Part shown: positions 1 to 40,713 of the stretch, one piece after another
Layout: the number at the start of each line of letters is the position of its first letter
Position numbering within the stretch: position 1 is the first letter of the stretch
IMG/VR virus record: IMGVR_UViG_2940228231_000001
Coordinates: 1-40,713 of that record
Length of the DNA: 40,713 bases
Strand: one strand, 5' to 3'
Origin: a virus
The notes under the pieces: model-generated
The model's database searches: none
Told to the model about the DNA's origin: nothing
The model's input: the letters and a program-made list of their open reading frames with translations, nothing else
Program-made: the position numbers and the translations under genes

Positions 1-25
1 TTGGTGCGCCATTAGGGACTCGAAC
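1..25 (-). repeat. att core, left copy (displaced 3' end of a tRNA gene)
   Basis: ttggtgcgccattagggactcgaac is identical to 40689..40713. Reverse complement gTTCGAGTcccta-atggcgc-a-CCA reads as T-loop, T-stem 3' half, acceptor 3' strand, discriminator and CCA. Sequence right of position 25 gives only an imperfect T-stem partner, consistent with phage DNA. Confidence 0.85.
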
Positions 26-40
26 ACTAATTTGAGCCAT

Positions 41-138
41 TTCAACACAGTTCACTATGGTTCAATACGGTTCAAATTTCAATGGTTTCAGCGTGTTTTA
101 ATGGTTCATCATGTTTCAACATAGTTCATGGTGTTTCA
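41..138. repeat. Array of ten TTCA motifs (extended consensus ATGGTTCA), mostly exactly 10 bp apart
   Basis: TTCA starts at 41, 51, 61, 71, 78, 87, 105, 115, 125 and 135, read directly from the sequence. The array lies in the non-coding att-proximal arm. Confidence 0.8.
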
Positions 139-155
139 TGCTGTTTTTCGTTTTT

Positions 156-174
156 TGTAGTCAGAAATGTAGTC
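156..174 (+). promoter_or_regulatory. Two TGTAGTC motifs 12 bp apart; candidate integrase arm-type binding sites (left arm)
   Basis: tTGTAGTCagaaaTGTAGTCgaa. The same heptamer pair occurs in the same orientation at 40626..40643 in the other att arm. Confidence 0.45.
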
Positions 175-184
175 GAACTCCTTA

Positions 185-400
185 TCATTCTTCCAATTTT
201 TCAAACAACCCATCTTTGAGTTCAGCCATCTCCTCCGCCAACTTTTCGGTTAACTCCCCAAAGGCAACAAACGCTAACTTGTATGCCTCTGGATCCATTC
301 CACCATAGATTGCCTGATAAAGTGTTTCCTGGATACTGTGGACAGTTGATGCAGCATTGCTTAATTCTTCTACATTAAATGCTAGTTCGTTTTGTTTCAT
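185..400 (-). CDS. Small acidic helical protein of unknown function; stand-alone unit at the prophage end (moron-like)
   Basis: 71-aa ORF with GGAG RBS 7 nt upstream of the ATG. It lies downstream of the lysis-operon terminator and has its own candidate promoter. Confidence 0.6.
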   Translation of the reverse strand: MKQNELAFNVEELSNAASTVHSIQETLYQAIYGGMDPEAYKLAFVAFGELTEKLAEEMAELKDGLFEKLEE

Positions 401-423
401 TGTTATTCTCCTTTTTTAATTTT

Positions 424-451
424 ATAGTAGCATCATAGGAGTTTTTTGCAA
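424..451 (-). promoter_or_regulatory. Candidate sigma-70-type promoter for the 71-aa gene
   Basis: Minus strand reads TTGCAA (446..451), a 16-nt spacer, then TGc-TACTAT (extended -10, 424..429). Confidence 0.45.
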
Positions 452-484
452 TAAAAAAGAGCAAGGCAAATGCCCTGCTCTTTT
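451..484 (-). terminator. Rho-independent terminator ending the late/lysis operon (bidirectional shape)
   Basis: Stem GAGCAAGGC / GCCCTGCTC (one mismatch) with loop aaat. An A-run flanks it on one side and a T-run on the other. On the minus strand the stem is followed by TTTTTTATT. Confidence 0.75.
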
Positions 485-505
485 AATTTGACTTTTATTA
501 TTGCG

Positions 506-1237
506 TTAAATCTTTTCTACATATTTTTCGGTGATATTGCACCAGCCATTTTCGGTGTATCCCCAAGTTTTGTCCGTATTGTGATCTCGGATATTTAAGG
601 TGGTTCCCTTTTTGTACGAACCAGTAATCTTAAAAGATGTTCCTGGGCCAGTACGGATATTGAGTTTTCCTTTGGTTTTACATTTCTCCAGAACCTTCAA
701 CCCCTCAACAGCCTCAGAAGTCTGAGTCAACTCCTCACGAAGTTTTTTCCATTTAGTCGTCTCTACATATGGCAATGGACAAAGTTTGCCGTTGACGTCA
801 AAATGACGTACAACCTTGTCATCCTTGATTCCATATTTCTTCTGTAGCGACTGAACCAGTTCAGCAGTGTTTTTGATTGTTGCGTCAGTAATATATATTT
901 TACCACTTTTTTTCTTGCAACACATTTCAATGCTAATGCTGTTTTTGTTTGTGCATTTTCCGAAAAGCTTTCCGCCATATTTTGCGTAAGGGCTGCCCTG
1001 GTCTAATAATCCGCTAGAGCCTACTGCCCATGCAGCGTTTTTGTCTTCAACAGACTGCCATATACTTGTGTCATCCACAAAGTAATGAGCTGATGCTTGA
1101 CGGTCACCGCCCGCAAAATAGTCTACGTTATTTTTGGCGGTTGATGTGGTTCCTACGTAGTGGATAACGATATATTTAATATCTCTATTGGTATATTTGT
1201 CATGATTATATTTTGAGATTTTCTTATTGATCTTCAT
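506..1237 (-). CDS. Endolysin: N-acetylmuramoyl-L-alanine amidase (Amidase_2/PGRP-like) with C-terminal SH3-like wall-binding domain
   Basis: YIVIHYVG...SAHYFVD...AAWAVG...SISIEMC...VVRHFDVNGKLCP amidase pattern. The C-terminus GKLNIRTGPGTSFKITGSYKKGTTLNI...WGYTENGWC is SH3_3-like. It is the last gene of the lysis cassette. Confidence 0.9.
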   Translation of the reverse strand: MKINKKISKYNHDKYTNRDIKYIVIHYVGTTSTAKNNVDYFAGGDRQASAHYFVDDTSIWQSVEDKNAAWAVGSSGLLDQGSPYAKYGGKLFGKCTNKNSISIEMCCKKKSGKIYITDATIKNTAELVQSLQKKYGIKDDKVVRHFDVNGKLCPLPYVETTKWKKLREELTQTSEAVEGLKVLEKCKTKGKLNIRTGPGTSFKITGSYKKGTTLNIRDHNTDKTWGYTENGWCNITEKYVEKI

Positions 1238-1529
1238 TCTCTTCTTCCCCTTTTCGATTGTCTAGATAGTTTTCGTCTAAACGTAACATTGCCTTGACGT
1301 GTTCTTTAAAGTTATCTCCCCCAATCGCGGCTTGGGTGAAACTGTTGTTTTTCCAAAATGCTACTAAAGCGGACCCTACAGTAAATCCCAACGTGCATAA
1401 TTGGTAAACAGTCTCCTCTGATAGTTCAAGAGGTGTCCACCCCAAAATAGCACATACCTGATTGAGCAGTGCCACAATTAGTACAATCAATCTAGCGATC
1501 GTTCCTGCTGAAATTTTTCCTTTGTTCAT
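1224..1529 (-). CDS. Holin (phi LC3 / Phage_holin_4_1-like)
   Basis: Two hydrophobic helices (IARLIVLIVALLNQVCAILGW; LCTLGFTVGSALVAFW), then WKNNSFTQAA and a charged C-terminal tail. It sits immediately upstream of and overlapping the endolysin. Confidence 0.8.
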   Translation of the reverse strand: MNKGKISAGTIARLIVLIVALLNQVCAILGWTPLELSEETVYQLCTLGFTVGSALVAFWKNNSFTQAAIGGDNFKEHVKAMLRLDENYLDNRKGEEENEDQ

Positions 1530-1544
1530 TTTTCTTTCCTCCTA

Positions 1545-1769
1545 TTATTTATGATATTCTTCCAAATCTTCAATCCGATGATTTATCACCTTTATCTGTT
1601 CTTCCACTACTGGCATTCGCCGAGCAAAGTCGTTATGTTCCTTGACCTCTTTAGTCAGTTCATCCAACTTGTACTCAGTCAGATTGCTTGACTTCCTGAT
1701 GCCGTATGTTGTTCCCGCAAACATGCCAACCGCAGATATGCCTGCTACTATAATCGGTGTCCAATCCAT
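1545..1769 (-). CDS. Small N-terminally anchored coiled-coil membrane protein (BhlA/UviB-type holin-like)
   Basis: One N-terminal TM (WTPIIVAGISAVGMFAGTTYGI) followed by a charged helical region. It is the first gene of the lysis cassette. Confidence 0.55.
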   Translation of the reverse strand: MDWTPIIVAGISAVGMFAGTTYGIRKSSNLTEYKLDELTKEVKEHNDFARRMPVVEEQIKVINHRIEDLEEYHK

Positions 1770-1803
1770 TCATTTGTCCTCTTCTTCGTTTTTATTTAGC
1801 ATA

Positions 1804-1829
1804 ACAAAAGAGAGCCACCAATGTGACTC
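1804..1829 (-). terminator. Weak candidate terminator/attenuator after the radical SAM gene
   Basis: Minus strand GAGTCAC-attg-GTGGCTC (7 bp with one G-U pair) followed by TCTTTTGTT. Confidence 0.35.
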
Positions 1830-1837
1830 CCTACATA

Positions 1838-3142
1838 TTATCTCTTGCTTAGTTTTTCTAGCATAGCATATTCATCTTCGCCGATGATTGGCACTGCCCA
1901 TTCTTTTGGACAATTCATTGCAAAGATTCTAGGGTCTCCCTGCTTCTTGTAATACTTGTTCCAAAAGTATGCATTTGCAAGAGACGCTGCTTTGTGCATA
2001 TCGCAGATATTGATGACTCTGCTATTCGGCGTACCGTTAACTTGGTAGTTGTACGCTGTACACCAACTGCAACCAGCTCCAATAGGACAGTCAAAACACT
2101 CATCAGTAGATTGACTTTTTCTGGTTATGCAGCCAAGACAACTTAATCGGTCTTTGTGACACTGTGATGGTGCTAGCCCATTATCTACATCTCCAATAAT
2201 GTAAGGCTCTTGATCATCACCAAGACTACTCTCCATGTACCTTAGACACGGATAAAGCACGCCATCTGGGTCACATGCGAGCATCACACCATTTCCACCA
2301 CACCAGTTCTTGTTGTCGCTAGCAGGTAGTTTTTTGTAATTGTCCTCATTAAAAAAGGCATAATAGAGTTCATCCACGTCATTATCAATGACATAATCTG
2401 CAAACTGCTTAAGCTGCTTATATAATTCCTGAGCGTGAGATATTTCCCAACCGTCTTCATATACACAATTAATGTTAATTTCCCTGTATCCAAGGTCTAC
2501 CATATGCTTGCTTGCCTCATAAACATAAGACACATTGGCAGGTGCAACAGTAATCTTGCTTCCCATATAAAAGCCATTGGACATCCAATCTTTGATTGCT
2601 GCCACCGCAATATCATAAGAAGGCTTCCCATCAGGAAACAATCTACACATGTCATGTAGTTCTTTATTCCCATCTAGTGTTACGCTAAACGACATATGAT
2701 TACGGTGCTTGGTTAATACTCGTTGCACCTCTGGGTCATTATATAGTACGCCATTAGAGCAAATTCCAACTCTAAACTTATCTGCCCAAGGGTGATTTAA
2801 TCGCAGCGCCTCACCTCGAAAGTAGTCAACGATTTGGTCTATCAACGTAATCTCAAGTAACGGCTCTCCACCGATAAAGTCCAGTATTATCCCCGGAGAA
2901 GTTACCGGGTCAATATATGACCCGATACCTTTATCTCCGATCAATAACAAATCTACCAGCTTTTTAGCAACGTCTAAACTCATTCTGCGTTTGCCTTTAT
3001 GAGTTTGGTAACAATAACTGCAGGCCAAGTTGCAATCATCGGTTACCTGAAAAGTCACAGATTTTGCAAGCATTCCTGGTGGATATTCCGGGTAAAGCCT
3101 TGCTAACCAGTCGCAGTATTCTTCTACCTTTGGTATTGGCAT
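1838..3142 (-). CDS. Radical SAM enzyme with C-terminal SPASM-type auxiliary Fe-S domain (anSME-like fold; peptide/protein maturase candidate)
   Basis: CNLACSYC is the CxxxCxxC motif, and IGGEPLL is a SAM-binding glycine motif. C-terminal pattern is C-x12-G-x4-C (CGGNGVMLACDPDGVLYPC), then CFDCPIGAGCSWC, then a later Cys. Start overlaps the upstream stop (TAATG), with GAGGAGG RBS. Confidence 0.9.
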   Translation of the reverse strand: MPIPKVEEYCDWLARLYPEYPPGMLAKSVTFQVTDDCNLACSYCYQTHKGKRRMSLDVAKKLVDLLLIGDKGIGSYIDPVTSPGIILDFIGGEPLLEITLIDQIVDYFRGEALRLNHPWADKFRVGICSNGVLYNDPEVQRVLTKHRNHMSFSVTLDGNKELHDMCRLFPDGKPSYDIAVAAIKDWMSNGFYMGSKITVAPANVSYVYEASKHMVDLGYREININCVYEDGWEISHAQELYKQLKQFADYVIDNDVDELYYAFFNEDNYKKLPASDNKNWCGGNGVMLACDPDGVLYPCLRYMESSLGDDQEPYIIGDVDNGLAPSQCHKDRLSCLGCITRKSQSTDECFDCPIGAGCSWCTAYNYQVNGTPNSRVINICDMHKAASLANAYFWNKYYKKQGDPRIFAMNCPKEWAVPIIGEDEYAMLEKLSKR

Positions 3143-3483
3143 TACATGACCTCCTCAAACATACCATTTGTGCGAATTTCGCAGTCACACATCTGTGTAA
3201 CATATAACAGTCTAGTTCGAAAATCGATTTGCCAGTTGACGTTATGATTGCCAAATGTTGGGGCAACATAGCGTTCTGTGATTTCGGCTTTTGCATTTTC
3301 ATAATGCATTTTAGCTTCGATTTGCTTTTTTTCATAGGCCTTAAAGGCTTCTGTTTCAAGTACCAATTCTCCATAATTCGTAATAAGAAACGCTATATTG
3401 TCTTTCGTCATTTCGTTCTCGTAAAACGTCCGTTCTAAGTAACTGATTACTTTTTCATCTATTTTCATTCTAAATTTCTTCAT
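3142..3483 (-). CDS. 113-aa protein of unknown function, translationally coupled to the radical SAM gene (candidate maturase partner)
   Basis: ORF with TAATG overlaps at both ends. No recognisable motif. Helical N-terminal half, with MCDC near the C-terminus. Confidence 0.7.
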   Translation of the reverse strand: MKKFRMKIDEKVISYLERTFYENEMTKDNIAFLITNYGELVLETEAFKAYEKKQIEAKMHYENAKAEITERYVAPTFGNHNVNWQIDFRTRLLYVTQMCDCEIRTNGMFEEVM

Positions 3484-3806
3484 TATTTCGCCCCCATATC
3501 GCCGTCAAACATGATATCAATTTTTTCTTCGTAGTCGTTGATGACCCTAACGTAATCGATAAATCCGGTTAGACTATATACTTTGTCACCTTCTTTTTCG
3601 ACTCCGCCATTTTCTGTCACAATTCTAACCTCTGACGTTTTTGTTTCATCAGCGAATAGCTCTTTTAATTTTGCATCATCTGCTTCTCGTGCCTTTTTAC
3701 CTGCAATCGATATAACTGTTCTTGCACCATCAGTTCCAAAATATCCGTTTGAAAATCTGATGTTAGTAATTTCCACCTGTGTTTTGTCTTTAAATATTAA
3801 TTTCAT
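3483..3806 (-). CDS. 107-aa protein of unknown function in the Cys-repeat/rSAM cassette
   Basis: GGAGGG RBS 7 nt upstream of the ATG. Starts 3 nt after the stop of the Cys-rich gene. No recognisable motif. Confidence 0.7.
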   Translation of the reverse strand: MKLIFKDKTQVEITNIRFSNGYFGTDGARTVISIAGKKAREADDAKLKELFADETKTSEVRIVTENGGVEKEGDKVYSLTGFIDYVRVINDYEEKIDIMFDGDMGAK

Positions 3807-3809
3807 TTT

Positions 3810-4325
3810 TTATCCCTCCAAATTATTTTTAACTGTAACTGTTGATTGCCCACTGCATGTGTTAAAACATGTAGATGAGCATTGGCCCAAGCAACTGCTT
3901 TTACAATCACCTGCGCATCCTGTATTGCAACTACCACCGCAGCCATCACTACATCCCGAACACCCGCTGCATGCTTGACATCCCGTACAAGTTCCTGAGC
4001 AACTGCTACAGCTTGATGAACAAGCTCCGCCGCAGCCAGAACAGCCTGTGCAGCCTCCACAGCCAACCATACATGCTGCAGTGCAACCTTGACACCCTCC
4101 GGTGCATGAGGCAGTGCAACCTTGACACCCTCCGGTGCATGAGGCCGTACAGCCTGGCGAACATCCGATCCCACAACCCGTGCAGCCTCCTGAGCAAGTG
4201 CCCGAACATCCAGTGCAATCCTTAGTACATGCTGCGGTACAGACGCCCAAGCAACCAGTGCATGGTCCGCAACCGAGGCACGTACCTTTGCACGCTCCCG
4301 AACACGTTGACGATGAACACGCCAT
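3810..4325 (-). CDS. Hyper-cysteine repeat protein: 171 aa with 43 Cys, spaced almost exclusively CxxC/CxxxC, rest mostly G/S/T/A
   Basis: Start set at the internal ATG (MACSSSTCSGAC...), preceded by AAAGGAG plus 7 nt. The longer 195-aa ORF has no RBS. The Cys-repeat pattern is paralogous to the C-terminus of the upstream gene. Confidence 0.7.
   Translation of the reverse strand: MACSSSTCSGACKGTCLGCGPCTGCLGVCTAACTKDCTGCSGTCSGGCTGCGIGCSPGCTASCTGGCQGCTASCTGGCQGCTAACMVGCGGCTGCSGCGGACSSSCSSCSGTCTGCQACSGCSGCSDGCGGSCNTGCAGDCKSSCLGQCSSTCFNTCSGQSTVTVKNNLEG
4081..4146. repeat. Tandem 2 x 33-bp repeat (32/33 identical) inside the Cys-repeat gene
   Basis: gtgcaaccttgacaccctccggtgcatgaggc(a/c) occurs twice, encoding two copies of the 11-aa unit CTASCTGGCQG. 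Confidence 0.9.
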
Positions 4326-4339
4326 ATATTTTCTCCTTT

Positions 4340-4807
4340 CTACACCATCGTGCTGCTTGCACATGCTGTTCCACATGTTGCCGTGCAGCCTTGGCATCCA
4401 CTATCGCAAGCGCCTGAGCACCCGTTGCATCCACCGATGCAACTTCCAAAACACAGACCACTACATGCACCTCTGCATGAGCTAGTCTCACCTTCTATCG
4501 ATTCACTCGATATCAAATCCAAGTAATCATCTAAACTATTTACTGATGGAAGCGGTTCACCTTTTCGAACAAAACTTGCCTCCTGGTCTTCTACTGCATA
4601 GAGAATATTTATGGTTTTTTCCCCATGTTCGGCAAGAACTCTCGAACCCTTTTCTGGGACTTCTACAAAATCGTATTCTTCCTCACTGAATTCTCTCAGT
4701 GAACCAAAATCAATCGGTTCTTCGTCTTGGTCAAGTCCTGCTAGCGAACGTCTTTCCATTTCGGCTTTCACTCTTTGTTTTATCGCCTTAAATTCATCGG
4801 CTGTCAT
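4340..4807 (-). CDS. Bipartite protein: acidic N-terminal domain of about 108 aa plus 47-aa C-terminal tail with 11 Cys (CxxxC/CxxC)
   Basis: GGGGGTGAG RBS. The ATG is 4 nt after the tail-fibre stop. C-terminus is SSCRGACSGLCFGSCIGGCNGCSGACDSGCQGCTATCGTACASSTMV. Confidence 0.75.
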   Translation of the reverse strand: MTADEFKAIKQRVKAEMERRSLAGLDQDEEPIDFGSLREFSEEEYDFVEVPEKGSRVLAEHGEKTINILYAVEDQEASFVRKGEPLPSVNSLDDYLDLISSESIEGETSSCRGACSGLCFGSCIGGCNGCSGACDSGCQGCTATCGTACASSTMV

Positions 4808-4811
4808 ATGC

Positions 4812-6161
4812 TCACCCCCATACAGATGTTACCGTAACCCATTCTGAGCCATCATAATACTTAGCAACGCCAAAGGTTGCAGTATCAATCCAAAGCACGT
4901 TGGTTTTCTCTGGTTGAGTTTCGCTGACGATTACGCCGCCACCCGAAAAATTTGCTAATGCGTTAGCAATCACCTTATTTTTAACTGCATTATCTGAAGT
5001 AGTTGACAATTCATCGTCTAAAATGACTGTAGCATCACTGCCTGCTGGTCCGCGTTCTCCTTGAATTCCTTGTAATCCTTGAGGCCCTGTGTCGCCCTTT
5101 TCTCCTTTTTGCCCTTGTATACCTTGTTCGCCTTTAGGACCTTGTACTCCAGTATCTCCCTGTTCTCCCTTCTCGCCCTTTTCTCCTTTAACTCCCTGCG
5201 GTCCTCTATCTCCAGTATCTCCTTTTTCACCTTTTGCTCCCTTTAATGGGCCATTATTAACCCAAACGTTATTCAATCCATCAAATATGTAAATATCATA
5301 CGGAGCTATAACCCCAATGCTATAAGCGTCTCCAGTTGTAGGACTCGTTACTGATGAGTCGAGCAAATCTACTGTTGTAAAGTGACCTAGTATCTGAAAT
5401 CCATCACCTTTTGGACCTTGTTCACCCTGTATTCCCTGATCACCTTTCTCGCCCTTTGGTCCTGGGACACCTTGTTCTCCTTGCGCACCCATCGGGCCTT
5501 GTTCTCCAGTATCTCCTGGTTCTCCAGGCAATCCTTTAGAACCCTGTGGCCCTTGTTCTCCACGTGGTCCTTTTAACATTTCCAACTGCTCACTTGTAAA
5601 GTCGGCGAAAGTAAATGGATCTCCTTTGTCGCCTTTCATGAACCCGAAATCATGTCTTTTACCAGCTTTTGTGATAACAATTAAATGTTGATTTTCATCA
5701 ATGATAATTGTTTCAATGCTTTCTGCCAGTACTTGATTTGATTTCTCAGTTGATGCAATTAGCATGTCAATAATTTGTTCATAGATATCTTCTGTCGGAG
5801 GTTCAATAGTCTTTCCAGCAATGTATCCTCCATTAACCAATACTGGAAATGGCAAGCATTCCATATCCGCATCTTCTCTGACGGTCGAAATTACTTCGCC
5901 ATTCATCATACCTACAACAGAACATACGAACCCACCCTGCTTTATCACTTCCCACGGAATTAGGCATTCGTCATTTACTAACAACTGATATTTCTTGATG
6001 CCATTTCGCTCAAATATTGCCGTTTTGCACATGCCTGCCCATTCCGGAGAAAACTTGAACACTGCATTCAAGTAGTTTTTGCTTCCTGCAGCAAGTATCC
6101 GTTTTTCTTTGCATGAAGCATGCTGTCCGTTTATTTCAAAATGTACATTTACCATCAACAT
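4812..6161 (-). CDS. Collagen-like tail fibre protein
   Basis: Two long G-X-Y tracts ([57 protein letters not shown] and [67 protein letters not shown]). C-terminal VLWIDTA...KYYDGSEW module. The true start is probably the ATG at 6155, which has better RBS spacing. Confidence 0.85.
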
Positions 6162-6195
6162 TCTCCTTTCATCATTTTCATTATCATAACGTAAT

Positions 6196-6219
6196 GTAGG
6201 GAGACTTTCGCCTCCCTAC
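6196..6219 (-). other. Perfect 8-bp stem-loop between the giant gene and the fibre gene (no T-tract)
   Basis: GTAGGGAG-n8-CTCCCTAC, starting 3 nt after the stop of the 2811-aa gene. Confidence 0.4.
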
Positions 6220-6221
6220 TC

Positions 6222-9200
6222 TTAGTTGCCATATGCGATTTTCTTTGCACCTTCAATTAAAGCATTAACTTTCCAGTTGTAGTCATCATGATAGTCATAA
6301 GCATCTGCGTAAGCACGATCCATTCTACCAACACGAATGTAGCTGGCTATTTCATATACAGCTAGGTTACGCTTCTTTCCAAGGATATAGTCATAATCAA
6401 CTCCGTATTCTTCCATTGTATTGATGACTTCATACGCTGTGCCTAAATCCTCATTCTCAAGGGCATCGTCACAAGCACCACCAAGTGCCGTCTTAACTTT
6501 CTTGTCAACAGACTCTCTATCTACACCTGCATCAATTAACCTGCTAGCTTCTGATTCTATCTTGTCAGCATCATTGCTTTCCAATGCCGTCTTAAATTCC
6601 TTTGAGAATGCCTTTGAAATCCTGCCACCAATATATTCAGAGTCAACACCATTAGCCTTCATGTCATCTTCAATCATTCTAGCAACATCCATATCTCCAT
6701 TTTTCATCGCCTTGATGTAGTATGCCATGAACTTTGGTCTGTTTTCTTCCAGGGTGATATCATATCTGTATTTCGCAGATAAGTATCCAATGTACTCCTC
6801 AGCTACAAAACACTTTGCAATTTGCTTTGCAGCAGCTTCAGCGTCTCTTGTTACATTGCCTAACGGAATTCCTGTAACAGAACTGATTGCAGAGGCCATT
6901 AACTTTGTCTTTTCGTATATTGTGTATTTGTCAGAACTCCACATTTTAATAGAATTCACTAGGTCTGCAATGCCATCCATATCCATTCTCGACACTTCAA
7001 ACCCTTGTGCCATAGAGCTAACATCACGGAGCAGTGGCAATAGGTTTGCTGGATTTGCATTATCAATAAAGTTTTCTAGGATGTAGTTTTGCCATCTTTC
7101 TAAATAATCTTTGTCGTCATCATCCTCACCTCTTGCTCTAAGTGCATCAATCAGTGCTGCTGCCATTGATACTGCAACTGCATTTGCCACATATACGCTT
7201 GTCACTCGTGACACTCTAGCTGCAGCACCTTTTTTATTGCCGTTTTTAAAGTCTTTCCCTGCTAGTACAAGCTCTGTACGCATCATGTTGAATGTTTTTG
7301 TAGGCTCTGCCATGAATGATGTAATCATCTTGCTTGCTAAGTCTTGGCTACGCATAATTTGCGATCTATGGAATACCGAGTCAACTACTTGAGTACGGTC
7401 AACCACATACGAGAACCGTTCGTTAACAGCTTTCCAATATGCATCCGTTCCGGGCTTCAAATCTTTTCGCTTAGAATTAATTTCTTTCTTAACACCGCTC
7501 CATATTGTTGCCCATGTAATGTCATCGGCCTTTCCGTACATTTCCATGAACAATGTATCGACAATGTTTCGCTTGCCAATGAAGATATCTCTCATGCTTC
7601 TGGAAACATCAGTGTTATAAAAACCCCAACTTTTCCACCTTGCAATCTGACAATGCTCTTGCATTTCTTTTAAGCTAATCTTTCCTGGAGTCATAAGATA
7701 TGCAGGATTTATCACTGTTGCCGCTCTAACAATAGCAGTAGGTTGTTGTACCAACACTCTAAGATTTGCTCCAATTTTTGCCTTTTTGTAATTCGCAAGT
7801 AACTTATTGGACAGATTAGTGTCGTTGTTTCTAGCATGATTCTGATTTACGTCATTAACAAACCTGCGAATGTAATTGTTCACGTTGTCACCAAATGATT
7901 GTTGAATGCTTTTCTGCACTGTGGCCGATATTTTCCCGTCACTATTTCTTTGCTTGTAATTATATACTCGTTCAAAATCAGTGAGTGCAGGGACTAATGA
8001 GTTGTACATGGACATCGTATTCACGTGCTGTGTAAATACATTAAAGATATCGTCAACCACAATTGGGTTGTTCGCTTTCATTACAGTATTTTTTGTAAAT
8101 CCTACATTCTTAATCTTAGATGCCTGAACTTTGTCGAAACTCTCATCAAGGAAAGCATCTGAAGATTTAATCGGGAAATAGTGTTTTTCAGTAAACTTCT
8201 TGTACCCATATAGTTTCATAGAAGTTTCGTTACCCCACTCAGAACAGGTAGTCCCCATGAAACTCTGTAGCTCATCAGCGACCTTTTTCTGTTCTGCAGT
8301 AAGACTACCAATGATTCTTTTTACATCATCAATTGTTGGCATTACTTGTGCGTCTGACAATCTGCGCTTCGCAAATGATTTTGTCAGCTTCTGTCTAGTC
8401 TTGTCTACCACCCCAATTGGCGATGCAGTTATTCCAGAACCAAGGATATGATCCACAGCTTGTTCTCTGTTCATTAAGCAATAAAGCGACATGACCTGTG
8501 ATGGTACTAACTCTATAATTCCTCCGTTTTCTAAAGTGAACTTTTTTGCTCTTGCATTATCATCAATCCATTTCTTCACTTTGTACTTCTTAGCAAGCTC
8601 GGCAATAAAATCTTTGCCCTGCGATACATTATCAATATGCTTATCAAATCCACGTCTCATATTTTGGTAAAGCTCAAACATCTTCCCACCAACAGTTTCA
8701 AACATATCAATCGGATTGATATTTGTTTCATTGAAGAACCTATTAATTTCGCCTCTGAATCCTTCATACTGTTTCTTGGCTTTCATGGTTGCGTTGTCTG
8801 CAATTATGGTATCTCCATACTCTGAAATACTTTCTTTTAGGCCGTCACTGAAAGTTTTATTCATTGTGGACAGTGAGAAGCGAATATGCTTAATTAACCG
8901 ATACACTTGCTCAAGCTCATCAATGGACAGGTCCGAAAATCTTTTCCCATCTAGCTCCGCACTGAGTATGCTAAGCGCATCTTGTATACTCTCATCAATC
9001 TCAATGGTGGAATCTTCATTCTTTGCTAGCTTCTCATATTCATTTCTGAGTTCAGCCAGTTTCATTGTTCTTCGAGATGGGCCATACTTCCGCGTCCAGT
9101 TATCTGTCCTTGTCGTGCTAAAATCGAATCCAGACAGCATTGTAGCAATAGCCTTTGCGTATCCATGAGGGATATGTTTTGTCTCTGTTGGTCTCAACAA

Positions 9201-12200
9201 GCTTTCAGACATCCACTGAGTATAGGCTTCGATTCTTGAAGTGTAGTATTTCTTTTCTTTCTTGTCTTTATTCTGTTGCTTAATATCATTGATTTTATTC
9301 TTATAAAACTCATCTTTCTTATCAAGTCTAGACTTCATACGTTCTTTCTGTTTTTTCATCAAAGCATTTCTCTCAGCTTTTACTTTATCAACAGCCTTCA
9401 TCTTTTCCTCATGTTTTAGATCCGCAAATGTTTTTTTCTGCGCCAAGTCATATGACATCTGCAACACATCTTTCGCAATCGTATCCCTGAACTCAGCTAT
9501 CTCACCTTCTGAATATTCCTCCACATAAGGTTTAATACTTTCAACCACTTCCAGGATATTGTAAAGCTGGTCTACTTCATTTGTGTATTCCTGAGCATCA
9601 AACACTCCTGGATGTGTTTCAGCTAGCTCTTGATAAAAGGTATCAATCGGAATGCCTGAGTTCTTGGATAGTTTTACAATTCCGAAATGTGATTTTCTCA
9701 GTTCATTGAAATCGTCGATATCATTCCAATAGTTTTCACTGAGCCTCAAAGTTGTTTTCCTTAAGGTGTCACGCAATCCCTTGTAATCCGTCCACATTTC
9801 GTCATGAAGTATTTCCATTTTGTCCGTGATTTTATCCGCTACATTAAGGCATAAATCATCAATAAGGTTCCAGTTCCCTTCAGGTTTTCGCATCTCCGCA
9901 AAGACTTGTTTCACATCAGTCATTACACTTTCGTGCAAAATGCCATTGCGCTTGCCAAGATATGCTTCAATTAGTCTTGAGACCGCAATCCCAGTCTGTT
10001 TTGGTTCTGGTTCGGCAAACTTAGACCTCTTGAATTCCGCTTTTAATTTTTTATTGGTTTTTTCTAGCTCAGACACCTTCTGTTTTAGGTTGTCACTATC
10101 ATCCTTAATCTGGAATTTTCCTACATCTGAAACAATCTCATTTATTGTCAAACTATTGACATCATTCAGTTGTTGGAGTAAACTAAATAAAGAAGCAGTG
10201 TTGCCTCCGCGAGTACTTCCCGATTGGGTCGCCGCGGTCTTGGAAGGCACGCTGTTTTTTTGTACCATCTCAAGTTCATGAAGGTAATAACCTTGATATG
10301 CACTAGAAGTATCTCTATTTACAACAACCCCAACATAATAATCATCCATTCTAGTTGTTATTAGATTCCAAATTTTTATTGGAGCTGACAAAACAATAGT
10401 ATCATAGCCCCGCATCTTCCAGTTGTAATGTGCATCAATAATTTTTCCATTTTCAATCACTTCTGTAAGAGACTTAAATGCAACTGCCTTCATTCTCCCC
10501 ACTCCGTGACCTATCGATGATTTCACTCCTTTGTGCTCAAGAGAAATATCTCCGAGCACTGGATGATGCACTTCATTCCCAATGCTATCAAAATAATCTG
10601 ATACCTGAGTAACTAAGTCGATCTGACCCTTGGCAAACTCTTTACCTGTGAGCGTAGTCACTGGGTTCATCTCTGTCACGGCTTTCATGTTAGCGAGCAC
10701 TTGTGTCTTATCTATGTTAAATCTCTTGATTTCACTTTCTTTCATCTGATATCTGATGTCTGTGTCAGTTGTGGGATTTTCGTTCGCTACAGACTTAATC
10801 TGCTCCGAATAGAACGGAATTACAACAGTGTGAATGTCTCCACCGTTTTTCCCACCTTGGTCAATAATCCCATCATACCCTTTATCTTTTAAATAAGCCG
10901 TGATTGCATCTGGTATTGAAGTCCATGCATGAGTTGTGCCTTTTTCTATATCTCTTTCAAGACTCTCTACCCATTCTAGTGGATTACGATTTCTTTTATC
11001 CCACATATCAGAATTGGCGGATTCGCTTTCGTAAACTGACAAGTCAGCAGATTCAAGCCAAGTTTTTAAATCAGCTATTAAGGATTGATCGATATCTGCA
11101 GTTGACATAGGATTGACTACATTTAAATATGTTTCATATACTTTTTCATCTCTTAAATACGGGTCGTTATAGTATACGCCTTCTACTCCTGCAAGCTCAA
11201 GTACTTCCATGAACCTTGATTCCTCATTGATTAAGTCTCCACTATTAAGCCAAGAATCAACCAATGCCTGTAATGCGTTCCCTTTTGCATATCTAAGGTC
11301 ATAAGAACCATTCCCAATATTATTGCCTGGAATAGTAATAATGTTTTCTACATCGTCATCAAATGCGATTTCCTTAGCCTTAGTTTTAATCTCTTCTCTT
11401 TCTGCATTAGACAACTTCCCCCACAATTCGACAATGCTCATATCTTTCCCATTGTAATTAATACGGAATTGTGTTTCATATGAGTCATATTCGTTATCAT
11501 AATTAATAGATGTGTCTTGCTTATCCTTGCTGTAGTTATCAGCAATATCCTTGTTGTCAGTAAAAAAAGCCATTGGTCCACTTGTAGCACGTTCAGGGTC
11601 AAAATAGTTTCCTACTCTATCTGCTCTTGATGTCCCATGATACATAACCTTGAGATGCCCATTATTATCACGCACTTTGGATTTTTTGAAGTATTCAGCT
11701 TGATTCTCTGATAAAGAATTGCCTTCATTATCTTTAAGTGAATACTTCTCTTTTGTCTCGGATACTGCTTTCACACCAATGCTCTCATTCAAAGCTTTAG
11801 CCCAAAGCGACTGCGCTTCTTCCACAATCCCAAGTGCCTCAAGCCAGTCACCCTTCTTGTTTCCTGATGCCATTCTATGCAGCGTGTCCAACAATGCCCT
11901 AATACCGTCAACCAATTTTTCAGCTAACGAACGATTTTCATTAACTAATGACTCAATCATGTCCACATCTTTAAAGAAAACATCTGTAGCGTCTGCAAGT
12001 AATTCATCTTCAGCCTGAGACACAGTAAGGTCTACACCGTTTCTTGCGTATCTATCAATCATGCCTCTAATCTTAGCATCATATTTTTTCTGGTCAGCTT
12101 CATAAAACTTTTTGAATACAAATTGCTTCAATTCATTATATGCTTCTGGTGCTGTCTCCTGCAGGTTATGTGTTAATTCATGTTTAAGCACATCAAAGAT

Positions 12201-14657
12201 AGGATTTTGCGACTTTGCAGAGATATAAATCGTTCCATCTTGATATTTGCCATTAGCTACGTCCTTTTGCCCAGCAACATCTATCTGATCCACAACCACA
12301 ACATTCTTACCCGTAACCTGCACAAATGTGTTTAATGCTGCAGATTTCTCCTTACCGAACTGTTTCTCATTCTTTTCGGACATAGTAAGATTGCCGATAC
12401 GTCTCTTAGACTTAACGACCTTTTTCTGCGCTTGCTTGACTTGCTCTTGCTCAATATGGTATATCTGATTTCCCGCATTATATGCAGCCATTTTCACTGC
12501 TTCAGGAATAACCTTATCATAGGTTTTTAATATCTTTCCGTAGTCATAATTAACTTGGCCTCCTTGATAGTATAGATTGAACCCTGCTACGTATTCAGGA
12601 AGTTTCTTGAAATCAATATCCTCCATACCCTTATTGAATATTGCTGCAGTCTGTTCATCAAGATTCACCGTGAGGGCCTGAGAAGCCATTTCTCTTGCTT
12701 CTTGTCTAGCCTCCTTAATGACGCCTTCCTTCTGCCTTGCTTTCATTCCTGCTGCATATATCGACAATTCATCTATGGTACTCTGATTAGAGAAAGGCAG
12801 CTTTACGCCTGTTTCCATTTCTATGATTGCACGTGCGTCTTCATTGCCTACTGCAGCAACATTGAAATCTTGTGCTGTTGCTGTTCCCAGTACAATTCTA
12901 GCAATAGGTGTTGATACCGCTTTCGATGTTTCTGCATCTCTTCCACTGGCTGTCATCATAGATTCTATCTCGGCTGCTTTTCCAGCTACTCTCTTTGCCA
13001 TAACTTGGTCAACCATAACTTGCTCTACTTCGCTCCCAACACGTCTATCGTTCTTCATCATGTCAGTAGTACCCGCTGTAGCATGCAAATTTTGTACATA
13101 TTCCTGTTCAGCTATATTAGCCTTTTCTATCATGGCCTTCTCGGTTTTATATTGCTCCTGATAGATTTTATTAGCCAAGTCAACTACTTGTTCATTCAAA
13201 ACAGCTTCTCCACTAGATTGTTGTTTTTCTAGGCTTGTCGCAAAACTATATGCTTCAGACTTTTCTCCTTGCGCTTTTCCGGCCTTGATTAATTCAGTTT
13301 TCTCGGACTCGGAAAAGGTTGCTGTTTTCTGAGTTCCCTTTGCCTTATTTACAATAGCACTACCGCCGCCAAGAGCACCAGACATAGCTGCGCCCATAAC
13401 AAAATCACTGCCCATCTGCTGTAAATAGCCAGTTTTTATTGGATGCTTATACTGTTCAATTGCGTTCTTGTCGTAGATCGATTCAATAGCGGGCTGAAAC
13501 AAATCGGATACAACTTCTTCTGACCCTTCTTCAATCATTCCAGAGCCAGCTTTGACTGCATTCTTGACAATCTTATACGTTAGATCCTTCGAAACGCCCT
13601 GTTTAGTTAATTTCTTAGTCAGATTATATGCGGTTCTTTCGGCCACATTGTCAAGAATACCTTTTCCAGCGGTGTTTTTCATGACATCAAACGGGGAGAA
13701 TAATTTCTCAGTTGCAGCTTCTACGGAACCACTTAATGCACCGACTAAAAGCTGTTTGTTTTTTGATGCCCCAGATTCCCTTGCAGTCATTGATGAATCA
13801 CCAAAGGAACGCAAAAACATCGGTGCCAAAATTCCAGTACCTGTAGCTGCGCCAATCGTAGCGTCACCCGCCCACTGAAGCATCTGTGAATACAAATCAA
13901 TACCGAACTGCCCTGCTTTGCCTAATCCTTCCTTCGCCTTTTCAATGTCTGCATTTCCAGCCGCTCTTAATTTGCTAGCTTTTTCTTGAATATCAGCTGA
14001 TGCTTTGTCAGCAATTGACTGAATCTCATTACGTCTTTTTTTATTGAATTCAGCCGTTTGCTTAACACTTTCTTTGATTTGTCTTTTCTCTTCGCTGGTT
14101 TTGTTAACCCATCTTCTATCATTACTACCGCGTTGTCTTGTATAGGCGTTTTGATTCTCTCTATTAATTCTCCCTTGACTAATATTGCCGTGCATAGTCG
14201 CAAAAGTATTCATGAAAGATGAACCAACATTCTTTACTGTTCCTTTAGTAGCGTTACCAATCCTGTCTCCAGCTTTGGACTCTCTTATTTGATTGTATGT
14301 GCGAGCATTACCACCATTCGTATTCATCACCTTGCTAAGTTCGCCTGCACCTGTATTCGCAGTTCTCCTGCGATTTTTAGCATTGCTAGTAGCCTTGCTC
14401 TTTCCAGAATTCTGAATGTTTACCTGGTTTGCTTTGTTATTCGTATTGAAAGTCGGCTTCTTTGCAGAAGTTGCAATATCTTTATTCGCTAACTGTTTAG
14501 AAACGGTATTCTTTGTGTTGTTTTTTGGATTGTGGTTAGGATATTTCTTATTCCAATTATTTATAATTTCCTTGTTTCGTTTCTTTTCTTCTTGATCTGA
14601 TTTCCTGGCTGATGCTATTTCTTTTTCAAACCATTTTCTGTCACTTGCTTTACTCAT
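6222..14657 (-). CDS. Giant 2811-aa multidomain virion-associated protein (polyvalent-protein-like) with HExxH metallopeptidase motif
   Basis: Single uninterrupted ORF with AAGGAG RBS. K/N/R-rich N-terminus, then Gly/Ala-rich hydrophobic segments (AGDATIGAATGTGILAPMF; GAAMSGALGGGSAIV). HELTH at aa 826-830 (nt 12168..12182). Further conserved-looking blocks VMYHGTS...FFTDNKDIADNYSK and HKGVKSSIGHGVGRMK. Confidence 0.85.
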   Translation of the reverse strand: MSKASDRKWFEKEIASARKSDQEEKKRNKEIINNWNKKYPNHNPKNNTKNTVSKQLANKDIATSAKKPTFNTNNKANQVNIQNSGKSKATSNAKNRRRTANTGAGELSKVMNTNGGNARTYNQIRESKAGDRIGNATKGTVKNVGSSFMNTFATMHGNISQGRINRENQNAYTRQRGSNDRRWVNKTSEEKRQIKESVKQTAEFNKKRRNEIQSIADKASADIQEKASKLRAAGNADIEKAKEGLGKAGQFGIDLYSQMLQWAGDATIGAATGTGILAPMFLRSFGDSSMTARESGASKNKQLLVGALSGSVEAATEKLFSPFDVMKNTAGKGILDNVAERTAYNLTKKLTKQGVSKDLTYKIVKNAVKAGSGMIEEGSEEVVSDLFQPAIESIYDKNAIEQYKHPIKTGYLQQMGSDFVMGAAMSGALGGGSAIVNKAKGTQKTATFSESEKTELIKAGKAQGEKSEAYSFATSLEKQQSSGEAVLNEQVVDLANKIYQEQYKTEKAMIEKANIAEQEYVQNLHATAGTTDMMKNDRRVGSEVEQVMVDQVMAKRVAGKAAEIESMMTASGRDAETSKAVSTPIARIVLGTATAQDFNVAAVGNEDARAIIEMETGVKLPFSNQSTIDELSIYAAGMKARQKEGVIKEARQEAREMASQALTVNLDEQTAAIFNKGMEDIDFKKLPEYVAGFNLYYQGGQVNYDYGKILKTYDKVIPEAVKMAAYNAGNQIYHIEQEQVKQAQKKVVKSKRRIGNLTMSEKNEKQFGKEKSAALNTFVQVTGKNVVVVDQIDVAGQKDVANGKYQDGTIYISAKSQNPIFDVLKHELTHNLQETAPEAYNELKQFVFKKFYEADQKKYDAKIRGMIDRYARNGVDLTVSQAEDELLADATDVFFKDVDMIESLVNENRSLAEKLVDGIRALLDTLHRMASGNKKGDWLEALGIVEEAQSLWAKALNESIGVKAVSETKEKYSLKDNEGNSLSENQAEYFKKSKVRDNNGHLKVMYHGTSRADRVGNYFDPERATSGPMAFFTDNKDIADNYSKDKQDTSINYDNEYDSYETQFRINYNGKDMSIVELWGKLSNAEREEIKTKAKEIAFDDDVENIITIPGNNIGNGSYDLRYAKGNALQALVDSWLNSGDLINEESRFMEVLELAGVEGVYYNDPYLRDEKVYETYLNVVNPMSTADIDQSLIADLKTWLESADLSVYESESANSDMWDKRNRNPLEWVESLERDIEKGTTHAWTSIPDAITAYLKDKGYDGIIDQGGKNGGDIHTVVIPFYSEQIKSVANENPTTDTDIRYQMKESEIKRFNIDKTQVLANMKAVTEMNPVTTLTGKEFAKGQIDLVTQVSDYFDSIGNEVHHPVLGDISLEHKGVKSSIGHGVGRMKAVAFKSLTEVIENGKIIDAHYNWKMRGYDTIVLSAPIKIWNLITTRMDDYYVGVVVNRDTSSAYQGYYLHELEMVQKNSVPSKTAATQSGSTRGGNTASLFSLLQQLNDVNSLTINEIVSDVGKFQIKDDSDNLKQKVSELEKTNKKLKAEFKRSKFAEPEPKQTGIAVSRLIEAYLGKRNGILHESVMTDVKQVFAEMRKPEGNWNLIDDLCLNVADKITDKMEILHDEMWTDYKGLRDTLRKTTLRLSENYWNDIDDFNELRKSHFGIVKLSKNSGIPIDTFYQELAETHPGVFDAQEYTNEVDQLYNILEVVESIKPYVEEYSEGEIAEFRDTIAKDVLQMSYDLAQKKTFADLKHEEKMKAVDKVKAERNALMKKQKERMKSRLDKKDEFYKNKINDIKQQNKDKKEKKYYTSRIEAYTQWMSESLLRPTETKHIPHGYAKAIATMLSGFDFSTTRTDNWTRKYGPSRRTMKLAELRNEYEKLAKNEDSTIEIDESIQDALSILSAELDGKRFSDLSIDELEQVYRLIKHIRFSLSTMNKTFSDGLKESISEYGDTIIADNATMKAKKQYEGFRGEINRFFNETNINPIDMFETVGGKMFELYQNMRRGFDKHIDNVSQGKDFIAELAKKYKVKKWIDDNARAKKFTLENGGIIELVPSQVMSLYCLMNREQAVDHILGSGITASPIGVVDKTRQKLTKSFAKRRLSDAQVMPTIDDVKRIIGSLTAEQKKVADELQSFMGTTCSEWGNETSMKLYGYKKFTEKHYFPIKSSDAFLDESFDKVQASKIKNVGFTKNTVMKANNPIVVDDIFNVFTQHVNTMSMYNSLVPALTDFERVYNYKQRNSDGKISATVQKSIQQSFGDNVNNYIRRFVNDVNQNHARNNDTNLSNKLLANYKKAKIGANLRVLVQQPTAIVRAATVINPAYLMTPGKISLKEMQEHCQIARWKSWGFYNTDVSRSMRDIFIGKRNIVDTLFMEMYGKADDITWATIWSGVKKEINSKRKDLKPGTDAYWKAVNERFSYVVDRTQVVDSVFHRSQIMRSQDLASKMITSFMAEPTKTFNMMRTELVLAGKDFKNGNKKGAAARVSRVTSVYVANAVAVSMAAALIDALRARGEDDDDKDYLERWQNYILENFIDNANPANLLPLLRDVSSMAQGFEVSRMDMDGIADLVNSIKMWSSDKYTIYEKTKLMASAISSVTGIPLGNVTRDAEAAAKQIAKCFVAEEYIGYLSAKYRYDITLEENRPKFMAYYIKAMKNGDMDVARMIEDDMKANGVDSEYIGGRISKAFSKEFKTALESNDADKIESEASRLIDAGVDRESVDKKVKTALGGACDDALENEDLGTAYEVINTMEEYGVDYDYILGKKRNLAVYEIASYIRVGRMDRAYADAYDYHDDYNWKVNALIEGAKKIAYGN

Positions 14658-14667
14658 CTGCTTCTCC

Positions 14668-15699
14668 TTATTTCACATTAGAGAAAAATTGCTTCTGCAA
14701 TTTTAAATACTCGGAACGACTAATCTTCTTTTCGTTCAATTTTTTCAAACAATACTCTTTTAAGAAGCCTCTGGTAGCACCTTTCGTTAATGCACTACCA
14801 CAGTATTCTTCTGTTACCTTATAGACTGTGGTTGAATGTTTTGTAGTCTTTTTCAAGCTACCTTGCTCATAAGATGCTTTCTGTCCCGATTTCCCTCCCG
14901 CAGGCATGCTTCCTGAGGAATTACTGCCACCTCCTGAGCTATAACTTCCACTAGAGCCGCTCCCTCCCGAACTGCCACTTGATTTCATTGCAGCAATCTG
15001 TGCGTCTCTATATTTCTGGTCAGATGTTTTTGTGCCCACCTTAATGCCAAAGTATTTTGCAACCTGCTTATTGGCATAACCCAATGTAGTCCATTTGTTA
15101 TACATTCTCTGATATTTGTCCTGTTGTGTTTGGAATTTCTGCGACCATGTTTGCTGTTGTTTGTTTAACTCGTAGTTTTTGAGGTCAAGGTCATATTCTT
15201 TATCCCACTGTTGATCGCCAATATCGTCTCTGTAATTCTGATAGTTAAAGTTATTATCATACTCGTATGTATTACGGTTATAGTCTCGATTATCCGCCCA
15301 TTTGCTATATGCCGAATCATCCAAGCTTTGCATTGCACCTAGAGCATTGAGATTGTAGTTTCTTTCATTATTGAACTTGTCATAGGCCAACGCTTCTAAT
15401 TCTGGGATTTTGTCAGTAAGCGCCTGATCATAGACATTCTGTGCTTGCATCGCTGCTGTTGTCGCATAAGTCGATGCCAATCCTCCTGTGTTGTTCGAAA
15501 CATCCGCAAGAGTATTCTGCCTTGCTTCCTTACCAAGCCTACCATATTGACTTGCATACGACTGATATGCTGCATCAGTCATAGGGCTATAGTCGAATTT
15601 CTCACCATTAGACACCTTTCCTGTTAGTTCAGTTATTGTATCTGAATAGGCTGATGTATATGGGTCAGTCTCTTGATATTCCTTTTTAACATATGCCAT
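14668..15699 (-). CDS. 343-aa low-complexity (N/Q/Y/D-rich, then S/G-rich) virion protein candidate
   Basis: AGGAGG RBS. Central NYNRNTYEYDNNFNYQNYRDD-type region and SSGSSGGSGSSGSYSSGGGSNSSGS linker. Sits immediately upstream of the giant gene. Confidence 0.7.
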   Translation of the reverse strand: MAYVKKEYQETDPYTSAYSDTITELTGKVSNGEKFDYSPMTDAAYQSYASQYGRLGKEARQNTLADVSNNTGGLASTYATTAAMQAQNVYDQALTDKIPELEALAYDKFNNERNYNLNALGAMQSLDDSAYSKWADNRDYNRNTYEYDNNFNYQNYRDDIGDQQWDKEYDLDLKNYELNKQQQTWSQKFQTQQDKYQRMYNKWTTLGYANKQVAKYFGIKVGTKTSDQKYRDAQIAAMKSSGSSGGSGSSGSYSSGGGSNSSGSMPAGGKSGQKASYEQGSLKKTTKHSTTVYKVTEEYCGSALTKGATRGFLKEYCLKKLNEKKISRSEYLKLQKQFFSNVK

Positions 15700-15832
15700 C
15701 TTTTCGTCCTCCTGTTTTTTCTTTATCTTCTCATATTTGATTCATGTTTTCGCCTGCCGACTCTTAGTGCTATTTTTATGCTGTCAACAGCAAAACAAGG
15801 TCGGTTTACAAGTTTGTACTGGTAATTTATGT

Positions 15833-15860
15833 AAACAAAAAGGCAAGCCTAAGCTTGCCT
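15833..15860 (-). terminator. Rho-independent terminator inside the structural gene block
   Basis: Minus strand AGGCAAGC-ttag-GCTTGCCT (perfect 8 bp) followed by TTTTGTTT. Confidence 0.7.
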
Positions 15861-15998
15861 AATTTCTTCCATCTCTACCTCGATAGTGTTAAGGTCACGA
15901 TTAATTTGGTCTTGAATCTGTGCAAGTATATTGTTAAATTCCCTGCATGCTTCTTCTACGGTTTTTAAGCTTTCAGGTATTCTTGGAATCTGAATCAT
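15849..15998 (-). CDS. 49-aa helical small protein, translationally coupled (TAATG) to the 531-aa gene
   Basis: My own translation gives MIQIPRIPESLKTVEEACREFNNILAQIQDQINRDLNTIEVEMEEIRQA. It is below the ORF-track size cut-off. Its stop lies in the loop of the terminator. Confidence 0.5.
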   Translation of the reverse strand: MIQIPRIPESLKTVEEACREFNNILAQIQDQINRDLNTIEVEMEEIRQA

Positions 15999-17593
15999 TA
16001 TATTCCACTCCCTTCTCTGCAAATCCTAACGATAGACTCTATCTTGGTTCTGCCCTTACCTTCAAGTTTTAACTTGAACTTGTCACATCTTCTGGGGATA
16101 ATTGGCAAATACATTGTTCTTTTCCTATCTGTATAAAGATGGCACAGCTGCTGCCATACTCCATTGTCTTCAGATAATGAAACCGTCATTTCAGACTCAT
16201 CATCCATTTCAAAACGCATCTGAATACGAGAGTAAACCTTTTTATTTTCGATATACTCATCATAATCCCCAAACACTGCATACCATTCCATATGCTCATC
16301 TTCTTGGATGTATTCGTCATCTCCAACTACTTTATAAATTTTATTAACGCCGTCATCAATATATATCAGTTTACCATGCAAAAAGGTAAACATTGAGGCG
16401 TGAGTATTGTCTTCACGATGCCATATCCTCTTTGACAAATCATATGCAAATAAATCCCACACCCCATCAGGCCGTTTCATTGAAACATAATACTTCATTA
16501 GATCCGTCCCCGCTGCAGCGTCCGTGTATTTATACTTGAAGTTTTGTGTAATGAGTACTGGATAGGTCCCGTCATAAGCTACAATTCCTTCTCGGCTCTT
16601 GTAGTAAATGATACCGTCTATGGCCTGTATCGACTTGTGACAGCCTTTTTGTAAGCCTAACCCTCGTATGGTGTCTATTTGATATGTAGATGGCTTATTG
16701 TTCCCATATAGCCTGTGAATGTAGTCTTCTTTGAAAAAAGCTATATGAGTCGGGTAAGCTGTTACGCCTGTGAAGTCTCCATCAGTACCAACGTCAACTG
16801 CATACGAAGCATTTGCTATCGCTGAATAGTCTTCCCAATTCTTTGGGTCACCTAGCCTGCAACTGTAGATCGAATTGCCTTTGCATCCCCATAATCTATT
16901 ATTTGCTTCTACTAGGTAATCCATATCAGGTACATTTCTATCAATCTTAATATTCCCATATTCTCTGTAGTTCCCAGTTTCCAGGCTTCCATCAGGCATC
17001 TTAAAAGAATTGTCTGGAAATGTAATGACATTCGCTTCAATTTTGACAATCTTTGCCGATATATTATTATCAGGAAAAGTGGTGAATCCACTGAGGATAA
17101 CCGCATCATCAAAGGCAAAGTCACTGAAGTCTGCATTTGGTATTGTCAAAGTATTTGTTGTTACATTAATGTATGCTCCTTCATCCAACGTCCCTGTTTC
17201 GAAATGAGCCTCTAAGGTTTCCATCTTGTTAGATATCAAGTTGTAACAGATTTTATCAGGAAATATGCATATTTTATTATTGATGGGAGCCAATATCTTT
17301 TCTCCCTCAGAGATTAATGCACCCTTCCTTTCCCCATCATAGAAGAAAGTCTTCCCGTCAACATAAGCCAATTTCTCCTTCCACGCGAGGATATTGTAAG
17401 GCCTAGTTAACATGTCAGAATATAAACCTCTCCCTTTTCGCTGCGTTAACGTTGGATAAAGGTCAGATGAGAGGTTTTTCATATCTCTCATCTCGCCATC
17501 CGCTATGATTGGTGCATTAGAATATCCCTTAAATTCTATTGTCTGCTGTCTAATTGCCTCTACTTCTACTGGCATCTCTGGTAAATATCCCAT
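15998..17593 (-). CDS. 531-aa tail/virion structural protein, unknown family
   Basis: AGGAGG RBS, position in the tail block, beta-rich composition. No recognisable motif. Confidence 0.7.
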   Translation of the reverse strand: MGYLPEMPVEVEAIRQQTIEFKGYSNAPIIADGEMRDMKNLSSDLYPTLTQRKGRGLYSDMLTRPYNILAWKEKLAYVDGKTFFYDGERKGALISEGEKILAPINNKICIFPDKICYNLISNKMETLEAHFETGTLDEGAYINVTTNTLTIPNADFSDFAFDDAVILSGFTTFPDNNISAKIVKIEANVITFPDNSFKMPDGSLETGNYREYGNIKIDRNVPDMDYLVEANNRLWGCKGNSIYSCRLGDPKNWEDYSAIANASYAVDVGTDGDFTGVTAYPTHIAFFKEDYIHRLYGNNKPSTYQIDTIRGLGLQKGCHKSIQAIDGIIYYKSREGIVAYDGTYPVLITQNFKYKYTDAAAGTDLMKYYVSMKRPDGVWDLFAYDLSKRIWHREDNTHASMFTFLHGKLIYIDDGVNKIYKVVGDDEYIQEDEHMEWYAVFGDYDEYIENKKVYSRIQMRFEMDDESEMTVSLSEDNGVWQQLCHLYTDRKRTMYLPIIPRRCDKFKLKLEGKGRTKIESIVRICREGSGI

Positions 17594-17601
17594 AATACCT
17601 C

Positions 17602-17967
17602 CTATAAATACACTTTAATTTTCAGTGGATTTTTCTTCTCACGGGTACTAACATAATATTTTTTAGCCTCATTGAAGGCTGCATTGAACATTTGCATTGT
17701 GTTGTTGTATGTTCCAAACTCCTGCAGTGCAAAGTCTATCTGTGCCTGCACATATAGTTTGTAGCACTCATCGTACGGTCGTGGTAAAATCATTTCCGCA
17801 TCTAAATCCTGAGGAAGTTCGTAAATATGGACTCCTTCAGGTTTAGTCTCCAGCGCTTCCGTTTGAATTTTTGCTTCTATATCATTAAGCCAACCCAATA
17901 ACAATTCTTGTGTATACGGATTAGGCTTTACCTCATTTACATGAGCTAGAACTTCTCCTACTTTCAT
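17602..17967 (-). CDS. 121-aa virion protein (possible head-tail adaptor/connector)
   Basis: AAGGAGG RBS. Assignment rests on size and position only. Confidence 0.6.
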   Translation of the reverse strand: MKVGEVLAHVNEVKPNPYTQELLLGWLNDIEAKIQTEALETKPEGVHIYELPQDLDAEMILPRPYDECYKLYVQAQIDFALQEFGTYNNTMQMFNAAFNEAKKYYVSTREKKNPLKIKVYL

Positions 17968-17968
17968 A

Positions 17969-20434
17969 CTATTCCTCCTTATCGTTGACAGCGGTTTGCA
18001 GTGCTAACAAATCTTCTGCCTTAACAGCATTTCCCTGAAGCTGCAGGTCCACACCTGTGATGTAAAAGGCATTGCAGGAGTTCACTAATTGGTTAAACAT
18101 GACCGCCGTAATATCCTTTCCACGCTTTGCCTGTGTAAACTCAAACGATGTTTCAATCCCTTTATCGTTCAATCTTTTCTTGATGTATCTCACAATGAGA
18201 TTCCACTTATCTGCACGAACTATACACTCTGCATCTTTTGAAACTGTTTCCCAGTCAAAATATTCGCTCATGCGAACTCTAACTACATTCGAATACTTTG
18301 TGTCCTCGCTTGCAATCACTGGATATGCCTTTACTCGTAAGTAATAGTCCGTATCAAACGTATCAAAGGCTACTAATGTATACTCTGCAGGTGGTGCATC
18401 TAGGATGTCTACCTGTGTGAAATTGATGCCATCTGTTGATATTTCAATCTCATAATGCACATATGCTTCTGAGCTTTCAATATGCTCAGGTGCCTCCCAC
18501 CACATTTCAGCGTTCTTTTCACCTATAACCTGCAATACTTCCACTATGGAAGGTGTTGGAATGTCGCTGTCTCTTAGTGATGTCATATATGTATTTGTGA
18601 TTGTTGCCATAGTGGTTGCATCATTTTTCTTAATGACTGCTCGCACATTGTATAATGCCTCACTTAATGTTCCATCTTTATTGATTGTCGAGGATATTAA
18701 ACCCGTAAACAATCTACTTATCGTAGATATATCATCGCTACCACTCACTATGTCCACTCCTGCTAATGTAAATGTTGCGTCTGTAGACCTTCTGATGTAC
18801 CAATAGATGTGCTTGTCGTAGTTTACATTCGTCTCCATATCGGACAAATTAACCCGTAGAGACACGCTTGTCGCTTTGGCAAGTGACATGATTGCTATTT
18901 GCTTTTGCGTTGTCGCAGTGCCTGTTTTCAGTCCAATAATGTAGCCTGTATCAGCAGTGTCATAGATTTCGGCTTTGAAGTTATATGCCGTTTCGTTAAC
19001 TAAGCCTGTAACCACTTTAGCAACGCTTGATGCACTGCTTGTCATGGTCGTTTCTCCACTTAAGATATATTCTGAGTCAACGGCTCTCTTGTAGTACCAC
19101 TTAATTGTTCGTCCGATAGAGCCTTTCATTCCTGATAGGTATAACGTCACAGAAGTATCAGCAATATTTTCAACTTCTAGCGTACCGCTCACCTGCAATG
19201 TATTTGCTGAAGTAGTCAACGAATTCAACACTTCACCATCTTTCACTAAATCAACCTTGAATTCGTACATCGTGTTGGCTCTCAGGTTTGATTTTGGGAA
19301 TGTAAATGAAGTATTTGATGTGTTAGCATTAACCTGTGTAGTGGATTCCTGCACATAACTTGTATCTTTAGGGCCCTTAACATACCACTTCAGAGTTCTA
19401 GCGTAATCCTTATTGCCATTCAACCCGTATGCCTGCACTGTAATTGTAGTCTCACCCACATTAATCGTACCAATGCTCATGGCTTTATCCCAAGGAATGT
19501 CAACAGTCTCGCTCTTTGAGGCTAGAAATAAGCCTGCAAAACTGTTGGTAAGTGTTACTTTGATGTCGTATGACTCTCCTTCTTCTATGTCATAATAATA
19601 AGCATATTGAGCAGATGGTGTTGTTCCAGCTAGCAAAGTACTAGAAAAGAACTCTTTACCATTCGCAGTGAAGCTTATTTTACGATCTATGGAAGATTTG
19701 TTAATCCCATAAGCATATGTCCATATAGACTCAGCTGTAGCGGATGTAAGCAGGCTCAAGGTCGTTGCTTCTTCTTTTGTAGCGCCTGAGTTGGTATAAG
19801 TGTGAATATTATCCACATTCACACCAGCTGGTGTCACTCCATTCATCTTAGTTTCAAGACGATATGACGTTCCTGGCTCAAGACCTGTAAACGTATAGGA
19901 CACATCTGTGGTTCCTGCGGATCGATAAACAGTGCCTTCTGACACTACACCACCTGAAGAATTATATAAAGTGAATCTAAACCTTCTTGAATTCTCCTGC
20001 AGTGCACTGAAGTTATACAAATACCAAGTGAGTGATGTGTCTGTGGTAGACACGCTCTGCAGTATATTGCTGCTAGGTTCTTCCGTGTCTATAGGAATGG
20101 CCGTTAATGTCTTAGATGCCGAATCGGTTACTGTCCCACTACTAACTCCTGATACATAAGAAGCCGAACATGACAGTGTTTTCTTTCCATTCGAAGCATG
20201 ACTGATATTAAGTGTCTTAGAATATATAGTCGCACTGCCTGAAGTAGTTTGACCTGTATTAAAGGCAGAGGAAAAAGTGTACTTAGTGCCGTCAATAGTA
20301 CAAGACCCCGAACATTTTGATAGGTTATATGAGCCATAGGTCCATTTTGCTGCCACCTTAACTGTAACATTGGAAGTATTGTTCGTTTTATTCTGACTGT
20401 TTTGCGTGATGGTAATATCTATACTTACTGCCAT
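17969..20434 (-). CDS. 821-aa tail/host-adhesion protein with tandem FN3/Ig-like repeats
   Basis: The N-terminus (ITITQNSQNKTNNTSNVTVKV...ISHASNGKKTL...TLTAIP) resembles the siphovirus DUF859-type N-terminal domain. It is followed by at least six repeats, each ending in a Y-x-[FILV]-[KR]-[VA] strand (YRLETKM, YDIKVTL, YEFKVDL, YNFKAEI, YNVRAVI, YYLRVKA). Confidence 0.8.
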   Translation of the reverse strand: MAVSIDITITQNSQNKTNNTSNVTVKVAAKWTYGSYNLSKCSGSCTIDGTKYTFSSAFNTGQTTSGSATIYSKTLNISHASNGKKTLSCSASYVSGVSSGTVTDSASKTLTAIPIDTEEPSSNILQSVSTTDTSLTWYLYNFSALQENSRRFRFTLYNSSGGVVSEGTVYRSAGTTDVSYTFTGLEPGTSYRLETKMNGVTPAGVNVDNIHTYTNSGATKEEATTLSLLTSATAESIWTYAYGINKSSIDRKISFTANGKEFFSSTLLAGTTPSAQYAYYYDIEEGESYDIKVTLTNSFAGLFLASKSETVDIPWDKAMSIGTINVGETTITVQAYGLNGNKDYARTLKWYVKGPKDTSYVQESTTQVNANTSNTSFTFPKSNLRANTMYEFKVDLVKDGEVLNSLTTSANTLQVSGTLEVENIADTSVTLYLSGMKGSIGRTIKWYYKRAVDSEYILSGETTMTSSASSVAKVVTGLVNETAYNFKAEIYDTADTGYIIGLKTGTATTQKQIAIMSLAKATSVSLRVNLSDMETNVNYDKHIYWYIRRSTDATFTLAGVDIVSGSDDISTISRLFTGLISSTINKDGTLSEALYNVRAVIKKNDATTMATITNTYMTSLRDSDIPTPSIVEVLQVIGEKNAEMWWEAPEHIESSEAYVHYEIEISTDGINFTQVDILDAPPAEYTLVAFDTFDTDYYLRVKAYPVIASEDTKYSNVVRVRMSEYFDWETVSKDAECIVRADKWNLIVRYIKKRLNDKGIETSFEFTQAKRGKDITAVMFNQLVNSCNAFYITGVDLQLQGNAVKAEDLLALQTAVNDKEE

Positions 20435-20445
20435 GTGTTACCTCC

Positions 20446-21426
20446 TTATGCGAATACTGCGGTTGAAGTACCTAGCCATGCTGTTCCATTCCAATACTTC
20501 AGAGCGTTGCCATTTGCCGTATCAATCCACAACACTGTAGTATCCTCTGGTGCAGTAGCCTGCACTATGTAGCAAGGACTATTAATCTCAAAATTCCCAT
20601 CCTCTGTACCGATAAACATACGCTTGTCATCTTTAGCATAGCCAAGCTCACCATCGCTTAAGACTGGCATGTTCTCGCTCAGTCCTCTCTGAATCTTAAC
20701 TGTTTTGTTTTCTGTACCGATAAACTCTCCACAGTCAATGAGTCTTAGTGCTTCATCCAGGTTAGTCTTAGTAACTACCGAAGACAAATCCACCTCGCCT
20801 ATGTCTGAAGCTGCACTCATAAACAGATCGTACCAATTCTTCACGTTGTTGACGTAAGACTGTGCCTGTTCGATAGCCTTTTTCGCCTGTGCTAATATGC
20901 CTGACGTTTCGCTCACTCTTGACGCTTCTGCCATTTGACGTAATTGTTCAGCCACTATTCTCATCTGCTCAGATTCAATGATATTTGAGTTCTGCGCAAT
21001 AAGCTGCTGAAGTATTGGATATTCAGATTTACTAAGAATGTCATCTCCCTGACCTTCATCCATGCTCTCAGAAACATAGTAGTTAAACCTTGCAGTAGTT
21101 ACCTTAGTACCATTAGAAAATATGGACAATGCCACAAAGTGCATACCCTTAACTAGAGCGCATTGTGGCTGCAACGTGAATGCTACAAGTCCATCAGCTG
21201 CATCAATTACATCTAAATATCCACCATTCCCATCAACATACACTGTTCCATCAGGCTTGAGCACCTCAATAATGACGTTAGAGTAACCAGTGAAGTCAAA
21301 TGGAGCTGTGCCATCAAGAATATTTATGTTGAAAAGATTGCCTGTATCGTATTGGATAACACCATTTATTACTTTGGCATTATTATCCTTAACCGATACA
21401 GCTATGTTAAATTCTTTTTTATTCAT
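20446..21426 (-). CDS. 326-aa BppU-N-like (baseplate upper protein-like) tail protein with C-terminal LWIDT module
   Basis: N-terminus VINGVIQYDTGNLFNINILDGTAPFDFTGYSNVIIEVLKPDGT is BppU_N-like, followed by a central coiled coil. C-terminus is TTVLWIDTANGNALKYWNGTAW. Confidence 0.7.
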   Translation of the reverse strand: MNKKEFNIAVSVKDNNAKVINGVIQYDTGNLFNINILDGTAPFDFTGYSNVIIEVLKPDGTVYVDGNGGYLDVIDAADGLVAFTLQPQCALVKGMHFVALSIFSNGTKVTTARFNYYVSESMDEGQGDDILSKSEYPILQQLIAQNSNIIESEQMRIVAEQLRQMAEASRVSETSGILAQAKKAIEQAQSYVNNVKNWYDLFMSAASDIGEVDLSSVVTKTNLDEALRLIDCGEFIGTENKTVKIQRGLSENMPVLSDGELGYAKDDKRMFIGTEDGNFEINSPCYIVQATAPEDTTVLWIDTANGNALKYWNGTAWLGTSTAVFA

Positions 21427-21439
21427 CTTTATCTCCTAT

Positions 21440-21472
21440 TAAAAATGGAGAGTAGAACCATCCACTCTCCAT
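21440..21472 (-). terminator. Rho-independent terminator after the capsid module
   Basis: Minus strand ATGGAGAGT-n10-ACTCTCCAT (perfect 9 bp) followed by TTTTTAAT. It starts 13 nt after the stop of the 154-aa gene. Confidence 0.7.
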
Positions 21473-21484
21473 CTATTGCATATA

Positions 21485-21949
21485 CTATTCTAGAGCCGTT
21501 GATTTCTGCTCAAAGTCATCTTTAAGCTGCTCATTTAGATTAGCTGATGCTGCATCTTGTCTGCGTGAGTTATCAAGAACTTCCTTGAATTTCTGGTCGA
21601 TTTCAACCTGCTTGCCTCTCTGTATCTTGATGTTCTCGCCGTTAACAGCCACATAGACATCATCTCTGTAAAGATTAGTGTCCTTGAATAGCTCCACAGA
21701 TACTTTTTTACCAGCCTCAGCAATTTCTTTTTTGCTAGGACCTTCGGCACTCTGAACTACTCCTGCATCTGCAGTAGCCATAAGCTCGTCAGCTATCTTC
21801 TGCGCATCTTCAACAATCTCTTTTGCCTTTTCTTCAGCGTTAGTGAGCATTTCGCCTACTTTTGCTTGTGCTTCCTCTAGCATCTTTTCAAAGGCTGTAT
21901 TTGCTTCGGTGGTAGTTGGCGCTACTACCTTATTTTCTTTATCTGCCAT
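21485..21949 (-). CDS. 154-aa acidic helical protein next to the capsid gene (head-associated candidate)
   Basis: AAGGAGGG RBS. Co-terminated with the major capsid gene. No motif recognised. Confidence 0.65.
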   Translation of the reverse strand: MADKENKVVAPTTTEANTAFEKMLEEAQAKVGEMLTNAEEKAKEIVEDAQKIADELMATADAGVVQSAEGPSKKEIAEAGKKVSVELFKDTNLYRDDVYVAVNGENIKIQRGKQVEIDQKFKEVLDNSRRQDAASANLNEQLKDDFEQKSTALE

Positions 21950-21967
21950 AGTTTTCCCTCCTTAATT

Positions 21968-22972
21968 TTACACTGCTGCTGCGTTAAAAGAAGAACAAGA
22001 CTCAATTCTTAGTCCGTACTGTTCAACCAGTCTTACAGCCGTTTTGATAGCTTTCCAGCCTGCAGTAGCTCTCTGATCCAATGGGTCCCCAGTACCTGCA
22101 GAACCTTTCTGTTTAACGATGAATTGTAGCCCACCGCCTTCAACCTTAGTTGTTCCGTAGAAGTTGTTAGCTAATAGCATGGTAGCATACACAGTTTCGC
22201 CTGCTGCTCCAGCACTCTCAAACACTTTCGCTTCTGTAGTTTCGATGAATCTCACTCCGTGGATTTTGCCAATCTCACCCTCGAAAATCTGAGTGGAGCC
22301 TGCATACTGAGATGCATTAATCCAATCAGGGTCATTGGTGATATCATACTCAACGTCAGGATGGATGATTGCCCAGAAAGCACCGTTGATTTTCTTCGCA
22401 TTCGCGTTCTTCAGGATTCTAACACCGTTCTTGATGTCAGCAACCTTAAGCTTGTTCGTAGCTCCAAGTGTTGCTCTGGATAGTTTTCCGTCAACATATA
22501 GCACGTTAGTACCACCAACCATAACTTCTCTGGTAATGGTATCAAGCGTTCTGCCTGCCTGGTCTGCTAGCAATTCCTGTGCTTCTAACAGGTTGTTGTC
22601 GATTGCAGTCAAGTCAAGTACGTCAGAGATGGTTACATAATCACCGTACTGCTGTACAGTAGCCATGATGGTAGTAACATTCATCTTTCTGCCGTCTGGA
22701 GTCACACCTTCTACCAATGGAGTCAGTGCTTTGCCGAAAGAATCATACTTTCTGAACTCAATGGTCTTGCCAGAGTTCTTTGGAATGTTCTTCAACTGAG
22801 CAAACTGATCGTGAACTAATTCAGGACCAGCAAGTCTAATCAACTCTTTGTCGTAATAGACTTTCATTTCTGCAGATAGGTCTTGTCCCGTACCAGTCTG
22901 CGTAGTTACATTAGTGTTTAGTTCGCCTGCAAACTGATGCAAGTCAAACAAGTTTTTCAATAAATCTTTCAT
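21968..22972 (-). CDS. Major capsid protein (HK97-fold type; block HPDVEYDI...GEIGKIHGVRFIETT reminiscent of the N4-gp56-like capsid family)
   Basis: Position after the scaffold, size 334 aa, strong RBS, downstream terminator. N-terminal MKDLLKNLFDLHQF|AGE matches the Prp cleavage motif type. Confidence 0.8.
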   Translation of the reverse strand: MKDLLKNLFDLHQFAGELNTNVTTQTGTGQDLSAEMKVYYDKELIRLAGPELVHDQFAQLKNIPKNSGKTIEFRKYDSFGKALTPLVEGVTPDGRKMNVTTIMATVQQYGDYVTISDVLDLTAIDNNLLEAQELLADQAGRTLDTITREVMVGGTNVLYVDGKLSRATLGATNKLKVADIKNGVRILKNANAKKINGAFWAIIHPDVEYDITNDPDWINASQYAGSTQIFEGEIGKIHGVRFIETTEAKVFESAGAAGETVYATMLLANNFYGTTKVEGGGLQFIVKQKGSAGTGDPLDQRATAGWKAIKTAVRLVEQYGLRIESCSSFNAAAV

Positions 22973-22998
22973 GTTATATCTCCTTCCTATGGTGGAGA

Positions 22999-23892
22999 TT
23001 AGAACTTGATTTTCTCTCCGTTCAATACACGTTTGCGTATCTCCTCCATATCACGATTATCAAATTTACTTGGGTCATTTTTAACGATAACTCCTGCCTT
23101 GTTTCCAGTGCCATTTTCTGTAGGTCTCATGCCTCTTGCTCTGATACTGTCAACAACATTCTTCTGTGCTACTACTGCAGCAGTTCCAATGCCGTTAGTA
23201 ATCAGTTCTTTCGCATGAACAGCCTCATAGGCATCTGCTACATTCCAGTCTTGCTTTAAAAGCGCCATGAATTTATCGTTCTGCACTTCTTGTGCTAAGT
23301 CAAATTCAGGATAGGTTTTCTTCAGTTCCTCACCTTCACGCAACCACCCTTGATATGCCTTTTGGGCTTCTTGTGCACCCTTTACTCTTTCGAGTTCAGT
23401 CTGAGCACGTCTAGCTTCCAGTTCAGCATTCTTGGCGAACAGATATTGCTGTGGTGTGAGTCCCATTTCCTCTGCTTCCTCTGCAAATAACGAGGTATCG
23501 TTGCGGATTGCTTCTTCTAGACCATCCCAATCACCTGCGTCCACTCCATATCTTTCATATAGAGGCATCAGGCTTTCAGAGACTCTATTGAGTTCTTCTT
23601 GGGAATCATGCACATTCTTGAATCGTCTATCAATGTTTTCACGGACTCTTTCATCGAATAAGTCTTTATAATCACCTTTGATTAGATCCTCGAATGCTTT
23701 TCGTCTTTCTTGCTCTCCGTCTTGGTCGTCATCAGCGTCATGACTATCTTCTGAGGCTTCTGTACCTGCAGGTTCTTCCTGTCTACCGTATACTACTTCC
23801 TCAATTCCGCTTTCTTCGTGGCCAGCGTCTCCACCATTTCCGCCTGTACCTTCACCTTCAAACTGGTGTAGGTTAAATAAGTATTTTTTCAT
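22999..23892 (-). CDS. Scaffolding protein
   Basis: 297 aa, very acidic and helical, between portal/Prp and capsid. N-terminal MKKYLFNLHQF|EGE is paralogous to the capsid N-terminus. Confidence 0.7.
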   Translation of the reverse strand: MKKYLFNLHQFEGEGTGGNGGDAGHEESGIEEVVYGRQEEPAGTEASEDSHDADDDQDGEQERRKAFEDLIKGDYKDLFDERVRENIDRRFKNVHDSQEELNRVSESLMPLYERYGVDAGDWDGLEEAIRNDTSLFAEEAEEMGLTPQQYLFAKNAELEARRAQTELERVKGAQEAQKAYQGWLREGEELKKTYPEFDLAQEVQNDKFMALLKQDWNVADAYEAVHAKELITNGIGTAAVVAQKNVVDSIRARGMRPTENGTGNKAGVIVKNDPSKFDNRDMEEIRKRVLNGEKIKF

Positions 23893-23936
23893 ATTATCCT
23901 CCTGTAGTCTTTCCTACGTGTCATGCATTAACTGCA

Positions 23937-23976
23937 TTAAGGGCGGACCGATAGCAAACAAGCAGTCCGTCCTTAA
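23937..23976 (-). other. Strong stem-loop in the Prp-scaffold intergenic region
   Basis: TTAAGGGCGGAC ... GTCCGTCCTTAA, a 12-bp stem with one mismatch and a 16-nt loop. No clear T-tract on the minus strand. Confidence 0.6.
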
Positions 23977-23991
23977 TATAGTTTCTTATAA

Positions 23992-24006
23992 AGAAAGGAG
24001 GTGATC
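23992..24006 (-). promoter_or_regulatory. 15-nt copy of the 16S rRNA 3' end (anti-Shine-Dalgarno mimic) in the late transcript; perfect SD complement on the + strand
   Basis: Minus strand GATCACCTCCTTTCT equals the canonical Firmicutes 16S 3' tail. It is immediately preceded in the transcript by the hairpin GATCTA-n5-TAGATC (24003..24019). Confidence 0.4.
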
Positions 24007-24040
24007 TACGCATTAGATCTGCCATATTATTTATATCAAA

Positions 24041-24379
24041 TTACATAAATAATTGTGACTCCCTACCTTCAATCACGATTACATTGTCTGGGTATTGCTC
24101 CTCTAATAGATGAAATCCCATCATGACAAACTTAATCGCATTAATCACTTCTACCGCATGGATACCTAGCGAGGTGTAGTTTATCCTAATCTCTGTCAAT
24201 CCACTTTCAAATCGAATCTTCGCATTGATTGGAAGATTAGCTAGCATTGTCGCTAAAGTGCCTGAGAGAGTAGAACATGAGGCGCAAACGATATCTGCGC
24301 CATCATCACTATACTCTGCATGACCGTTAATCTTTAGTGTGGCCACTTTATTTTCTTCGTGTAGACTAATCTCTGTCAT
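24041..24379 (-). CDS. prp: Prp-family (DUF464) cysteine protease, phage-encoded
   Basis: INGHAEYSDDGADIVCASCSTL carries the His...Cys dyad context of the ribosomal-processing cysteine protease family. 112 aa, located between portal and scaffold. Confidence 0.8.
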   Translation of the reverse strand: MTEISLHEENKVATLKINGHAEYSDDGADIVCASCSTLSGTLATMLANLPINAKIRFESGLTEIRINYTSLGIHAVEVINAIKFVMMGFHLLEEQYPDNVIVIEGRESQLFM

Positions 24380-24388
24380 ATCTCACTC

Positions 24389-26368
24389 CTACTTAGGCTC
24401 TGCGGACTTTGCTACTCTTACTCTAGCCTTGGAGGCCTGCGTGTTATCCGTCTTAGGTAGTCCTCCTTCTTCTGCACCAGCTTGAGCAGGCTCTTGCATC
24501 GGTTGTCCTGTGATACCAGATACCAGCTGTTCAACCTGTCCAATCATATTGCTTTCCATCATGCCATTCGCTTGATTGATGCCATCGACTGTCTGTGCCA
24601 TTGCCATAGCCAGTTGACAAAGCTGCATGGTCATCTGTGCCACTACATCATTCTTCTTCACAACCTGCTTGATATTTTCGATTCCCTCAAACTCCATCAT
24701 CTCAAGCATTGCTAGCGCCTGAGTAGCCATCTGTGGATTGAATACTCCCATGCCATACATCTCTTTAGCCTTCTCGTTTTGTGCCTCACGAGAGAATGGT
24801 GACTGCTTCTGCGAGTGCATCTTGATATCAAATACAGGTTTCCTTGATACAAGTTCGCCAGTTATAGGGTCCTCTTCTTCCATTTCTCTGATGCCATCAT
24901 TCGCAAATGACATGAAGTCATACTCACCATTAGGGCCATCTATTCTAAATGAGCGCTCTTCAGTGTAAAACTGTCTGAGTAGCTCAAACACCAACTCATT
25001 GATGCTCCTGTGCGCCCTGTAGCTAGTTTTAATCATGTCACGGCTTAGTTTACTACCTGCCTCTTGAAGTGCCGCAATAGCACTGGCTGCAGTAACACCA
25101 CTGTGGGTTCCACCTTGTGAGAAGTCACGATTGCCTGATGTTTCTTTCAGTTCGTCAATTTTCATCTGCATATGGTTATATATATATGCAGGAATGGAAT
25201 TAACCTGAATCTGCTTTAGTCTAGTTTCATCAATGAGGCCTTCCACCTTAACAAAGTCCTTACTCCAGTCAGAAAACTCCGTTAGATTGACGTTTGTGCC
25301 TTCAGATGCAAAGAATCTTGGCTTGCCTATCATCGCTGCATTCTTTAGTACAATCTGGTCTAGCTTGTCAATGTACATCTGAGGAGACTTCATGCAATCA
25401 ATATATCCAAATCCTACAACAGAATCTTCCACAGGAAAGAGCGTGTCGAATACGAATGGATATTTAGAATGGTCATAGAATCCGTTATCTTTGTATTCTT
25501 CATCATTCTCAGAAGCATATATCACTTCACCTTCGACGAATTTACAGTAATGAAGGACTGTGCGTCCACCATCGTTGACTTTTTTGTAGTACCAATCGTA
25601 AACAATCACCTTGTTTTGGTCGTTAGTATTGCCGTTGTCGTTACTAGCCACATACTTAACAACCTCGCTAGTGGCTCCATCAGTAATTTTTCCTTTAAGG
25701 AATGGATATGATTCTACCAAGCTATCCTTATCCACTGCCGCTATGTTGAATATATTAGCAGACTCTTGGATATCCTTAATCTCAGGCTCCCAAAACAAAT
25801 TAAGCAAATCGACTTTGCGAACATCAACATCTCCAAGCCCATTCTCTTTGCTGTTATTCCAGAAGACTCCATATACGCATGTTCCGAACTTTAACTTGTA
25901 CCACCATGCATCACTATAGGTCTGCTCAAAGTTATTAGCATCTAGGATACATGGAATAATCTTCTGCAGCCTTTTGGCTACTTCCTCATCGCTCTTTTCT
26001 CTAGGAAGGAAGTTTGGTGTTGGGAAGTTGTCCATCGCATCAGCGTGTTTATTAATAACGCTGTTAAATAGCCATGCAGATGCAGGTTCAGGGTCTTGCT
26101 CTTTACCTTTGACCTTGCCTACTGCTTCCCAGTGCCTTATTCTCCACCATTGCTCATTTTCCACTATACGTAGCTCTAATGGTGACTTGGATGACTTGTA
26201 CTCATTAAACATAGATAGAGCATTATCAACCTGCTCTTTGCCGATTGGTCCTACCCTGCCAATGCTTTCGTCACTGCCATAGATTACTTCATTCTCAAAC
26301 TCATTCTCATCATTATTCTCAGGCGCTACATTCACTTCTTCTGGTAGTGGTTCTTTTTTCTTTGCCAT
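24389..26368 (-). CDS. Portal protein
   Basis: 659 aa, immediately downstream of terL, AGGAGG RBS. The call rests on position and size. Confidence 0.75.
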   Translation of the reverse strand: MAKKKEPLPEEVNVAPENNDENEFENEVIYGSDESIGRVGPIGKEQVDNALSMFNEYKSSKSPLELRIVENEQWWRIRHWEAVGKVKGKEQDPEPASAWLFNSVINKHADAMDNFPTPNFLPREKSDEEVAKRLQKIIPCILDANNFEQTYSDAWWYKLKFGTCVYGVFWNNSKENGLGDVDVRKVDLLNLFWEPEIKDIQESANIFNIAAVDKDSLVESYPFLKGKITDGATSEVVKYVASNDNGNTNDQNKVIVYDWYYKKVNDGGRTVLHYCKFVEGEVIYASENDEEYKDNGFYDHSKYPFVFDTLFPVEDSVVGFGYIDCMKSPQMYIDKLDQIVLKNAAMIGKPRFFASEGTNVNLTEFSDWSKDFVKVEGLIDETRLKQIQVNSIPAYIYNHMQMKIDELKETSGNRDFSQGGTHSGVTAASAIAALQEAGSKLSRDMIKTSYRAHRSINELVFELLRQFYTEERSFRIDGPNGEYDFMSFANDGIREMEEEDPITGELVSRKPVFDIKMHSQKQSPFSREAQNEKAKEMYGMGVFNPQMATQALAMLEMMEFEGIENIKQVVKKNDVVAQMTMQLCQLAMAMAQTVDGINQANGMMESNMIGQVEQLVSGITGQPMQEPAQAGAEEGGLPKTDNTQASKARVRVAKSAEPK

Positions 26369-26370
26369 AT

Positions 26371-27777
26371 TTACCTCCTGTAAAATTCATATGGATCATA
26401 TTGGATATTCTTATCTAGCATTCCCAATGGGTCATTGACACCATCAGTTCCTATCTGTTTCTTGCTGAATAGTATATTCTCATTGTTTATTGGATTTTCC
26501 ATGCACACATATCTCCATTCATCATAGATGTGGTCTTCCATTGATGTATCTACATCCTCTACCTTCTTTTCATCATACATCAGCATGGGCATTGTTCTAA
26601 TGAATTCACTGCAGGTATTGAACACGTAGAACATTGGTATCTCATTCTCATCAAACGCCAGCCTATAGTGACACTGCATCTTCCCTGGTATCCTCTTATG
26701 GTCCGCAGGTTCCCAGTACACTTGCGCCATTTCCATCATTCTGCCAATACTTTCACCTTTAGATTCCTCAAATATGGCAGGGTCTGCTATTCCTCTGATG
26801 GATTTGTCCTTTAGGTTAGGGTCTGTCTGTTCTATCTCACGGATTCTCTCAGCAACTTGCTTCGGTGTCCACTTGACTCCCTCATTGGCCGTCTGAGTGC
26901 ATCCATACAGTTCTTTAATGCGATATATCCGATGGTCATGGTCTACGGCATACCACCCAACTGAAAAAGGCTTGCTATATCCCCAGTCAAATCCTCTGAG
27001 TATTTTCCATGTCTCAGGCACCTTGAATGGATTAATCACATGAGTTCCTTTTCTGTCTTGATAATGCATTGGGTCATCCACAAATTCTTCAAAGACTTGT
27101 CCTTCAAAGATATCCCATTTCCCATATAGCCATGCTTCCCTCAGCTTAGGTGGTAATGCCTCAAGCTGATTAATATAATCAGGCTGTGCGGCCATTAGCG
27201 CCTCATTGTCCGTCACTAGACTCTGAATAAACTCATAATCATCTGGATTCTCGCCCGCCTTGTATTTCTTGTCTATGAAAATTCTCTTGATATATGCATG
27301 TCCTTGGCCACCTGGATTGCATGTGTAATAGATTCGCTTTGGGAAATTGTTAACACCTCTGCAGCAGGCAGTGATAGATTTCATCTGATGTTCTGTCATC
27401 TGTGCAGCTTCATCGAGAAATATAACATCATACTCAGTACCTTGCAGTCTATCAAGATCAGAATCCCGAGCACAGTACATGAAATTGATCGCTGAACCAT
27501 TGCCGAACTTAAGCACTTTATCCTTGTCGTTATACTTGGCTATGCCCAAGAGCTGCAGCCTTAATATGTTGATATGGTTATTAATCAGCTCAGGATAGGT
27601 TCTTCTGACAATCAGAATCTTAATTTTAGCGAAGTTAAGTGCGAGTAATATGGCTTTAGTCCTAACGGACCAGCTCTTTCCTCCACCTCTAGCACCGCCA
27701 AATCCTATATGCTTTTTCCTTGCCTGCAGAAATGCCTTCTGTTTAGGATTTGGATTCGGGAGTGATAATACTGCCAT
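26371..27777 (-). CDS. terL: Terminase large subunit
   Basis: Walker A GGARGGGKSW and Walker B DVIFLDEA, with a C-terminal nuclease-size domain. Start set at the ATG overlapping the terS stop (TAATG) rather than the upstream GTG. Confidence 0.9.
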   Translation of the reverse strand: MAVLSLPNPNPKQKAFLQARKKHIGFGGARGGGKSWSVRTKAILLALNFAKIKILIVRRTYPELINNHINILRLQLLGIAKYNDKDKVLKFGNGSAINFMYCARDSDLDRLQGTEYDVIFLDEAAQMTEHQMKSITACCRGVNNFPKRIYYTCNPGGQGHAYIKRIFIDKKYKAGENPDDYEFIQSLVTDNEALMAAQPDYINQLEALPPKLREAWLYGKWDIFEGQVFEEFVDDPMHYQDRKGTHVINPFKVPETWKILRGFDWGYSKPFSVGWYAVDHDHRIYRIKELYGCTQTANEGVKWTPKQVAERIREIEQTDPNLKDKSIRGIADPAIFEESKGESIGRMMEMAQVYWEPADHKRIPGKMQCHYRLAFDENEIPMFYVFNTCSEFIRTMPMLMYDEKKVEDVDTSMEDHIYDEWRYVCMENPINNENILFSKKQIGTDGVNDPLGMLDKNIQYDPYEFYRR

Positions 27778-28391
27778 TACTCTGTCCACCCTCCATCTTC
27801 AGCGTCCTTTGACTCAAACACAACTTTAACTTCATTGTCAGTCTCTCCTTGGTCTACTCTACGTTTTTCAAGTTCAAGGCGTTGTGCTTGCATCTCTAGC
27901 GACTTCTGCTGGTCGATACTGAGAATTCCTTGCATCGAGCGCTTCATTTGTTCTACTAGCTTTAGAGTCTCTGCCACTTCTTTAAGAGCCTTCGTATCAA
28001 TCTTATCGAAGGTTTCAACTTCACTCCATTGTCTCTCGTCAAGTAGTTTTCCATCATGGCGTGTTGGGGTAGAATACTTTTCTTTCTTCTGAACGATGTA
28101 TTTATTGAACTGCATTACATCCTCTAGTGCTTTGTCGAGAACTGCATTTATCTTTCCCACAGTGACCAATTCCTTTGCAAACACCTTGGCTTGCTCATTT
28201 TCGGCTTTTCGAACTGCCTTTTCTACCACGTTTTGGTTGTGTCTCACTTTATCCTTGTGCCAGCCTTCCTTGCTAGCCTTTTTAGACAGTGTTGCTACGG
28301 CAATCCCATGTTTCTTTGCTAGCTTCGCATAAGAAATATCTCCAGCTATATATTCAATTTTCAGCTTACTGTAATCCACTTTCTTACTCAT
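27777..28391 (-). CDS. terS: Terminase small subunit
   Basis: N-terminal HTH-like YIAGDISYAKLAKKHGIAVATLSKKASKEGW, coiled-coil middle region, directly upstream of terL. Confidence 0.7.
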   Translation of the reverse strand: MSKKVDYSKLKIEYIAGDISYAKLAKKHGIAVATLSKKASKEGWHKDKVRHNQNVVEKAVRKAENEQAKVFAKELVTVGKINAVLDKALEDVMQFNKYIVQKKEKYSTPTRHDGKLLDERQWSEVETFDKIDTKALKEVAETLKLVEQMKRSMQGILSIDQQKSLEMQAQRLELEKRRVDQGETDNEVKVVFESKDAEDGGWTE

Positions 28392-28435
28392 GACTATATC
28401 TTACATTGGTTTTAGCAATATTTCGCCTTCCTACC

Positions 28436-28476
28436 TTAAGGCAATAAAAAAGACAAGCCTTGTTGACTTGCCTTAA
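28436..28476. other. Inverted repeat between the early and late gene blocks (possible terminator/boundary element)
   Basis: TTAAGGCAA-n23-TTGCCTTAA, with an inner small hairpin ACAA-ggc-TTGT followed by a T-run on the minus strand. Confidence 0.35.
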
Positions 28477-28481
28477 TGCTT

Positions 28482-28607
28482 TTATTTCCTCTTAATCTCC
28501 TCTTCCAATAATATTTCTAGTCCCACGCTCCATGCGTATCTATGTTCCAACGTTGCTCCGTTTGACATCTGCCAGCCTTTTATTTGTCCTGCTATGTATA
28601 TTTTCAT
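28482..28607 (-). CDS. Possible 41-aa ORF (MKIYIAGQIKG...), perhaps a remnant
   Basis: My own translation gives MKIYIAGQIKGWQMSNGATLEHRYAWSVGLEILLEEEIKRK, with GGAGAG RBS. The N-terminus looks like that of nucleoside deoxyribosyltransferase-like/DUF4406 proteins, but the ORF is far too short. Confidence 0.25.
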   Translation of the reverse strand: MKIYIAGQIKGWQMSNGATLEHRYAWSVGLEILLEEEIKRK

Positions 28608-28610
28608 TAT

Positions 28611-28808
28611 TTACTCTCCTTTATACGGTTCAGGTAGTGGCATCCATGCTGTTATAGTTTCGATGTCTCCATAACCTAAACAGCATCCCTCACGGTTGCA
28701 AATCCATTCATCTTTCCACACATAATACCCATCAGTGACTAAAATTTCTTGGTCTTCCTCAGGTAGTCTTTCTAAATCACTCCATTTAAATGGTATCCAC
28801 TCCATCAT
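28611..28808 (-). CDS. DUF551-like small protein
   Basis: C-terminal ITAWMPLPEPYKG is typical of the family. Start set at the ATG overlapping the upstream stop (ATGA), after GAGGAGG. Confidence 0.55.
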   Translation of the reverse strand: MMEWIPFKWSDLERLPEEDQEILVTDGYYVWKDEWICNREGCCLGYGDIETITAWMPLPEPYKGE

Positions 28809-29161
28809 TCCACCTCCTCGTTCCAATACTCTACTTTACAATTAAAACAACTGCCATACTTTTTAACTCTATCACAAAAACTATTGCAATCTAAACCAAG
28901 CAGCGTATCATCTAAGTAGCATGGTGCTAAAAAGAGTGTCCCAGTGTCAAGTTTAGAATTCGGAAACTGCTCCAAAAACACATCTTGTCTTGTTTTTGGT
29001 GGGTGTTGTTTTAGCCAATTTTCAATTGTCTCCACATACTCTTCGTAGTCCTTGTCAGTATCCACTTGGCAATAATAATTCTCATAAAATAGGCAGTCTC
29101 CGCAACTAGTATAATGGTCACATATCATTTTCTGTGTTTTTAGTAATGTTATTGCATCCAT
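28805..29161 (-). CDS. Cys-rich small protein, unknown function
   Basis: Start set at the internal ATG (MDAITLL...) after GAAGGGAGA. Has several CxxC-type pairs (CDHYTSCGDC, CNSFC, CFNC). Confidence 0.5.
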   Translation of the reverse strand: MDAITLLKTQKMICDHYTSCGDCLFYENYYCQVDTDKDYEEYVETIENWLKQHPPKTRQDVFLEQFPNSKLDTGTLFLAPCYLDDTLLGLDCNSFCDRVKKYGSCFNCKVEYWNEEVE

Positions 29162-29175
29162 GTTATTTCTCCCTT

Positions 29176-30738
29176 CTAAACTGCTATATCTTTTTCTAAC
29201 TCGTTCATCGTTGCATATTTCTTTCCGCACATTTCCGGCAGATTCGATCTAACCAACGCTTCTGCGAATGGTGGTGGAACACTATTTCCACATCTTGCAA
29301 CCTGTTCTTTCTTGCTGTATTTTTTGCCGTTTACATCAAAGTCTATGCAATAATCTGGCGGAAAGCCTTGTGCGTTGTACAGCTCTCTTGGCTCTAGCAT
29401 GCGTAATCCAATATCAGCTATAAAGTACAAGATTCCGGCGATATCGAACACTAGCACCTCATCGTCTTTCAAATCATAGTCACAGTACTGATTTAACATC
29501 GCTCTCACTCCTGGCCAATGTTGTAAATCCACTTCATCTTCCGCCCTTATCACCTTCACTTGGATTAATGCGTTTCTGTCTCTCGTAGTGGCCGTATGTA
29601 ATGGCTCTTCTACGCTAATCGGTCTCCCTGTGCTGTAGTATTCTGCTAAATATGCTGCCGCAAGGCTGTTGTGGTCAACCGTCGTTACTGTTGGTACTGG
29701 TTCATCAATACCACTCCCTGCACCTTTGTAGCCTCCTGCATAATACTTACTGATATAGGCTGTTGCTAATCCATATCGTGGACTTCCGTCTATTGTCATG
29801 ATTGGTTCGGTGAGTTTCTGTCCTCTATGCTCTCCTTTAGCTGTCTCTGTGTGATACTGAATTAGGTGAGGTGTAACCAATGCCTGTTTTACTGTGGACA
29901 CAATCGTACTTAGTGGGTCTTCGATGTTATGTAGCCTCGGTTTCTGTCCTTCTCGCTCTCCGTATCCTACTGGGATTAAAAATGGCTTATTTGCCTTAAT
30001 GACAAACTTATCCGTGCCTCTTGCGATTCTTGCCATTGTATTATCTGCAAGTGGTTTCTTGCGCCCAAAGATGCTTTTGGTTGGTATACTCCAATCAATA
30101 CATTCAGAAGCAGTTCGATATGGTTTTAATCCTTCTCCGTGTGTTGGCTCTGGGAATATGATTTCCTCTCCGTCACATCTCGCAATTAGAAAGAATCGTT
30201 TTCGAATTGTCGGCGCTCCATAGTCACAAGCCCTTAACTCTTTCCATTCCACTTCGTAGCCTAATTTTTTAAGTGCGTTTATAAAACTCCTAAAAGTCCT
30301 GCCCTGTTGCTCCTTTATTGGATATCCTTCATCATTGAGTGGACCCCAAGTCTTAAATTCTTCTACGTTCTCCAGGATAATGACTCTTGGCTTAACTGTT
30401 GCTGCCCACCTGACTGCTACCCAGGCAAGTCCTCGGATTTTCTTTTCTCTTGGTTTTCCGCCCTTAGCCTTGCTAAAGTGTTTGCAGTCTGGAGAAAACC
30501 AACAAAGGGCTACTGGTCTACCTTGTGTTACTTCCTTTGGGTCAACTTCCCACACGTCTTCGCAGTAATGACGAGTGTACGGATGATTTTTACAGTGCAT
30601 CTGTATTGATGCAGGGTCATGGTTGATTGCCACGTCGACTGGACGTCCTACTGCTAATTCAATCCCAGTAGATGTGCCGCCGCCACCTGCGAAGTTGTCA
30701 ATGATCATTTCGTCAAGTAGGTTTATCTGCCCTTTCAT
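29176..30738 (-). CDS. DNA (cytosine-5) methyltransferase, orphan
   Basis: Motif I DNFAGGGG, motif IV SPDCKHFS, motif VI ENVEEF, QGFPPDY, motif X GNSVPPP. There is a long variable region between the conserved blocks. No adjacent restriction endonuclease. Confidence 0.9.
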   Translation of the reverse strand: MKGQINLLDEMIIDNFAGGGGTSTGIELAVGRPVDVAINHDPASIQMHCKNHPYTRHYCEDVWEVDPKEVTQGRPVALCWFSPDCKHFSKAKGGKPREKKIRGLAWVAVRWAATVKPRVIILENVEEFKTWGPLNDEGYPIKEQQGRTFRSFINALKKLGYEVEWKELRACDYGAPTIRKRFFLIARCDGEEIIFPEPTHGEGLKPYRTASECIDWSIPTKSIFGRKKPLADNTMARIARGTDKFVIKANKPFLIPVGYGEREGQKPRLHNIEDPLSTIVSTVKQALVTPHLIQYHTETAKGEHRGQKLTEPIMTIDGSPRYGLATAYISKYYAGGYKGAGSGIDEPVPTVTTVDHNSLAAAYLAEYYSTGRPISVEEPLHTATTRDRNALIQVKVIRAEDEVDLQHWPGVRAMLNQYCDYDLKDDEVLVFDIAGILYFIADIGLRMLEPRELYNAQGFPPDYCIDFDVNGKKYSKKEQVARCGNSVPPPFAEALVRSNLPEMCGKKYATMNELEKDIAV

Positions 30739-31007
30739 ATCGCCACTCCCATTCTCATAAGGTCTTTTATATCATCATAAATCGCCAGTATCTCAGCCTT
30801 TACTTTAGGTACATACATTTCAGCCTCGTGTTTTATATCCTCTAAGCGATGCCTCATTTCGCCATCATCATAGGCCACGATAAATTCATCTGCTCGAATA
30901 ATGTATTTCAGATTACTATGCAGCAGACTATCCACAGCATATATATCTGTTTTTCCGTCTAGCTTTCGGCTAAGGTCTACCATCTTTCCGTAGTTTACTC
31001 TTTGCAT
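30735..31007 (-). CDS. 90-aa hypothetical protein
   Basis: Start set at the ATG after GGGAGG. ATGA overlap with the methyltransferase start. Confidence 0.5.
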   Translation of the reverse strand: MQRVNYGKMVDLSRKLDGKTDIYAVDSLLHSNLKYIIRADEFIVAYDDGEMRHRLEDIKHEAEMYVPKVKAEILAIYDDIKDLMRMGVAI

Positions 31008-31330
31008 TGTCCTGCCTCCCATTCTTTGTAAATCTCCATAAAATGCTCCAATGGTATAGTTACAAGCCACTCTGCATTATTTCTCCTGTGGAATACTGCC
31101 GGCATTTCTCCCTCTCGTGCATCGGATTTGGATTGTGCCACAGCATCGTACAGGTTTAGTTTTTCGACCCTTTTGCATTCTATATGTATTCCGGGTAGTC
31201 CGACTACATCAGCATCTCCATTTGAGCCACTAAACTGTTGCCCTCTGCGGCAGTTATAACCATATTCTTTTAGCTTATTAGCAAGTTCTCTTTCCCCACT
31301 CTTGCCTTTTTCTCTGCTCATTTTTCCCAT
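30995..31330 (-). CDS. PD-(D/E)XK nuclease, putative Holliday-junction resolvase
   Basis: KGKSGERELANKLKEYGY...GDADVV...IHIECKR gives the D...ExK signature. Size and position in the recombination/replication module fit. Confidence 0.55.
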   Translation of the reverse strand: MGKMSREKGKSGERELANKLKEYGYNCRRGQQFSGSNGDADVVGLPGIHIECKRVEKLNLYDAVAQSKSDAREGEMPAVFHRRNNAEWLVTIPLEHFMEIYKEWEAGQCKE

Positions 31331-31339
31331 ATGTTTCTC

Positions 31340-31555
31340 CTATATTTGGTAACCTTCGGGGTATAATGTGCCCATTGGTCTAAAGTCATCAGGTGCAGCC
31401 TTTTTACATTTTCGGCAAATCATATCTGGCACTACGTTTCTGTGGAAATTATCATCATCGTATCCCTTACCTTTGACAGTGTGTCCGCAATGTTCGCATT
31501 CGTAAATTGCCTGAAAGTCTCGGCGGTTCTGATAGGTTATTTCTTTAATTCTCAT
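31340..31555 (-). CDS. 71-aa zinc-ribbon protein
   Basis: CEHCGH...CRKC forms two CxxC pairs. Confidence 0.6.
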   Translation of the reverse strand: MRIKEITYQNRRDFQAIYECEHCGHTVKGKGYDDDNFHRNVVPDMICRKCKKAAPDDFRPMGTLYPEGYQI

Positions 31556-31569
31556 ATTTATTACCTCCT

Positions 31570-31821
31570 CTAAATTGATCTATTTTTACAATCTCTGTTA
31601 AATTCTTCGTTTGAACATTTTTCGCAAACTGAATATCCCATTCCATACTCTGTCTGAATCTCCCGGCTTGTGTAACCTTTACCAAAGGTTAGTGTATTGC
31701 CACACTGCGGACAATGGATTATTTCATTCATATCTGTAGAATATGTTTTTACATTCCAGTCATCTGGCACGATAAACTCATCGTAAGCATGTGTCTCGTA
31801 GTTCCATTTATTTAGTTTCAT
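31570..31821 (-). CDS. 83-aa zinc-ribbon protein
   Basis: CPQCGN...CEKC forms two CxxC pairs. Confidence 0.6.
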   Translation of the reverse strand: MKLNKWNYETHAYDEFIVPDDWNVKTYSTDMNEIIHCPQCGNTLTFGKGYTSREIQTEYGMGYSVCEKCSNEEFNRDCKNRSI

Positions 31822-31832
31822 ATTTTTTCCTC

Positions 31833-32264
31833 CTAAAACGGAACATCTTCATCTATTGCTTGGAAGGAGTCAGGCATTTCTGCAACTGGGTCTCGATCCG
31901 GTGAAGATGTATTTTGTCTTGGAGCAGCGGTTCCGCCTTGCGGTCTGTCGCCCCATTCTAAAAATTCTACTCTGTCTGCTACAACATCGGTTGTGTAAAC
32001 CGTATTGCCATCTTTGTTTTGATAGCTTCCGGTCTGTAGTCTTCCTTGAATACCAACGAGTCTACCTTTAGTAAGGTATTTTTCGCAGTTTTCTGCTTGC
32101 TTGCCAAATACAGTGACTCTTGGGAAGTCAGTCTGTTTTTCGCCGCCAGCTCTTACCGGTCTGTCAATTGCAACAGTAAATGATGCAACTGCCATCTGTG
32201 TTCCAGATGTATATCTTACTTCTGGTTCTCTTGTCAGTCTTCCGATTAAAATTACGCTATTCAT
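31833..32264 (-). CDS. ssb: Single-stranded DNA-binding protein
   Basis: MNSVILIGRLTREPEVRYT OB-fold N-terminus, Gly/Pro-rich linker, acidic tail DEDVPF. Confidence 0.92.
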   Translation of the reverse strand: MNSVILIGRLTREPEVRYTSGTQMAVASFTVAIDRPVRAGGEKQTDFPRVTVFGKQAENCEKYLTKGRLVGIQGRLQTGSYQNKDGNTVYTTDVVADRVEFLEWGDRPQGGTAAPRQNTSSPDRDPVAEMPDSFQAIDEDVPF

Positions 32265-32450
32265 TTATTTTCTACCTTTCTTGATTACTTTTTCAATATC
32301 TTCAAAGCCTACAGTTATCATTACTCCATTCGATTCAAGCGATAATGTTTCTCCTATTTTCTCTGATGTAAACCTGACAGTTACGTCAGCTTTCCAGATG
32401 GATTTCCCATCGCTCATAAGCCCATTAATCTGTTTTATTTTTATGCTCAT
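32265..32450 (-). CDS. 61-aa hypothetical protein
   Basis: ORF with ATG after GGAAAGAGG. Ends immediately before ssb. Confidence 0.5.
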   Translation of the reverse strand: MSIKIKQINGLMSDGKSIWKADVTVRFTSEKIGETLSLESNGVMITVGFEDIEKVIKKGRK

Positions 32451-32985
32451 CACTACCTCTTTCCGTTACTACTAGCTTAACAATTTTAGGGTTATCTTTT
32501 TCGGGTACTAATTCCGAGTCGTATTTTTTTATAAACTCCACGATATCTTCTAAGTTAATTAATTCGATATTGTGTCTATACATCATTGCCGCTAATTCGA
32601 TAAAAGCATATTTTGTTCTAGCATTTGATGCAGTCAATTCAACTCTTAATTTCGCGATCTCATTCTGCTTAACCTCAATGTTACGCTCAATATTTTTATC
32701 CATTATGCCTATCTGCTGAATGAGGTGTTTAACTGTTTTCTTATTTGAGTCTAGATAGAATGACTTAAGTTTTAAGCTTTTCTCCTTAGGTTCTAGGCTT
32801 TCGCACTCGATATAAAGCTGCTTTAATGATTTGAAATAGCTACAATTCTCATAGTTGGTTTCACAGATATTTTTTAAATATCCTTTTTTCTTTTCCACAT
32901 CACTAAAATGCTTTAAACAGCCTTCGCAAGTGATTGTTTTTCGTTTGTCACTCTGATAATACGGACACTTAATTACTAATCCCAT
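32425..32985 (-). CDS. 186-aa protein with N-terminal Cys cluster and coiled coil, unknown function
   Basis: CPYYQS...CEGC. AAGGAGG RBS. TAATG overlap with the upstream gene. Confidence 0.6.
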   Translation of the reverse strand: MGLVIKCPYYQSDKRKTITCEGCLKHFSDVEKKKGYLKNICETNYENCSYFKSLKQLYIECESLEPKEKSLKLKSFYLDSNKKTVKHLIQQIGIMDKNIERNIEVKQNEIAKLRVELTASNARTKYAFIELAAMMYRHNIELINLEDIVEFIKKYDSELVPEKDNPKIVKLVVTERGSDEHKNKTD

Positions 32986-33191
32986 TACTTACCTCCTTTT
33001 TTCTCAAGCTTATACAGGGTTTTAAAATCAACTCCAAGTGCTGCTAGTCTTCTCCTGCAATAATCCTGACTTATTCTTTCTTCTTTCTCAGTTTTATAAA
33101 ACGGACAAAGTTTACTGCCACAAAGAGGATGCCTTTCAGTAAGGCCTTTACATTTACCTCCGTCTGCAGCTAATATACAATCGCTAAACAT
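32985..33191 (-). CDS. 68-aa Cys-rich small protein
   Basis: Start set at the ATG after AAGGAGG (MFSDCILAADGGKCKG...CGSKLCPFY). Confidence 0.55.
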   Translation of the reverse strand: MFSDCILAADGGKCKGLTERHPLCGSKLCPFYKTEKEERISQDYCRRRLAALGVDFKTLYKLEKKGGK

Positions 33192-33816
33192 CAATACCTC
33201 CTTCATATTCACTATTAGTTTCTCTGATCATCTTTCTGATTTCTTCTAATCTTTCAGATGGATGCTTCGTTCTGATTTCTTCAAGTCTATCAGAGGGTTC
33301 TATCCTCTCCTCTTCTTTACTTTTCTTTTCTTTTCTTTTCTCTTCTTTACTTTGTTCAGAAATGTCTACATTTTCTTCAGAAATGTCTACATTTTTACTC
33401 GAAATGTCAACATTGTTTGGTAAAACAGCATAATCAAGCAAGAGATACTCTTTTTTCACTTCCACTTTTTTACGACGACTGACTGCCTCGAAGTATCTTT
33501 TCTGTATCCCCTTGGATGTCAAGATATGATACTTGTCATAAAGTTTCTGTGAGAAAATTCCTCTCTTTAGTGCTGACTCCACTATTTCGGACACGATATT
33601 ACCACCACCTACAGCTTGTGCAGAAAACAATAATACAACGTCTTTTGTCCATTCACAGTAGTAACCATGCCCTCCATAAATACGTTGGAAAAGCTTAACG
33701 ACTATTGCAAACCCTGTCAGTCCAAATTCAGCTTCAATTAGCTGTATCTTTTCATCTAGTTGGCATTCGAGTGGGAAGTAAGGTATTCCTGTACTTGCCA
33801 CTAATTGCACCCCCAT
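33184..33816 (-). CDS. DUF4373-like (Lin1244/DnaD-associated) phage replication protein
   Basis: IPYFPLECQLDEKIQLIEAEFGLTGFAIVVKLFQRIYGGHGYYCEW...ILTSKGIQKRYFE matches the DUF4373 N-terminal pattern. The C-terminal part is repetitive and encoded by the iterons. Confidence 0.7.
   Translation of the reverse strand: MGVQLVASTGIPYFPLECQLDEKIQLIEAEFGLTGFAIVVKLFQRIYGGHGYYCEWTKDVVLLFSAQAVGGGNIVSEIVESALKRGIFSQKLYDKYHILTSKGIQKRYFEAVSRRKKVEVKKEYLLLDYAVLPNNVDISSKNVDISEENVDISEQSKEEKRKEKKSKEEERIEPSDRLEEIRTKHPSERLEEIRKMIRETNSEYEGGIDV
33234..33297. repeat. Two imperfect 28-bp direct repeats, 36 bp apart
   Basis: ttctgatttcttc(t/a)a(a/g)tct(t/a)tcaga(t/g)gg at 33234..33261 and 33270..33297, encoding PS(D/E)RLEEIR twice. 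Confidence 0.7.
33359..33414. repeat. Three iterons GAAATGTC(T/A)ACATT(TT) with exact 21-bp phasing; candidate replication origin
   Basis: Copies start at 33359, 33380 and 33401. A 55-nt polypyrimidine/AT-rich tract (33301..33355) flanks them. All lie inside the replication-protein gene. Confidence 0.8.
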
Positions 33817-34130
33817 TCTCTGCTAATCTGTGCGTCTAGTAAACGCATCTGTAGCTTAATTGAATTAACGTTCTCTTGTGCGCTCTTATACATCACTTCT
33901 GCTATATCACGCTTAAGTCTTTGTTCTGCACATTTGCCATACACAACCTTATCTATCAGTGTTACGGCCATTCCTGCATCTCGAAGTTTTAAAGACTCTT
34001 GCATCAACGCTATTTTGTAATCACTTTCAGCTGCTGCATATTCTTTCCCATACTTCGCCATTAAGCGGACACCGCTTGATAGTTCCGTGCTGTATTCATT
34101 TAACTCATTTACTAATAATTGTCCGCTCAT
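33801..34130 (-). CDS. 109-aa coiled-coil protein, unknown function
   Basis: Start set at the ATG in an ATGA overlap with the HNH stop. Confidence 0.55.
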   Translation of the reverse strand: MSGQLLVNELNEYSTELSSGVRLMAKYGKEYAAAESDYKIALMQESLKLRDAGMAVTLIDKVVYGKCAEQRLKRDIAEVMYKSAQENVNSIKLQMRLLDAQISREWGCN

Positions 34131-34438
34131 TTCATCCACCCATACTTATCATAATATAGCTTCTTCTCATCCCAATTTCGGTAGCATGCCTTTAGATATT
34201 CCTTGATCATATTGCCATTCTCGACACGCTTACTCCCATTATCAAACTCATCATGGCACTGCTGACAAAGCGTAACTACATTCTGTTCAACTCCAAGTCC
34301 GCCTTGGCTCCTGCGGATATAGTGAGCGTTTGCCTTCGCTCTAGGGTTGCCACATATAATGCAGCAGCCTCCGTCTCTTTCCCAAACTTTACGCCTCACC
34401 TTTGGAGATATCTCACAGGCTTTGCTCATCTTGCTCAT
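34127..34438 (-). CDS. HNH endonuclease
   Basis: CIICGNP...AHYIRRSQGG...NVVTLCQQCHDEFDNG. Start set at the ATG in an ATGA overlap with the exonuclease stop. Confidence 0.8.
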   Translation of the reverse strand: MSKMSKACEISPKVRRKVWERDGGCCIICGNPRAKANAHYIRRSQGGLGVEQNVVTLCQQCHDEFDNGSKRVENGNMIKEYLKACYRNWDEKKLYYDKYGWMK

Positions 34439-34992
34439 GGCATCGCACCCCTTTCCATGCACACCTTTAGGTATGTTAGTTTTGGCAGATAGTCGTTTAG
34501 TATAAATTTCTCATCATACGCCACTGGTATAAATTTCGCCCTTTCTATATCGACCTCTGTAAAATAGTTTAGATACTCCTGCTCACCTAGTGGATAAGCC
34601 ACGATAAATAAGTATGGAAGTATTTTTCTCACTTCCTTAAAGGCGAACATCTCCACTTGTGATTGTCTCCAATAGTTCTTGCTTACCTTAAATTCCTTGT
34701 CCTCTTTGTGCGTCTTAACCTCGTAGATCATATTAGCCGTATTGCCATCCAGATTAACCCTTAGGCTTAAATCAGGAAGTAACAACTGCAAATCCTTCTC
34801 GCATCCAATAGCATCAAGGATTTTCCCTTCATAAGCATTGCCACATTTCATTGCTTTGGTGTTAATCTCATTTTTCCTCAGTGCCAGTTTTTCAAGCCAC
34901 CACTTCTTAAATGTAGCAGTCTTCCAGTTTCCGACTATCATGCTAGTGTCACTGGCTCCGAACCACCATGCCCTGTCTTTATCTGCTATCAT
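34435..34992 (-). CDS. YqaJ/lambda-exo-like PD-(D/E)XK recombination exonuclease
   Basis: N-terminal RAWWFGASDTSMIVGNW...KKWWLEK and a later D...YEVKT motif. Paired with the annealase by an ATGA overlap. Confidence 0.7.
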   Translation of the reverse strand: MIADKDRAWWFGASDTSMIVGNWKTATFKKWWLEKLALRKNEINTKAMKCGNAYEGKILDAIGCEKDLQLLLPDLSLRVNLDGNTANMIYEVKTHKEDKEFKVSKNYWRQSQVEMFAFKEVRKILPYLFIVAYPLGEQEYLNYFTEVDIERAKFIPVAYDEKFILNDYLPKLTYLKVCMERGAMP

Positions 34993-35624
34993 AACGTCTT
35001 CAGCATCCCTTCAAAGTTGTAAACTCTGGTAAGCGATTTCAATAAGTCTCGGATATTGTCATCCGTGCCCATCTTCGTCTTATCGGCAATTTCCTGCAGG
35101 GTTAATCCGCCATCCATCTTTAGAGTAATAAGCTGTTCAATGCGTTCTTTTACGGTTAGGATATTATGCTGTGACATGTCATCAAACTTGCTTCCGATAG
35201 TATCAAGTGCTTGTTCCTCCTTAAGCCACAAATTAAACCCTAAACCAGTATAAATAGCCACTCCCTTAACAAAGAGCCTTGTTTGGCAATTCCAAACCCT
35301 TTGCTGACTAAGCGAATTATCCTTAACTGGATTTGCTGCATTCATCAACGGCCCTCTCATATCAAACTCCAAATCGTCAATGACAATATGTACACCAACT
35401 TCATAGCATTGGTTAGTGTTACCGTTCTTATCCTTAAATTCCTTATCAGTCATGAACAAACTGGAGCCTTTTTCTGTTAGCAACGGTGTAAAATACACTT
35501 TTTCTGCCCCATTTTCGTGCAGCAGGTCGACACATCTTGCCCAATTCAGATAATCCAGTCCATCTCTTTGTTCAACAAAAGCAGATACATCCACTTTCCG
35601 CATTTCTTCATATGTTTTTAACAT
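34989..35624 (-). CDS. Rad52/Sak-like (DUF1071-type) single-strand annealing protein
   Basis: LDYLNWARCVDLL...PLMNAANPVKD...QRVWNCQTRLFVKGVAIYTGLGFNLW matches the Sak/DUF1071 pattern. Confidence 0.65.
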   Translation of the reverse strand: MLKTYEEMRKVDVSAFVEQRDGLDYLNWARCVDLLHENGAEKVYFTPLLTEKGSSLFMTDKEFKDKNGNTNQCYEVGVHIVIDDLEFDMRGPLMNAANPVKDNSLSQQRVWNCQTRLFVKGVAIYTGLGFNLWLKEEQALDTIGSKFDDMSQHNILTVKERIEQLITLKMDGGLTLQEIADKTKMGTDDNIRDLLKSLTRVYNFEGMLKTL

Positions 35625-35625
35625 C

Positions 35626-35934
35626 TTAATCCTCCATATTTATCAGTTCTGCATATCCGTCTTTAACATCTTCTTCTGAGGTGTTATTCTTCTCTGCTCT
35701 TTCGCTTATATCTTTGCGCAAGTCACTAACACATGATTCGCATAAGTTTAAATCTGGTGCTATCGGTCTCTTGCACATCACACAGCAGCTTGGCTCATCG
35801 AAAACTACACTGCCACACTCTGGACACTTCTCAAAAGCATCTTTTCTGTACCCTCCGACATTTACATCTGGAATGTCATATTCATGATAAATCACTGATT
35901 CTATCGCTTCGCTACATCTTTCACACCACATCAT
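35626..35934 (-). CDS. 102-aa double zinc-ribbon protein
   Basis: CERC...CPECG...CVMC...CESC. Confidence 0.6.
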   Translation of the reverse strand: MMWCERCSEAIESVIYHEYDIPDVNVGGYRKDAFEKCPECGSVVFDEPSCCVMCKRPIAPDLNLCESCVSDLRKDISERAEKNNTSEEDVKDGYAELINMED

Positions 35935-36290
35935 AACCCCATTACCTCCTCCAAAGTTAATTGATCAGGGTTAACGCCCTCTAGTGCCTTTGCAGTCTTC
36001 AGCAGGTCGAACGCCCTTGATTTCAATTCTCTTGCATTAGCTAGGGCTTCTTCTCTAGTCCCAAGCTTATAGCCTTTGCCCCGGGACACCGCAATAATTG
36101 GGTGCCCCTCTAATCTAAGTTCTCTTACCGCTAACCTAAAGGTTCTCTCTGTGATACCAATAGCACTTGCTATTATGTATCTAGACTGTGGTTTTGGGCT
36201 AAGCATTGACAAAACCATCATTTTAGTGGTATCATCTAATTGGTTATTTAGTTCGGCTGCTTTGCAGTCGTTCTTTATTTTTTGATTCAT
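35931..36290 (-). CDS. 119-aa winged-helix DNA-binding protein
   Basis: RYIIASAIGITERTFRLAVRELRLEGHPIIAVSRGKGYKL is HTH_11/BirA-N-like. Confidence 0.6.
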   Translation of the reverse strand: MNQKIKNDCKAAELNNQLDDTTKMMVLSMLSPKPQSRYIIASAIGITERTFRLAVRELRLEGHPIIAVSRGKGYKLGTREEALANARELKSRAFDLLKTAKALEGVNPDQLTLEEVMGL

Positions 36291-36697
36291 TGTCTCACCT
36301 CTTCTAAGTGAAAGATTCTAACCCCATCGATTGTCACAAAGCACTTAACATGTTTTTCTGAGTGTGCTTCTTTCTCCACATGCATACCCTTGGTTATTTT
36401 TTCAAAAGCTTCCTGGGTAACATGTATCCTTGCTTCACCACCGCAAGCACTAAGAATCCCTTTCTTGTATAGTTCAATTAATTCTGTGTTTAGTTCAATC
36501 AATCTTTTCACATCTATTTTTTCACTTTCGTTCATCTGATCAGCAGTTTCTTGTGCTTCGTCTTTTAGTTCAAATACACCTTCGACGTATTCCAGATTAC
36601 CTGAGTGCATAACGGCCTCCACATCTCTAACACGTGCCACCTGATAAAACTTGTCTGCTCCAATACAGTTGCTCATTACTTTCCATTCACCTTTCAT
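36287..36697 (-). CDS. 136-aa hypothetical protein
   Basis: Start set at the ATG after AAAGGAGG, in an ATGA overlap with the upstream stop. Confidence 0.6.
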   Translation of the reverse strand: MKGEWKVMSNCIGADKFYQVARVRDVEAVMHSGNLEYVEGVFELKDEAQETADQMNESEKIDVKRLIELNTELIELYKKGILSACGGEARIHVTQEAFEKITKGMHVEKEAHSEKHVKCFVTIDGVRIFHLEEVRQ

Positions 36698-37161
36698 TTT
36701 TGTTCCTCCTTTAATAATTGGTTCACTACTGTTGTCCACTTACTTGCATTTGGTGGACAGTATTTGTTTGCAATTTTCTCTACTGTGTTTAATCCTTGGT
36801 CAAAATAATTGTTGGCCAGGTTTGATACAAATGCATTTACTCCCTGCGCAACTGTGTCATATGCAAGTGGTACATCGTTTACAGATAATCCACCAACATT
36901 GTTGTGCTGTAGAAATGCCTTGCTGGTAAAATGTCCCGTTTCAAGTTTTGCTATGGCAAGTGGAATCTCTGGATCGATACCATACTCATAACACTTCAGC
37001 TCTATCTGCTCCTGAACCGTCAACACATATGGCAGTGCATTCTCTTTCTCTGCGTAAGCCATTTCATCCTGCATCTCCCAGCCACCCATTATCCCCATCG
37101 TTAGCACCAAAGCAATCACAAATGGTATATTAAACATATTTCTCTTCAAAAACCTTTTCAT
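36694..37161 (-). CDS. Membrane-anchored glucosaminidase-family (FlgJ/mannosyl-glycoprotein endo-beta-N-acetylglucosaminidase-like) domain protein
   Basis: N-terminal TM FNIPFVIALVLTMGIMGGW, then PLAIAKLETGHFTSKAFLQHNNVGGL, which resembles the catalytic-Glu block of the Glucosaminidase domain. Confidence 0.6.
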   Translation of the reverse strand: MKRFLKRNMFNIPFVIALVLTMGIMGGWEMQDEMAYAEKENALPYVLTVQEQIELKCYEYGIDPEIPLAIAKLETGHFTSKAFLQHNNVGGLSVNDVPLAYDTVAQGVNAFVSNLANNYFDQGLNTVEKIANKYCPPNASKWTTVVNQLLKEEQK

Positions 37162-37333
37162 GGCTTCCTTTTCTCCTTTCTATGAAATTTTTTATGTCAC
37201 TCTCTGCAAACAATCTCTGTCCACCAATCCATATTGGAGTCAGTTCGCTCCTATTAGTCATTCGCCACAAGGTTGTTCGGCCAACATGCAACATACCCAT
37301 AACCTCTTTGGCATTATAGTGCTTCTCAATCAT
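37130..37333 (-). CDS. xis: Excisionase-family (MerR/AlpA-type) HTH protein; Xis candidate
   Basis: YNAKEVMGMLHVGRTTLWRMTNRSELTPIWIGGQRLFAESDIKNFI fits the excisionase DNA-binding domain pattern. AAAGGAGAGGG RBS. Confidence 0.6.
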   Translation of the reverse strand: MIEKHYNAKEVMGMLHVGRTTLWRMTNRSELTPIWIGGQRLFAESDIKNFIERRKGSHEKVFEEKYV

Positions 37334-37547
37334 TTGCCCTCTCCTTTCGCTTTCCTAAGGTATAACTAATTCCTAGCAATCTTAGTGCTTTGTCTGCCAT
37401 GTCAATCGACATGCCTCGTTCTCCATTTTCCCAGTACCGTACAATTCTTGTTGTGCAGCCAAGCATTCTAGCTAAATCTGCTCTTGTTAATTCTAGATCC
37501 TCTCGTTTTTCTTTTACTAACTTGACAATCTCATTGTTTCTGCTCAC
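37326..37547 (-). CDS. XRE-family HTH regulator (second early regulator)
   Basis: LTRADLARMLGCTTRIVRYWENGERGMS. Confidence 0.75.
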   Translation of the reverse strand: MSRNNEIVKLVKEKREDLELTRADLARMLGCTTRIVRYWENGERGMSIDMADKALRLLGISYTLGKRKERAND

Positions 37548-37570
37548 TGAATCGTTAATTCCTTTCTTTC

Positions 37571-37813
37571 TTATTCATTTGCACTCTTTGTATCTTTACA
37601 AGATACATCGCTAGCAAAAAAAATATCCCTGATGTCTCTTAGACTCAAGTTATACCGTTCCATAATAAACTGAATTTCATCCCTGTTAAATTCTGTATTC
37701 TTTCGGTTTATTTTAGCGTTGAGGCATGATAATGAAAGTCCCATTGCCTTTGCTAAATTTTCTTGCTTCTCATCATATTTCATGATATATGACTTCAATA
37801 ACTTCTTATTCAC
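37571..37813 (-). CDS. Cro-like XRE-family HTH protein, divergent from cI (GTG start)
   Basis: QENLAKAMGLSLSCLNAKINRKNTEF. AAGGAGGTGG RBS. First gene of the early lytic operon. Confidence 0.7.
   Translation of the reverse strand: MNKKLLKSYIMKYDEKQENLAKAMGLSLSCLNAKINRKNTEFNRDEIQFIMERYNLSLRDIRDIFFASDVSCKDTKSANE
37588..37608. promoter_or_regulatory. Operator-like palindrome, distal copy
   Basis: cTTTGTATCT-ttaca-AGATACAt. It shares the left 10-mer CTTTGTATCT with the copy at 37827. Confidence 0.5.
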
Positions 37814-37826
37814 CGTTCCACCTCCT

Positions 37827-37847
37827 TTGTATCTATTTGAGATACAA
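37827..37847. promoter_or_regulatory. Operator palindrome TTGTATCT-N5-AGATACAA between the lytic -10 and the cro RBS
   Basis: Perfect 8-bp arms. It overlaps the expected transcription start of the lytic promoter. Confidence 0.6.
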
Positions 37848-37849
37848 TC

Positions 37850-37878
37850 ATTCTATTACATTATTTGTTTCCTGTCAA
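37850..37878 (-). promoter_or_regulatory. Early lytic promoter
   Basis: Minus strand TTGACA (37873..37878), 17 nt, TAGAAT (37850..37855). Confidence 0.6.
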
Positions 37879-37894
37879 GATATTTTTTCTTGAT
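37876..37894. promoter_or_regulatory. Second inverted repeat TCAAGA-N7-TCTTGA overlapping both -35 elements
   Basis: Read directly from the sequence. It overlaps TTGACA of the lytic promoter and TTGATT of the cI promoter. Confidence 0.4.
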
Positions 37895-37917
37895 TTTTGC
37901 AAAAAATATGTTACAAT
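37890..37917 (+). promoter_or_regulatory. Candidate cI maintenance promoter
   Basis: TTGATT (37890..37895), 16 nt, TACAAT (37912..37917). An AGATACAA half-site at 37920..37927 follows it. Confidence 0.4.
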
Positions 37918-37944
37918 TAAGATACAATGAATGGAGGAGATAGA

Positions 37945-38616
37945 ATGAATGTTCCTATTGGTGAAAGAATAAGAATCCTAAGGACTGGTCTCAATATAAC
38001 ACAAGAAGAATTAGGAAATAAGGTGGGAGTGCAACGTGCTGCTATCAACAAATATGAAAAAGGTGTAGTGTCTAACATCAAGAGAGATATACAAATTAAA
38101 TTAGCAGATGCATTGTGTATTGATCCTGCGACACTATTTTATGATGAAGAATTTATGCCAGAACTATATTCTGTTGCCTTGGAAAAATCAATTCCTGTGA
38201 TTGACAATAGACAATTAAGTGCCGTGCGAATTCCAGTATTGGGACGAGTTCAGGCTGGTATACCTGTAGATGCAATCGAAGAAATACTTGACTGGGAAGA
38301 AATCACCCCAGCGATGGCTCAAAACGGAACACATTTCGCTCTACAAATAAAAGGAGATAGTATGGCACCTAGGATTACTGAAGGAGATGTTGTAATCGTC
38401 CGTCAGCAAAGCGATATTGAATGTGGCGATGTGGCAGTAATTATTGTAAATGGAAACGATGCCACAATTAAAGAAGTGAAGAAATATGATGAGGGTGGAA
38501 TAACGCTGGTCCCTTTCAATCCGTCATATCCTGTAAAACGATACTCTGAAGAAGACGTGAAATCCCTCCCTGTTGAAATATTAGGAAAAGTGATTGAACT
38601 AAGAGCGAAATTTTAA
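37945..38616 (+). CDS. CI-type repressor: XRE HTH plus LexA/S24 autopeptidase domain
   Basis: ITQEELGNKVGVQRAAINKYEKG is the HTH. LGRVQAGIPV holds the Ala-Gly cleavage site (38254..38259). GDSMAP is the Ser nucleophile and ATIKEVKK the Lys. Start set at the ATG after GGAGGAGA. Confidence 0.9.
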   Translation: MNVPIGERIRILRTGLNITQEELGNKVGVQRAAINKYEKGVVSNIKRDIQIKLADALCIDPATLFYDEEFMPELYSVALEKSIPVIDNRQLSAVRIPVLGRVQAGIPVDAIEEILDWEEITPAMAQNGTHFALQIKGDSMAPRITEGDVVIVRQQSDIECGDVAVIIVNGNDATIKEVKKYDEGGITLVPFNPSYPVKRYSEEDVKSLPVEILGKVIELRAKF

Positions 38617-38634
38617 TGCTATAAGGAGATTATT

Positions 38635-39294
38635 ATGGACAAATCTATGATTAACTCTATAATCAGAAATATCTTGTTGCTGATAATTCCTGCAACATTA
38701 TTTATCTATGCTACTAAAGTGGAAAATAATATCGTTTCTGCCTTCCTCGTTTGTATGAGTGTATTGCTTGCGGTTCTGTCCACCAGATTTTACAGATGGA
38801 AATGCCTTAAAGATAGAATATACTTTATTTCTAATGTAGCCTTTGAATATGAGGTTAGAGATTTATTGAATCCATTAACATCAGAAGGCCGAGAATATGC
38901 AATGTCAATTTTTAATGACTATAAAGCTAATATGCAGAAGCTATATGCTAACGAATCTTCAGAACCATCATATTTGAATAGAAAAGCATATCTTCATAAT
39001 TCAGATTTCCTTGGAGAAACATTATCCAATTATATGGATGATATAATATCAAAGAATCAATATACTATTTTGCAAAAGACTGAAACCTCTAACGAGTATT
39101 CACTGACAGCATATGGAAAGGCTGCATATTCAACATATCTTTATGCTGCTATGCATTGTGAAGATGTGAATGAGAATACCGTTGCATATATTAAAGATTT
39201 GCTCCATAGTAAAGTCATTACTAAAGACAAATATGGAGACTTGTATGGAGAAGAATTGTTAGCGGACATAAACAGTAGAATCAATCAACAATAA
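38635..39294 (+). CDS. 219-aa protein with two N-terminal TM helices, unknown function, in the lysogeny operon
   Basis: IIRNILLLIIPATLFIYA and IVSAFLVCMSVLLAVLS. AAGGAGA RBS. Lies between cI and int. Confidence 0.7.
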   Translation: MDKSMINSIIRNILLLIIPATLFIYATKVENNIVSAFLVCMSVLLAVLSTRFYRWKCLKDRIYFISNVAFEYEVRDLLNPLTSEGREYAMSIFNDYKANMQKLYANESSEPSYLNRKAYLHNSDFLGETLSNYMDDIISKNQYTILQKTETSNEYSLTAYGKAAYSTYLYAAMHCEDVNENTVAYIKDLLHSKVITKDKYGDLYGEELLADINSRINQQ

Positions 39295-39396
39295 AAAAAC
39301 AACCGTCCCTATTACTAGAGACGGAAGTTATAATCGGCTGCATGATACAGCACGACTTCGCAATCAAATTGTATCATCGCAACCGCAGTTTGTCAA

Positions 39397-39420
39397 TTTC
39401 GGGGCATTTTTTGCCCGAAA
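39397..39420 (+). other. Stem-loop whose 3' arm overlaps the int Shine-Dalgarno sequence
   Basis: TTTCGGGGC-atttttt-GCCCGAAA (one bulged G). The SD AAAGGAGG starts at 39418. Confidence 0.4.
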
Positions 39421-39430
39421 GGAGGATACA

Positions 39431-40618
39431 ATGGCAAGTTTCAAAGAGCGAAATGGGAAAGTCCAGATAACGATTACGCATGGTAAGAAGTTTGATGGAA
39501 CACCACAGCGTTACTACAGAGAAGTAGAAAATACTACGAAAAAACAATTAAAGATTGAAGAAGCTATTTTTCTTGCAGATATCATGGCTGGAAAGGTAGT
39601 CACAGCGGATACAACAACGCTTGACGCTTTATACAAGAACTATTTGTTACATAATGGCGGTATGGAATCCGAACTGAAAATATCCACAGCAAAACGGTAT
39701 GAATCGCTATATAAAAATCAAATCCAAAAGTCCTTTGGATCGAGAAGAATTAACGCAATAACAAGGGTGAATGTAAGAGATTGGGTTAAGAATTTGTCCG
39801 AAAAAGGAGTGAATAAAAAAACGCAGGGAAAGTTGTCACCAAAAACTATTAAAAACGCTCTGTCTTTTTTAAGCACTTTATATAGATATGCTATTTATGA
39901 TCTGGAACTGGTCGATAAAAACCCTTGCGATCATGTAAGAGTTCCTAAAGCAACAAAGAAATACAAAGTCCAAAAGGACTTCTATAAAGAGGACGAAGTG
40001 AAAGAATTGATTGCGTTGCTTTCCGATGAACTTGATACTAAGACTGGCCCGACTCATGCTACTATAATCTTACTAATCTTATTTACTGGCATTAGAGCTG
40101 GTGAAGCGATGGGACTGAAATGGACTGATATAGATTTTGAAAACAACACTCTAAAGATTGAGCGAGAACGCTTATCGGTTGTCGATGTTGGTGTGGTTGA
40201 GGATACACCTAAAACTGCCGACTCTATTAGAACAGTATCCTTCCCACAGTTTATTTCTGACATATTGAGGCGCTTAAAATCGCTCCAGAAAGAGCAGAAA
40301 GCATTATTGGGAGAAGATTACCATGAGAGTGGTTATGTCGCTGTAAACGTCAACGGGAAGCCACACCACCCAAATAATACCTATAGGTGGTTTAAAAGAT
40401 TCCTAGAAAGAAACAATCTTAAGCCTGCAACTATTCATGACCTCAGGCACACACACACTGCCATGTTGTCCAGTCTTGGTGTGGAAATCTTTGATGTATC
40501 ACGTAGGCTTGGCCATTCTAACACAAGGATTACACAAGAGGTTTATGAATACCTTTTCAAGGACGCTGACCACAGTGTATCGCAAAAACTTGATGGTTTT
40601 TATGAGCAGCTAAAATAA
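39431..40618 (+). CDS. int: Tyrosine recombinase / phage integrase
   Basis: TGIRAGEAMGLKWTDID (Arg I), HDLRHTH (H-x-x-R), LGHSNTRITQEVYEYL (catalytic Tyr), N-terminal SAM-like arm/core-binding domain. Adjacent to the att core. Confidence 0.93.
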   Translation: MASFKERNGKVQITITHGKKFDGTPQRYYREVENTTKKQLKIEEAIFLADIMAGKVVTADTTTLDALYKNYLLHNGGMESELKISTAKRYESLYKNQIQKSFGSRRINAITRVNVRDWVKNLSEKGVNKKTQGKLSPKTIKNALSFLSTLYRYAIYDLELVDKNPCDHVRVPKATKKYKVQKDFYKEDEVKELIALLSDELDTKTGPTHATIILLILFTGIRAGEAMGLKWTDIDFENNTLKIERERLSVVDVGVVEDTPKTADSIRTVSFPQFISDILRRLKSLQKEQKALLGEDYHESGYVAVNVNGKPHHPNNTYRWFKRFLERNNLKPATIHDLRHTHTAMLSSLGVEIFDVSRRLGHSNTRITQEVYEYLFKDADHSVSQKLDGFYEQLK

Positions 40619-40625
40619 ACAAAAA

Positions 40626-40643
40626 TGTAGTCAAAATGTAGTC
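40626..40643 (+). promoter_or_regulatory. Two TGTAGTC motifs 11 bp apart; candidate integrase arm-type sites (right arm)
   Basis: aaaaTGTAGTCaaaaTGTAGTCaag, the same heptamer and orientation as 156..174. Confidence 0.45.
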
Positions 40644-40654
40644 AAGAGAAAATC

Positions 40655-40690
40655 AAAACCCTGTAATCATTGCAATTACAGGGTTTTATT
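40655..40690 (+). terminator. Rho-independent terminator of int
   Basis: AAAACCCTGTAAT-cattgca-ATTACAGGGTTTT (perfect 13 bp) followed by TTTTATT, abutting the att core. Confidence 0.8.
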
Positions 40691-40713
40691 GGTGCGCCAT
40701 TAGGGACTCGAAC
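40689..40713 (-). repeat. att core, right copy (next to int)
   Basis: Exact 25-bp repeat of 1..25, starting 71 nt after the integrase stop codon. Confidence 0.85.
40690..40713 (-). tRNA. 3' portion of a tRNA gene (partial; body would lie beyond the window end); isotype not determinable
   Basis: Minus strand reads GTTCGAGTCCCTAATGGCGCACCA, a canonical T-loop plus acceptor stem plus encoded CCA. The usual arrangement puts int next to the intact tRNA. Confidence 0.6.

Follow-up and report, generated by a model that had tools for sequence, protein, structure and literature searches.

Introduction

To our knowledge, the CXXX-repeat system (TIGR04115/TIGR04116/TIGR04119), with which the locus reported here is best compared, has been defined in silico only, and we know of no biochemical study of it; a literature search found no paper on the cassette described below or on its family. 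Among other radical SAM/SPASM enzymes, QhpD introduces several thioether cross-links at Cys residues of a subunit that is retained in a larger assembly (QhpD/QhpC, quinohemoprotein amine dehydrogenase), which provides a precedent for a structural-protein target instead of a natural product, and PDB entry 5WGG presumably represents CteB, the SCIFF thioether maturase. Hardening of virions has its own precedents in the isopeptide chainmail of the HK97 capsid and in the iron-histidine sites of the T4 long fibre tip, and we know of no virion protein that depends on a phage-encoded radical SAM enzyme. PapB, a SPASM enzyme, modifies a repeated Cys motif of one substrate with several thioether links, and chemistry of this type requires an acidic acceptor, the Cys being linked to an acidic residue C-terminal to it (PMC12373016).

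Results

The window, which is the whole stretch of 40,713 nt that was analyzed (IMG/VR record IMGVR_UViG_2940228231_000001), encodes an integrase, a CI-like repressor, a terminase, a portal and a capsid protein, and it belongs to a temperate phage of a gut anaerobe, with a podovirus-like organization. An earlier note on this DNA had described a temperate phage with five consecutive minus-strand genes, each with its own Shine-Dalgarno sequence, and every detail that we checked, including the coordinates, was correct. The cassette begins 4 nt past the stop of a gene for a 449-aa collagen-like tail fibre (4812..6161, minus strand; Pfam Collagen 1.5e-23, PHROG tail fibre families), and its subsequent gaps are 14 nt and 3 nt, followed by two TAATG overlaps that were confirmed by direct reading. 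Shine-Dalgarno-like sequences (GGAGG, GGGGG, GGAGGG, AAGGAG and GGGGG) are found one ahead of every start. A consensus scan detected no promoter-like signal above background at the cassette, the genes of which are packed against or overlap one another and the fibre operon. The enzyme gene and the lysis genes are separated by 68 nt, within which lies a terminator-like hairpin with a T-run (1809..1832, minus strand), identified by consensus scan and direct reading, although 7 kb yielded 7 such sites where 4.8 were expected, which makes this hairpin weak evidence. Downstream lies the lysis cassette that the note had reported (506..1769, minus strand), consisting of a 74-aa phrog_1863 protein, an SPP1-type holin and an Amidase_2/SH3 endolysin by Pfam and PHROG matches, and serving here as context only.

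The last of the five genes (1838..3142, minus strand) encodes a 434-aa enzyme that matches the NCBIfam model TIGR04115 ('radical SAM peptide maturase, CXXX-repeat target family') at 496 bits (E 8e-149) against a curated cut-off of 350 bits, with the alignment covering profile positions 1-359 of 359 and enzyme residues 26-393. Relatives at the loci L001, L005 and L047 score 634, 379 and 543 bits. This bears out the family assignment that had been suggested from the letters. The runner-up models were PapB at 163 bits (162.6), SCIFF at 116 and QhpD at 96, the best PHROG family was phrog_1802 (1.3e-67), and the nearest solved structure by sequence was 5WGG (E 7.8e-23, enzyme residues 25-338). The radical SAM motif CNLACSYC (CX3CX2C) corresponds to C37, C41 and C44, and the SPASM set consists of C281-x12-G294-x4-C299, C349-x2-C352-x5-C358-x2-C361 and C380. 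All of these positions, which the note had pointed out, are invariant across 29 homologues, and the enzyme carries the full set of predicted auxiliary-cluster Cys of the SPASM family. Two other identities were rejected. The sulfatase-maturase alternative raised in the earlier note yielded only 55.2 bits against a cut-off of 349 (anaerobic sulfatase maturase, TIGR03942), while a PapB-type ranthipeptide maturase (NF047865) remained at 162.6 bits against 340, Asp and Glu also being scarce in the substrate.

The first two genes encode Cys-rich proteins of 155 aa (part A; 4340..4807, minus strand), with 11 Cys within the final 47 residues, and of 171 aa (part B; 3810..4325, minus strand), with 43 Cys. 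A mechanical call extends the part B ORF to 4397 (195 aa); the start at 4325 is an ATG behind AAGGAG and agrees with the 'MACS…' starts of homologues. These had been taken for two distinct substrates, yet in L014, L016, L023, L027, L062 and others the two parts constitute one ORF of 350-650 aa, which shows them to be split halves of one conserved protein. The description of the substrates as protein-sized holds, at 155 and 171 aa here and up to 650 aa in relatives. In the complete protein, a conserved N-domain of ~105 aa is followed by 19-145 Cys arrayed at Cx3C/Cx2C spacing, and the C-terminal end is again conserved. Part A runs from the N-domain through the junction motif SSCRGACSGLC into the first 11 array Cys, and part B comprises the remaining Cx3C/Cx2C array and the C-terminal end, which contains CLGQCSSTCFNTCSGQSTVTV. 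The N-domain is missing from part B.

The N-domain family was found at 44 loci and in a set of 115 representatives, where the domain is N-terminal in 114/115, in proteins of 72-660 aa, and fused to no recognizable fibre domain, being stand-alone in all 115. Its AF2 model is confident (pLDDT>=90 for 72 residues, pTM 0.73), but a Foldseek search against the PDB returned 0 matches and hence no likeness to solved fibre proteins; the only significant viral matches were uncharacterized proteins of uncultured Sipho- and Podoviridae. For the Cys array, AF2 gave a pLDDT below 50 and no defined fold. Across 45 substrates, 69% of Cys-Cys intervals are Cx3C and 28% Cx2C, and the residues between them include 3% Asp and 1% Glu; the array is rich in G, S and T, with Pro and charge nearly absent. 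The Cys frame has a dN/dS of 0.04-0.07 among close relatives, in which 64/64 Cys columns are conserved despite 10-17 TGC/TGT swaps, and between the window and L007/L008, where synonymous sites are saturated, 41-43 of 43-44 Cys columns are retained. The low dN/dS and the conserved Cys columns show that these genes are real. The arrays adjoin the enzyme gene in nearly all relatives, and a CXXX-repeat target beside the enzyme, which forms part of the TIGR04115 family definition, is supplied here by the 155-aa and 171-aa proteins. Because enzyme, partner and array are strictly co-inherited, an enzyme-substrate relation is indicated, and there is strong reason to regard the arrays as the probable substrate.

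The two remaining genes encode small proteins. The partner (113 aa; 3142..3483, minus strand), whose gene shares a TAATG overlap with that of the enzyme, adjoins the enzyme gene at >=50 loci and in 79/80 IMG/VR loci, nearly always abutting its start. The note had put it forward for comparison with TIGR04116 ('CXXX repeat peptide modification system protein'), and a relationship was only partly upheld: the direct search gave no match even at E<=10 (cut-off 50 bits; a true member, the 106-aa protein of L047, scores 57.9), and only 1/32 phage-type partners matched the HMM, at E 0.005, whereas aligning the profile of 32 phage partners with that of 4 TIGR04116-type proteins by hhalign gave 86.6% probability, E 4.5e-6 and 89 colinear columns, which suggests remote homology. 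The single-sequence AF2 model of the partner was unusable (pLDDT 42). The 107-aa protein (3483..3806, minus strand), which has no Cys and no significant match in Pfam or NCBIfam, had been listed as unknown. Its family, which starts with 'MKxxLKDGTE…', is present at 19 genome loci and in 48/80 IMG/VR loci, where its gene separates those of substrate and partner or comes right after that of the enzyme, and the label is better corrected to that of a frequent accessory part of the system.

At least 335 viral contigs carry the cassette behind tail-fibre genes, and 77/80 IMG/VR loci have the N-domain substrate. Its recognizable flanking families are tail-fibre, baseplate and lysis families, with a few cellular exceptions (TrkH, thiamin pyrophosphokinase) that are consistent with prophage borders. 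Phage tail, lysis or phage-family genes occur <=8 kb away in at least 36/46 phage-type genome loci, and the tail regions concerned are, among others, myovirus-type, collagen-fibre (siphovirus-like) and podovirus-like. At L065-67 the cassette is inside a myovirus baseplate/fibre block, with Baseplate_J, Mu_Gp48 and Phage_tail_fib ahead of it and more fibre-like genes behind, so that tail genes stand on both sides and the lysis genes are ~5 kb away. By its neighbourhoods the cassette is a phage module, for which phage linkage, listed as unusual in the earlier note, is the rule and not an oddity of this contig.

The substrate gene usually comes directly after the fibre gene, and the preceding product often has a characteristic ending: the last ~40 residues of the window fibre form a conserved C-terminal module of the 'LWIDT…KYYNG…VWG' type, and the window, 19 non-redundant genome loci and 21/21 module-bearing IMG/VR loci have an ORF with this LWIDT…VWG ending immediately ahead of the substrate gene. 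This synteny favours a link to the tail. However, the module also occurs in phages that have no Cys-array gene (L072, L073), and because it is not exclusive to cassette phages, the adjacency may only mean insertion behind the last fibre gene. At L001, a homologue of the N-terminal domain of the window fibre is apparently encoded just downstream of the enzyme, as judged by reading the sequences.

The phage form constitutes a clade separate from the classical system, which is represented by the sister clade L047-L050, with 42-65-aa precursors, a TIGR04116 partner, a TIGR04119 domain (255 bits in L047), an AgrB-like gene and ABC exporters; in both clades the enzyme is paired with Cys-repeat targets. 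The TIGR04119 'CXXX repeat peptide maturase' domain was absent among the matches shown for the cassette proteins of the window, and in the 434-aa enzyme the TIGR04115 match takes up the available length. In place of short precursors with a leader, the window has the substrates of 155 and 171 aa. The scanned window ORFs included no ABC transporter or exporter and no leader peptidase, their sole peptidase domain being the S24 domain of the CI-like repressor, in agreement with the earlier statement that exporter and leader peptidase are missing.

Discussion

The cassette is a real, widespread phage variant of a family defined in silico only. What the analysis establishes is the family to which the enzyme belongs, the conservation of a four-part cassette, selection acting on the Cys frame and, in phages, a strict association with tail-fibre genes. 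Because the kit recurs behind fibre genes, it may represent an undescribed, enzyme-driven chemical modification of a tail-linked protein. We tentatively favour the explanation that it is a late-gene protein-maturation cassette belonging to the tail-fibre module, and hold this with slightly less than even confidence. The TIGR04115 enzyme would act with the partner encoded just upstream, often together with the 107-aa accessory, on a dedicated protein made of the globular N-domain and the long Cys array, here divided between a 155-aa and a 171-aa polypeptide. Judging from its nearest characterized relatives, the enzyme would most probably turn many Cys thiols into S-C (thioether) cross-links, before lysis and in the reducing cytoplasm of an anaerobic host. 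The product might be a covalently laced rod or knob, insensitive to protease and redox and cooperating with the fibre encoded upstream, and its likeliest arrangement would be a distal virion appendage docked via the N-domain. The thioether chemistry, which we infer from the nearest enzyme families, is proposed with moderate confidence, and the virion or fibre location with confidence that is moderate to weak. The tail-module explanation gains from the fibre-like behaviour of the array, the length of which varies between conserved ends in a G/S/T-rich sequence with little Pro or charge, and from the apparent lack of RiPP-style processing among the scanned ORFs. Against it count the N-domain, which is never fused to a fibre domain and has no structural match to solved fibres, part B, which the enzyme would have to recognize without an N-domain, and the load on a slow enzyme class, for which dozens of cross-links per polypeptide would be heavy; in addition, the site behind the last fibre gene is a classic one for cargo genes.

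It is doubtful, though well worth weighing, that the cassette is such cargo (a 'moron') whose product is a giant RiPP-like, modified Cys-rich molecule outside the virion. Such a molecule would work outside the cell to the advantage of the lysogen population or of the phage, whether as bacteriocin, signal, or binder of metal or mucus, and since phage lysis releases it, no exporter would be required. Cargo is commonly carried between the last tail-fibre gene and lysis, where the window cassette is located. The sister clade is a classical peptide system with exporters, the N-domain, at ~105 aa, might serve as a large leader like those of the Nif11 and NHLP families, and both the 115 representatives free of fibre-domain fusion and the LWIDT modules without a cassette count in favour of this reading. 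However, no leader peptidase turned up among the scanned ORFs and there is no immunity gene, a 7-fold range of array length (19-145 Cys) is unlike a defined bioactive compound, and the genes are tightly packed into the fibre operon with no promoter-like signal of their own above background. Retention in three tail architectures and the L065-type position between tail genes and ~5 kb from lysis also speak against cargo. The strict adjacency to fibre genes would suit an assembly factor, the Cys-array protein or the whole cassette being a transient scaffold or chaperone for folding or trimerization of the neighbouring fibre that does not remain in the finished particle. Genes for small fibre-assembly proteins are typically found after fibre genes, and the 107-aa accessory changes place within the cassette; as many as 145 Cys and a radical SAM enzyme of its own are, however, more than a chaperone should require, and LWIDT fibres do not generally need the cassette, since such fibres exist without it. 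We consider this role improbable.

Distinctly improbable, too, is an array that binds metal ions or iron-sulfur clusters through its Cx2-3C repeats in the manner of a metallothionein, with the enzyme carrying out some other change (anSME-like Cys oxidation, epimerization or methylation) in place of cross-linking. Metal-thiolate proteins have similar Cys spacing and G/S/T-rich spacers, the acidic acceptors for PapB-type links are scarce, and the low-confidence array model shows no defined fold. Nevertheless, the nearest enzyme families by score are thioether-forming maturases, the sulfatase-maturase score is 55 against 349, and the strict co-inheritance noted above argues for an enzyme acting on the array. 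That the Cys-rich ORFs might go unexpressed, as shadow frames in a GC-rich repeat or as the remains of one decayed gene, can be given hardly any credence: several frames are open on both strands across 3800-4500 and the substrate is split in the window, but the purifying dN/dS, the in-frame continuity from N-domain to array in many fused homologues, and the finding that many independent assemblies have the split form, complete with a Shine-Dalgarno sequence of its own, a conserved 'MACS' start and conserved ends of the short forms, already contradict an artefact.

The cassette shares with the CXXX-repeat peptide system an orthologous enzyme above the cut-off and targets with a Cys every 3-4 residues, and beside the enzyme gene it has one for a ~100-aa partner that is probably remotely homologous. 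Unlike that system, the phage form has no TIGR04119 domain, AgrB-like gene or ABC exporters, it has a partner that does not reach the TIGR04116 cut-off, it is located in tail-fibre modules, and its targets, instead of 42-65-aa peptides, are proteins of 155-650 aa that carry a globular N-domain and as many as 145 Cys. PapB/PapA (freyrasin) is the second-best enzyme family at 163 bits, but the phage enzyme is far under the cut-off of 340, and PapB relies on a short leader and an RRE and yields a small peptide product; as Asp and Glu make up only ~4% of the inter-Cys residues, PapB chemistry cannot simply be copied here. CteB (5WGG) has the same radical SAM plus SPASM build and is the closest solved structure by sequence, yet it modifies a single small peptide target and has an N-terminal recognition domain, the alignment starting from its residue 95, whereas the phage enzyme has a separate partner instead. 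For QhpD (TIGR03906) the phage enzyme reaches 96 bits against a cut-off of 453, and QhpD relies on acidic acceptors, makes three links as opposed to dozens, and serves a cellular enzyme complex, not a virus. The stabilization of HK97 and T4 virions is autocatalytic or metal-mediated and differs in this from the proposed enzymatic route; the likeness lies in the proposed purpose, the hardening of an exposed part of the virion.

Identity of the maturase and of the small cassette proteins

The 434-aa enzyme of the cassette (1838-3142, minus strand) had been proposed to be a CXXX-repeat maturase, and a hidden Markov model check bore this out, the enzyme matching TIGR04115 from end to end with 496 bits (cut-off 350). 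The next NCBIfam families were PapB (163 bits), the SCIFF maturase (116 bits) and QhpD (96 bits), the last of which is a protein cross-linker. An identity as a sulfatase maturase was rejected, the anaerobic sulfatase maturase model giving 55 bits. The radical SAM CX3CX2C motif and the SPASM cysteine pattern are present as the earlier note had described, and both are invariant among 29 homologues. By sequence, the closest solved structure is 5WGG, which we take to be CteB. The TIGR04115 match starts at residue 26 of the enzyme, whereas the matches to the SCIFF model and to 5WGG start at about their position 95, indicating that the enzyme is without the N-terminal recognition domain that the SCIFF maturase and 5WGG carry.

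The 113-aa protein (3142-3483, minus strand) had been put forward as the TIGR04116 partner of this enzyme family. It does not match the TIGR04116 model, but a profile-profile comparison of its family with the true TIGR04116 proteins of the classical peptide clusters L047-L050 gave a colinear match (86.6% probability, E 4.5e-6), and we treat it as a putative remote homologue of that partner. Its family adjoins the enzyme gene, nearly always touching its start, at at least 50 loci and in 79 of 80 IMG/VR loci; a single-sequence AF2 model of the protein was useless (pLDDT 42). The 107-aa protein (3483-3806, minus strand) is an accessory component of the system; among the IMG/VR loci, 48 of 80 have its family, as do 19 genome loci, with the gene either between the substrate and the partner or just past the enzyme. 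NCBIfam, Pfam and PHROG gave no significant match to any of the four small cassette proteins.

One probable cysteine-rich substrate, split in the window

Relatives of the cassette were fetched from genomes (58 loci), from IMG/VR (6 loci, then 80) and from metagenomes (3 loci); many are close relatives of one another, and the gene calls in them are our own crude ORF calls. Cysteine-rich ORFs were found within about 3.5 kb of the enzyme gene, usually upstream, in nearly all close relatives. In the window, the lengths, cysteine counts and Shine-Dalgarno sequences of the five minus-strand genes, together with the gaps of 4, 14 and 3 nt and the two TAATG overlaps, were all verified. The two cysteine-rich proteins, of 155 aa (4340-4807) and 171 aa (3810-4325), had been read as separate substrates; they are instead the halves of one protein, which many relatives encode in one ORF of 350-650 aa (L014, L016, L023, L027 and L062). 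The description of the substrates as protein-sized holds.

The fused substrate is built of three parts: a conserved N-domain of about 105 aa (…LK.KVKAEM.RR..GSL..Y…YDF…EHG.K.I.PLL…), closed by the near-invariant junction SSCRGACTGLC; a cysteine array of highly variable length, with 19 to 145 Cys; and a conserved C-terminal end, either …C.STCF.TC.GQ… or …CS.QCFG.A. The 155-aa protein of the window corresponds to the N-domain and the first 11 Cys, and the 171-aa protein to the remaining array and the conserved end. The same substrate is split in L001, L007-L012, L024 and L033, where the 'MACS' start is conserved. A programmed frameshift joining the two ORFs was rejected, since an ATG with a Shine-Dalgarno sequence of its own opens the second gene 14 nt past the stop, and since both the 'MACS' start and the ends of the short form are conserved.

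Across 45 substrates, 69% of the Cys-Cys intervals are of three residues and 28% of two, and the spacer residues are mainly G (31%), S (26%), T (13%), A (7%) and N (5%), with D at 3% and E at 1%. The cysteine frame is under strong purifying selection (dN/dS 0.04-0.07); 64 of 64 Cys columns are kept despite 10-17 synonymous TGC/TGT swaps, and between the window and L007/L008, where synonymous divergence is saturated, 41-43 of 43-44 Cys columns are retained. On both strands at 3800-4500, other frames also contain several ORFs of 70-195 aa that overlap, and GC content over the array genes rises to 0.49 compared with about 0.40 elsewhere. Given the selection on the cysteine frame, these ORFs are shadow frames of a TGY/GGN-rich repeat, and such frames readily mislead annotation. 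In L067, the array gene is divided into pieces of 118 and 127 aa by the public gene calls.

An AF2 model built on a 72-sequence alignment predicted the N-domain confidently (72 residues with pLDDT of at least 90, pTM 0.73) and the array as disordered. Foldseek found no match to the N-domain model in the PDB; in BFVD, its sole significant matches were uncharacterised proteins of uncultured Siphoviridae and Podoviridae, with most of the model aligned. Word-indexed protein searches with the N-domain and with the 113-aa protein each returned the query itself only, which we attribute to both evolving too fast, and the two families were gathered instead by jackhmmer over the fetched loci and by an exhaustive HMMER search. 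The latter placed the N-domain at the N-terminus of proteins of 72-660 aa in 114 of 115 hits, and none of the 115 showed a fusion to another domain. Variants of the arrangement were also seen: an array protein without the N-domain beside a 569-aa enzyme (L044:6962-9701), an array followed by a non-Cys domain (L058:8001-9923), and a substrate gene downstream of the enzyme in L029, L031 and L046, with two substrate genes in L031.

Phage context and linkage to the tail module

The window is a 40.7-kb contig with the source name 'Clostridiales Family XIII bacterium PM5-7', and the phage aboard it is confirmed as temperate by a tyrosine integrase (39431-40618, plus strand), a CI-like HTH/Peptidase_S24 repressor (37927-38616, plus strand) and a C-5 cytosine DNA methylase (29176-30738, minus strand). 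It further encodes a Sak annealing protein, large terminase, portal, major head protein, internal virion protein and tail protein; no tape measure, tube or sheath was found, and the phage is accordingly podovirus-like. The gene for a 2811-aa polyvalent protein (6222-14657, minus strand; phrog_22978, 770 bits) lies between those for internal virion proteins and the fibre, so that the protein is likely to be a virion component that is ejected; it has an HExxH motif and, at residues ~997-1085, an ART-PolyVal ADP-ribosyltransferase domain. The collagen-like tail fibre (4812-6161, minus strand) immediately precedes the five cassette genes, which are followed by a phrog_1863 protein, an SPP1-type holin and an Amidase_2 endolysin. 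In the 68-nt gap past the enzyme gene, a hairpin with a T-run that resembles a terminator (1809-1832, minus strand) lies directly 3′ of the stop codon; this suggests that the enzyme gene may be the last of the tail operon, with the lysis genes in part separate from it.

The survey of neighbourhoods showed that this phage context recurs around relatives of the cassette. Phage tail, lysis or phage-family genes lie within 8 kb at at least 36 of 46 phage-type genome loci, a proportion obtained from local seeds and extra PHROG scans. Relatives are encoded on at least 335 IMG/VR stretches; the enzyme variant P0080 was seen on 171 contigs, and a different 90%-identity cluster has 938 member sequences. 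The hosts are Lachnospiraceae, Oscillospiraceae, Eubacteriaceae and relatives; L016 comes from Anaerolentibacter hominis CSJ-1 and L010 from Eubacterium pyruvativorans i6. The same cassette is present, unannotated, in GenBank MT835573.1, and no near-identical DNA was found among GenBank phages. In the myovirus-type P0080 context, the order is tape measure, LysM, YQBQ, sheath initiator, Baseplate_J, Mu_Gp48, Phage_tail_fib and a 200-aa protein, then the cassette (substrate, partner, enzyme), proteins of 240 and 760 aa, a reverse transcriptase, further genes and an endolysin. In the collagen-fibre context of L005, a collagen fibre is followed by the substrate, a 170-aa protein, the partner, the enzyme and lysis genes. 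The position of the cassette is maintained across three tail types.

Among 136 flanking ORFs, the tail and baseplate families were Phage_tail_fib, Mtd_N (in four ORFs), BppU_N, Mu_Gp48, Collagen, Peptidase_S74/G2, Tail_P2_I and DUF6558; the other recognisable families were of lysis, with a few cellular ones (TrkH, thiamin pyrophosphokinase) that are consistent with prophage borders. In L065 (14795-16072), and also in L066 and L067, an RVT_1 reverse transcriptase lies about 3.5 kb past the enzyme, beyond a 760-aa fibre-like protein; phages of this type probably also diversify a receptor-binding protein by a diversity-generating retroelement.

The gene preceding the substrate very often ends in a module of about 40 aa, 'GGV…ATAP..T..LWIDT.NGG..KYYNG..WV.V..VWG', carried by proteins of 85 to 974 aa; a 200-aa family is the second common upstream class. 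This LWIDT module is adjacent to the substrate in the window fibre, once each at 19 non-redundant genome loci, and in 21 of 21 IMG/VR loci that have it. A tblastn search with the 55-aa end of the fibre gave no match, and a degenerate DNA pattern for the module retrieved six stretches only. We had considered the module as a docking site specific to the cassette, but this idea was withdrawn, since L072 and L073 have the module without a Cys-array gene behind it. In L068 (804-4130; IMGVR_UViG_3300013414_000264, minus strand), two tandem small proteins ending in LWIDT…KYYNG…VAWG precede a 425-aa protein whose long repeats are of the SNG/GTC type and, after it, a different, unclassified radical SAM enzyme (CNLNCTYCY, best NCBIfam score 28 bits), which may be an analogous cassette of repeat protein and radical SAM enzyme behind a fibre gene.

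Possible chemistry and role of the product

That the enzyme would act on the Cys arrays is well supported by their co-inheritance in two architectures. Thioether cross-linking would be our best guess at the chemistry, by analogy, since all of the nearest enzyme families carry it out. PapB-type chemistry needs an acidic acceptor (PMC12373016), and acidic acceptors are rare in the arrays, which argues that the chemistry would not be PapB-like in detail. A metal-binding array with a different chemistry is, in our judgement, the least probable of the readings considered here.

A putative link of the cassette to the tail fibre is supported by synteny, and the array also has the character of a spacer whose length varies while its ends are conserved. 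A product associated with the fibre is the reading to which we give most weight, at a little under even confidence. The site of the cassette is also a typical site for cargo genes, which favours a product released by lysis; we consider this unlikely, and a role restricted to assembly more unlikely again. These weightings reflect that synteny is the sole link to the tail, that neither a fusion nor a fold match was found, and that cargo is typically carried at this site. The fuller version of the fibre-associated reading is held more tentatively: a widespread group of phages of gut bacteria and other anaerobes might use a radical SAM enzyme of its own to lace the array with thioether or related S-C bonds by the dozen, and display the product on the distal end of the tail fibre.

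The cassette points to an unrecognised post-translational modification of the virion or tail, and the chance that virions are here modified in a new way is substantial. Such a modification could alter how the phage recognises its host, or how stable its particles are, in the reducing and proteolytic gut environment. If the fuller reading is true, this would be the first enzymatically cross-linked structural protein of a virion, the stabilisation of the HK97 capsid being autocatalytic and that of the T4 long fibre tip metal-mediated, and the first 'RiPP-type' chemistry at protein scale used for building a virus particle; the chemistry of radical SAM peptide maturases would be extended from peptides to proteins, at up to 145 sites. 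With four or five small genes and natural substrates of 11 and 43 Cys, the cassette is a clean, self-contained test system. Callers of ranthipeptide-type clusters may score these prophage tail modules as natural-product clusters.

Comparison with classical CXXX-repeat peptide clusters

The enzyme family is already named in NCBIfam/TIGRFAM, and what is new is the phage-type variant, on which nothing relevant was found in the literature searched; to our knowledge, TIGR04115 and TIGR04116 are named families without a known chemistry. The Lachnospiraceae loci L047-L050 (37-40% identity; for example, L047:7221-13629) are classical CXXX-repeat peptide clusters. They encode an AgrB-like membrane protein, a TIGR04115 enzyme with the CXXX repeat peptide maturase domain TIGR04119 fused or adjacent, a TIGR04116 partner, two Cys-rich peptides of 42-65 aa with a conserved …PRWCPCQG.C… junction, and ABC exporters. 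L047 also has a LytTR regulator and a histidine kinase upstream, which suggests that its peptide is of the quorum-sensing type.

In a neighbour-joining tree, computed without support values, all of the phage-type enzymes fell in one clade, to which L047-L050 were sister. Should the fuller fibre-associated reading be true, L047-L050 with their small exported peptides would exemplify a natural-product pathway recruited for virion construction, or the reverse. TIGR04119, the AgrB-like gene and the exporters of the classical clusters are all absent from the phage type, which differs further in its protein-scale substrate with an N-domain of its own, its divergent partner, its extra accessory protein and its linkage to the tail module.

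What the first reader, a model, noticed from the sequence alone, without database searches (positions are those of the whole stretch)
3810..4325. 171-aa protein with 43 cysteines (25 percent Cys), no leader, 11-residue periodicity: possible cross-linked solenoid/needle
Seen in sequence: from MACSSSTC to FNTCSGQ every Cys is separated by 2 or 3 residues, with one 4-residue gap. The gaps are almost only G/S/T/A/Q. There is no hydrophobic core and no N-terminal leader, only a short non-Cys C-terminal tail (STVTVKNNLEG).

An exact 11-aa unit CTASCTGGCQG is duplicated by a 2 x 33-bp tandem DNA repeat (4081..4146). That implies recent expansion and possible copy-number variability.

Inference: the composition and period recall Cys-ladder beta-solenoids such as the beetle antifreeze protein (12-residue TCT repeats), and also metallothionein-like metal/Fe-S binding. 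Given the adjacent rSAM enzyme and fibre gene, a thioether-laddered rod is an attractive hypothesis. A metal-binding or decoy role is equally open.
Basis: partly seen in the sequence, partly recalled or inferred. Interest (0 to 1): 0.75.

Follow-up and report, generated by a model that had tools for sequence, protein, structure and literature searches.

The report
Phage cysteine-repeat protein, radical-SAM substrate
This is a real but mis-annotated phage gene: the repeat-only half of a split "CXXX-repeat" protein encoded next to the tail fibre gene, and the predicted substrate of the radical-SAM cross-linking enzyme three genes downstream. The family is already in curated databases, but I found no experimental work on it.

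Summary
A minus-strand ORF at 3810-4325 encodes 171 aa with 43 Cys, spaced by 2 or 3 residues with one gap of 4. It has a strong ribosome-binding site and an exact 2 x 33-bp tandem duplication. A global 11-residue periodicity is not supported.

The Cys frame is the one under purifying selection. The public record instead calls a wrong-frame ORF here and names it an "enterochelin permease".

The rSAM gene at 1838-3142 is an equivalog-level member of NCBIfam TIGR04115, "radical SAM peptide maturase, CXXX-repeat target family" (496 bits, cutoff 350).

In dozens of Bacillota phages the same module directly follows a tail-fibre gene. Its usual target is one chain: a ~105-aa helical N-domain, then 19-145 Cys repeats, sometimes followed by a variable C-terminal globular domain.

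In the window's clade that gene is split into a 155-aa protein (N-domain plus 11 Cys) and this leaderless 171-aa protein.

Most likely it is a substrate for thioether cross-linking and ends up in the tail-fibre apparatus. The chemistry is inferred from PapB, CteB and QhpD; the virion location is inferred from gene order. Neither is shown. The beetle-antifreeze and metallothionein analogies gained no support.

This is a new variant of a known but experimentally uncharacterised kind.

The parts
3810..4325 (-). Leaderless CXX(X)-repeat protein: 171 aa, 43 Cys. It is the detached repeat-only part of the rSAM target.
   Evidence: anatomy; purifying selection in this frame; orthologues of 150-261 aa with 37-64 Cys in L003-L015 and L095-L100; aligns end to end with residues 286-433 of the 442-aa unsplit protein of L098.
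4078..4145 (-). Exact 33-bp tandem duplication (2.1 copies) encoding CTASCTGGCQG twice.
   Evidence: A similar 33-nt tandem array arose independently in L013.
4340..4807 (-). 155-aa partner: a ~108-aa helical N-domain ('lead' domain) followed by 11 Cys repeats (SSCRGACSGLCFGSCIGGCNGCSG...).
   Evidence: 43 homologue clusters; alignments; AF2: N-domain pLDDT 57-84, Cys tail below 50; no fold match in the PDB; start motif shared with the unsplit proteins.
4812..6161 (-). Collagen-like tail fibre protein of 449 aa, ending ...[27 protein letters not shown]. Its stop codon lies 4 nt before the 155-aa gene.
   Evidence: collagen repeats, PHROG tail-fibre families; the same C-terminal motif on the gene upstream of the module in about 20 other loci; spacing.
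3483..3806 (-). 107-aa conserved accessory protein (family A3), function unknown.
   Evidence: It follows the leaderless gene in the window, L009-L015 and L095-L100, lies after the rSAM in other clades, and is absent from L003-L006. Only weak PHROG hits.
3142..3483 (-). 113-aa conserved accessory protein (family A2), placed immediately before the rSAM in nearly all Bacillota loci. It is a candidate stand-alone substrate-binding partner.
   Evidence: co-occurrence; the rSAM lacks CteB's N-terminal ~70-95 residues; hhalign to a TIGR04116 member gives only 11% probability, so homology is not shown.
1838..3142 (-). Radical SAM/SPASM maturase of 434 aa, TIGR04115 'CXXX-repeat target family'.
   Evidence: 496 bits against a cutoff of 350; next best PapB family 163 bits, SCIFF maturase 116, QhpD 96; closest solved structure CteB 5WGG, E 8e-23; CX3CX2C and seven SPASM Cys invariant across seven homologues.
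1809..1832 (-). Terminator-like hairpin (10-bp stem followed by a T-run) just after the rSAM stop codon. It closes the fibre-to-rSAM gene block ahead of the lysis genes.
   Evidence: The gaps between the six genes are 4, 14, 3, -1 and -1 nt.

Best explanation
The 171-aa ORF is a real, translated phage late gene. It is the repeat-only C-terminal portion of a CXXX-repeat protein that, in this phage clade, has been split into two cistrons: a 155-aa 'lead domain + 11 Cys' protein and this 171-aa '43 Cys + short tail' protein.

Both are the predicted substrates of the radical SAM/SPASM maturase encoded three genes downstream (TIGR04115). They are probably assisted by the 113-aa protein that always precedes the enzyme.

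By homology with the nearest characterised enzymes (PapB, CteB, QhpD), the maturase most likely uses the Cys thiols to make intramolecular thioether (S-C) bridges within or between C-[ST]-G-[GST] units. That would turn a flexible Gly/Ser/Thr/Cys chain into a cross-braced stalk that does not depend on redox state.

The whole block is co-transcribed with the tail fibre gene, and the product most likely becomes part of the tail-fibre apparatus rather than a diffusible peptide.

Shown: the gene is real; the enzyme belongs to the family; the synteny holds; the split holds; repeat length is polymorphic.
Inferred: thioether chemistry (about 0.55), virion or fibre location (about 0.45), and the way a leaderless chain is recognised (unknown).
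For: 1. The gene is real. Codon-position analysis gives 32 synonymous against 10 nonsynonymous changes, the ribosome-binding site is strong, and orthologues occur in L003-L015 and L095-L100.
2. The enzyme hits TIGR04115 at 496 bits against a cutoff of 350. The CX3CX2C motif and the SPASM cysteines are invariant.
3. Co-occurrence is strict. All loci recovered with the rSAM or with the lead domain carry Cys-repeat ORFs next to the enzyme. 77 of 78 viral loci have a lead-domain protein, and nearly all have A2 and the rSAM within 4 kb.
4. The gene is split. Unsplit relatives (L016 473 aa with 95 Cys, L018, L019, L026 650 aa with 145 Cys, L098 442 aa with 86 Cys) begin SSSCRGAC(S/T)GLC like the 155-aa protein. 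They end ...C(F/Y)..C..QC(F/Y)G.A.., like the ...CFNTCSGQSTV end of the 171-aa protein. The 171-aa protein aligns colinearly with residues 286-433 of the 442 in L098. The split loci are the closest rSAM relatives (61-73% identity, against 53-56% or less for unsplit ones).
5. Thioether chemistry. The next-best models are PapB (163 bits), the SCIFF maturase (116) and QhpD (96), all Cys-thioether formers. The closest solved structure is CteB.
6. Structural role.
   - The target gene directly follows a tail-fibre gene (phrog_7037 and others), often one ending in the same LWIDT...KYYNG..W..VWG motif.
   - The genes are tightly packed or overlapping, with a terminator only after the rSAM.
   - There is no protease or exporter in the block.
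   - Targets reach 650 aa.
   - In a gut-phage clade, otherwise near-identical loci carry 0, about 136 or about 190 extra residues as a variable C-terminal globular domain after the Cys run. That is the layout of an anchor, shaft and head fibre protein.
   - The module occurs in both podovirus-like and baseplate-bearing phages, always beside fibre genes.
Against: - No experiment on any member of this family was found in the held literature. The reaction product is unknown.
- The 171-aa protein does not itself score against TIGR04114 or TIGR04117. Membership rests on context and on orthologues that do score (L003: 28 bits against a cutoff of 20).
- AF2 gives no structure, so a 'rod' is conjecture.
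- The N-domain has no structural match to any known fibre-attachment or adaptor domain. The variable C-terminal domains have no match to known receptor-binding domains.
- NCBIfam's own names treat these targets as RiPPs.
- The Bacteroidota branch uses short Tat-signal precursors outside phages, which fits an exported peptide or protein rather than a virion part.
- No virion proteomics are available.
Confidence: 0.7

Rival explanations
1. It is a classical RiPP. The ~105-aa N-domain of the 155-aa protein is a large leader, the Cys-repeat regions are cores, and the modified product is released at lysis as a bacteriocin, signal or other diffusible effector. On this reading it is a phage 'moron', not a virion part.
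For: - The enzyme belongs to a family NCBI names a peptide maturase, and sister models are named rSAM-modified Cys-rich RiPPs.
- Its nearest characterised relatives make ranthipeptides.
- The Bacteroidota branch has several short precursors (83-130 aa) per locus, each with an N-terminal signal. That is typical of RiPP clusters.
- Large protein-like leaders are known in other RiPPs (title and abstract of PMC12537861, listed).
Against: - There is no leader peptidase, exporter or immunity gene in the block.
- There is no promoter or terminator separating it from the fibre gene.
- Cores of 160-540 residues are far outside the usual RiPP size.
- Some relatives have a C-terminal globular domain after the repeats, and others put the conserved domain at the C-terminal end instead.
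- The position directly after tail-fibre genes is invariant across unrelated phage types.
Confidence: 0.17
2. It is a metal- or Fe-S-binding protein, metallothionein-like or polyferredoxin-like. The Cys thiolates stay free and coordinate metal, and the rSAM has another role or loads the cofactor.
For: - The protein is 25% Cys, with stretches such as CTGCSGCGGAC that have ferredoxin-like CX2CX2CX3C spacing (read directly from the sequence).
- Bacteroidota relatives carry twin-arginine signals (62 of 66). From general knowledge, the Tat pathway typically exports folded, cofactor-bearing proteins.
Against: - There is no Pfam or NCBIfam match to a metallothionein or ferredoxin family.
- The dominant CX3C spacing and the conserved middle Gly do not match known cluster-binding motifs.
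- Strict genetic linkage to a SPASM-type peptide maturase, whose relatives consume Cys thiols in thioethers, is not explained.
- Tat export is explained equally well by a cross-linked cargo that cannot be unfolded.
Confidence: 0.08
3. It is an unmodified disulfide- or Cys-laddered beta-solenoid, like the Tenebrio antifreeze protein, that folds on its own.
For: High Cys content with regular spacing and small side chains. This is a resemblance only.
Against: - No 11- or 12-residue periodicity.
- No Thr-Cys-Thr ladder motif.
- AF2 mean pLDDT is 39.8 with no strands.
- The protein is made in the cytoplasm of a strict anaerobe with no signal peptide, where disulfides are not expected (general knowledge).
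- This reading ignores the conserved rSAM linkage.
Confidence: 0.03
4. It is not a gene. The true product is the wrong-frame 123-aa ORF (3803-4174, minus strand) that the GenBank record annotates as 'ABC-type enterochelin transport system permease subunit'. Otherwise the region is a non-coding low-complexity repeat.
For: The public record calls that frame. Low-complexity GC-rich sequence leaves long ORFs open in several frames.
Against: - In the two same-strand alternative frames, one of which holds the annotated ORF, window-versus-L009 differences are 1-3 synonymous against 38-39 nonsynonymous. In the Cys frame they are 32 against 10.
- Gene callers pick inconsistent frames, or none, in L011, L012 and L014 for the same gene.
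- The Cys frame has a canonical ribosome-binding site and a conserved MA(C/T) start in all orthologues.
Confidence: 0.02

Closest known systems
NCBIfam/TIGRFAMs 'CXXX repeat peptide modification system': TIGR04115 rSAM maturase, TIGR04114 Cys-rich repeat, TIGR04116 associated protein, TIGR04117/04118 target families, TIGR04119 second maturase
   Same: The rSAM scores 496 bits against TIGR04115, cutoff 350. The targets are runs of C-X2-3 units beside the enzyme. Orthologues and paralogues of the 171-aa protein reach the TIGR04114 cutoff (L003: 28 bits against 20).
   Different: - The target is split into a lead-domain piece and a leaderless repeat-only piece.
- The 171-aa protein itself does not score against any target model.
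- The small partner (113 aa) is not recognised by TIGR04116.
- There is no TIGR04119 second maturase.
- The module is embedded in a phage tail-fibre operon, and some relatives carry a variable C-terminal globular domain.
- I found no published experiment on the family.
PapB/PapA (freyrasin), the ranthipeptide system of Paenibacillus polymyxa
   Same: PapB is the best-scoring characterised rSAM/SPASM family (NF047865, 163 bits). From my own knowledge, its substrate also has short repeated Cys-X3 units, and PapB makes one thioether per unit.
   Different: The score is below the family cutoff of 340. From my own knowledge, PapA is a small precursor peptide whose acceptor is Asp in CX3D. Here Asp is rare (3 of 171 residues) and the units are C-[ST]-G-[GST]. 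PapB/PapA is not phage-borne.
CteB/SCIFF (thermocellin), PDB 5WGG/5WHY
   Same: It is the closest solved structure (E 8e-23), with the same rSAM core plus SPASM domain. It forms a Cys thioether.
   Different: The alignment covers query residues 25-338 against CteB 95-406. The N-terminal peptide-binding (RRE) domain of CteB therefore has no counterpart here. SCIFF has 6 Cys in about 45 aa, against 43 Cys in 171 aa.
QhpD/QhpC (gamma subunit of quinohemoprotein amine dehydrogenase)
   Same: The rSAM/SPASM relative TIGR03906 scores 96 bits. From my own knowledge, QhpD cross-links a protein subunit, not a cleaved peptide, through Cys-Asp/Glu thioethers. The cross-linked chain stays as a structural part of a complex and is exported after modification.
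   Different: QhpC has three cross-links in about 80 aa with no repeat array. It is a bacterial periplasmic enzyme component, not a phage protein.
T2/S16-type gp38 tail-fibre tip adhesin (analogy from my own knowledge, not tested)
   Same: Both are encoded directly after the fibre gene. Both have an N-terminal attachment domain followed by a Gly-rich repeat region with variable segments.
   Different: There is no sequence or fold similarity. gp38 needs no rSAM and has few Cys. This is a working analogy only.
Tenebrio molitor antifreeze protein and metallothioneins
   Same: High Cys content with short regular spacing.
   Different: There is no family hit, no 12-residue period, no predicted solenoid, and no explanation for the rSAM linkage.

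Membership tests
TIGR04115 CXXX-repeat-target rSAM system (system level) | The radical SAM/SPASM enzyme scores above the curated equivalog cutoff. | tested here: met
   496 bits against a cutoff of 350, covering the full-length model 1-359. CX3CX2C and seven SPASM Cys are invariant in the alignment of seven homologues.
TIGR04115 CXXX-repeat-target rSAM system (system level) | A protein with a run of Cys-X-X-X repeats is encoded next to the enzyme. | tested here: met
   There are two: 155 aa with 11 Cys and 171 aa with 43 Cys, within 1.7 kb on the same strand. The same holds at all related loci.
TIGR04114 / TIGR04117 / TIGR04118 target-protein models | The target protein scores above the model cutoff. 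| tested here: not met
   The 171-aa protein has no hit even at E <= 10, and neither does the 155-aa protein. The L003 orthologue reaches 28.1 bits against TIGR04114, cutoff 20. The miss is probably a composition or bias-filter effect, but formally the test is not met.
TIGR04116 CXXX repeat peptide modification system protein | A small (~90-aa) associated protein matches the model. | tested here: not met
   The 113-aa protein and its homologues give no hit at E <= 1. hhalign to a true member (the L002 91-aa protein, 104.6 bits) gives 11% probability, with only an NW(E/Q)I(N/D)F motif aligned. The size and the position beside the rSAM are similar.
TIGR04119 CXXX repeat peptide maturase (second SPASM protein) | A second maturase gene is present in the cassette. 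| tested here: not met
   It is present in the Bacteroidota-type locus L002 (235 bits). No such ORF lies between the fibre and the lysis genes in the window.
Ranthipeptide / sactipeptide RiPPs | rSAM-installed Cys S-to-carbon thioether bonds. | not testable with these tools
   Only homology to PapB, CteB and QhpD supports this. Mass spectrometry or NMR is needed.
Ranthipeptide / sactipeptide RiPPs | A leader peptide is recognised by an RRE and removed, releasing a small peptide product. | tested here: inconclusive
   The 171-aa chain has no leader. The enzyme lacks the N-terminal RRE region of CteB. There is no protease in the block. Related targets reach 650 aa and may carry C-terminal domains. 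Cleavage itself cannot be tested here.
Phage tail fibre / receptor-binding accessory protein | It is encoded in the tail-fibre module of the late operon. | tested here: met
   It lies 4 nt after the collagen-like fibre gene, with no terminator until after the rSAM. The upstream gene is a tail fibre in the window and in seven of the ten upstream genes scanned from related loci.
Phage tail fibre / receptor-binding accessory protein | It is physically present in the virion. | not testable with these tools
   No proteomics or structure is available. There is no similarity to known virion proteins beyond a weak PHROG hit for the 107-aa neighbour (E 0.0025).
Insect antifreeze beta-solenoid / metallothionein | A family profile match, or a 12-residue TCT repeat or known metal-binding Cys pattern. 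| tested here: not met
   No Pfam hit, no lag-11 or lag-12 periodicity, and AF2 mean pLDDT 39.8.

The most novel reading that the evidence does not exclude
Phages of strictly anaerobic gut Bacillota build part of their tail-fibre apparatus from a protein whose shaft is a ladder of radical-SAM-installed thioether rings: tens to more than a hundred per chain, 43 Cys here and up to 145 in relatives.

This would be RiPP-type chemistry used to make a redox-proof, protease-resistant structural protein in a cytoplasm where disulfides cannot form. In the window's clade the shaft is a separate leaderless polypeptide, which would have to be recognised in trans or become covalently joined to its 155-aa partner.

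It would be the first radical-SAM-matured virion structural protein, and the most heavily cross-linked ribosomal product that I know of.
Probability: 0.35. Interest if true: 0.85.

Novelty: new variant of a known kind. Interest (0 to 1): 0.62.

Why it matters
- **An uncharacterised but common system.** The enzyme-target pair is recognised by curated database models, yet I found no experiment on it. The modification, the product and the biological role are all open.
- **What it would show if the structural reading is right.** Phages would be using RiPP-style radical chemistry to harden receptor-binding appendages. That bears on phage host-range engineering in gut anaerobes, on stable cross-linked protein scaffolds, and on rSAM enzymes that act on very long substrates, possibly processively.
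- **A practical annotation problem.** These genes are systematically mis-called. The record for this contig annotates a wrong-frame ORF as an 'enterochelin permease', and three related loci show wrong-frame or missing calls. Protein databases therefore under-represent the family, and homology searches with it return little.

Tried and rejected
- **Near-identical phage DNA.** A megablast of window 1-12000 against 50,697 phage records found nothing. The best rSAM matches among phage records are unannotated gut metagenome contigs.
- **Literature.** Seven full-text searches (CXXX repeat, TIGR04115, SPASM + CXXX, rSAM + tail fiber + thioether, phage-encoded RiPP, SPASM + tail fiber, ranthipeptide + prophage) found no study of this system. 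Haft & Basu 2011 is not in the held library. Three papers opened had nothing relevant.
- **Homologue search with the 171-aa protein.** It returned only weak, composition-penalised hits and not the protein itself, because the gene is not called in that frame in the source record.
- **Homologue search with the 113-aa protein.** It found only itself.
- **Programmed frameshift or readthrough fusing the 155- and 171-aa ORFs.** Rejected. The two ORFs are in different frames in the window and L009 but in the same frame in L013 and L003 (coordinates). Each second ORF has its own ribosome-binding site and ATG.
- **Global 11-residue periodicity.** Rejected.
- **AF2 of the 171-aa protein.** No confident fold, so no fold search was run on it.
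- **Fold search of the 155-aa model.** No PDB match; the BFVD matches are only uncharacterised viral proteins with the same leader-plus-Cys layout.
- **Profile and PDB sequence searches** of the 107-aa and 113-aa families and of the variable C-terminal domains: nothing significant.
- **phmmer of the N-domain against 1.84 billion representatives.** Only 36 clusters at E <= 1e-3. One of them is a spurious MucBP adhesin.
- **tRNA at the contig ends.** None found.
Full report
**1. What is in the sequence**

The finding's coordinates hold an ORF on the minus strand (3810..4325). It translates to MACSSSTCSGAC...FNTCSGQSTVTVKNNLEG: 171 residues with 43 cysteines (25.1%). The 42 Cys-to-Cys gaps are 26 of three residues, 15 of two and one of four. 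The residues between the cysteines are 84% G, S, T, A or Q.

An AAAGGAGAA Shine-Dalgarno sequence ends 7 nt before the ATG at 4325. The longer 195-aa reading from 4397 therefore has no support.

Tandem Repeats Finder reports a 33-bp unit, 2.1 copies, 100% identical, at 4078-4145. It encodes CTASCTGGCQG twice.

The claimed 11-residue periodicity does not extend beyond that duplication. The Cys autocorrelation at lag 11 is 19. When the order of the same gaps is shuffled, the mean is 17.3 +/- 3.6. The real unit is 3-4 residues, with consensus C-[ST]-G-[GST] or C-[ST]-G.

**2. It is a real gene, and the public record has it wrong**

The low-complexity, GC-rich DNA leaves ORFs open in several frames. 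I compared the 56 best-conserved C-terminal codons with the orthologue in locus L009.
- 38 of 51 nucleotide differences fall on third codon positions in the Cys frame.
- That frame shows 32 synonymous and 10 nonsynonymous codon changes.
- The two other frames on the same strand show 1-3 synonymous against 38-39 nonsynonymous changes.
- The comparison with L013 gives the same picture.

Eight orthologues of 150-261 aa all hold 24.5-25.7% Cys.

An exact-sequence look-up shows that neither the 171-aa nor the 195-aa product is in a 15-billion-protein collection. The wrong-frame 123-aa ORF (3803-4174, minus strand) is there, as MGF6376843.1, named 'ABC-type enterochelin transport system permease subunit'. 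Gene callers made similar errors in L011 and L014, and called nothing in L012. This explains why a homology search with the protein returned almost nothing.

**3. Context in the window**

The window is the whole 40,713-bp contig of 'Clostridiales Family XIII bacterium PM5-7'. It is a temperate phage.
- Regulation and integration: integrase (39431-40618) and an S24/HTH repressor (37927-38616).
- Structural genes: terminase, portal, major head protein, tail and internal-virion proteins, and a 2811-aa giant protein.
- The two contig ends share 25 identical bases.

On the minus strand the gene order is:
1. collagen-like tail fibre (4812-6161)
2. 155-aa protein (4340-4807)
3. the 171-aa protein (3810-4325)
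4. 107-aa protein (3483-3806)
5. 113-aa protein (3142-3483)
6. rSAM/SPASM enzyme (1838-3142)
7. a terminator-like hairpin (1832-1809)
8. a 74-aa protein, an SPP1-type holin and an amidase endolysin

The gaps between the six genes from the fibre to the rSAM are 4, 14, 3, -1 and -1 nt.

The 155-aa protein has a ~108-aa N-terminal domain followed by SSCRGACSGLCFGSCIGGCNGCSGACDSGCQGCTATCGTAC, which contains 11 Cys.

**4. The enzyme names the system**

Against NCBIfam the rSAM scores 496 bits on TIGR04115, 'radical SAM peptide maturase, CXXX-repeat target family' (equivalog, cutoff 350). The next-best models, all below their own cutoffs, are the PapB ranthipeptide maturase family (163 bits), the SCIFF maturase (116) and QhpD (96).

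The closest solved structure is CteB (5WGG, E 8e-23). The alignment runs from query residues 25-338 to CteB 95-406, so the N-terminal peptide-binding domain of CteB has no counterpart here.

The CX3CX2C motif and seven SPASM cysteines are invariant across seven homologues.

Sister NCBIfam models exist for the other parts of the system: the target repeat (TIGR04114), target families (TIGR04117, TIGR04118), an associated ~90-aa protein (TIGR04116) and a second maturase (TIGR04119). A Bacteroidales-type contig, L002, matches TIGR04116 and TIGR04119 above their cutoffs and the target models only below cutoff.

In the window:
- the 171-aa protein hits none of the target models, even at E <= 10, although its L003 orthologue reaches the TIGR04114 cutoff;
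- the 113-aa protein is not recognised by TIGR04116;
- there is no second maturase.

**5. Comparative genomics**

*Split arrangement.* Searching with the rSAM and with the 155-aa protein gave about 170 loci. The same two-gene arrangement occurs in L003-L006, L009-L015 and L095-L100. It consists of a lead domain with 11-17 Cys, followed by a leaderless protein of 150-261 aa with 37-64 Cys. The leaderless proteins start MA(C/T)..., MSSC... or MSC.... Most end ...CQACSGCSGC..GC...C(F/Y)..C(S/T)G(Q/E)S(T/A).., and L003/L006 end ...CRNQC(F/Y)GQATTPIY.

*Unsplit arrangement.* This is the common form: 72 of 77 viral loci in one scan. A single chain carries the ~105-aa lead domain and then 19 to 145 cysteines in C-X2-3 spacing. 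Total length reaches 650 aa.

*Evidence that the window's pair is a split gene.*
- The unsplit chains begin their repeat region with SSSCRGAC(S/T)GLC, like the window's 155-aa protein.
- They end with ...C(F/Y)..C..QC(F/Y)G.A.., like the ...CFNTCSGQSTV end of the 171-aa protein.
- The 171-aa protein aligns colinearly with residues 286-433 of the 442-aa L098 protein.
- The split loci are also the closest rSAM relatives: 61-73% identity, against 53-56% or less for the unsplit ones.
- The two ORFs are in different frames in the window and L009 but in the same frame in L013 and L003. The second ORF has a strong ribosome-binding site in the window and a conserved N-terminal start in all orthologues. 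A programmed frameshift is therefore unlikely (coordinates).

*Length varies quickly.* L011 and L012 are 426/429 identical over the aligned parts of this gene. They differ by in-frame indels of 126 and 24 nt. L013 carries its own three-fold 33-nt tandem array.

**6. Link to tail fibres**

In Bacillota loci the lead-domain gene lies directly after another gene. That gene is a PHROG tail-fibre protein in the window and in seven of the ten upstream genes scanned from related loci. In about 20 distinct loci it ends with the same ~30-aa motif...(S/T)AP......LWIDT..G...KYYNG..W..V..VWG, although the fibres range from 85 to 843 aa.

The module occurs in the podovirus-like window and in phages with Baseplate_J, sheath-initiator and Mu Gp48-like genes.

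In a large gut-phage clade (L109-L172) the loci are otherwise near-identical. There the lead + 62-Cys protein ends right after ...CQAQAFGAVV or continues into a non-Cys domain of about 136 or about 190 aa. That domain differs between phages and has no PHROG, Pfam or PDB match.

Relatives with the reverse order also exist. In those the Cys run comes first and a ~100-120-aa domain carrying the same D(Y/F)..LK..I..E..RR helix motif comes last.

An N-terminal anchor, a repeat shaft of variable length and an exchangeable distal domain, all encoded next to a fibre gene, is how fibre and receptor-binding proteins are usually built. A leader-core peptide precursor does not look like this. No protease, exporter or immunity gene lies in the block.

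**7. The non-phage branch**

Bacteroidota and Ignavibacteria relatives (38-41% rSAM identity) have one to three short precursors per locus. Of 66 such precursors, 62 carry a twin-arginine motif, SRREFFK. So in both branches the modified product ends up outside the cell. In the Bacteroidota branch it travels by a route that carries folded cargo (general knowledge of Tat).

**8. Structure prediction**

AlphaFold2 on the 171-aa protein (single sequence, so a weak test) gave mean pLDDT 39.8 with no strands.

With a 48-sequence alignment, the 155-aa protein gave a helical N-domain (pLDDT 57-84, pTM 0.62) and a disordered Cys tail. Foldseek found no PDB match. In BFVD it found only uncharacterised viral proteins with the same leader-plus-Cys layout.

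**9. Interpretation**

*Shown.* The ORF is a real, selected, mis-annotated late gene. It is the detached repeat module of a CXXX-repeat protein. Its locus contains an equivalog-level TIGR04115 maturase. The module is syntenic with tail-fibre genes across phage types. Its repeat number evolves quickly.

*Inferred.*
- The maturase makes Cys thioether cross-links. This rests on homology to PapB, CteB and QhpD; I put it at about 0.55.
- The product is part of the fibre apparatus. This rests on gene order and domain layout; I put it at about 0.45.
- The 113-aa protein replaces the missing RRE. This rests on its position only.

How a leaderless chain is recognised is unknown. Candidates are the leader acting in trans, a C-terminal follower sequence, or inter-chain cross-linking.

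*Rivals.*
- A released RiPP effector (0.17).
- A metal or Fe-S binding protein (0.08).
- An unmodified Cys-ladder solenoid (0.03).
- 'Not a gene' (0.02, refuted).

**10. Novelty and score**

The kind is already in curated databases, so this is not categorically new. Seven full-text searches found no experimental work on it. Two features are not part of the family definition: the split, leaderless architecture, and the integration into a tail-fibre operon with an optional distal domain. I therefore rate it a new variant of a known kind, with interest 0.62.

The most novel reading still open is a radical-SAM-matured thioether-ladder shaft in a virion protein. I give it probability 0.35, and interest 0.85 if true.

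Noticed in passing
window 3803-4174 (minus strand): The deposited GenBank annotation calls a wrong-frame 123-aa ORF over the Cys-rich gene and names it 'ABC-type enterochelin transport system permease subunit' (MGF6376843.1). The true 171-aa product is absent from the 15-billion-protein collection. The same gene is called in a wrong frame in L011 and L014 and not called at all in L012.
   Followed up: yes
L013 7634-11029; L014 7811-9973; also L051, L069, L077, L090, L165: The rSAM maturase genes of L013 and L014 are 1131 and 720 aa long and carry Hint/LAGLIDADG (intein-like) hits. That suggests inteins inserted in the phage rSAM gene. Several other loci have rSAM ORFs of 715-795 aa that I did not examine.
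   Followed up: no
window 1-25 and 40689-40713; 39431-40618; 37927-38616: The two contig ends share 25 identical bases. This could be an att core or a circular-assembly overlap. An integrase and an S24/HTH CI-like repressor sit at the right end. The contig therefore looks like a complete temperate phage genome. ARAGORN finds no tRNA.
   Followed up: partly
window 6222-14657 (minus strand): A 2811-aa ORF lies just upstream of the fibre gene. It matches only PHROG 22978 (unknown function, 770 bits). It is probably a giant internal-virion or ejection protein.
   Followed up: no
window 20446-21426 (minus strand): A second fibre-like protein (326 aa, BppU_N domain) ends with the same LWIDT..(K)YWNG..W motif as the collagen-like fibre at 4812-6161. 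The phage therefore has two proteins sharing this C-terminal module.
   Followed up: partly
L042-L094 (Bacteroidota/Ignavibacteria loci): The non-phage branch of the TIGR04115 system encodes one to three short Cys-repeat precursors per locus. Of 66 such precursors, 62 carry a twin-arginine (SRREFFK) signal, so the modified product is probably exported by Tat.
   Followed up: partly
P0044-P0053; L031 4853-5671; L032 7921-8919; L034 7014-8003; L036 7160-7906: Reverse-topology relatives exist. The Cys run comes at the N-terminus and a ~100-120-aa domain follows. In the P0044-P0053 proteins (sequences read) that domain carries the same D(Y/F)..LK..I..E..RR helix motif as the 'lead' domain. This argues against a simple cleaved-leader role.
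   Followed up: partly
L109-L172, e.g. L140 3968-5599, L114 3980-5431, L124 3980-5059: In a large gut-phage clade with otherwise near-identical loci, the lead + 62-Cys protein has no extra C-terminal domain, or one of about 136 aa, or one of about 190 aa. The domain is unrelated between phages and has no PHROG, Pfam or PDB match. This looks like exchange of a receptor-binding head.
   Followed up: partly
L107/L108 3044-3865 and 3998-4948: Two tandem paralogues of the full lead + Cys-repeat protein (273 aa with 46 Cys, and 316 aa with 57 Cys) occur in one phage.
   Followed up: no
L026 3336-5288; L016 3867-5288: The family has extreme members: 650 aa with 145 Cys (an uninterrupted run of 144) and 473 aa with 95 Cys. 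Both sit next to TIGR04115-type rSAM genes.
   Followed up: no
window 5058-5525 (minus-strand fibre gene): The tail-fibre gene contains several imperfect 9-, 18- and 27-bp tandem arrays that correspond to its collagen-like G-X-Y repeats.
   Followed up: no

Follow-up and report, generated by a model that had tools for sequence, protein, structure and literature searches.

A 155-residue protein encoded in the window, i.e. the whole stretch of viral DNA that was analysed (40,713 nucleotides), belongs to a phage-specific family that is defined by an N-terminal domain of about 105 residues (hereafter N-domain), a near-invariant junction and CXXX repeats. We read the N-domain, with a probability of roughly 45%, as the proximal anchor or connector of a structural protein that would be retained in the tail fibre, and we prefer this role, which is derived from sequences and gene neighbourhoods, over that of a handle by which the radical SAM (rSAM) maturase of the same cassette would recognize its substrate. 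Both the repeat and the enzyme family already have catalogue entries (TIGRFAMs/NCBIfam, PF27846). New are the N-domain family together with its junction, the finding that the domain is near-obligate in phage-type cassettes and absent from two cellular loci, and the split origin of the 155- and 171-residue pair.

The gene and its bipartite product

The window is a complete contig of 40.7 kb (C13) from a genome of 2.17 Mb and is read as a temperate phage, the late genes of which are all on the minus strand. On this strand the fibre gene is followed by the genes for the 155-, 171-, 107- and 113-residue proteins, the rSAM maturase, and then the holin and amidase genes (Table 1). An SD-like GGGGGTGAG precedes the ATG of the 155-residue ORF, and the tie to the fibre gene that had been proposed in a preliminary description of this stretch is upheld, the TGA of the gene for the 449-residue collagen-like fibre lying 4 nt before this ATG. 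The translation bears out the bipartite architecture described there. The first 108 residues contain 28 Asp or Glu, 12 Lys or Arg and no Cys, and the remaining 47 contain 11 Cys at spacings of 4, 4, 4, 4, 3, 4, 4, 3, 4 and 4, including a run in which every fourth residue is Cys. The tail contains one Asp and lacks Glu, acceptor residues (Asp, Glu, Gln) of the PapB or CrpC type being scarce in it. The switch between the two parts, first described as abrupt, coincides with the junction SSCRGAC(S/T)GLC.

Comparison of the gene with those of five relatives reveals saturated synonymous sites (pS 0.68–0.94) and low pN, with values of 0.29–0.41 in the N-domain vs. 0.07–0.22 in the Cys tail, and thus purifying selection acts on both parts, with greater strength on the tail. 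This selection, the 43 representative clusters retrieved at E ≤ 1e-3 in a whole-library HMMER search with residues 1–112, and the more than 150 loci that carry an N-domain gene establish that the 155-residue ORF is not a chance ORF.

Table 1. Features of the fibre-to-maturase region, in coordinates of the window
Feature	Position	Strand	Evidence
Collagen-like tail-fibre gene, 449 aa	4812..6161	-	Pfam Collagen, PHROG tail-fibre families
Gene for the 155-aa bipartite protein (P0001)	4340..4807	-	ORF and translation; family HMM 104.6 bits, E 8.5e-31; purifying selection
N-domain, residues 1–108, Cys-free, predicted helical, constant family module	4484..4807	-	AF2, conservation over 76 clusters
Junction SSCRGACSGLC and 11-Cys CXXX tail ending CGTACASSTMV, residues 109–155	4343..4483	-	Cys spacing, near-invariant junction, pN
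171-aa all-CXXX protein, 43 Cys, own SD and ATG	3810..4325	-	Sequence; C-terminal motif as in fused relatives
107-aa accessory protein	3483..3806	-	Homologues in 88/134 cassette loci; PHROG matches weak
113-aa helper, near-universal maturase partner	3142..3483	-	132/134 rSAM loci
Radical SAM/SPASM maturase, CXXX-repeat target family, 434 aa	1838..3142	-	TIGR04115, 496 bits
Terminator-like hairpin closing the fibre-to-maturase unit	1809..1832	-	Consensus scan, pattern match only

Predicted fold and conservation of the N-domain

In the AF2 model of the 155-residue protein, calculated with an alignment of 40 sequences, residues 1–106 form a small helical domain (helices 3–21, 38–41, 59–69 and 89–100) with pLDDT means of 68–93 for blocks of 10 residues over positions 1–100, in agreement with the earlier suggestion of a folded or helical N-terminal part. 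The Cys tail (residues 107–155) is modelled as disordered, with pLDDT below 50. The N-terminal part had also been described as acidic; this holds for the protein of the window, with a net charge of -16 over residues 1–108, and does not extend to its relatives: the value is the extreme of the family, the median of which is 0, and acidity is therefore not a family trait.

The most conserved positions of the N-domain, determined from 76 clusters at 80% identity, are K10, K14, E16, R19, R20, G35, Y45-D46-F47, P51, E60, G62, K64 and D74. Across the family the domain runs into a near-invariant junction, E...G..SSCRGAC(S/T)GLC.G.C, followed by CXXX repeats of widely differing length that contribute 10–125 Cys. 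The 155-residue protein has both hallmarks, the match to the N-domain profile (104.6 bits) and the junction. In complete ORFs with context, the N-domain is always accompanied by at least 10 Cys. Candidates for an N-domain devoid of Cys tail were discarded, two of them (P0022, P0045) lying on contigs shorter than 1 kb that offer no context and the other (P0028) in a rearranged locus without rSAM.

Only one close relative was recovered by a word-based search, and neither Pfam, NCBIfam and PHROG searches nor tblastn against GenBank phage records yielded a match to the 155-residue protein. For the N-domain itself, a profile search of PDB sequences and a Foldseek comparison of its model with the PDB gave no match, and the wide fold search of the model on VIA gave a top Z of 5.0, which is within the noise for helical models. 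The matches to the N-domain in BFVD and the Atlas are solely viral hypothetical proteins of the same family; one cluster of these partly carries PF27846 (tSAM_targ_Cxxx_rpt). A derivation of the N-domain from the TIGR04119 domain of maturases was considered and rejected (hhalign probability 0.2%).

A split gene

Most members of the family are single proteins of 330–600 residues with 60–125 Cys, ending in a motif of the type CK..C..STC(F/Y).TC..QC(Y/F)G plus a few residues. The 171-residue protein encoded behind the 155-residue gene, out of frame with it, retains a C-terminal motif of this kind, CK..C..STC(F/Y).TC.GQS.... Since fused forms dominate and the 171-residue protein keeps their C-terminal motif, the two genes are the front and back halves of one split ancestral gene. 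The 171-residue protein, taken at first for a leaderless paralogue, is instead the back half of what is a single ORF of 330–600 residues in most relatives. The split lineage comprises the window and loci L011, L012/13, L014/21, L020 and L022; its first gene stops after 11 Cys with the conserved end CG(T/S)(G/A)CA.S.M(Y)A, and a separate second gene supplies the remaining repeats and the ancestral C-terminal motif. Such a second Cys gene is present in all seven loci with 11-Cys short forms. In several lineages the second polypeptide starts with MAC... and has no leader at all, with 43 Cys in the window and 64 in locus L100. Short forms with 10, 16–18 or 26 Cys are scattered elsewhere in the N-domain tree, and in one locus (L096) an N-domain followed by 10 Cys is the sole Cys protein ahead of helper and maturase. 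Production of a fusion by frameshift or readthrough, either between the fibre and 155-residue genes or between the 155- and 171-residue genes, was rejected for the lineage of the window, because the frame offsets (fibre vs. first half, first vs. second half) vary among the window, L011, L012 and L014 and because every gene has its own SD.

The maturase cassette

The maturase scores 496 bits against TIGR04115 (cut-off 350), an assignment that was confirmed on the genome, and its second-best family is PapB with 163 bits. From its residue 27 onward it aligns to TIGR03974 (SCIFF maturase), beginning only at profile position 97, which argues against a fused RRE. TIGR04119 finds no match anywhere on the contig of the window, and among GenBank phage records only two uncultured ones match the maturase (38–40% identity). 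The 113-residue helper gives no HMM match to TIGR04116. It is possibly a remote relative of that family, its own family aligning with a true TIGR04116 member (hhalign E 0.0019, probability 14%) over the last 15 residues only, where both have the C-terminal stretch W.IDF..r..y. The fold predicted for the helper in the Atlas is helical-hairpin-like with no obvious PqqD fold. A candidate fusion of helper and maturase (578-residue maturases and a 113-like fold in the Atlas) was not confirmed, as no such ORF occurs in about 165 loci and a search for longer proteins was empty.

Loci were collected from both ends of the cassette. Scanning metagenomes for the junction motif gave 80 loci, scans of IMG/VR and GTDB gave three more, and exact look-ups added others. 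An IMG/VR scan seeded with a maturase alignment matched at least 536 stretches, 80 of which were analysed together with two from a single-sequence scan (82 in all). The N-domain gene is carried by 75 of these 82 loci; six of the seven exceptions have no upstream sequence and the remaining one (L144), a chimeric contig, retains only the last 20 residues of the N-domain gene, so that the domain is present in 75 of the 76 maturase-seeded IMG/VR loci with context. Conversely, rSAM and 113-like helper genes are found in every one of the 37 domain-seeded loci whose downstream sequence is 3.5 kb or longer, and rSAM and helper occur together in all 70 rSAM-seeded family loci with context. Over all loci with a maturase, a 113-like gene is present in 132 of 134 and a 107-like gene in 88 of 134. 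This near-obligate co-occurrence with a TIGR04115-type rSAM corroborates the initial assignment of the 155-residue protein to a maturase cassette. The enzyme of phage-type cassettes is represented at no fewer than 536 loci of IMG/VR and by maturase clusters numbering about 3000.

Cellular genomes of the class of the host rarely contain TIGR04115 (2 of 399, one being the prophage of the window). The other of these two, G129 (L019), and a further cellular locus, G698 (L182), are classic peptide loci; their precursors of about 60–80 residues have a short leader, and the CXXX-spaced Cys number 4 in G129 and about 13–15 in G698. The helper of G129 is a bona fide TIGR04116 protein (84.7 bits) and that of G698 scores 37.9 bits (cut-off 50); the G129 maturase has a C-terminal TIGR04119 domain (268 bits), and the same locus also contains an ABC exporter and a two-component system. 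The N-domain was not found in either locus. Homologues that lack the N-domain and are linked to the same maturase, a case raised in the preliminary description, are thus represented in part by these cellular precursors, whose enzymes have an extra TIGR04119 domain that is missing from the phage enzyme, and not by phage-type cassettes, 75 of 76 of which (those with context) contain the domain.

These observations bear on a possible reading that we consider less likely than the anchor role, namely that the N-domain is a leader-like recognition domain that would dock the substrate on the maturase-helper pair, with no role in the particle being needed, and would let the enzyme processively modify the tail attached to it and also, in trans or within a complex, the 171-residue half. 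Its invariant charged positions and its perfect linkage to helper and rSAM, whatever the type of upstream fibre protein, suit maturase recognition as well as they suit an anchor. The order of the protein, leader-then-core with an invariant junction, and the fact that the rSAM starts at the radical SAM core, with neither an RRE nor the TIGR04119 domain of its cellular relatives, also speak for recognition, and a precedent is found in the archaeal protein CrpA, whose N-terminal domain aids engagement by its enzyme CrpC (PMC13692751). Several lineages, however, put most of their repeats on a second polypeptide that starts with MAC... and has no leader, the cellular TIGR04115 enzymes manage with short leaders and no N-domain, and the cassette has no protease by which the N-domain could be removed. 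Moreover, a pure recognition module needs no tail of its own with at least 10 Cys that is more constrained than the module itself.

In view of the gene content of the cassette it is also very improbable that the 155-residue protein gives rise to a free antimicrobial RiPP that lysis would release, its N-terminal part being an exceptionally long leader: no protease, exporter or immunity gene was found among the ORFs of the phage cassette. In favour of such a precursor, peptide systems served to define the enzyme family, and its cellular relatives lie beside ABC exporters and two-component systems. Relatives of up to 600 residues with C-terminal globular modules, as well as the constant place of the gene inside tail modules in siphovirus-, myovirus- and podovirus-like contexts, speak against it.

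Association with the tail fibre

The last 45 residues or so of the 449-residue fibre constitute a conserved tip, ...LWIDT...KYYDG..W....VWG-stop. The ending ..AP..T..LWIDT..GG..KYY.G..W....(V/T)WG-stop closes the upstream gene for 54 of the 87 distinct N-domain sequences, and 21 of the 87 lie behind another protein of 188–200 residues that ends in ...DY.L...S(A)V/ITSL. Owing to these 21, the LWIDT...VWG tip cannot be a universal dock. They derive from two very abundant myovirus-like phages and form one long-branched clade in the N-domain tree, from which it follows that the type of N-domain and the type of upstream protein change together; the deepest split of the tree matches the type of upstream protein. 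This congruence would fit co-adaptation and shared descent equally, and synteny together with tree congruence can stem from shared history alone.

Relatives of the 155-residue gene are likewise placed directly after the fibre gene, and the position within the tail module is constant across siphovirus-, myovirus- and podovirus-like contexts. The 155-residue gene is co-transcribed with the tail-fibre gene, as judged from the 4-nt gap, from the consensus scan, which called no terminator-like site between the fibre and N-domain genes, and from the hairpin after the rSAM gene. What is encoded just after a fibre gene is often a fibre chaperone, and this location is one point in favour of a further alternative that we regard as improbable, in which the protein would be absent from the virion and serve in assembly or bind metal, its Cys tail binding Zn or Fe-S instead of being cross-linked and its N-domain acting as a fibre chaperone. 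Dense Cys among small residues can bind metals, the usual Asp/Glu acceptors are absent from the tail, and metal binding is also considered by the authors of the CrpA study (PMC13692751). Against this alternative, a dedicated TIGR04115 maturase is always in the cassette, the nearest characterised relative of which is the thioether-forming PapB, and the range of 10–125 Cys together with the swapped C-terminal modules looks like a structural rod and not like a chaperone.

Such swapping is seen in a siphovirus lineage (L015-like), the members of which have a fixed AFGAVV joint that is followed by alternative C-terminal modules of about 130–190 residues or at which the protein stops. An AF2 model of a swapped module (A9) had a mean pLDDT of 30.6 and was not used, and a feature search for the swapped module in the Atlas gave weak leads only. 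Receptor-binding fibres usually consist of a constant N-terminal end, a rod of repeats and a variable C-terminal end.

Proposed role of the N-domain

We return to the anchor role as the preferred one. It is favoured by the fibre-like layout of the fused relatives, by the position after the fibre gene and by the tree following the upstream type, as well as by the Cys tail, which is always kept and constrained, and by the location of most repeats of the split forms on a leaderless MAC... polypeptide. The fold of the N-domain is without known relative, and nothing therefore marks it as a fibre domain. As a sequence of events, the Cys tail would be the substrate of the TIGR04115-type rSAM, which probably installs thioether cross-links. 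Since the cassette has neither protease nor exporter, the 155-residue protein would stay intact and be retained in the tail-fibre apparatus as a structural part, rather than being a cleaved and exported peptide. The N-domain would then fix the ladder of cross-linked cysteines to the particle, at the fibre tip or close to it, and in the split version the conserved 11-Cys tail would join the separately made 171-residue ladder. During processing, the N-domain may in addition stabilize the substrate on the maturase-helper pair, the anchor and maturase-recognition roles being not mutually exclusive.

A wider picture can be sketched as a tentative possibility, in which the host-recognition gear of phages of gut anaerobes would consist in part of an enzyme-stapled cysteine ladder, with the N-domain as a universal plug to the fibre; in the split version the plug with its 11 Cys would recruit the ladder. 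More speculatively, the free C-terminus of the fibre (...VWG), which is strictly conserved, might be joined to a Cys by the maturase, since PapB accepts a C-terminal carboxylate (PMC12373016).

Radical SAM thioether chemistry has been associated with small peptides and, since 2026, with one archaeal protein. In the present case, enzymes of this class are a fixed part of the tail-fibre module in a very large number of gut phages and are paired with protein-sized targets, all of which begin with one conserved domain. The partner of the N-domain would tell whether these targets are a cross-linked structural part of the particle or make use of a borrowed RiPP recognition trick. By separating the handle and 11 Cys from the bulk of the ladder, the split version offers a small, expressible substrate of 155 residues for the biochemistry of TIGR04115 enzymes.

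Comparison with known systems

Our literature search found no experimental paper on the TIGR04114–04119 family and none on the phage CXXX cassette. The TIGR04114–04119 system resembles the phage cassette in its TIGR04115 maturase, in Cys at every third or fourth residue and in a small helper gene directly before that of the maturase. Its cellular targets are peptides of about 60–80 residues, whereas the phage target contains a putatively folded domain of about 105 residues and is here split over two proteins. The TIGR04119 domain and exporter seen in the cellular locus G129 are absent from the phage cassette, which sits in a tail module. The cut-off of TIGR04114 (20 bits) is not reached by the 155-residue (10.5 bits) and 171-residue (15.2 bits) proteins. 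The second gene of locus L100 reaches 28.1 bits on this model.

PapB, which acts on PapA (freyrasin, a ranthipeptide), forms a series of small thioether rings at Cys residues that are spaced at regular intervals (PMC12373016, PMC9413430), joining Cys to Asp or Glu, with the C-terminal carboxylate also usable as acceptor (PMC12373016). By score it is the nearest characterised enzyme family to the phage rSAM, although the 163 bits do not reach the cut-off of that family (340); the substrate PapA is a short peptide, and the phage tail has just one Asp and no Glu. In Methanococcus voltae, the SPASM radical SAM enzyme CrpC (TIGR04463) modifies CrpA, a Cys-repeat protein of 28.8 kDa (Dieter et al. 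2026; PMC13692751). This system is similar to the phage one in its protein-sized substrate, composed of an N-terminal domain and C-terminal Cys repeats, and in the presence of a paralogous second protein in the cluster. The enzyme family differs, however, the phage rSAM scoring 58 bits on TIGR04463 (cut-off 525), and CrpC has a fused RRE whereas the phage rSAM has none. In addition, the CrpA repeats are 17-residue units with C-X-X-Q/D, and the setting is an archaeal cell, not a phage.

Modular phage tail fibres and receptor-binding proteins carry a conserved N-terminal attachment domain. The phage proteins described here resemble them in the location of the gene directly after the fibre gene and, for the fused relatives, in the succession of a constant N-terminal end, a rod of repeats and a swapped C-terminal end. 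They differ from them in that the N-domain has neither fold nor sequence match to a known fibre domain, and in that a ladder of enzyme-modified cysteines would form the rod in place of a β-helix, a coiled coil or collagen.

Surroundings of the fibre-to-maturase unit and the fibre tip

A terminator-like hairpin divides the unit running from the collagen-like fibre gene to the radical SAM maturase gene from the holin and amidase genes, and at the other end the 2811-aa ORF is adjoined by a gene for a 531-aa protein that matches PHROG 511, annotated as 'internal virion protein' (see table). The LWIDT...VWG tip of the fibre is widely conserved and is also found in the upstream genes of most related loci; one of them (L012) carries it on two fibre genes, and the tip-bearing fibre of another (L011) has a weak match to Pfam Mtd_N in a precomputed listing.

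Features of the window and of related loci
Feature	Position	Strand	Remark
Terminator-like hairpin	1809-1832	-	directly 3' of the maturase gene
Conserved fibre tip, ~45 aa	4815-4994	-	motif ..AP..T..LWIDT..GG.AKYY.G..W....VWG; stop immediately after WG
2811-aa single ORF with HExxH motif	6222-14657	-	upstream of the fibre gene
AFGAVV-joint module loci	L015:9006-9566, L035, L055, L056, L161, L172		

Variants of the maturase, helper and Cys-repeat genes

In an Atlas structural search the 113-aa helper (3142-3483, minus strand) matched a cluster of 578-aa viral maturases labelled 'CXXX-repeat target family', with residues 1-108 aligned at a TM score of 0.66. This alignment is a hint of fusions between helper and maturase, of which about 165 loci and a search for longer proteins yielded no example. 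In a related IMG/VR phage the radical SAM gene of the CXXX family (L013:9776-12112) is 779 aa long and contains an intein-like insert that breaks its coding sequence and includes a homing-endonuclease region; a 600-aa protein (P0059) has a Hint_2 match.

The arrangement of the Cys-repeat genes also varies. In an abundant myovirus-like lineage (L110:4640-5321 and 21 similar IMG/VR loci) the gene for the N-domain, the Cys-free front of the CXXX-repeat proteins, is followed in the same reading frame, after a single TAA, by a second Cys-repeat frame of 224 codons. This frame is equipped with a strong SD sequence (AAGGAGG) and has AGG at the position of its relatives' ATG, and it lacks an ATG, GTG or TTG start; a non-canonical start, readthrough or decay are possible explanations. 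In L175 and L180 an extra Cys-repeat ORF, ending in ...CTAQCYGTSTKS, adjoins the N-domain gene on its upstream side (upstream of 4620), so that Cys proteins can be encoded to either side of this gene within a cassette. An 838-aa SbcC-like ORF that continues into the final 20 residues of an N-domain/Cys-tail gene (L144:2342-4858) probably reflects a chimeric contig or a rearrangement.

Exchange of C-terminal modules

Within one siphovirus lineage, some fused N-domain/CXXX proteins stop at a fixed AFGAVV joint and others run on past it into alternative C-terminal modules, each roughly 130-190 aa long; the AF2 model of such a module was of unusably low confidence (mean pLDDT 30.6). These alternative modules look like module swapping of the host-range type.
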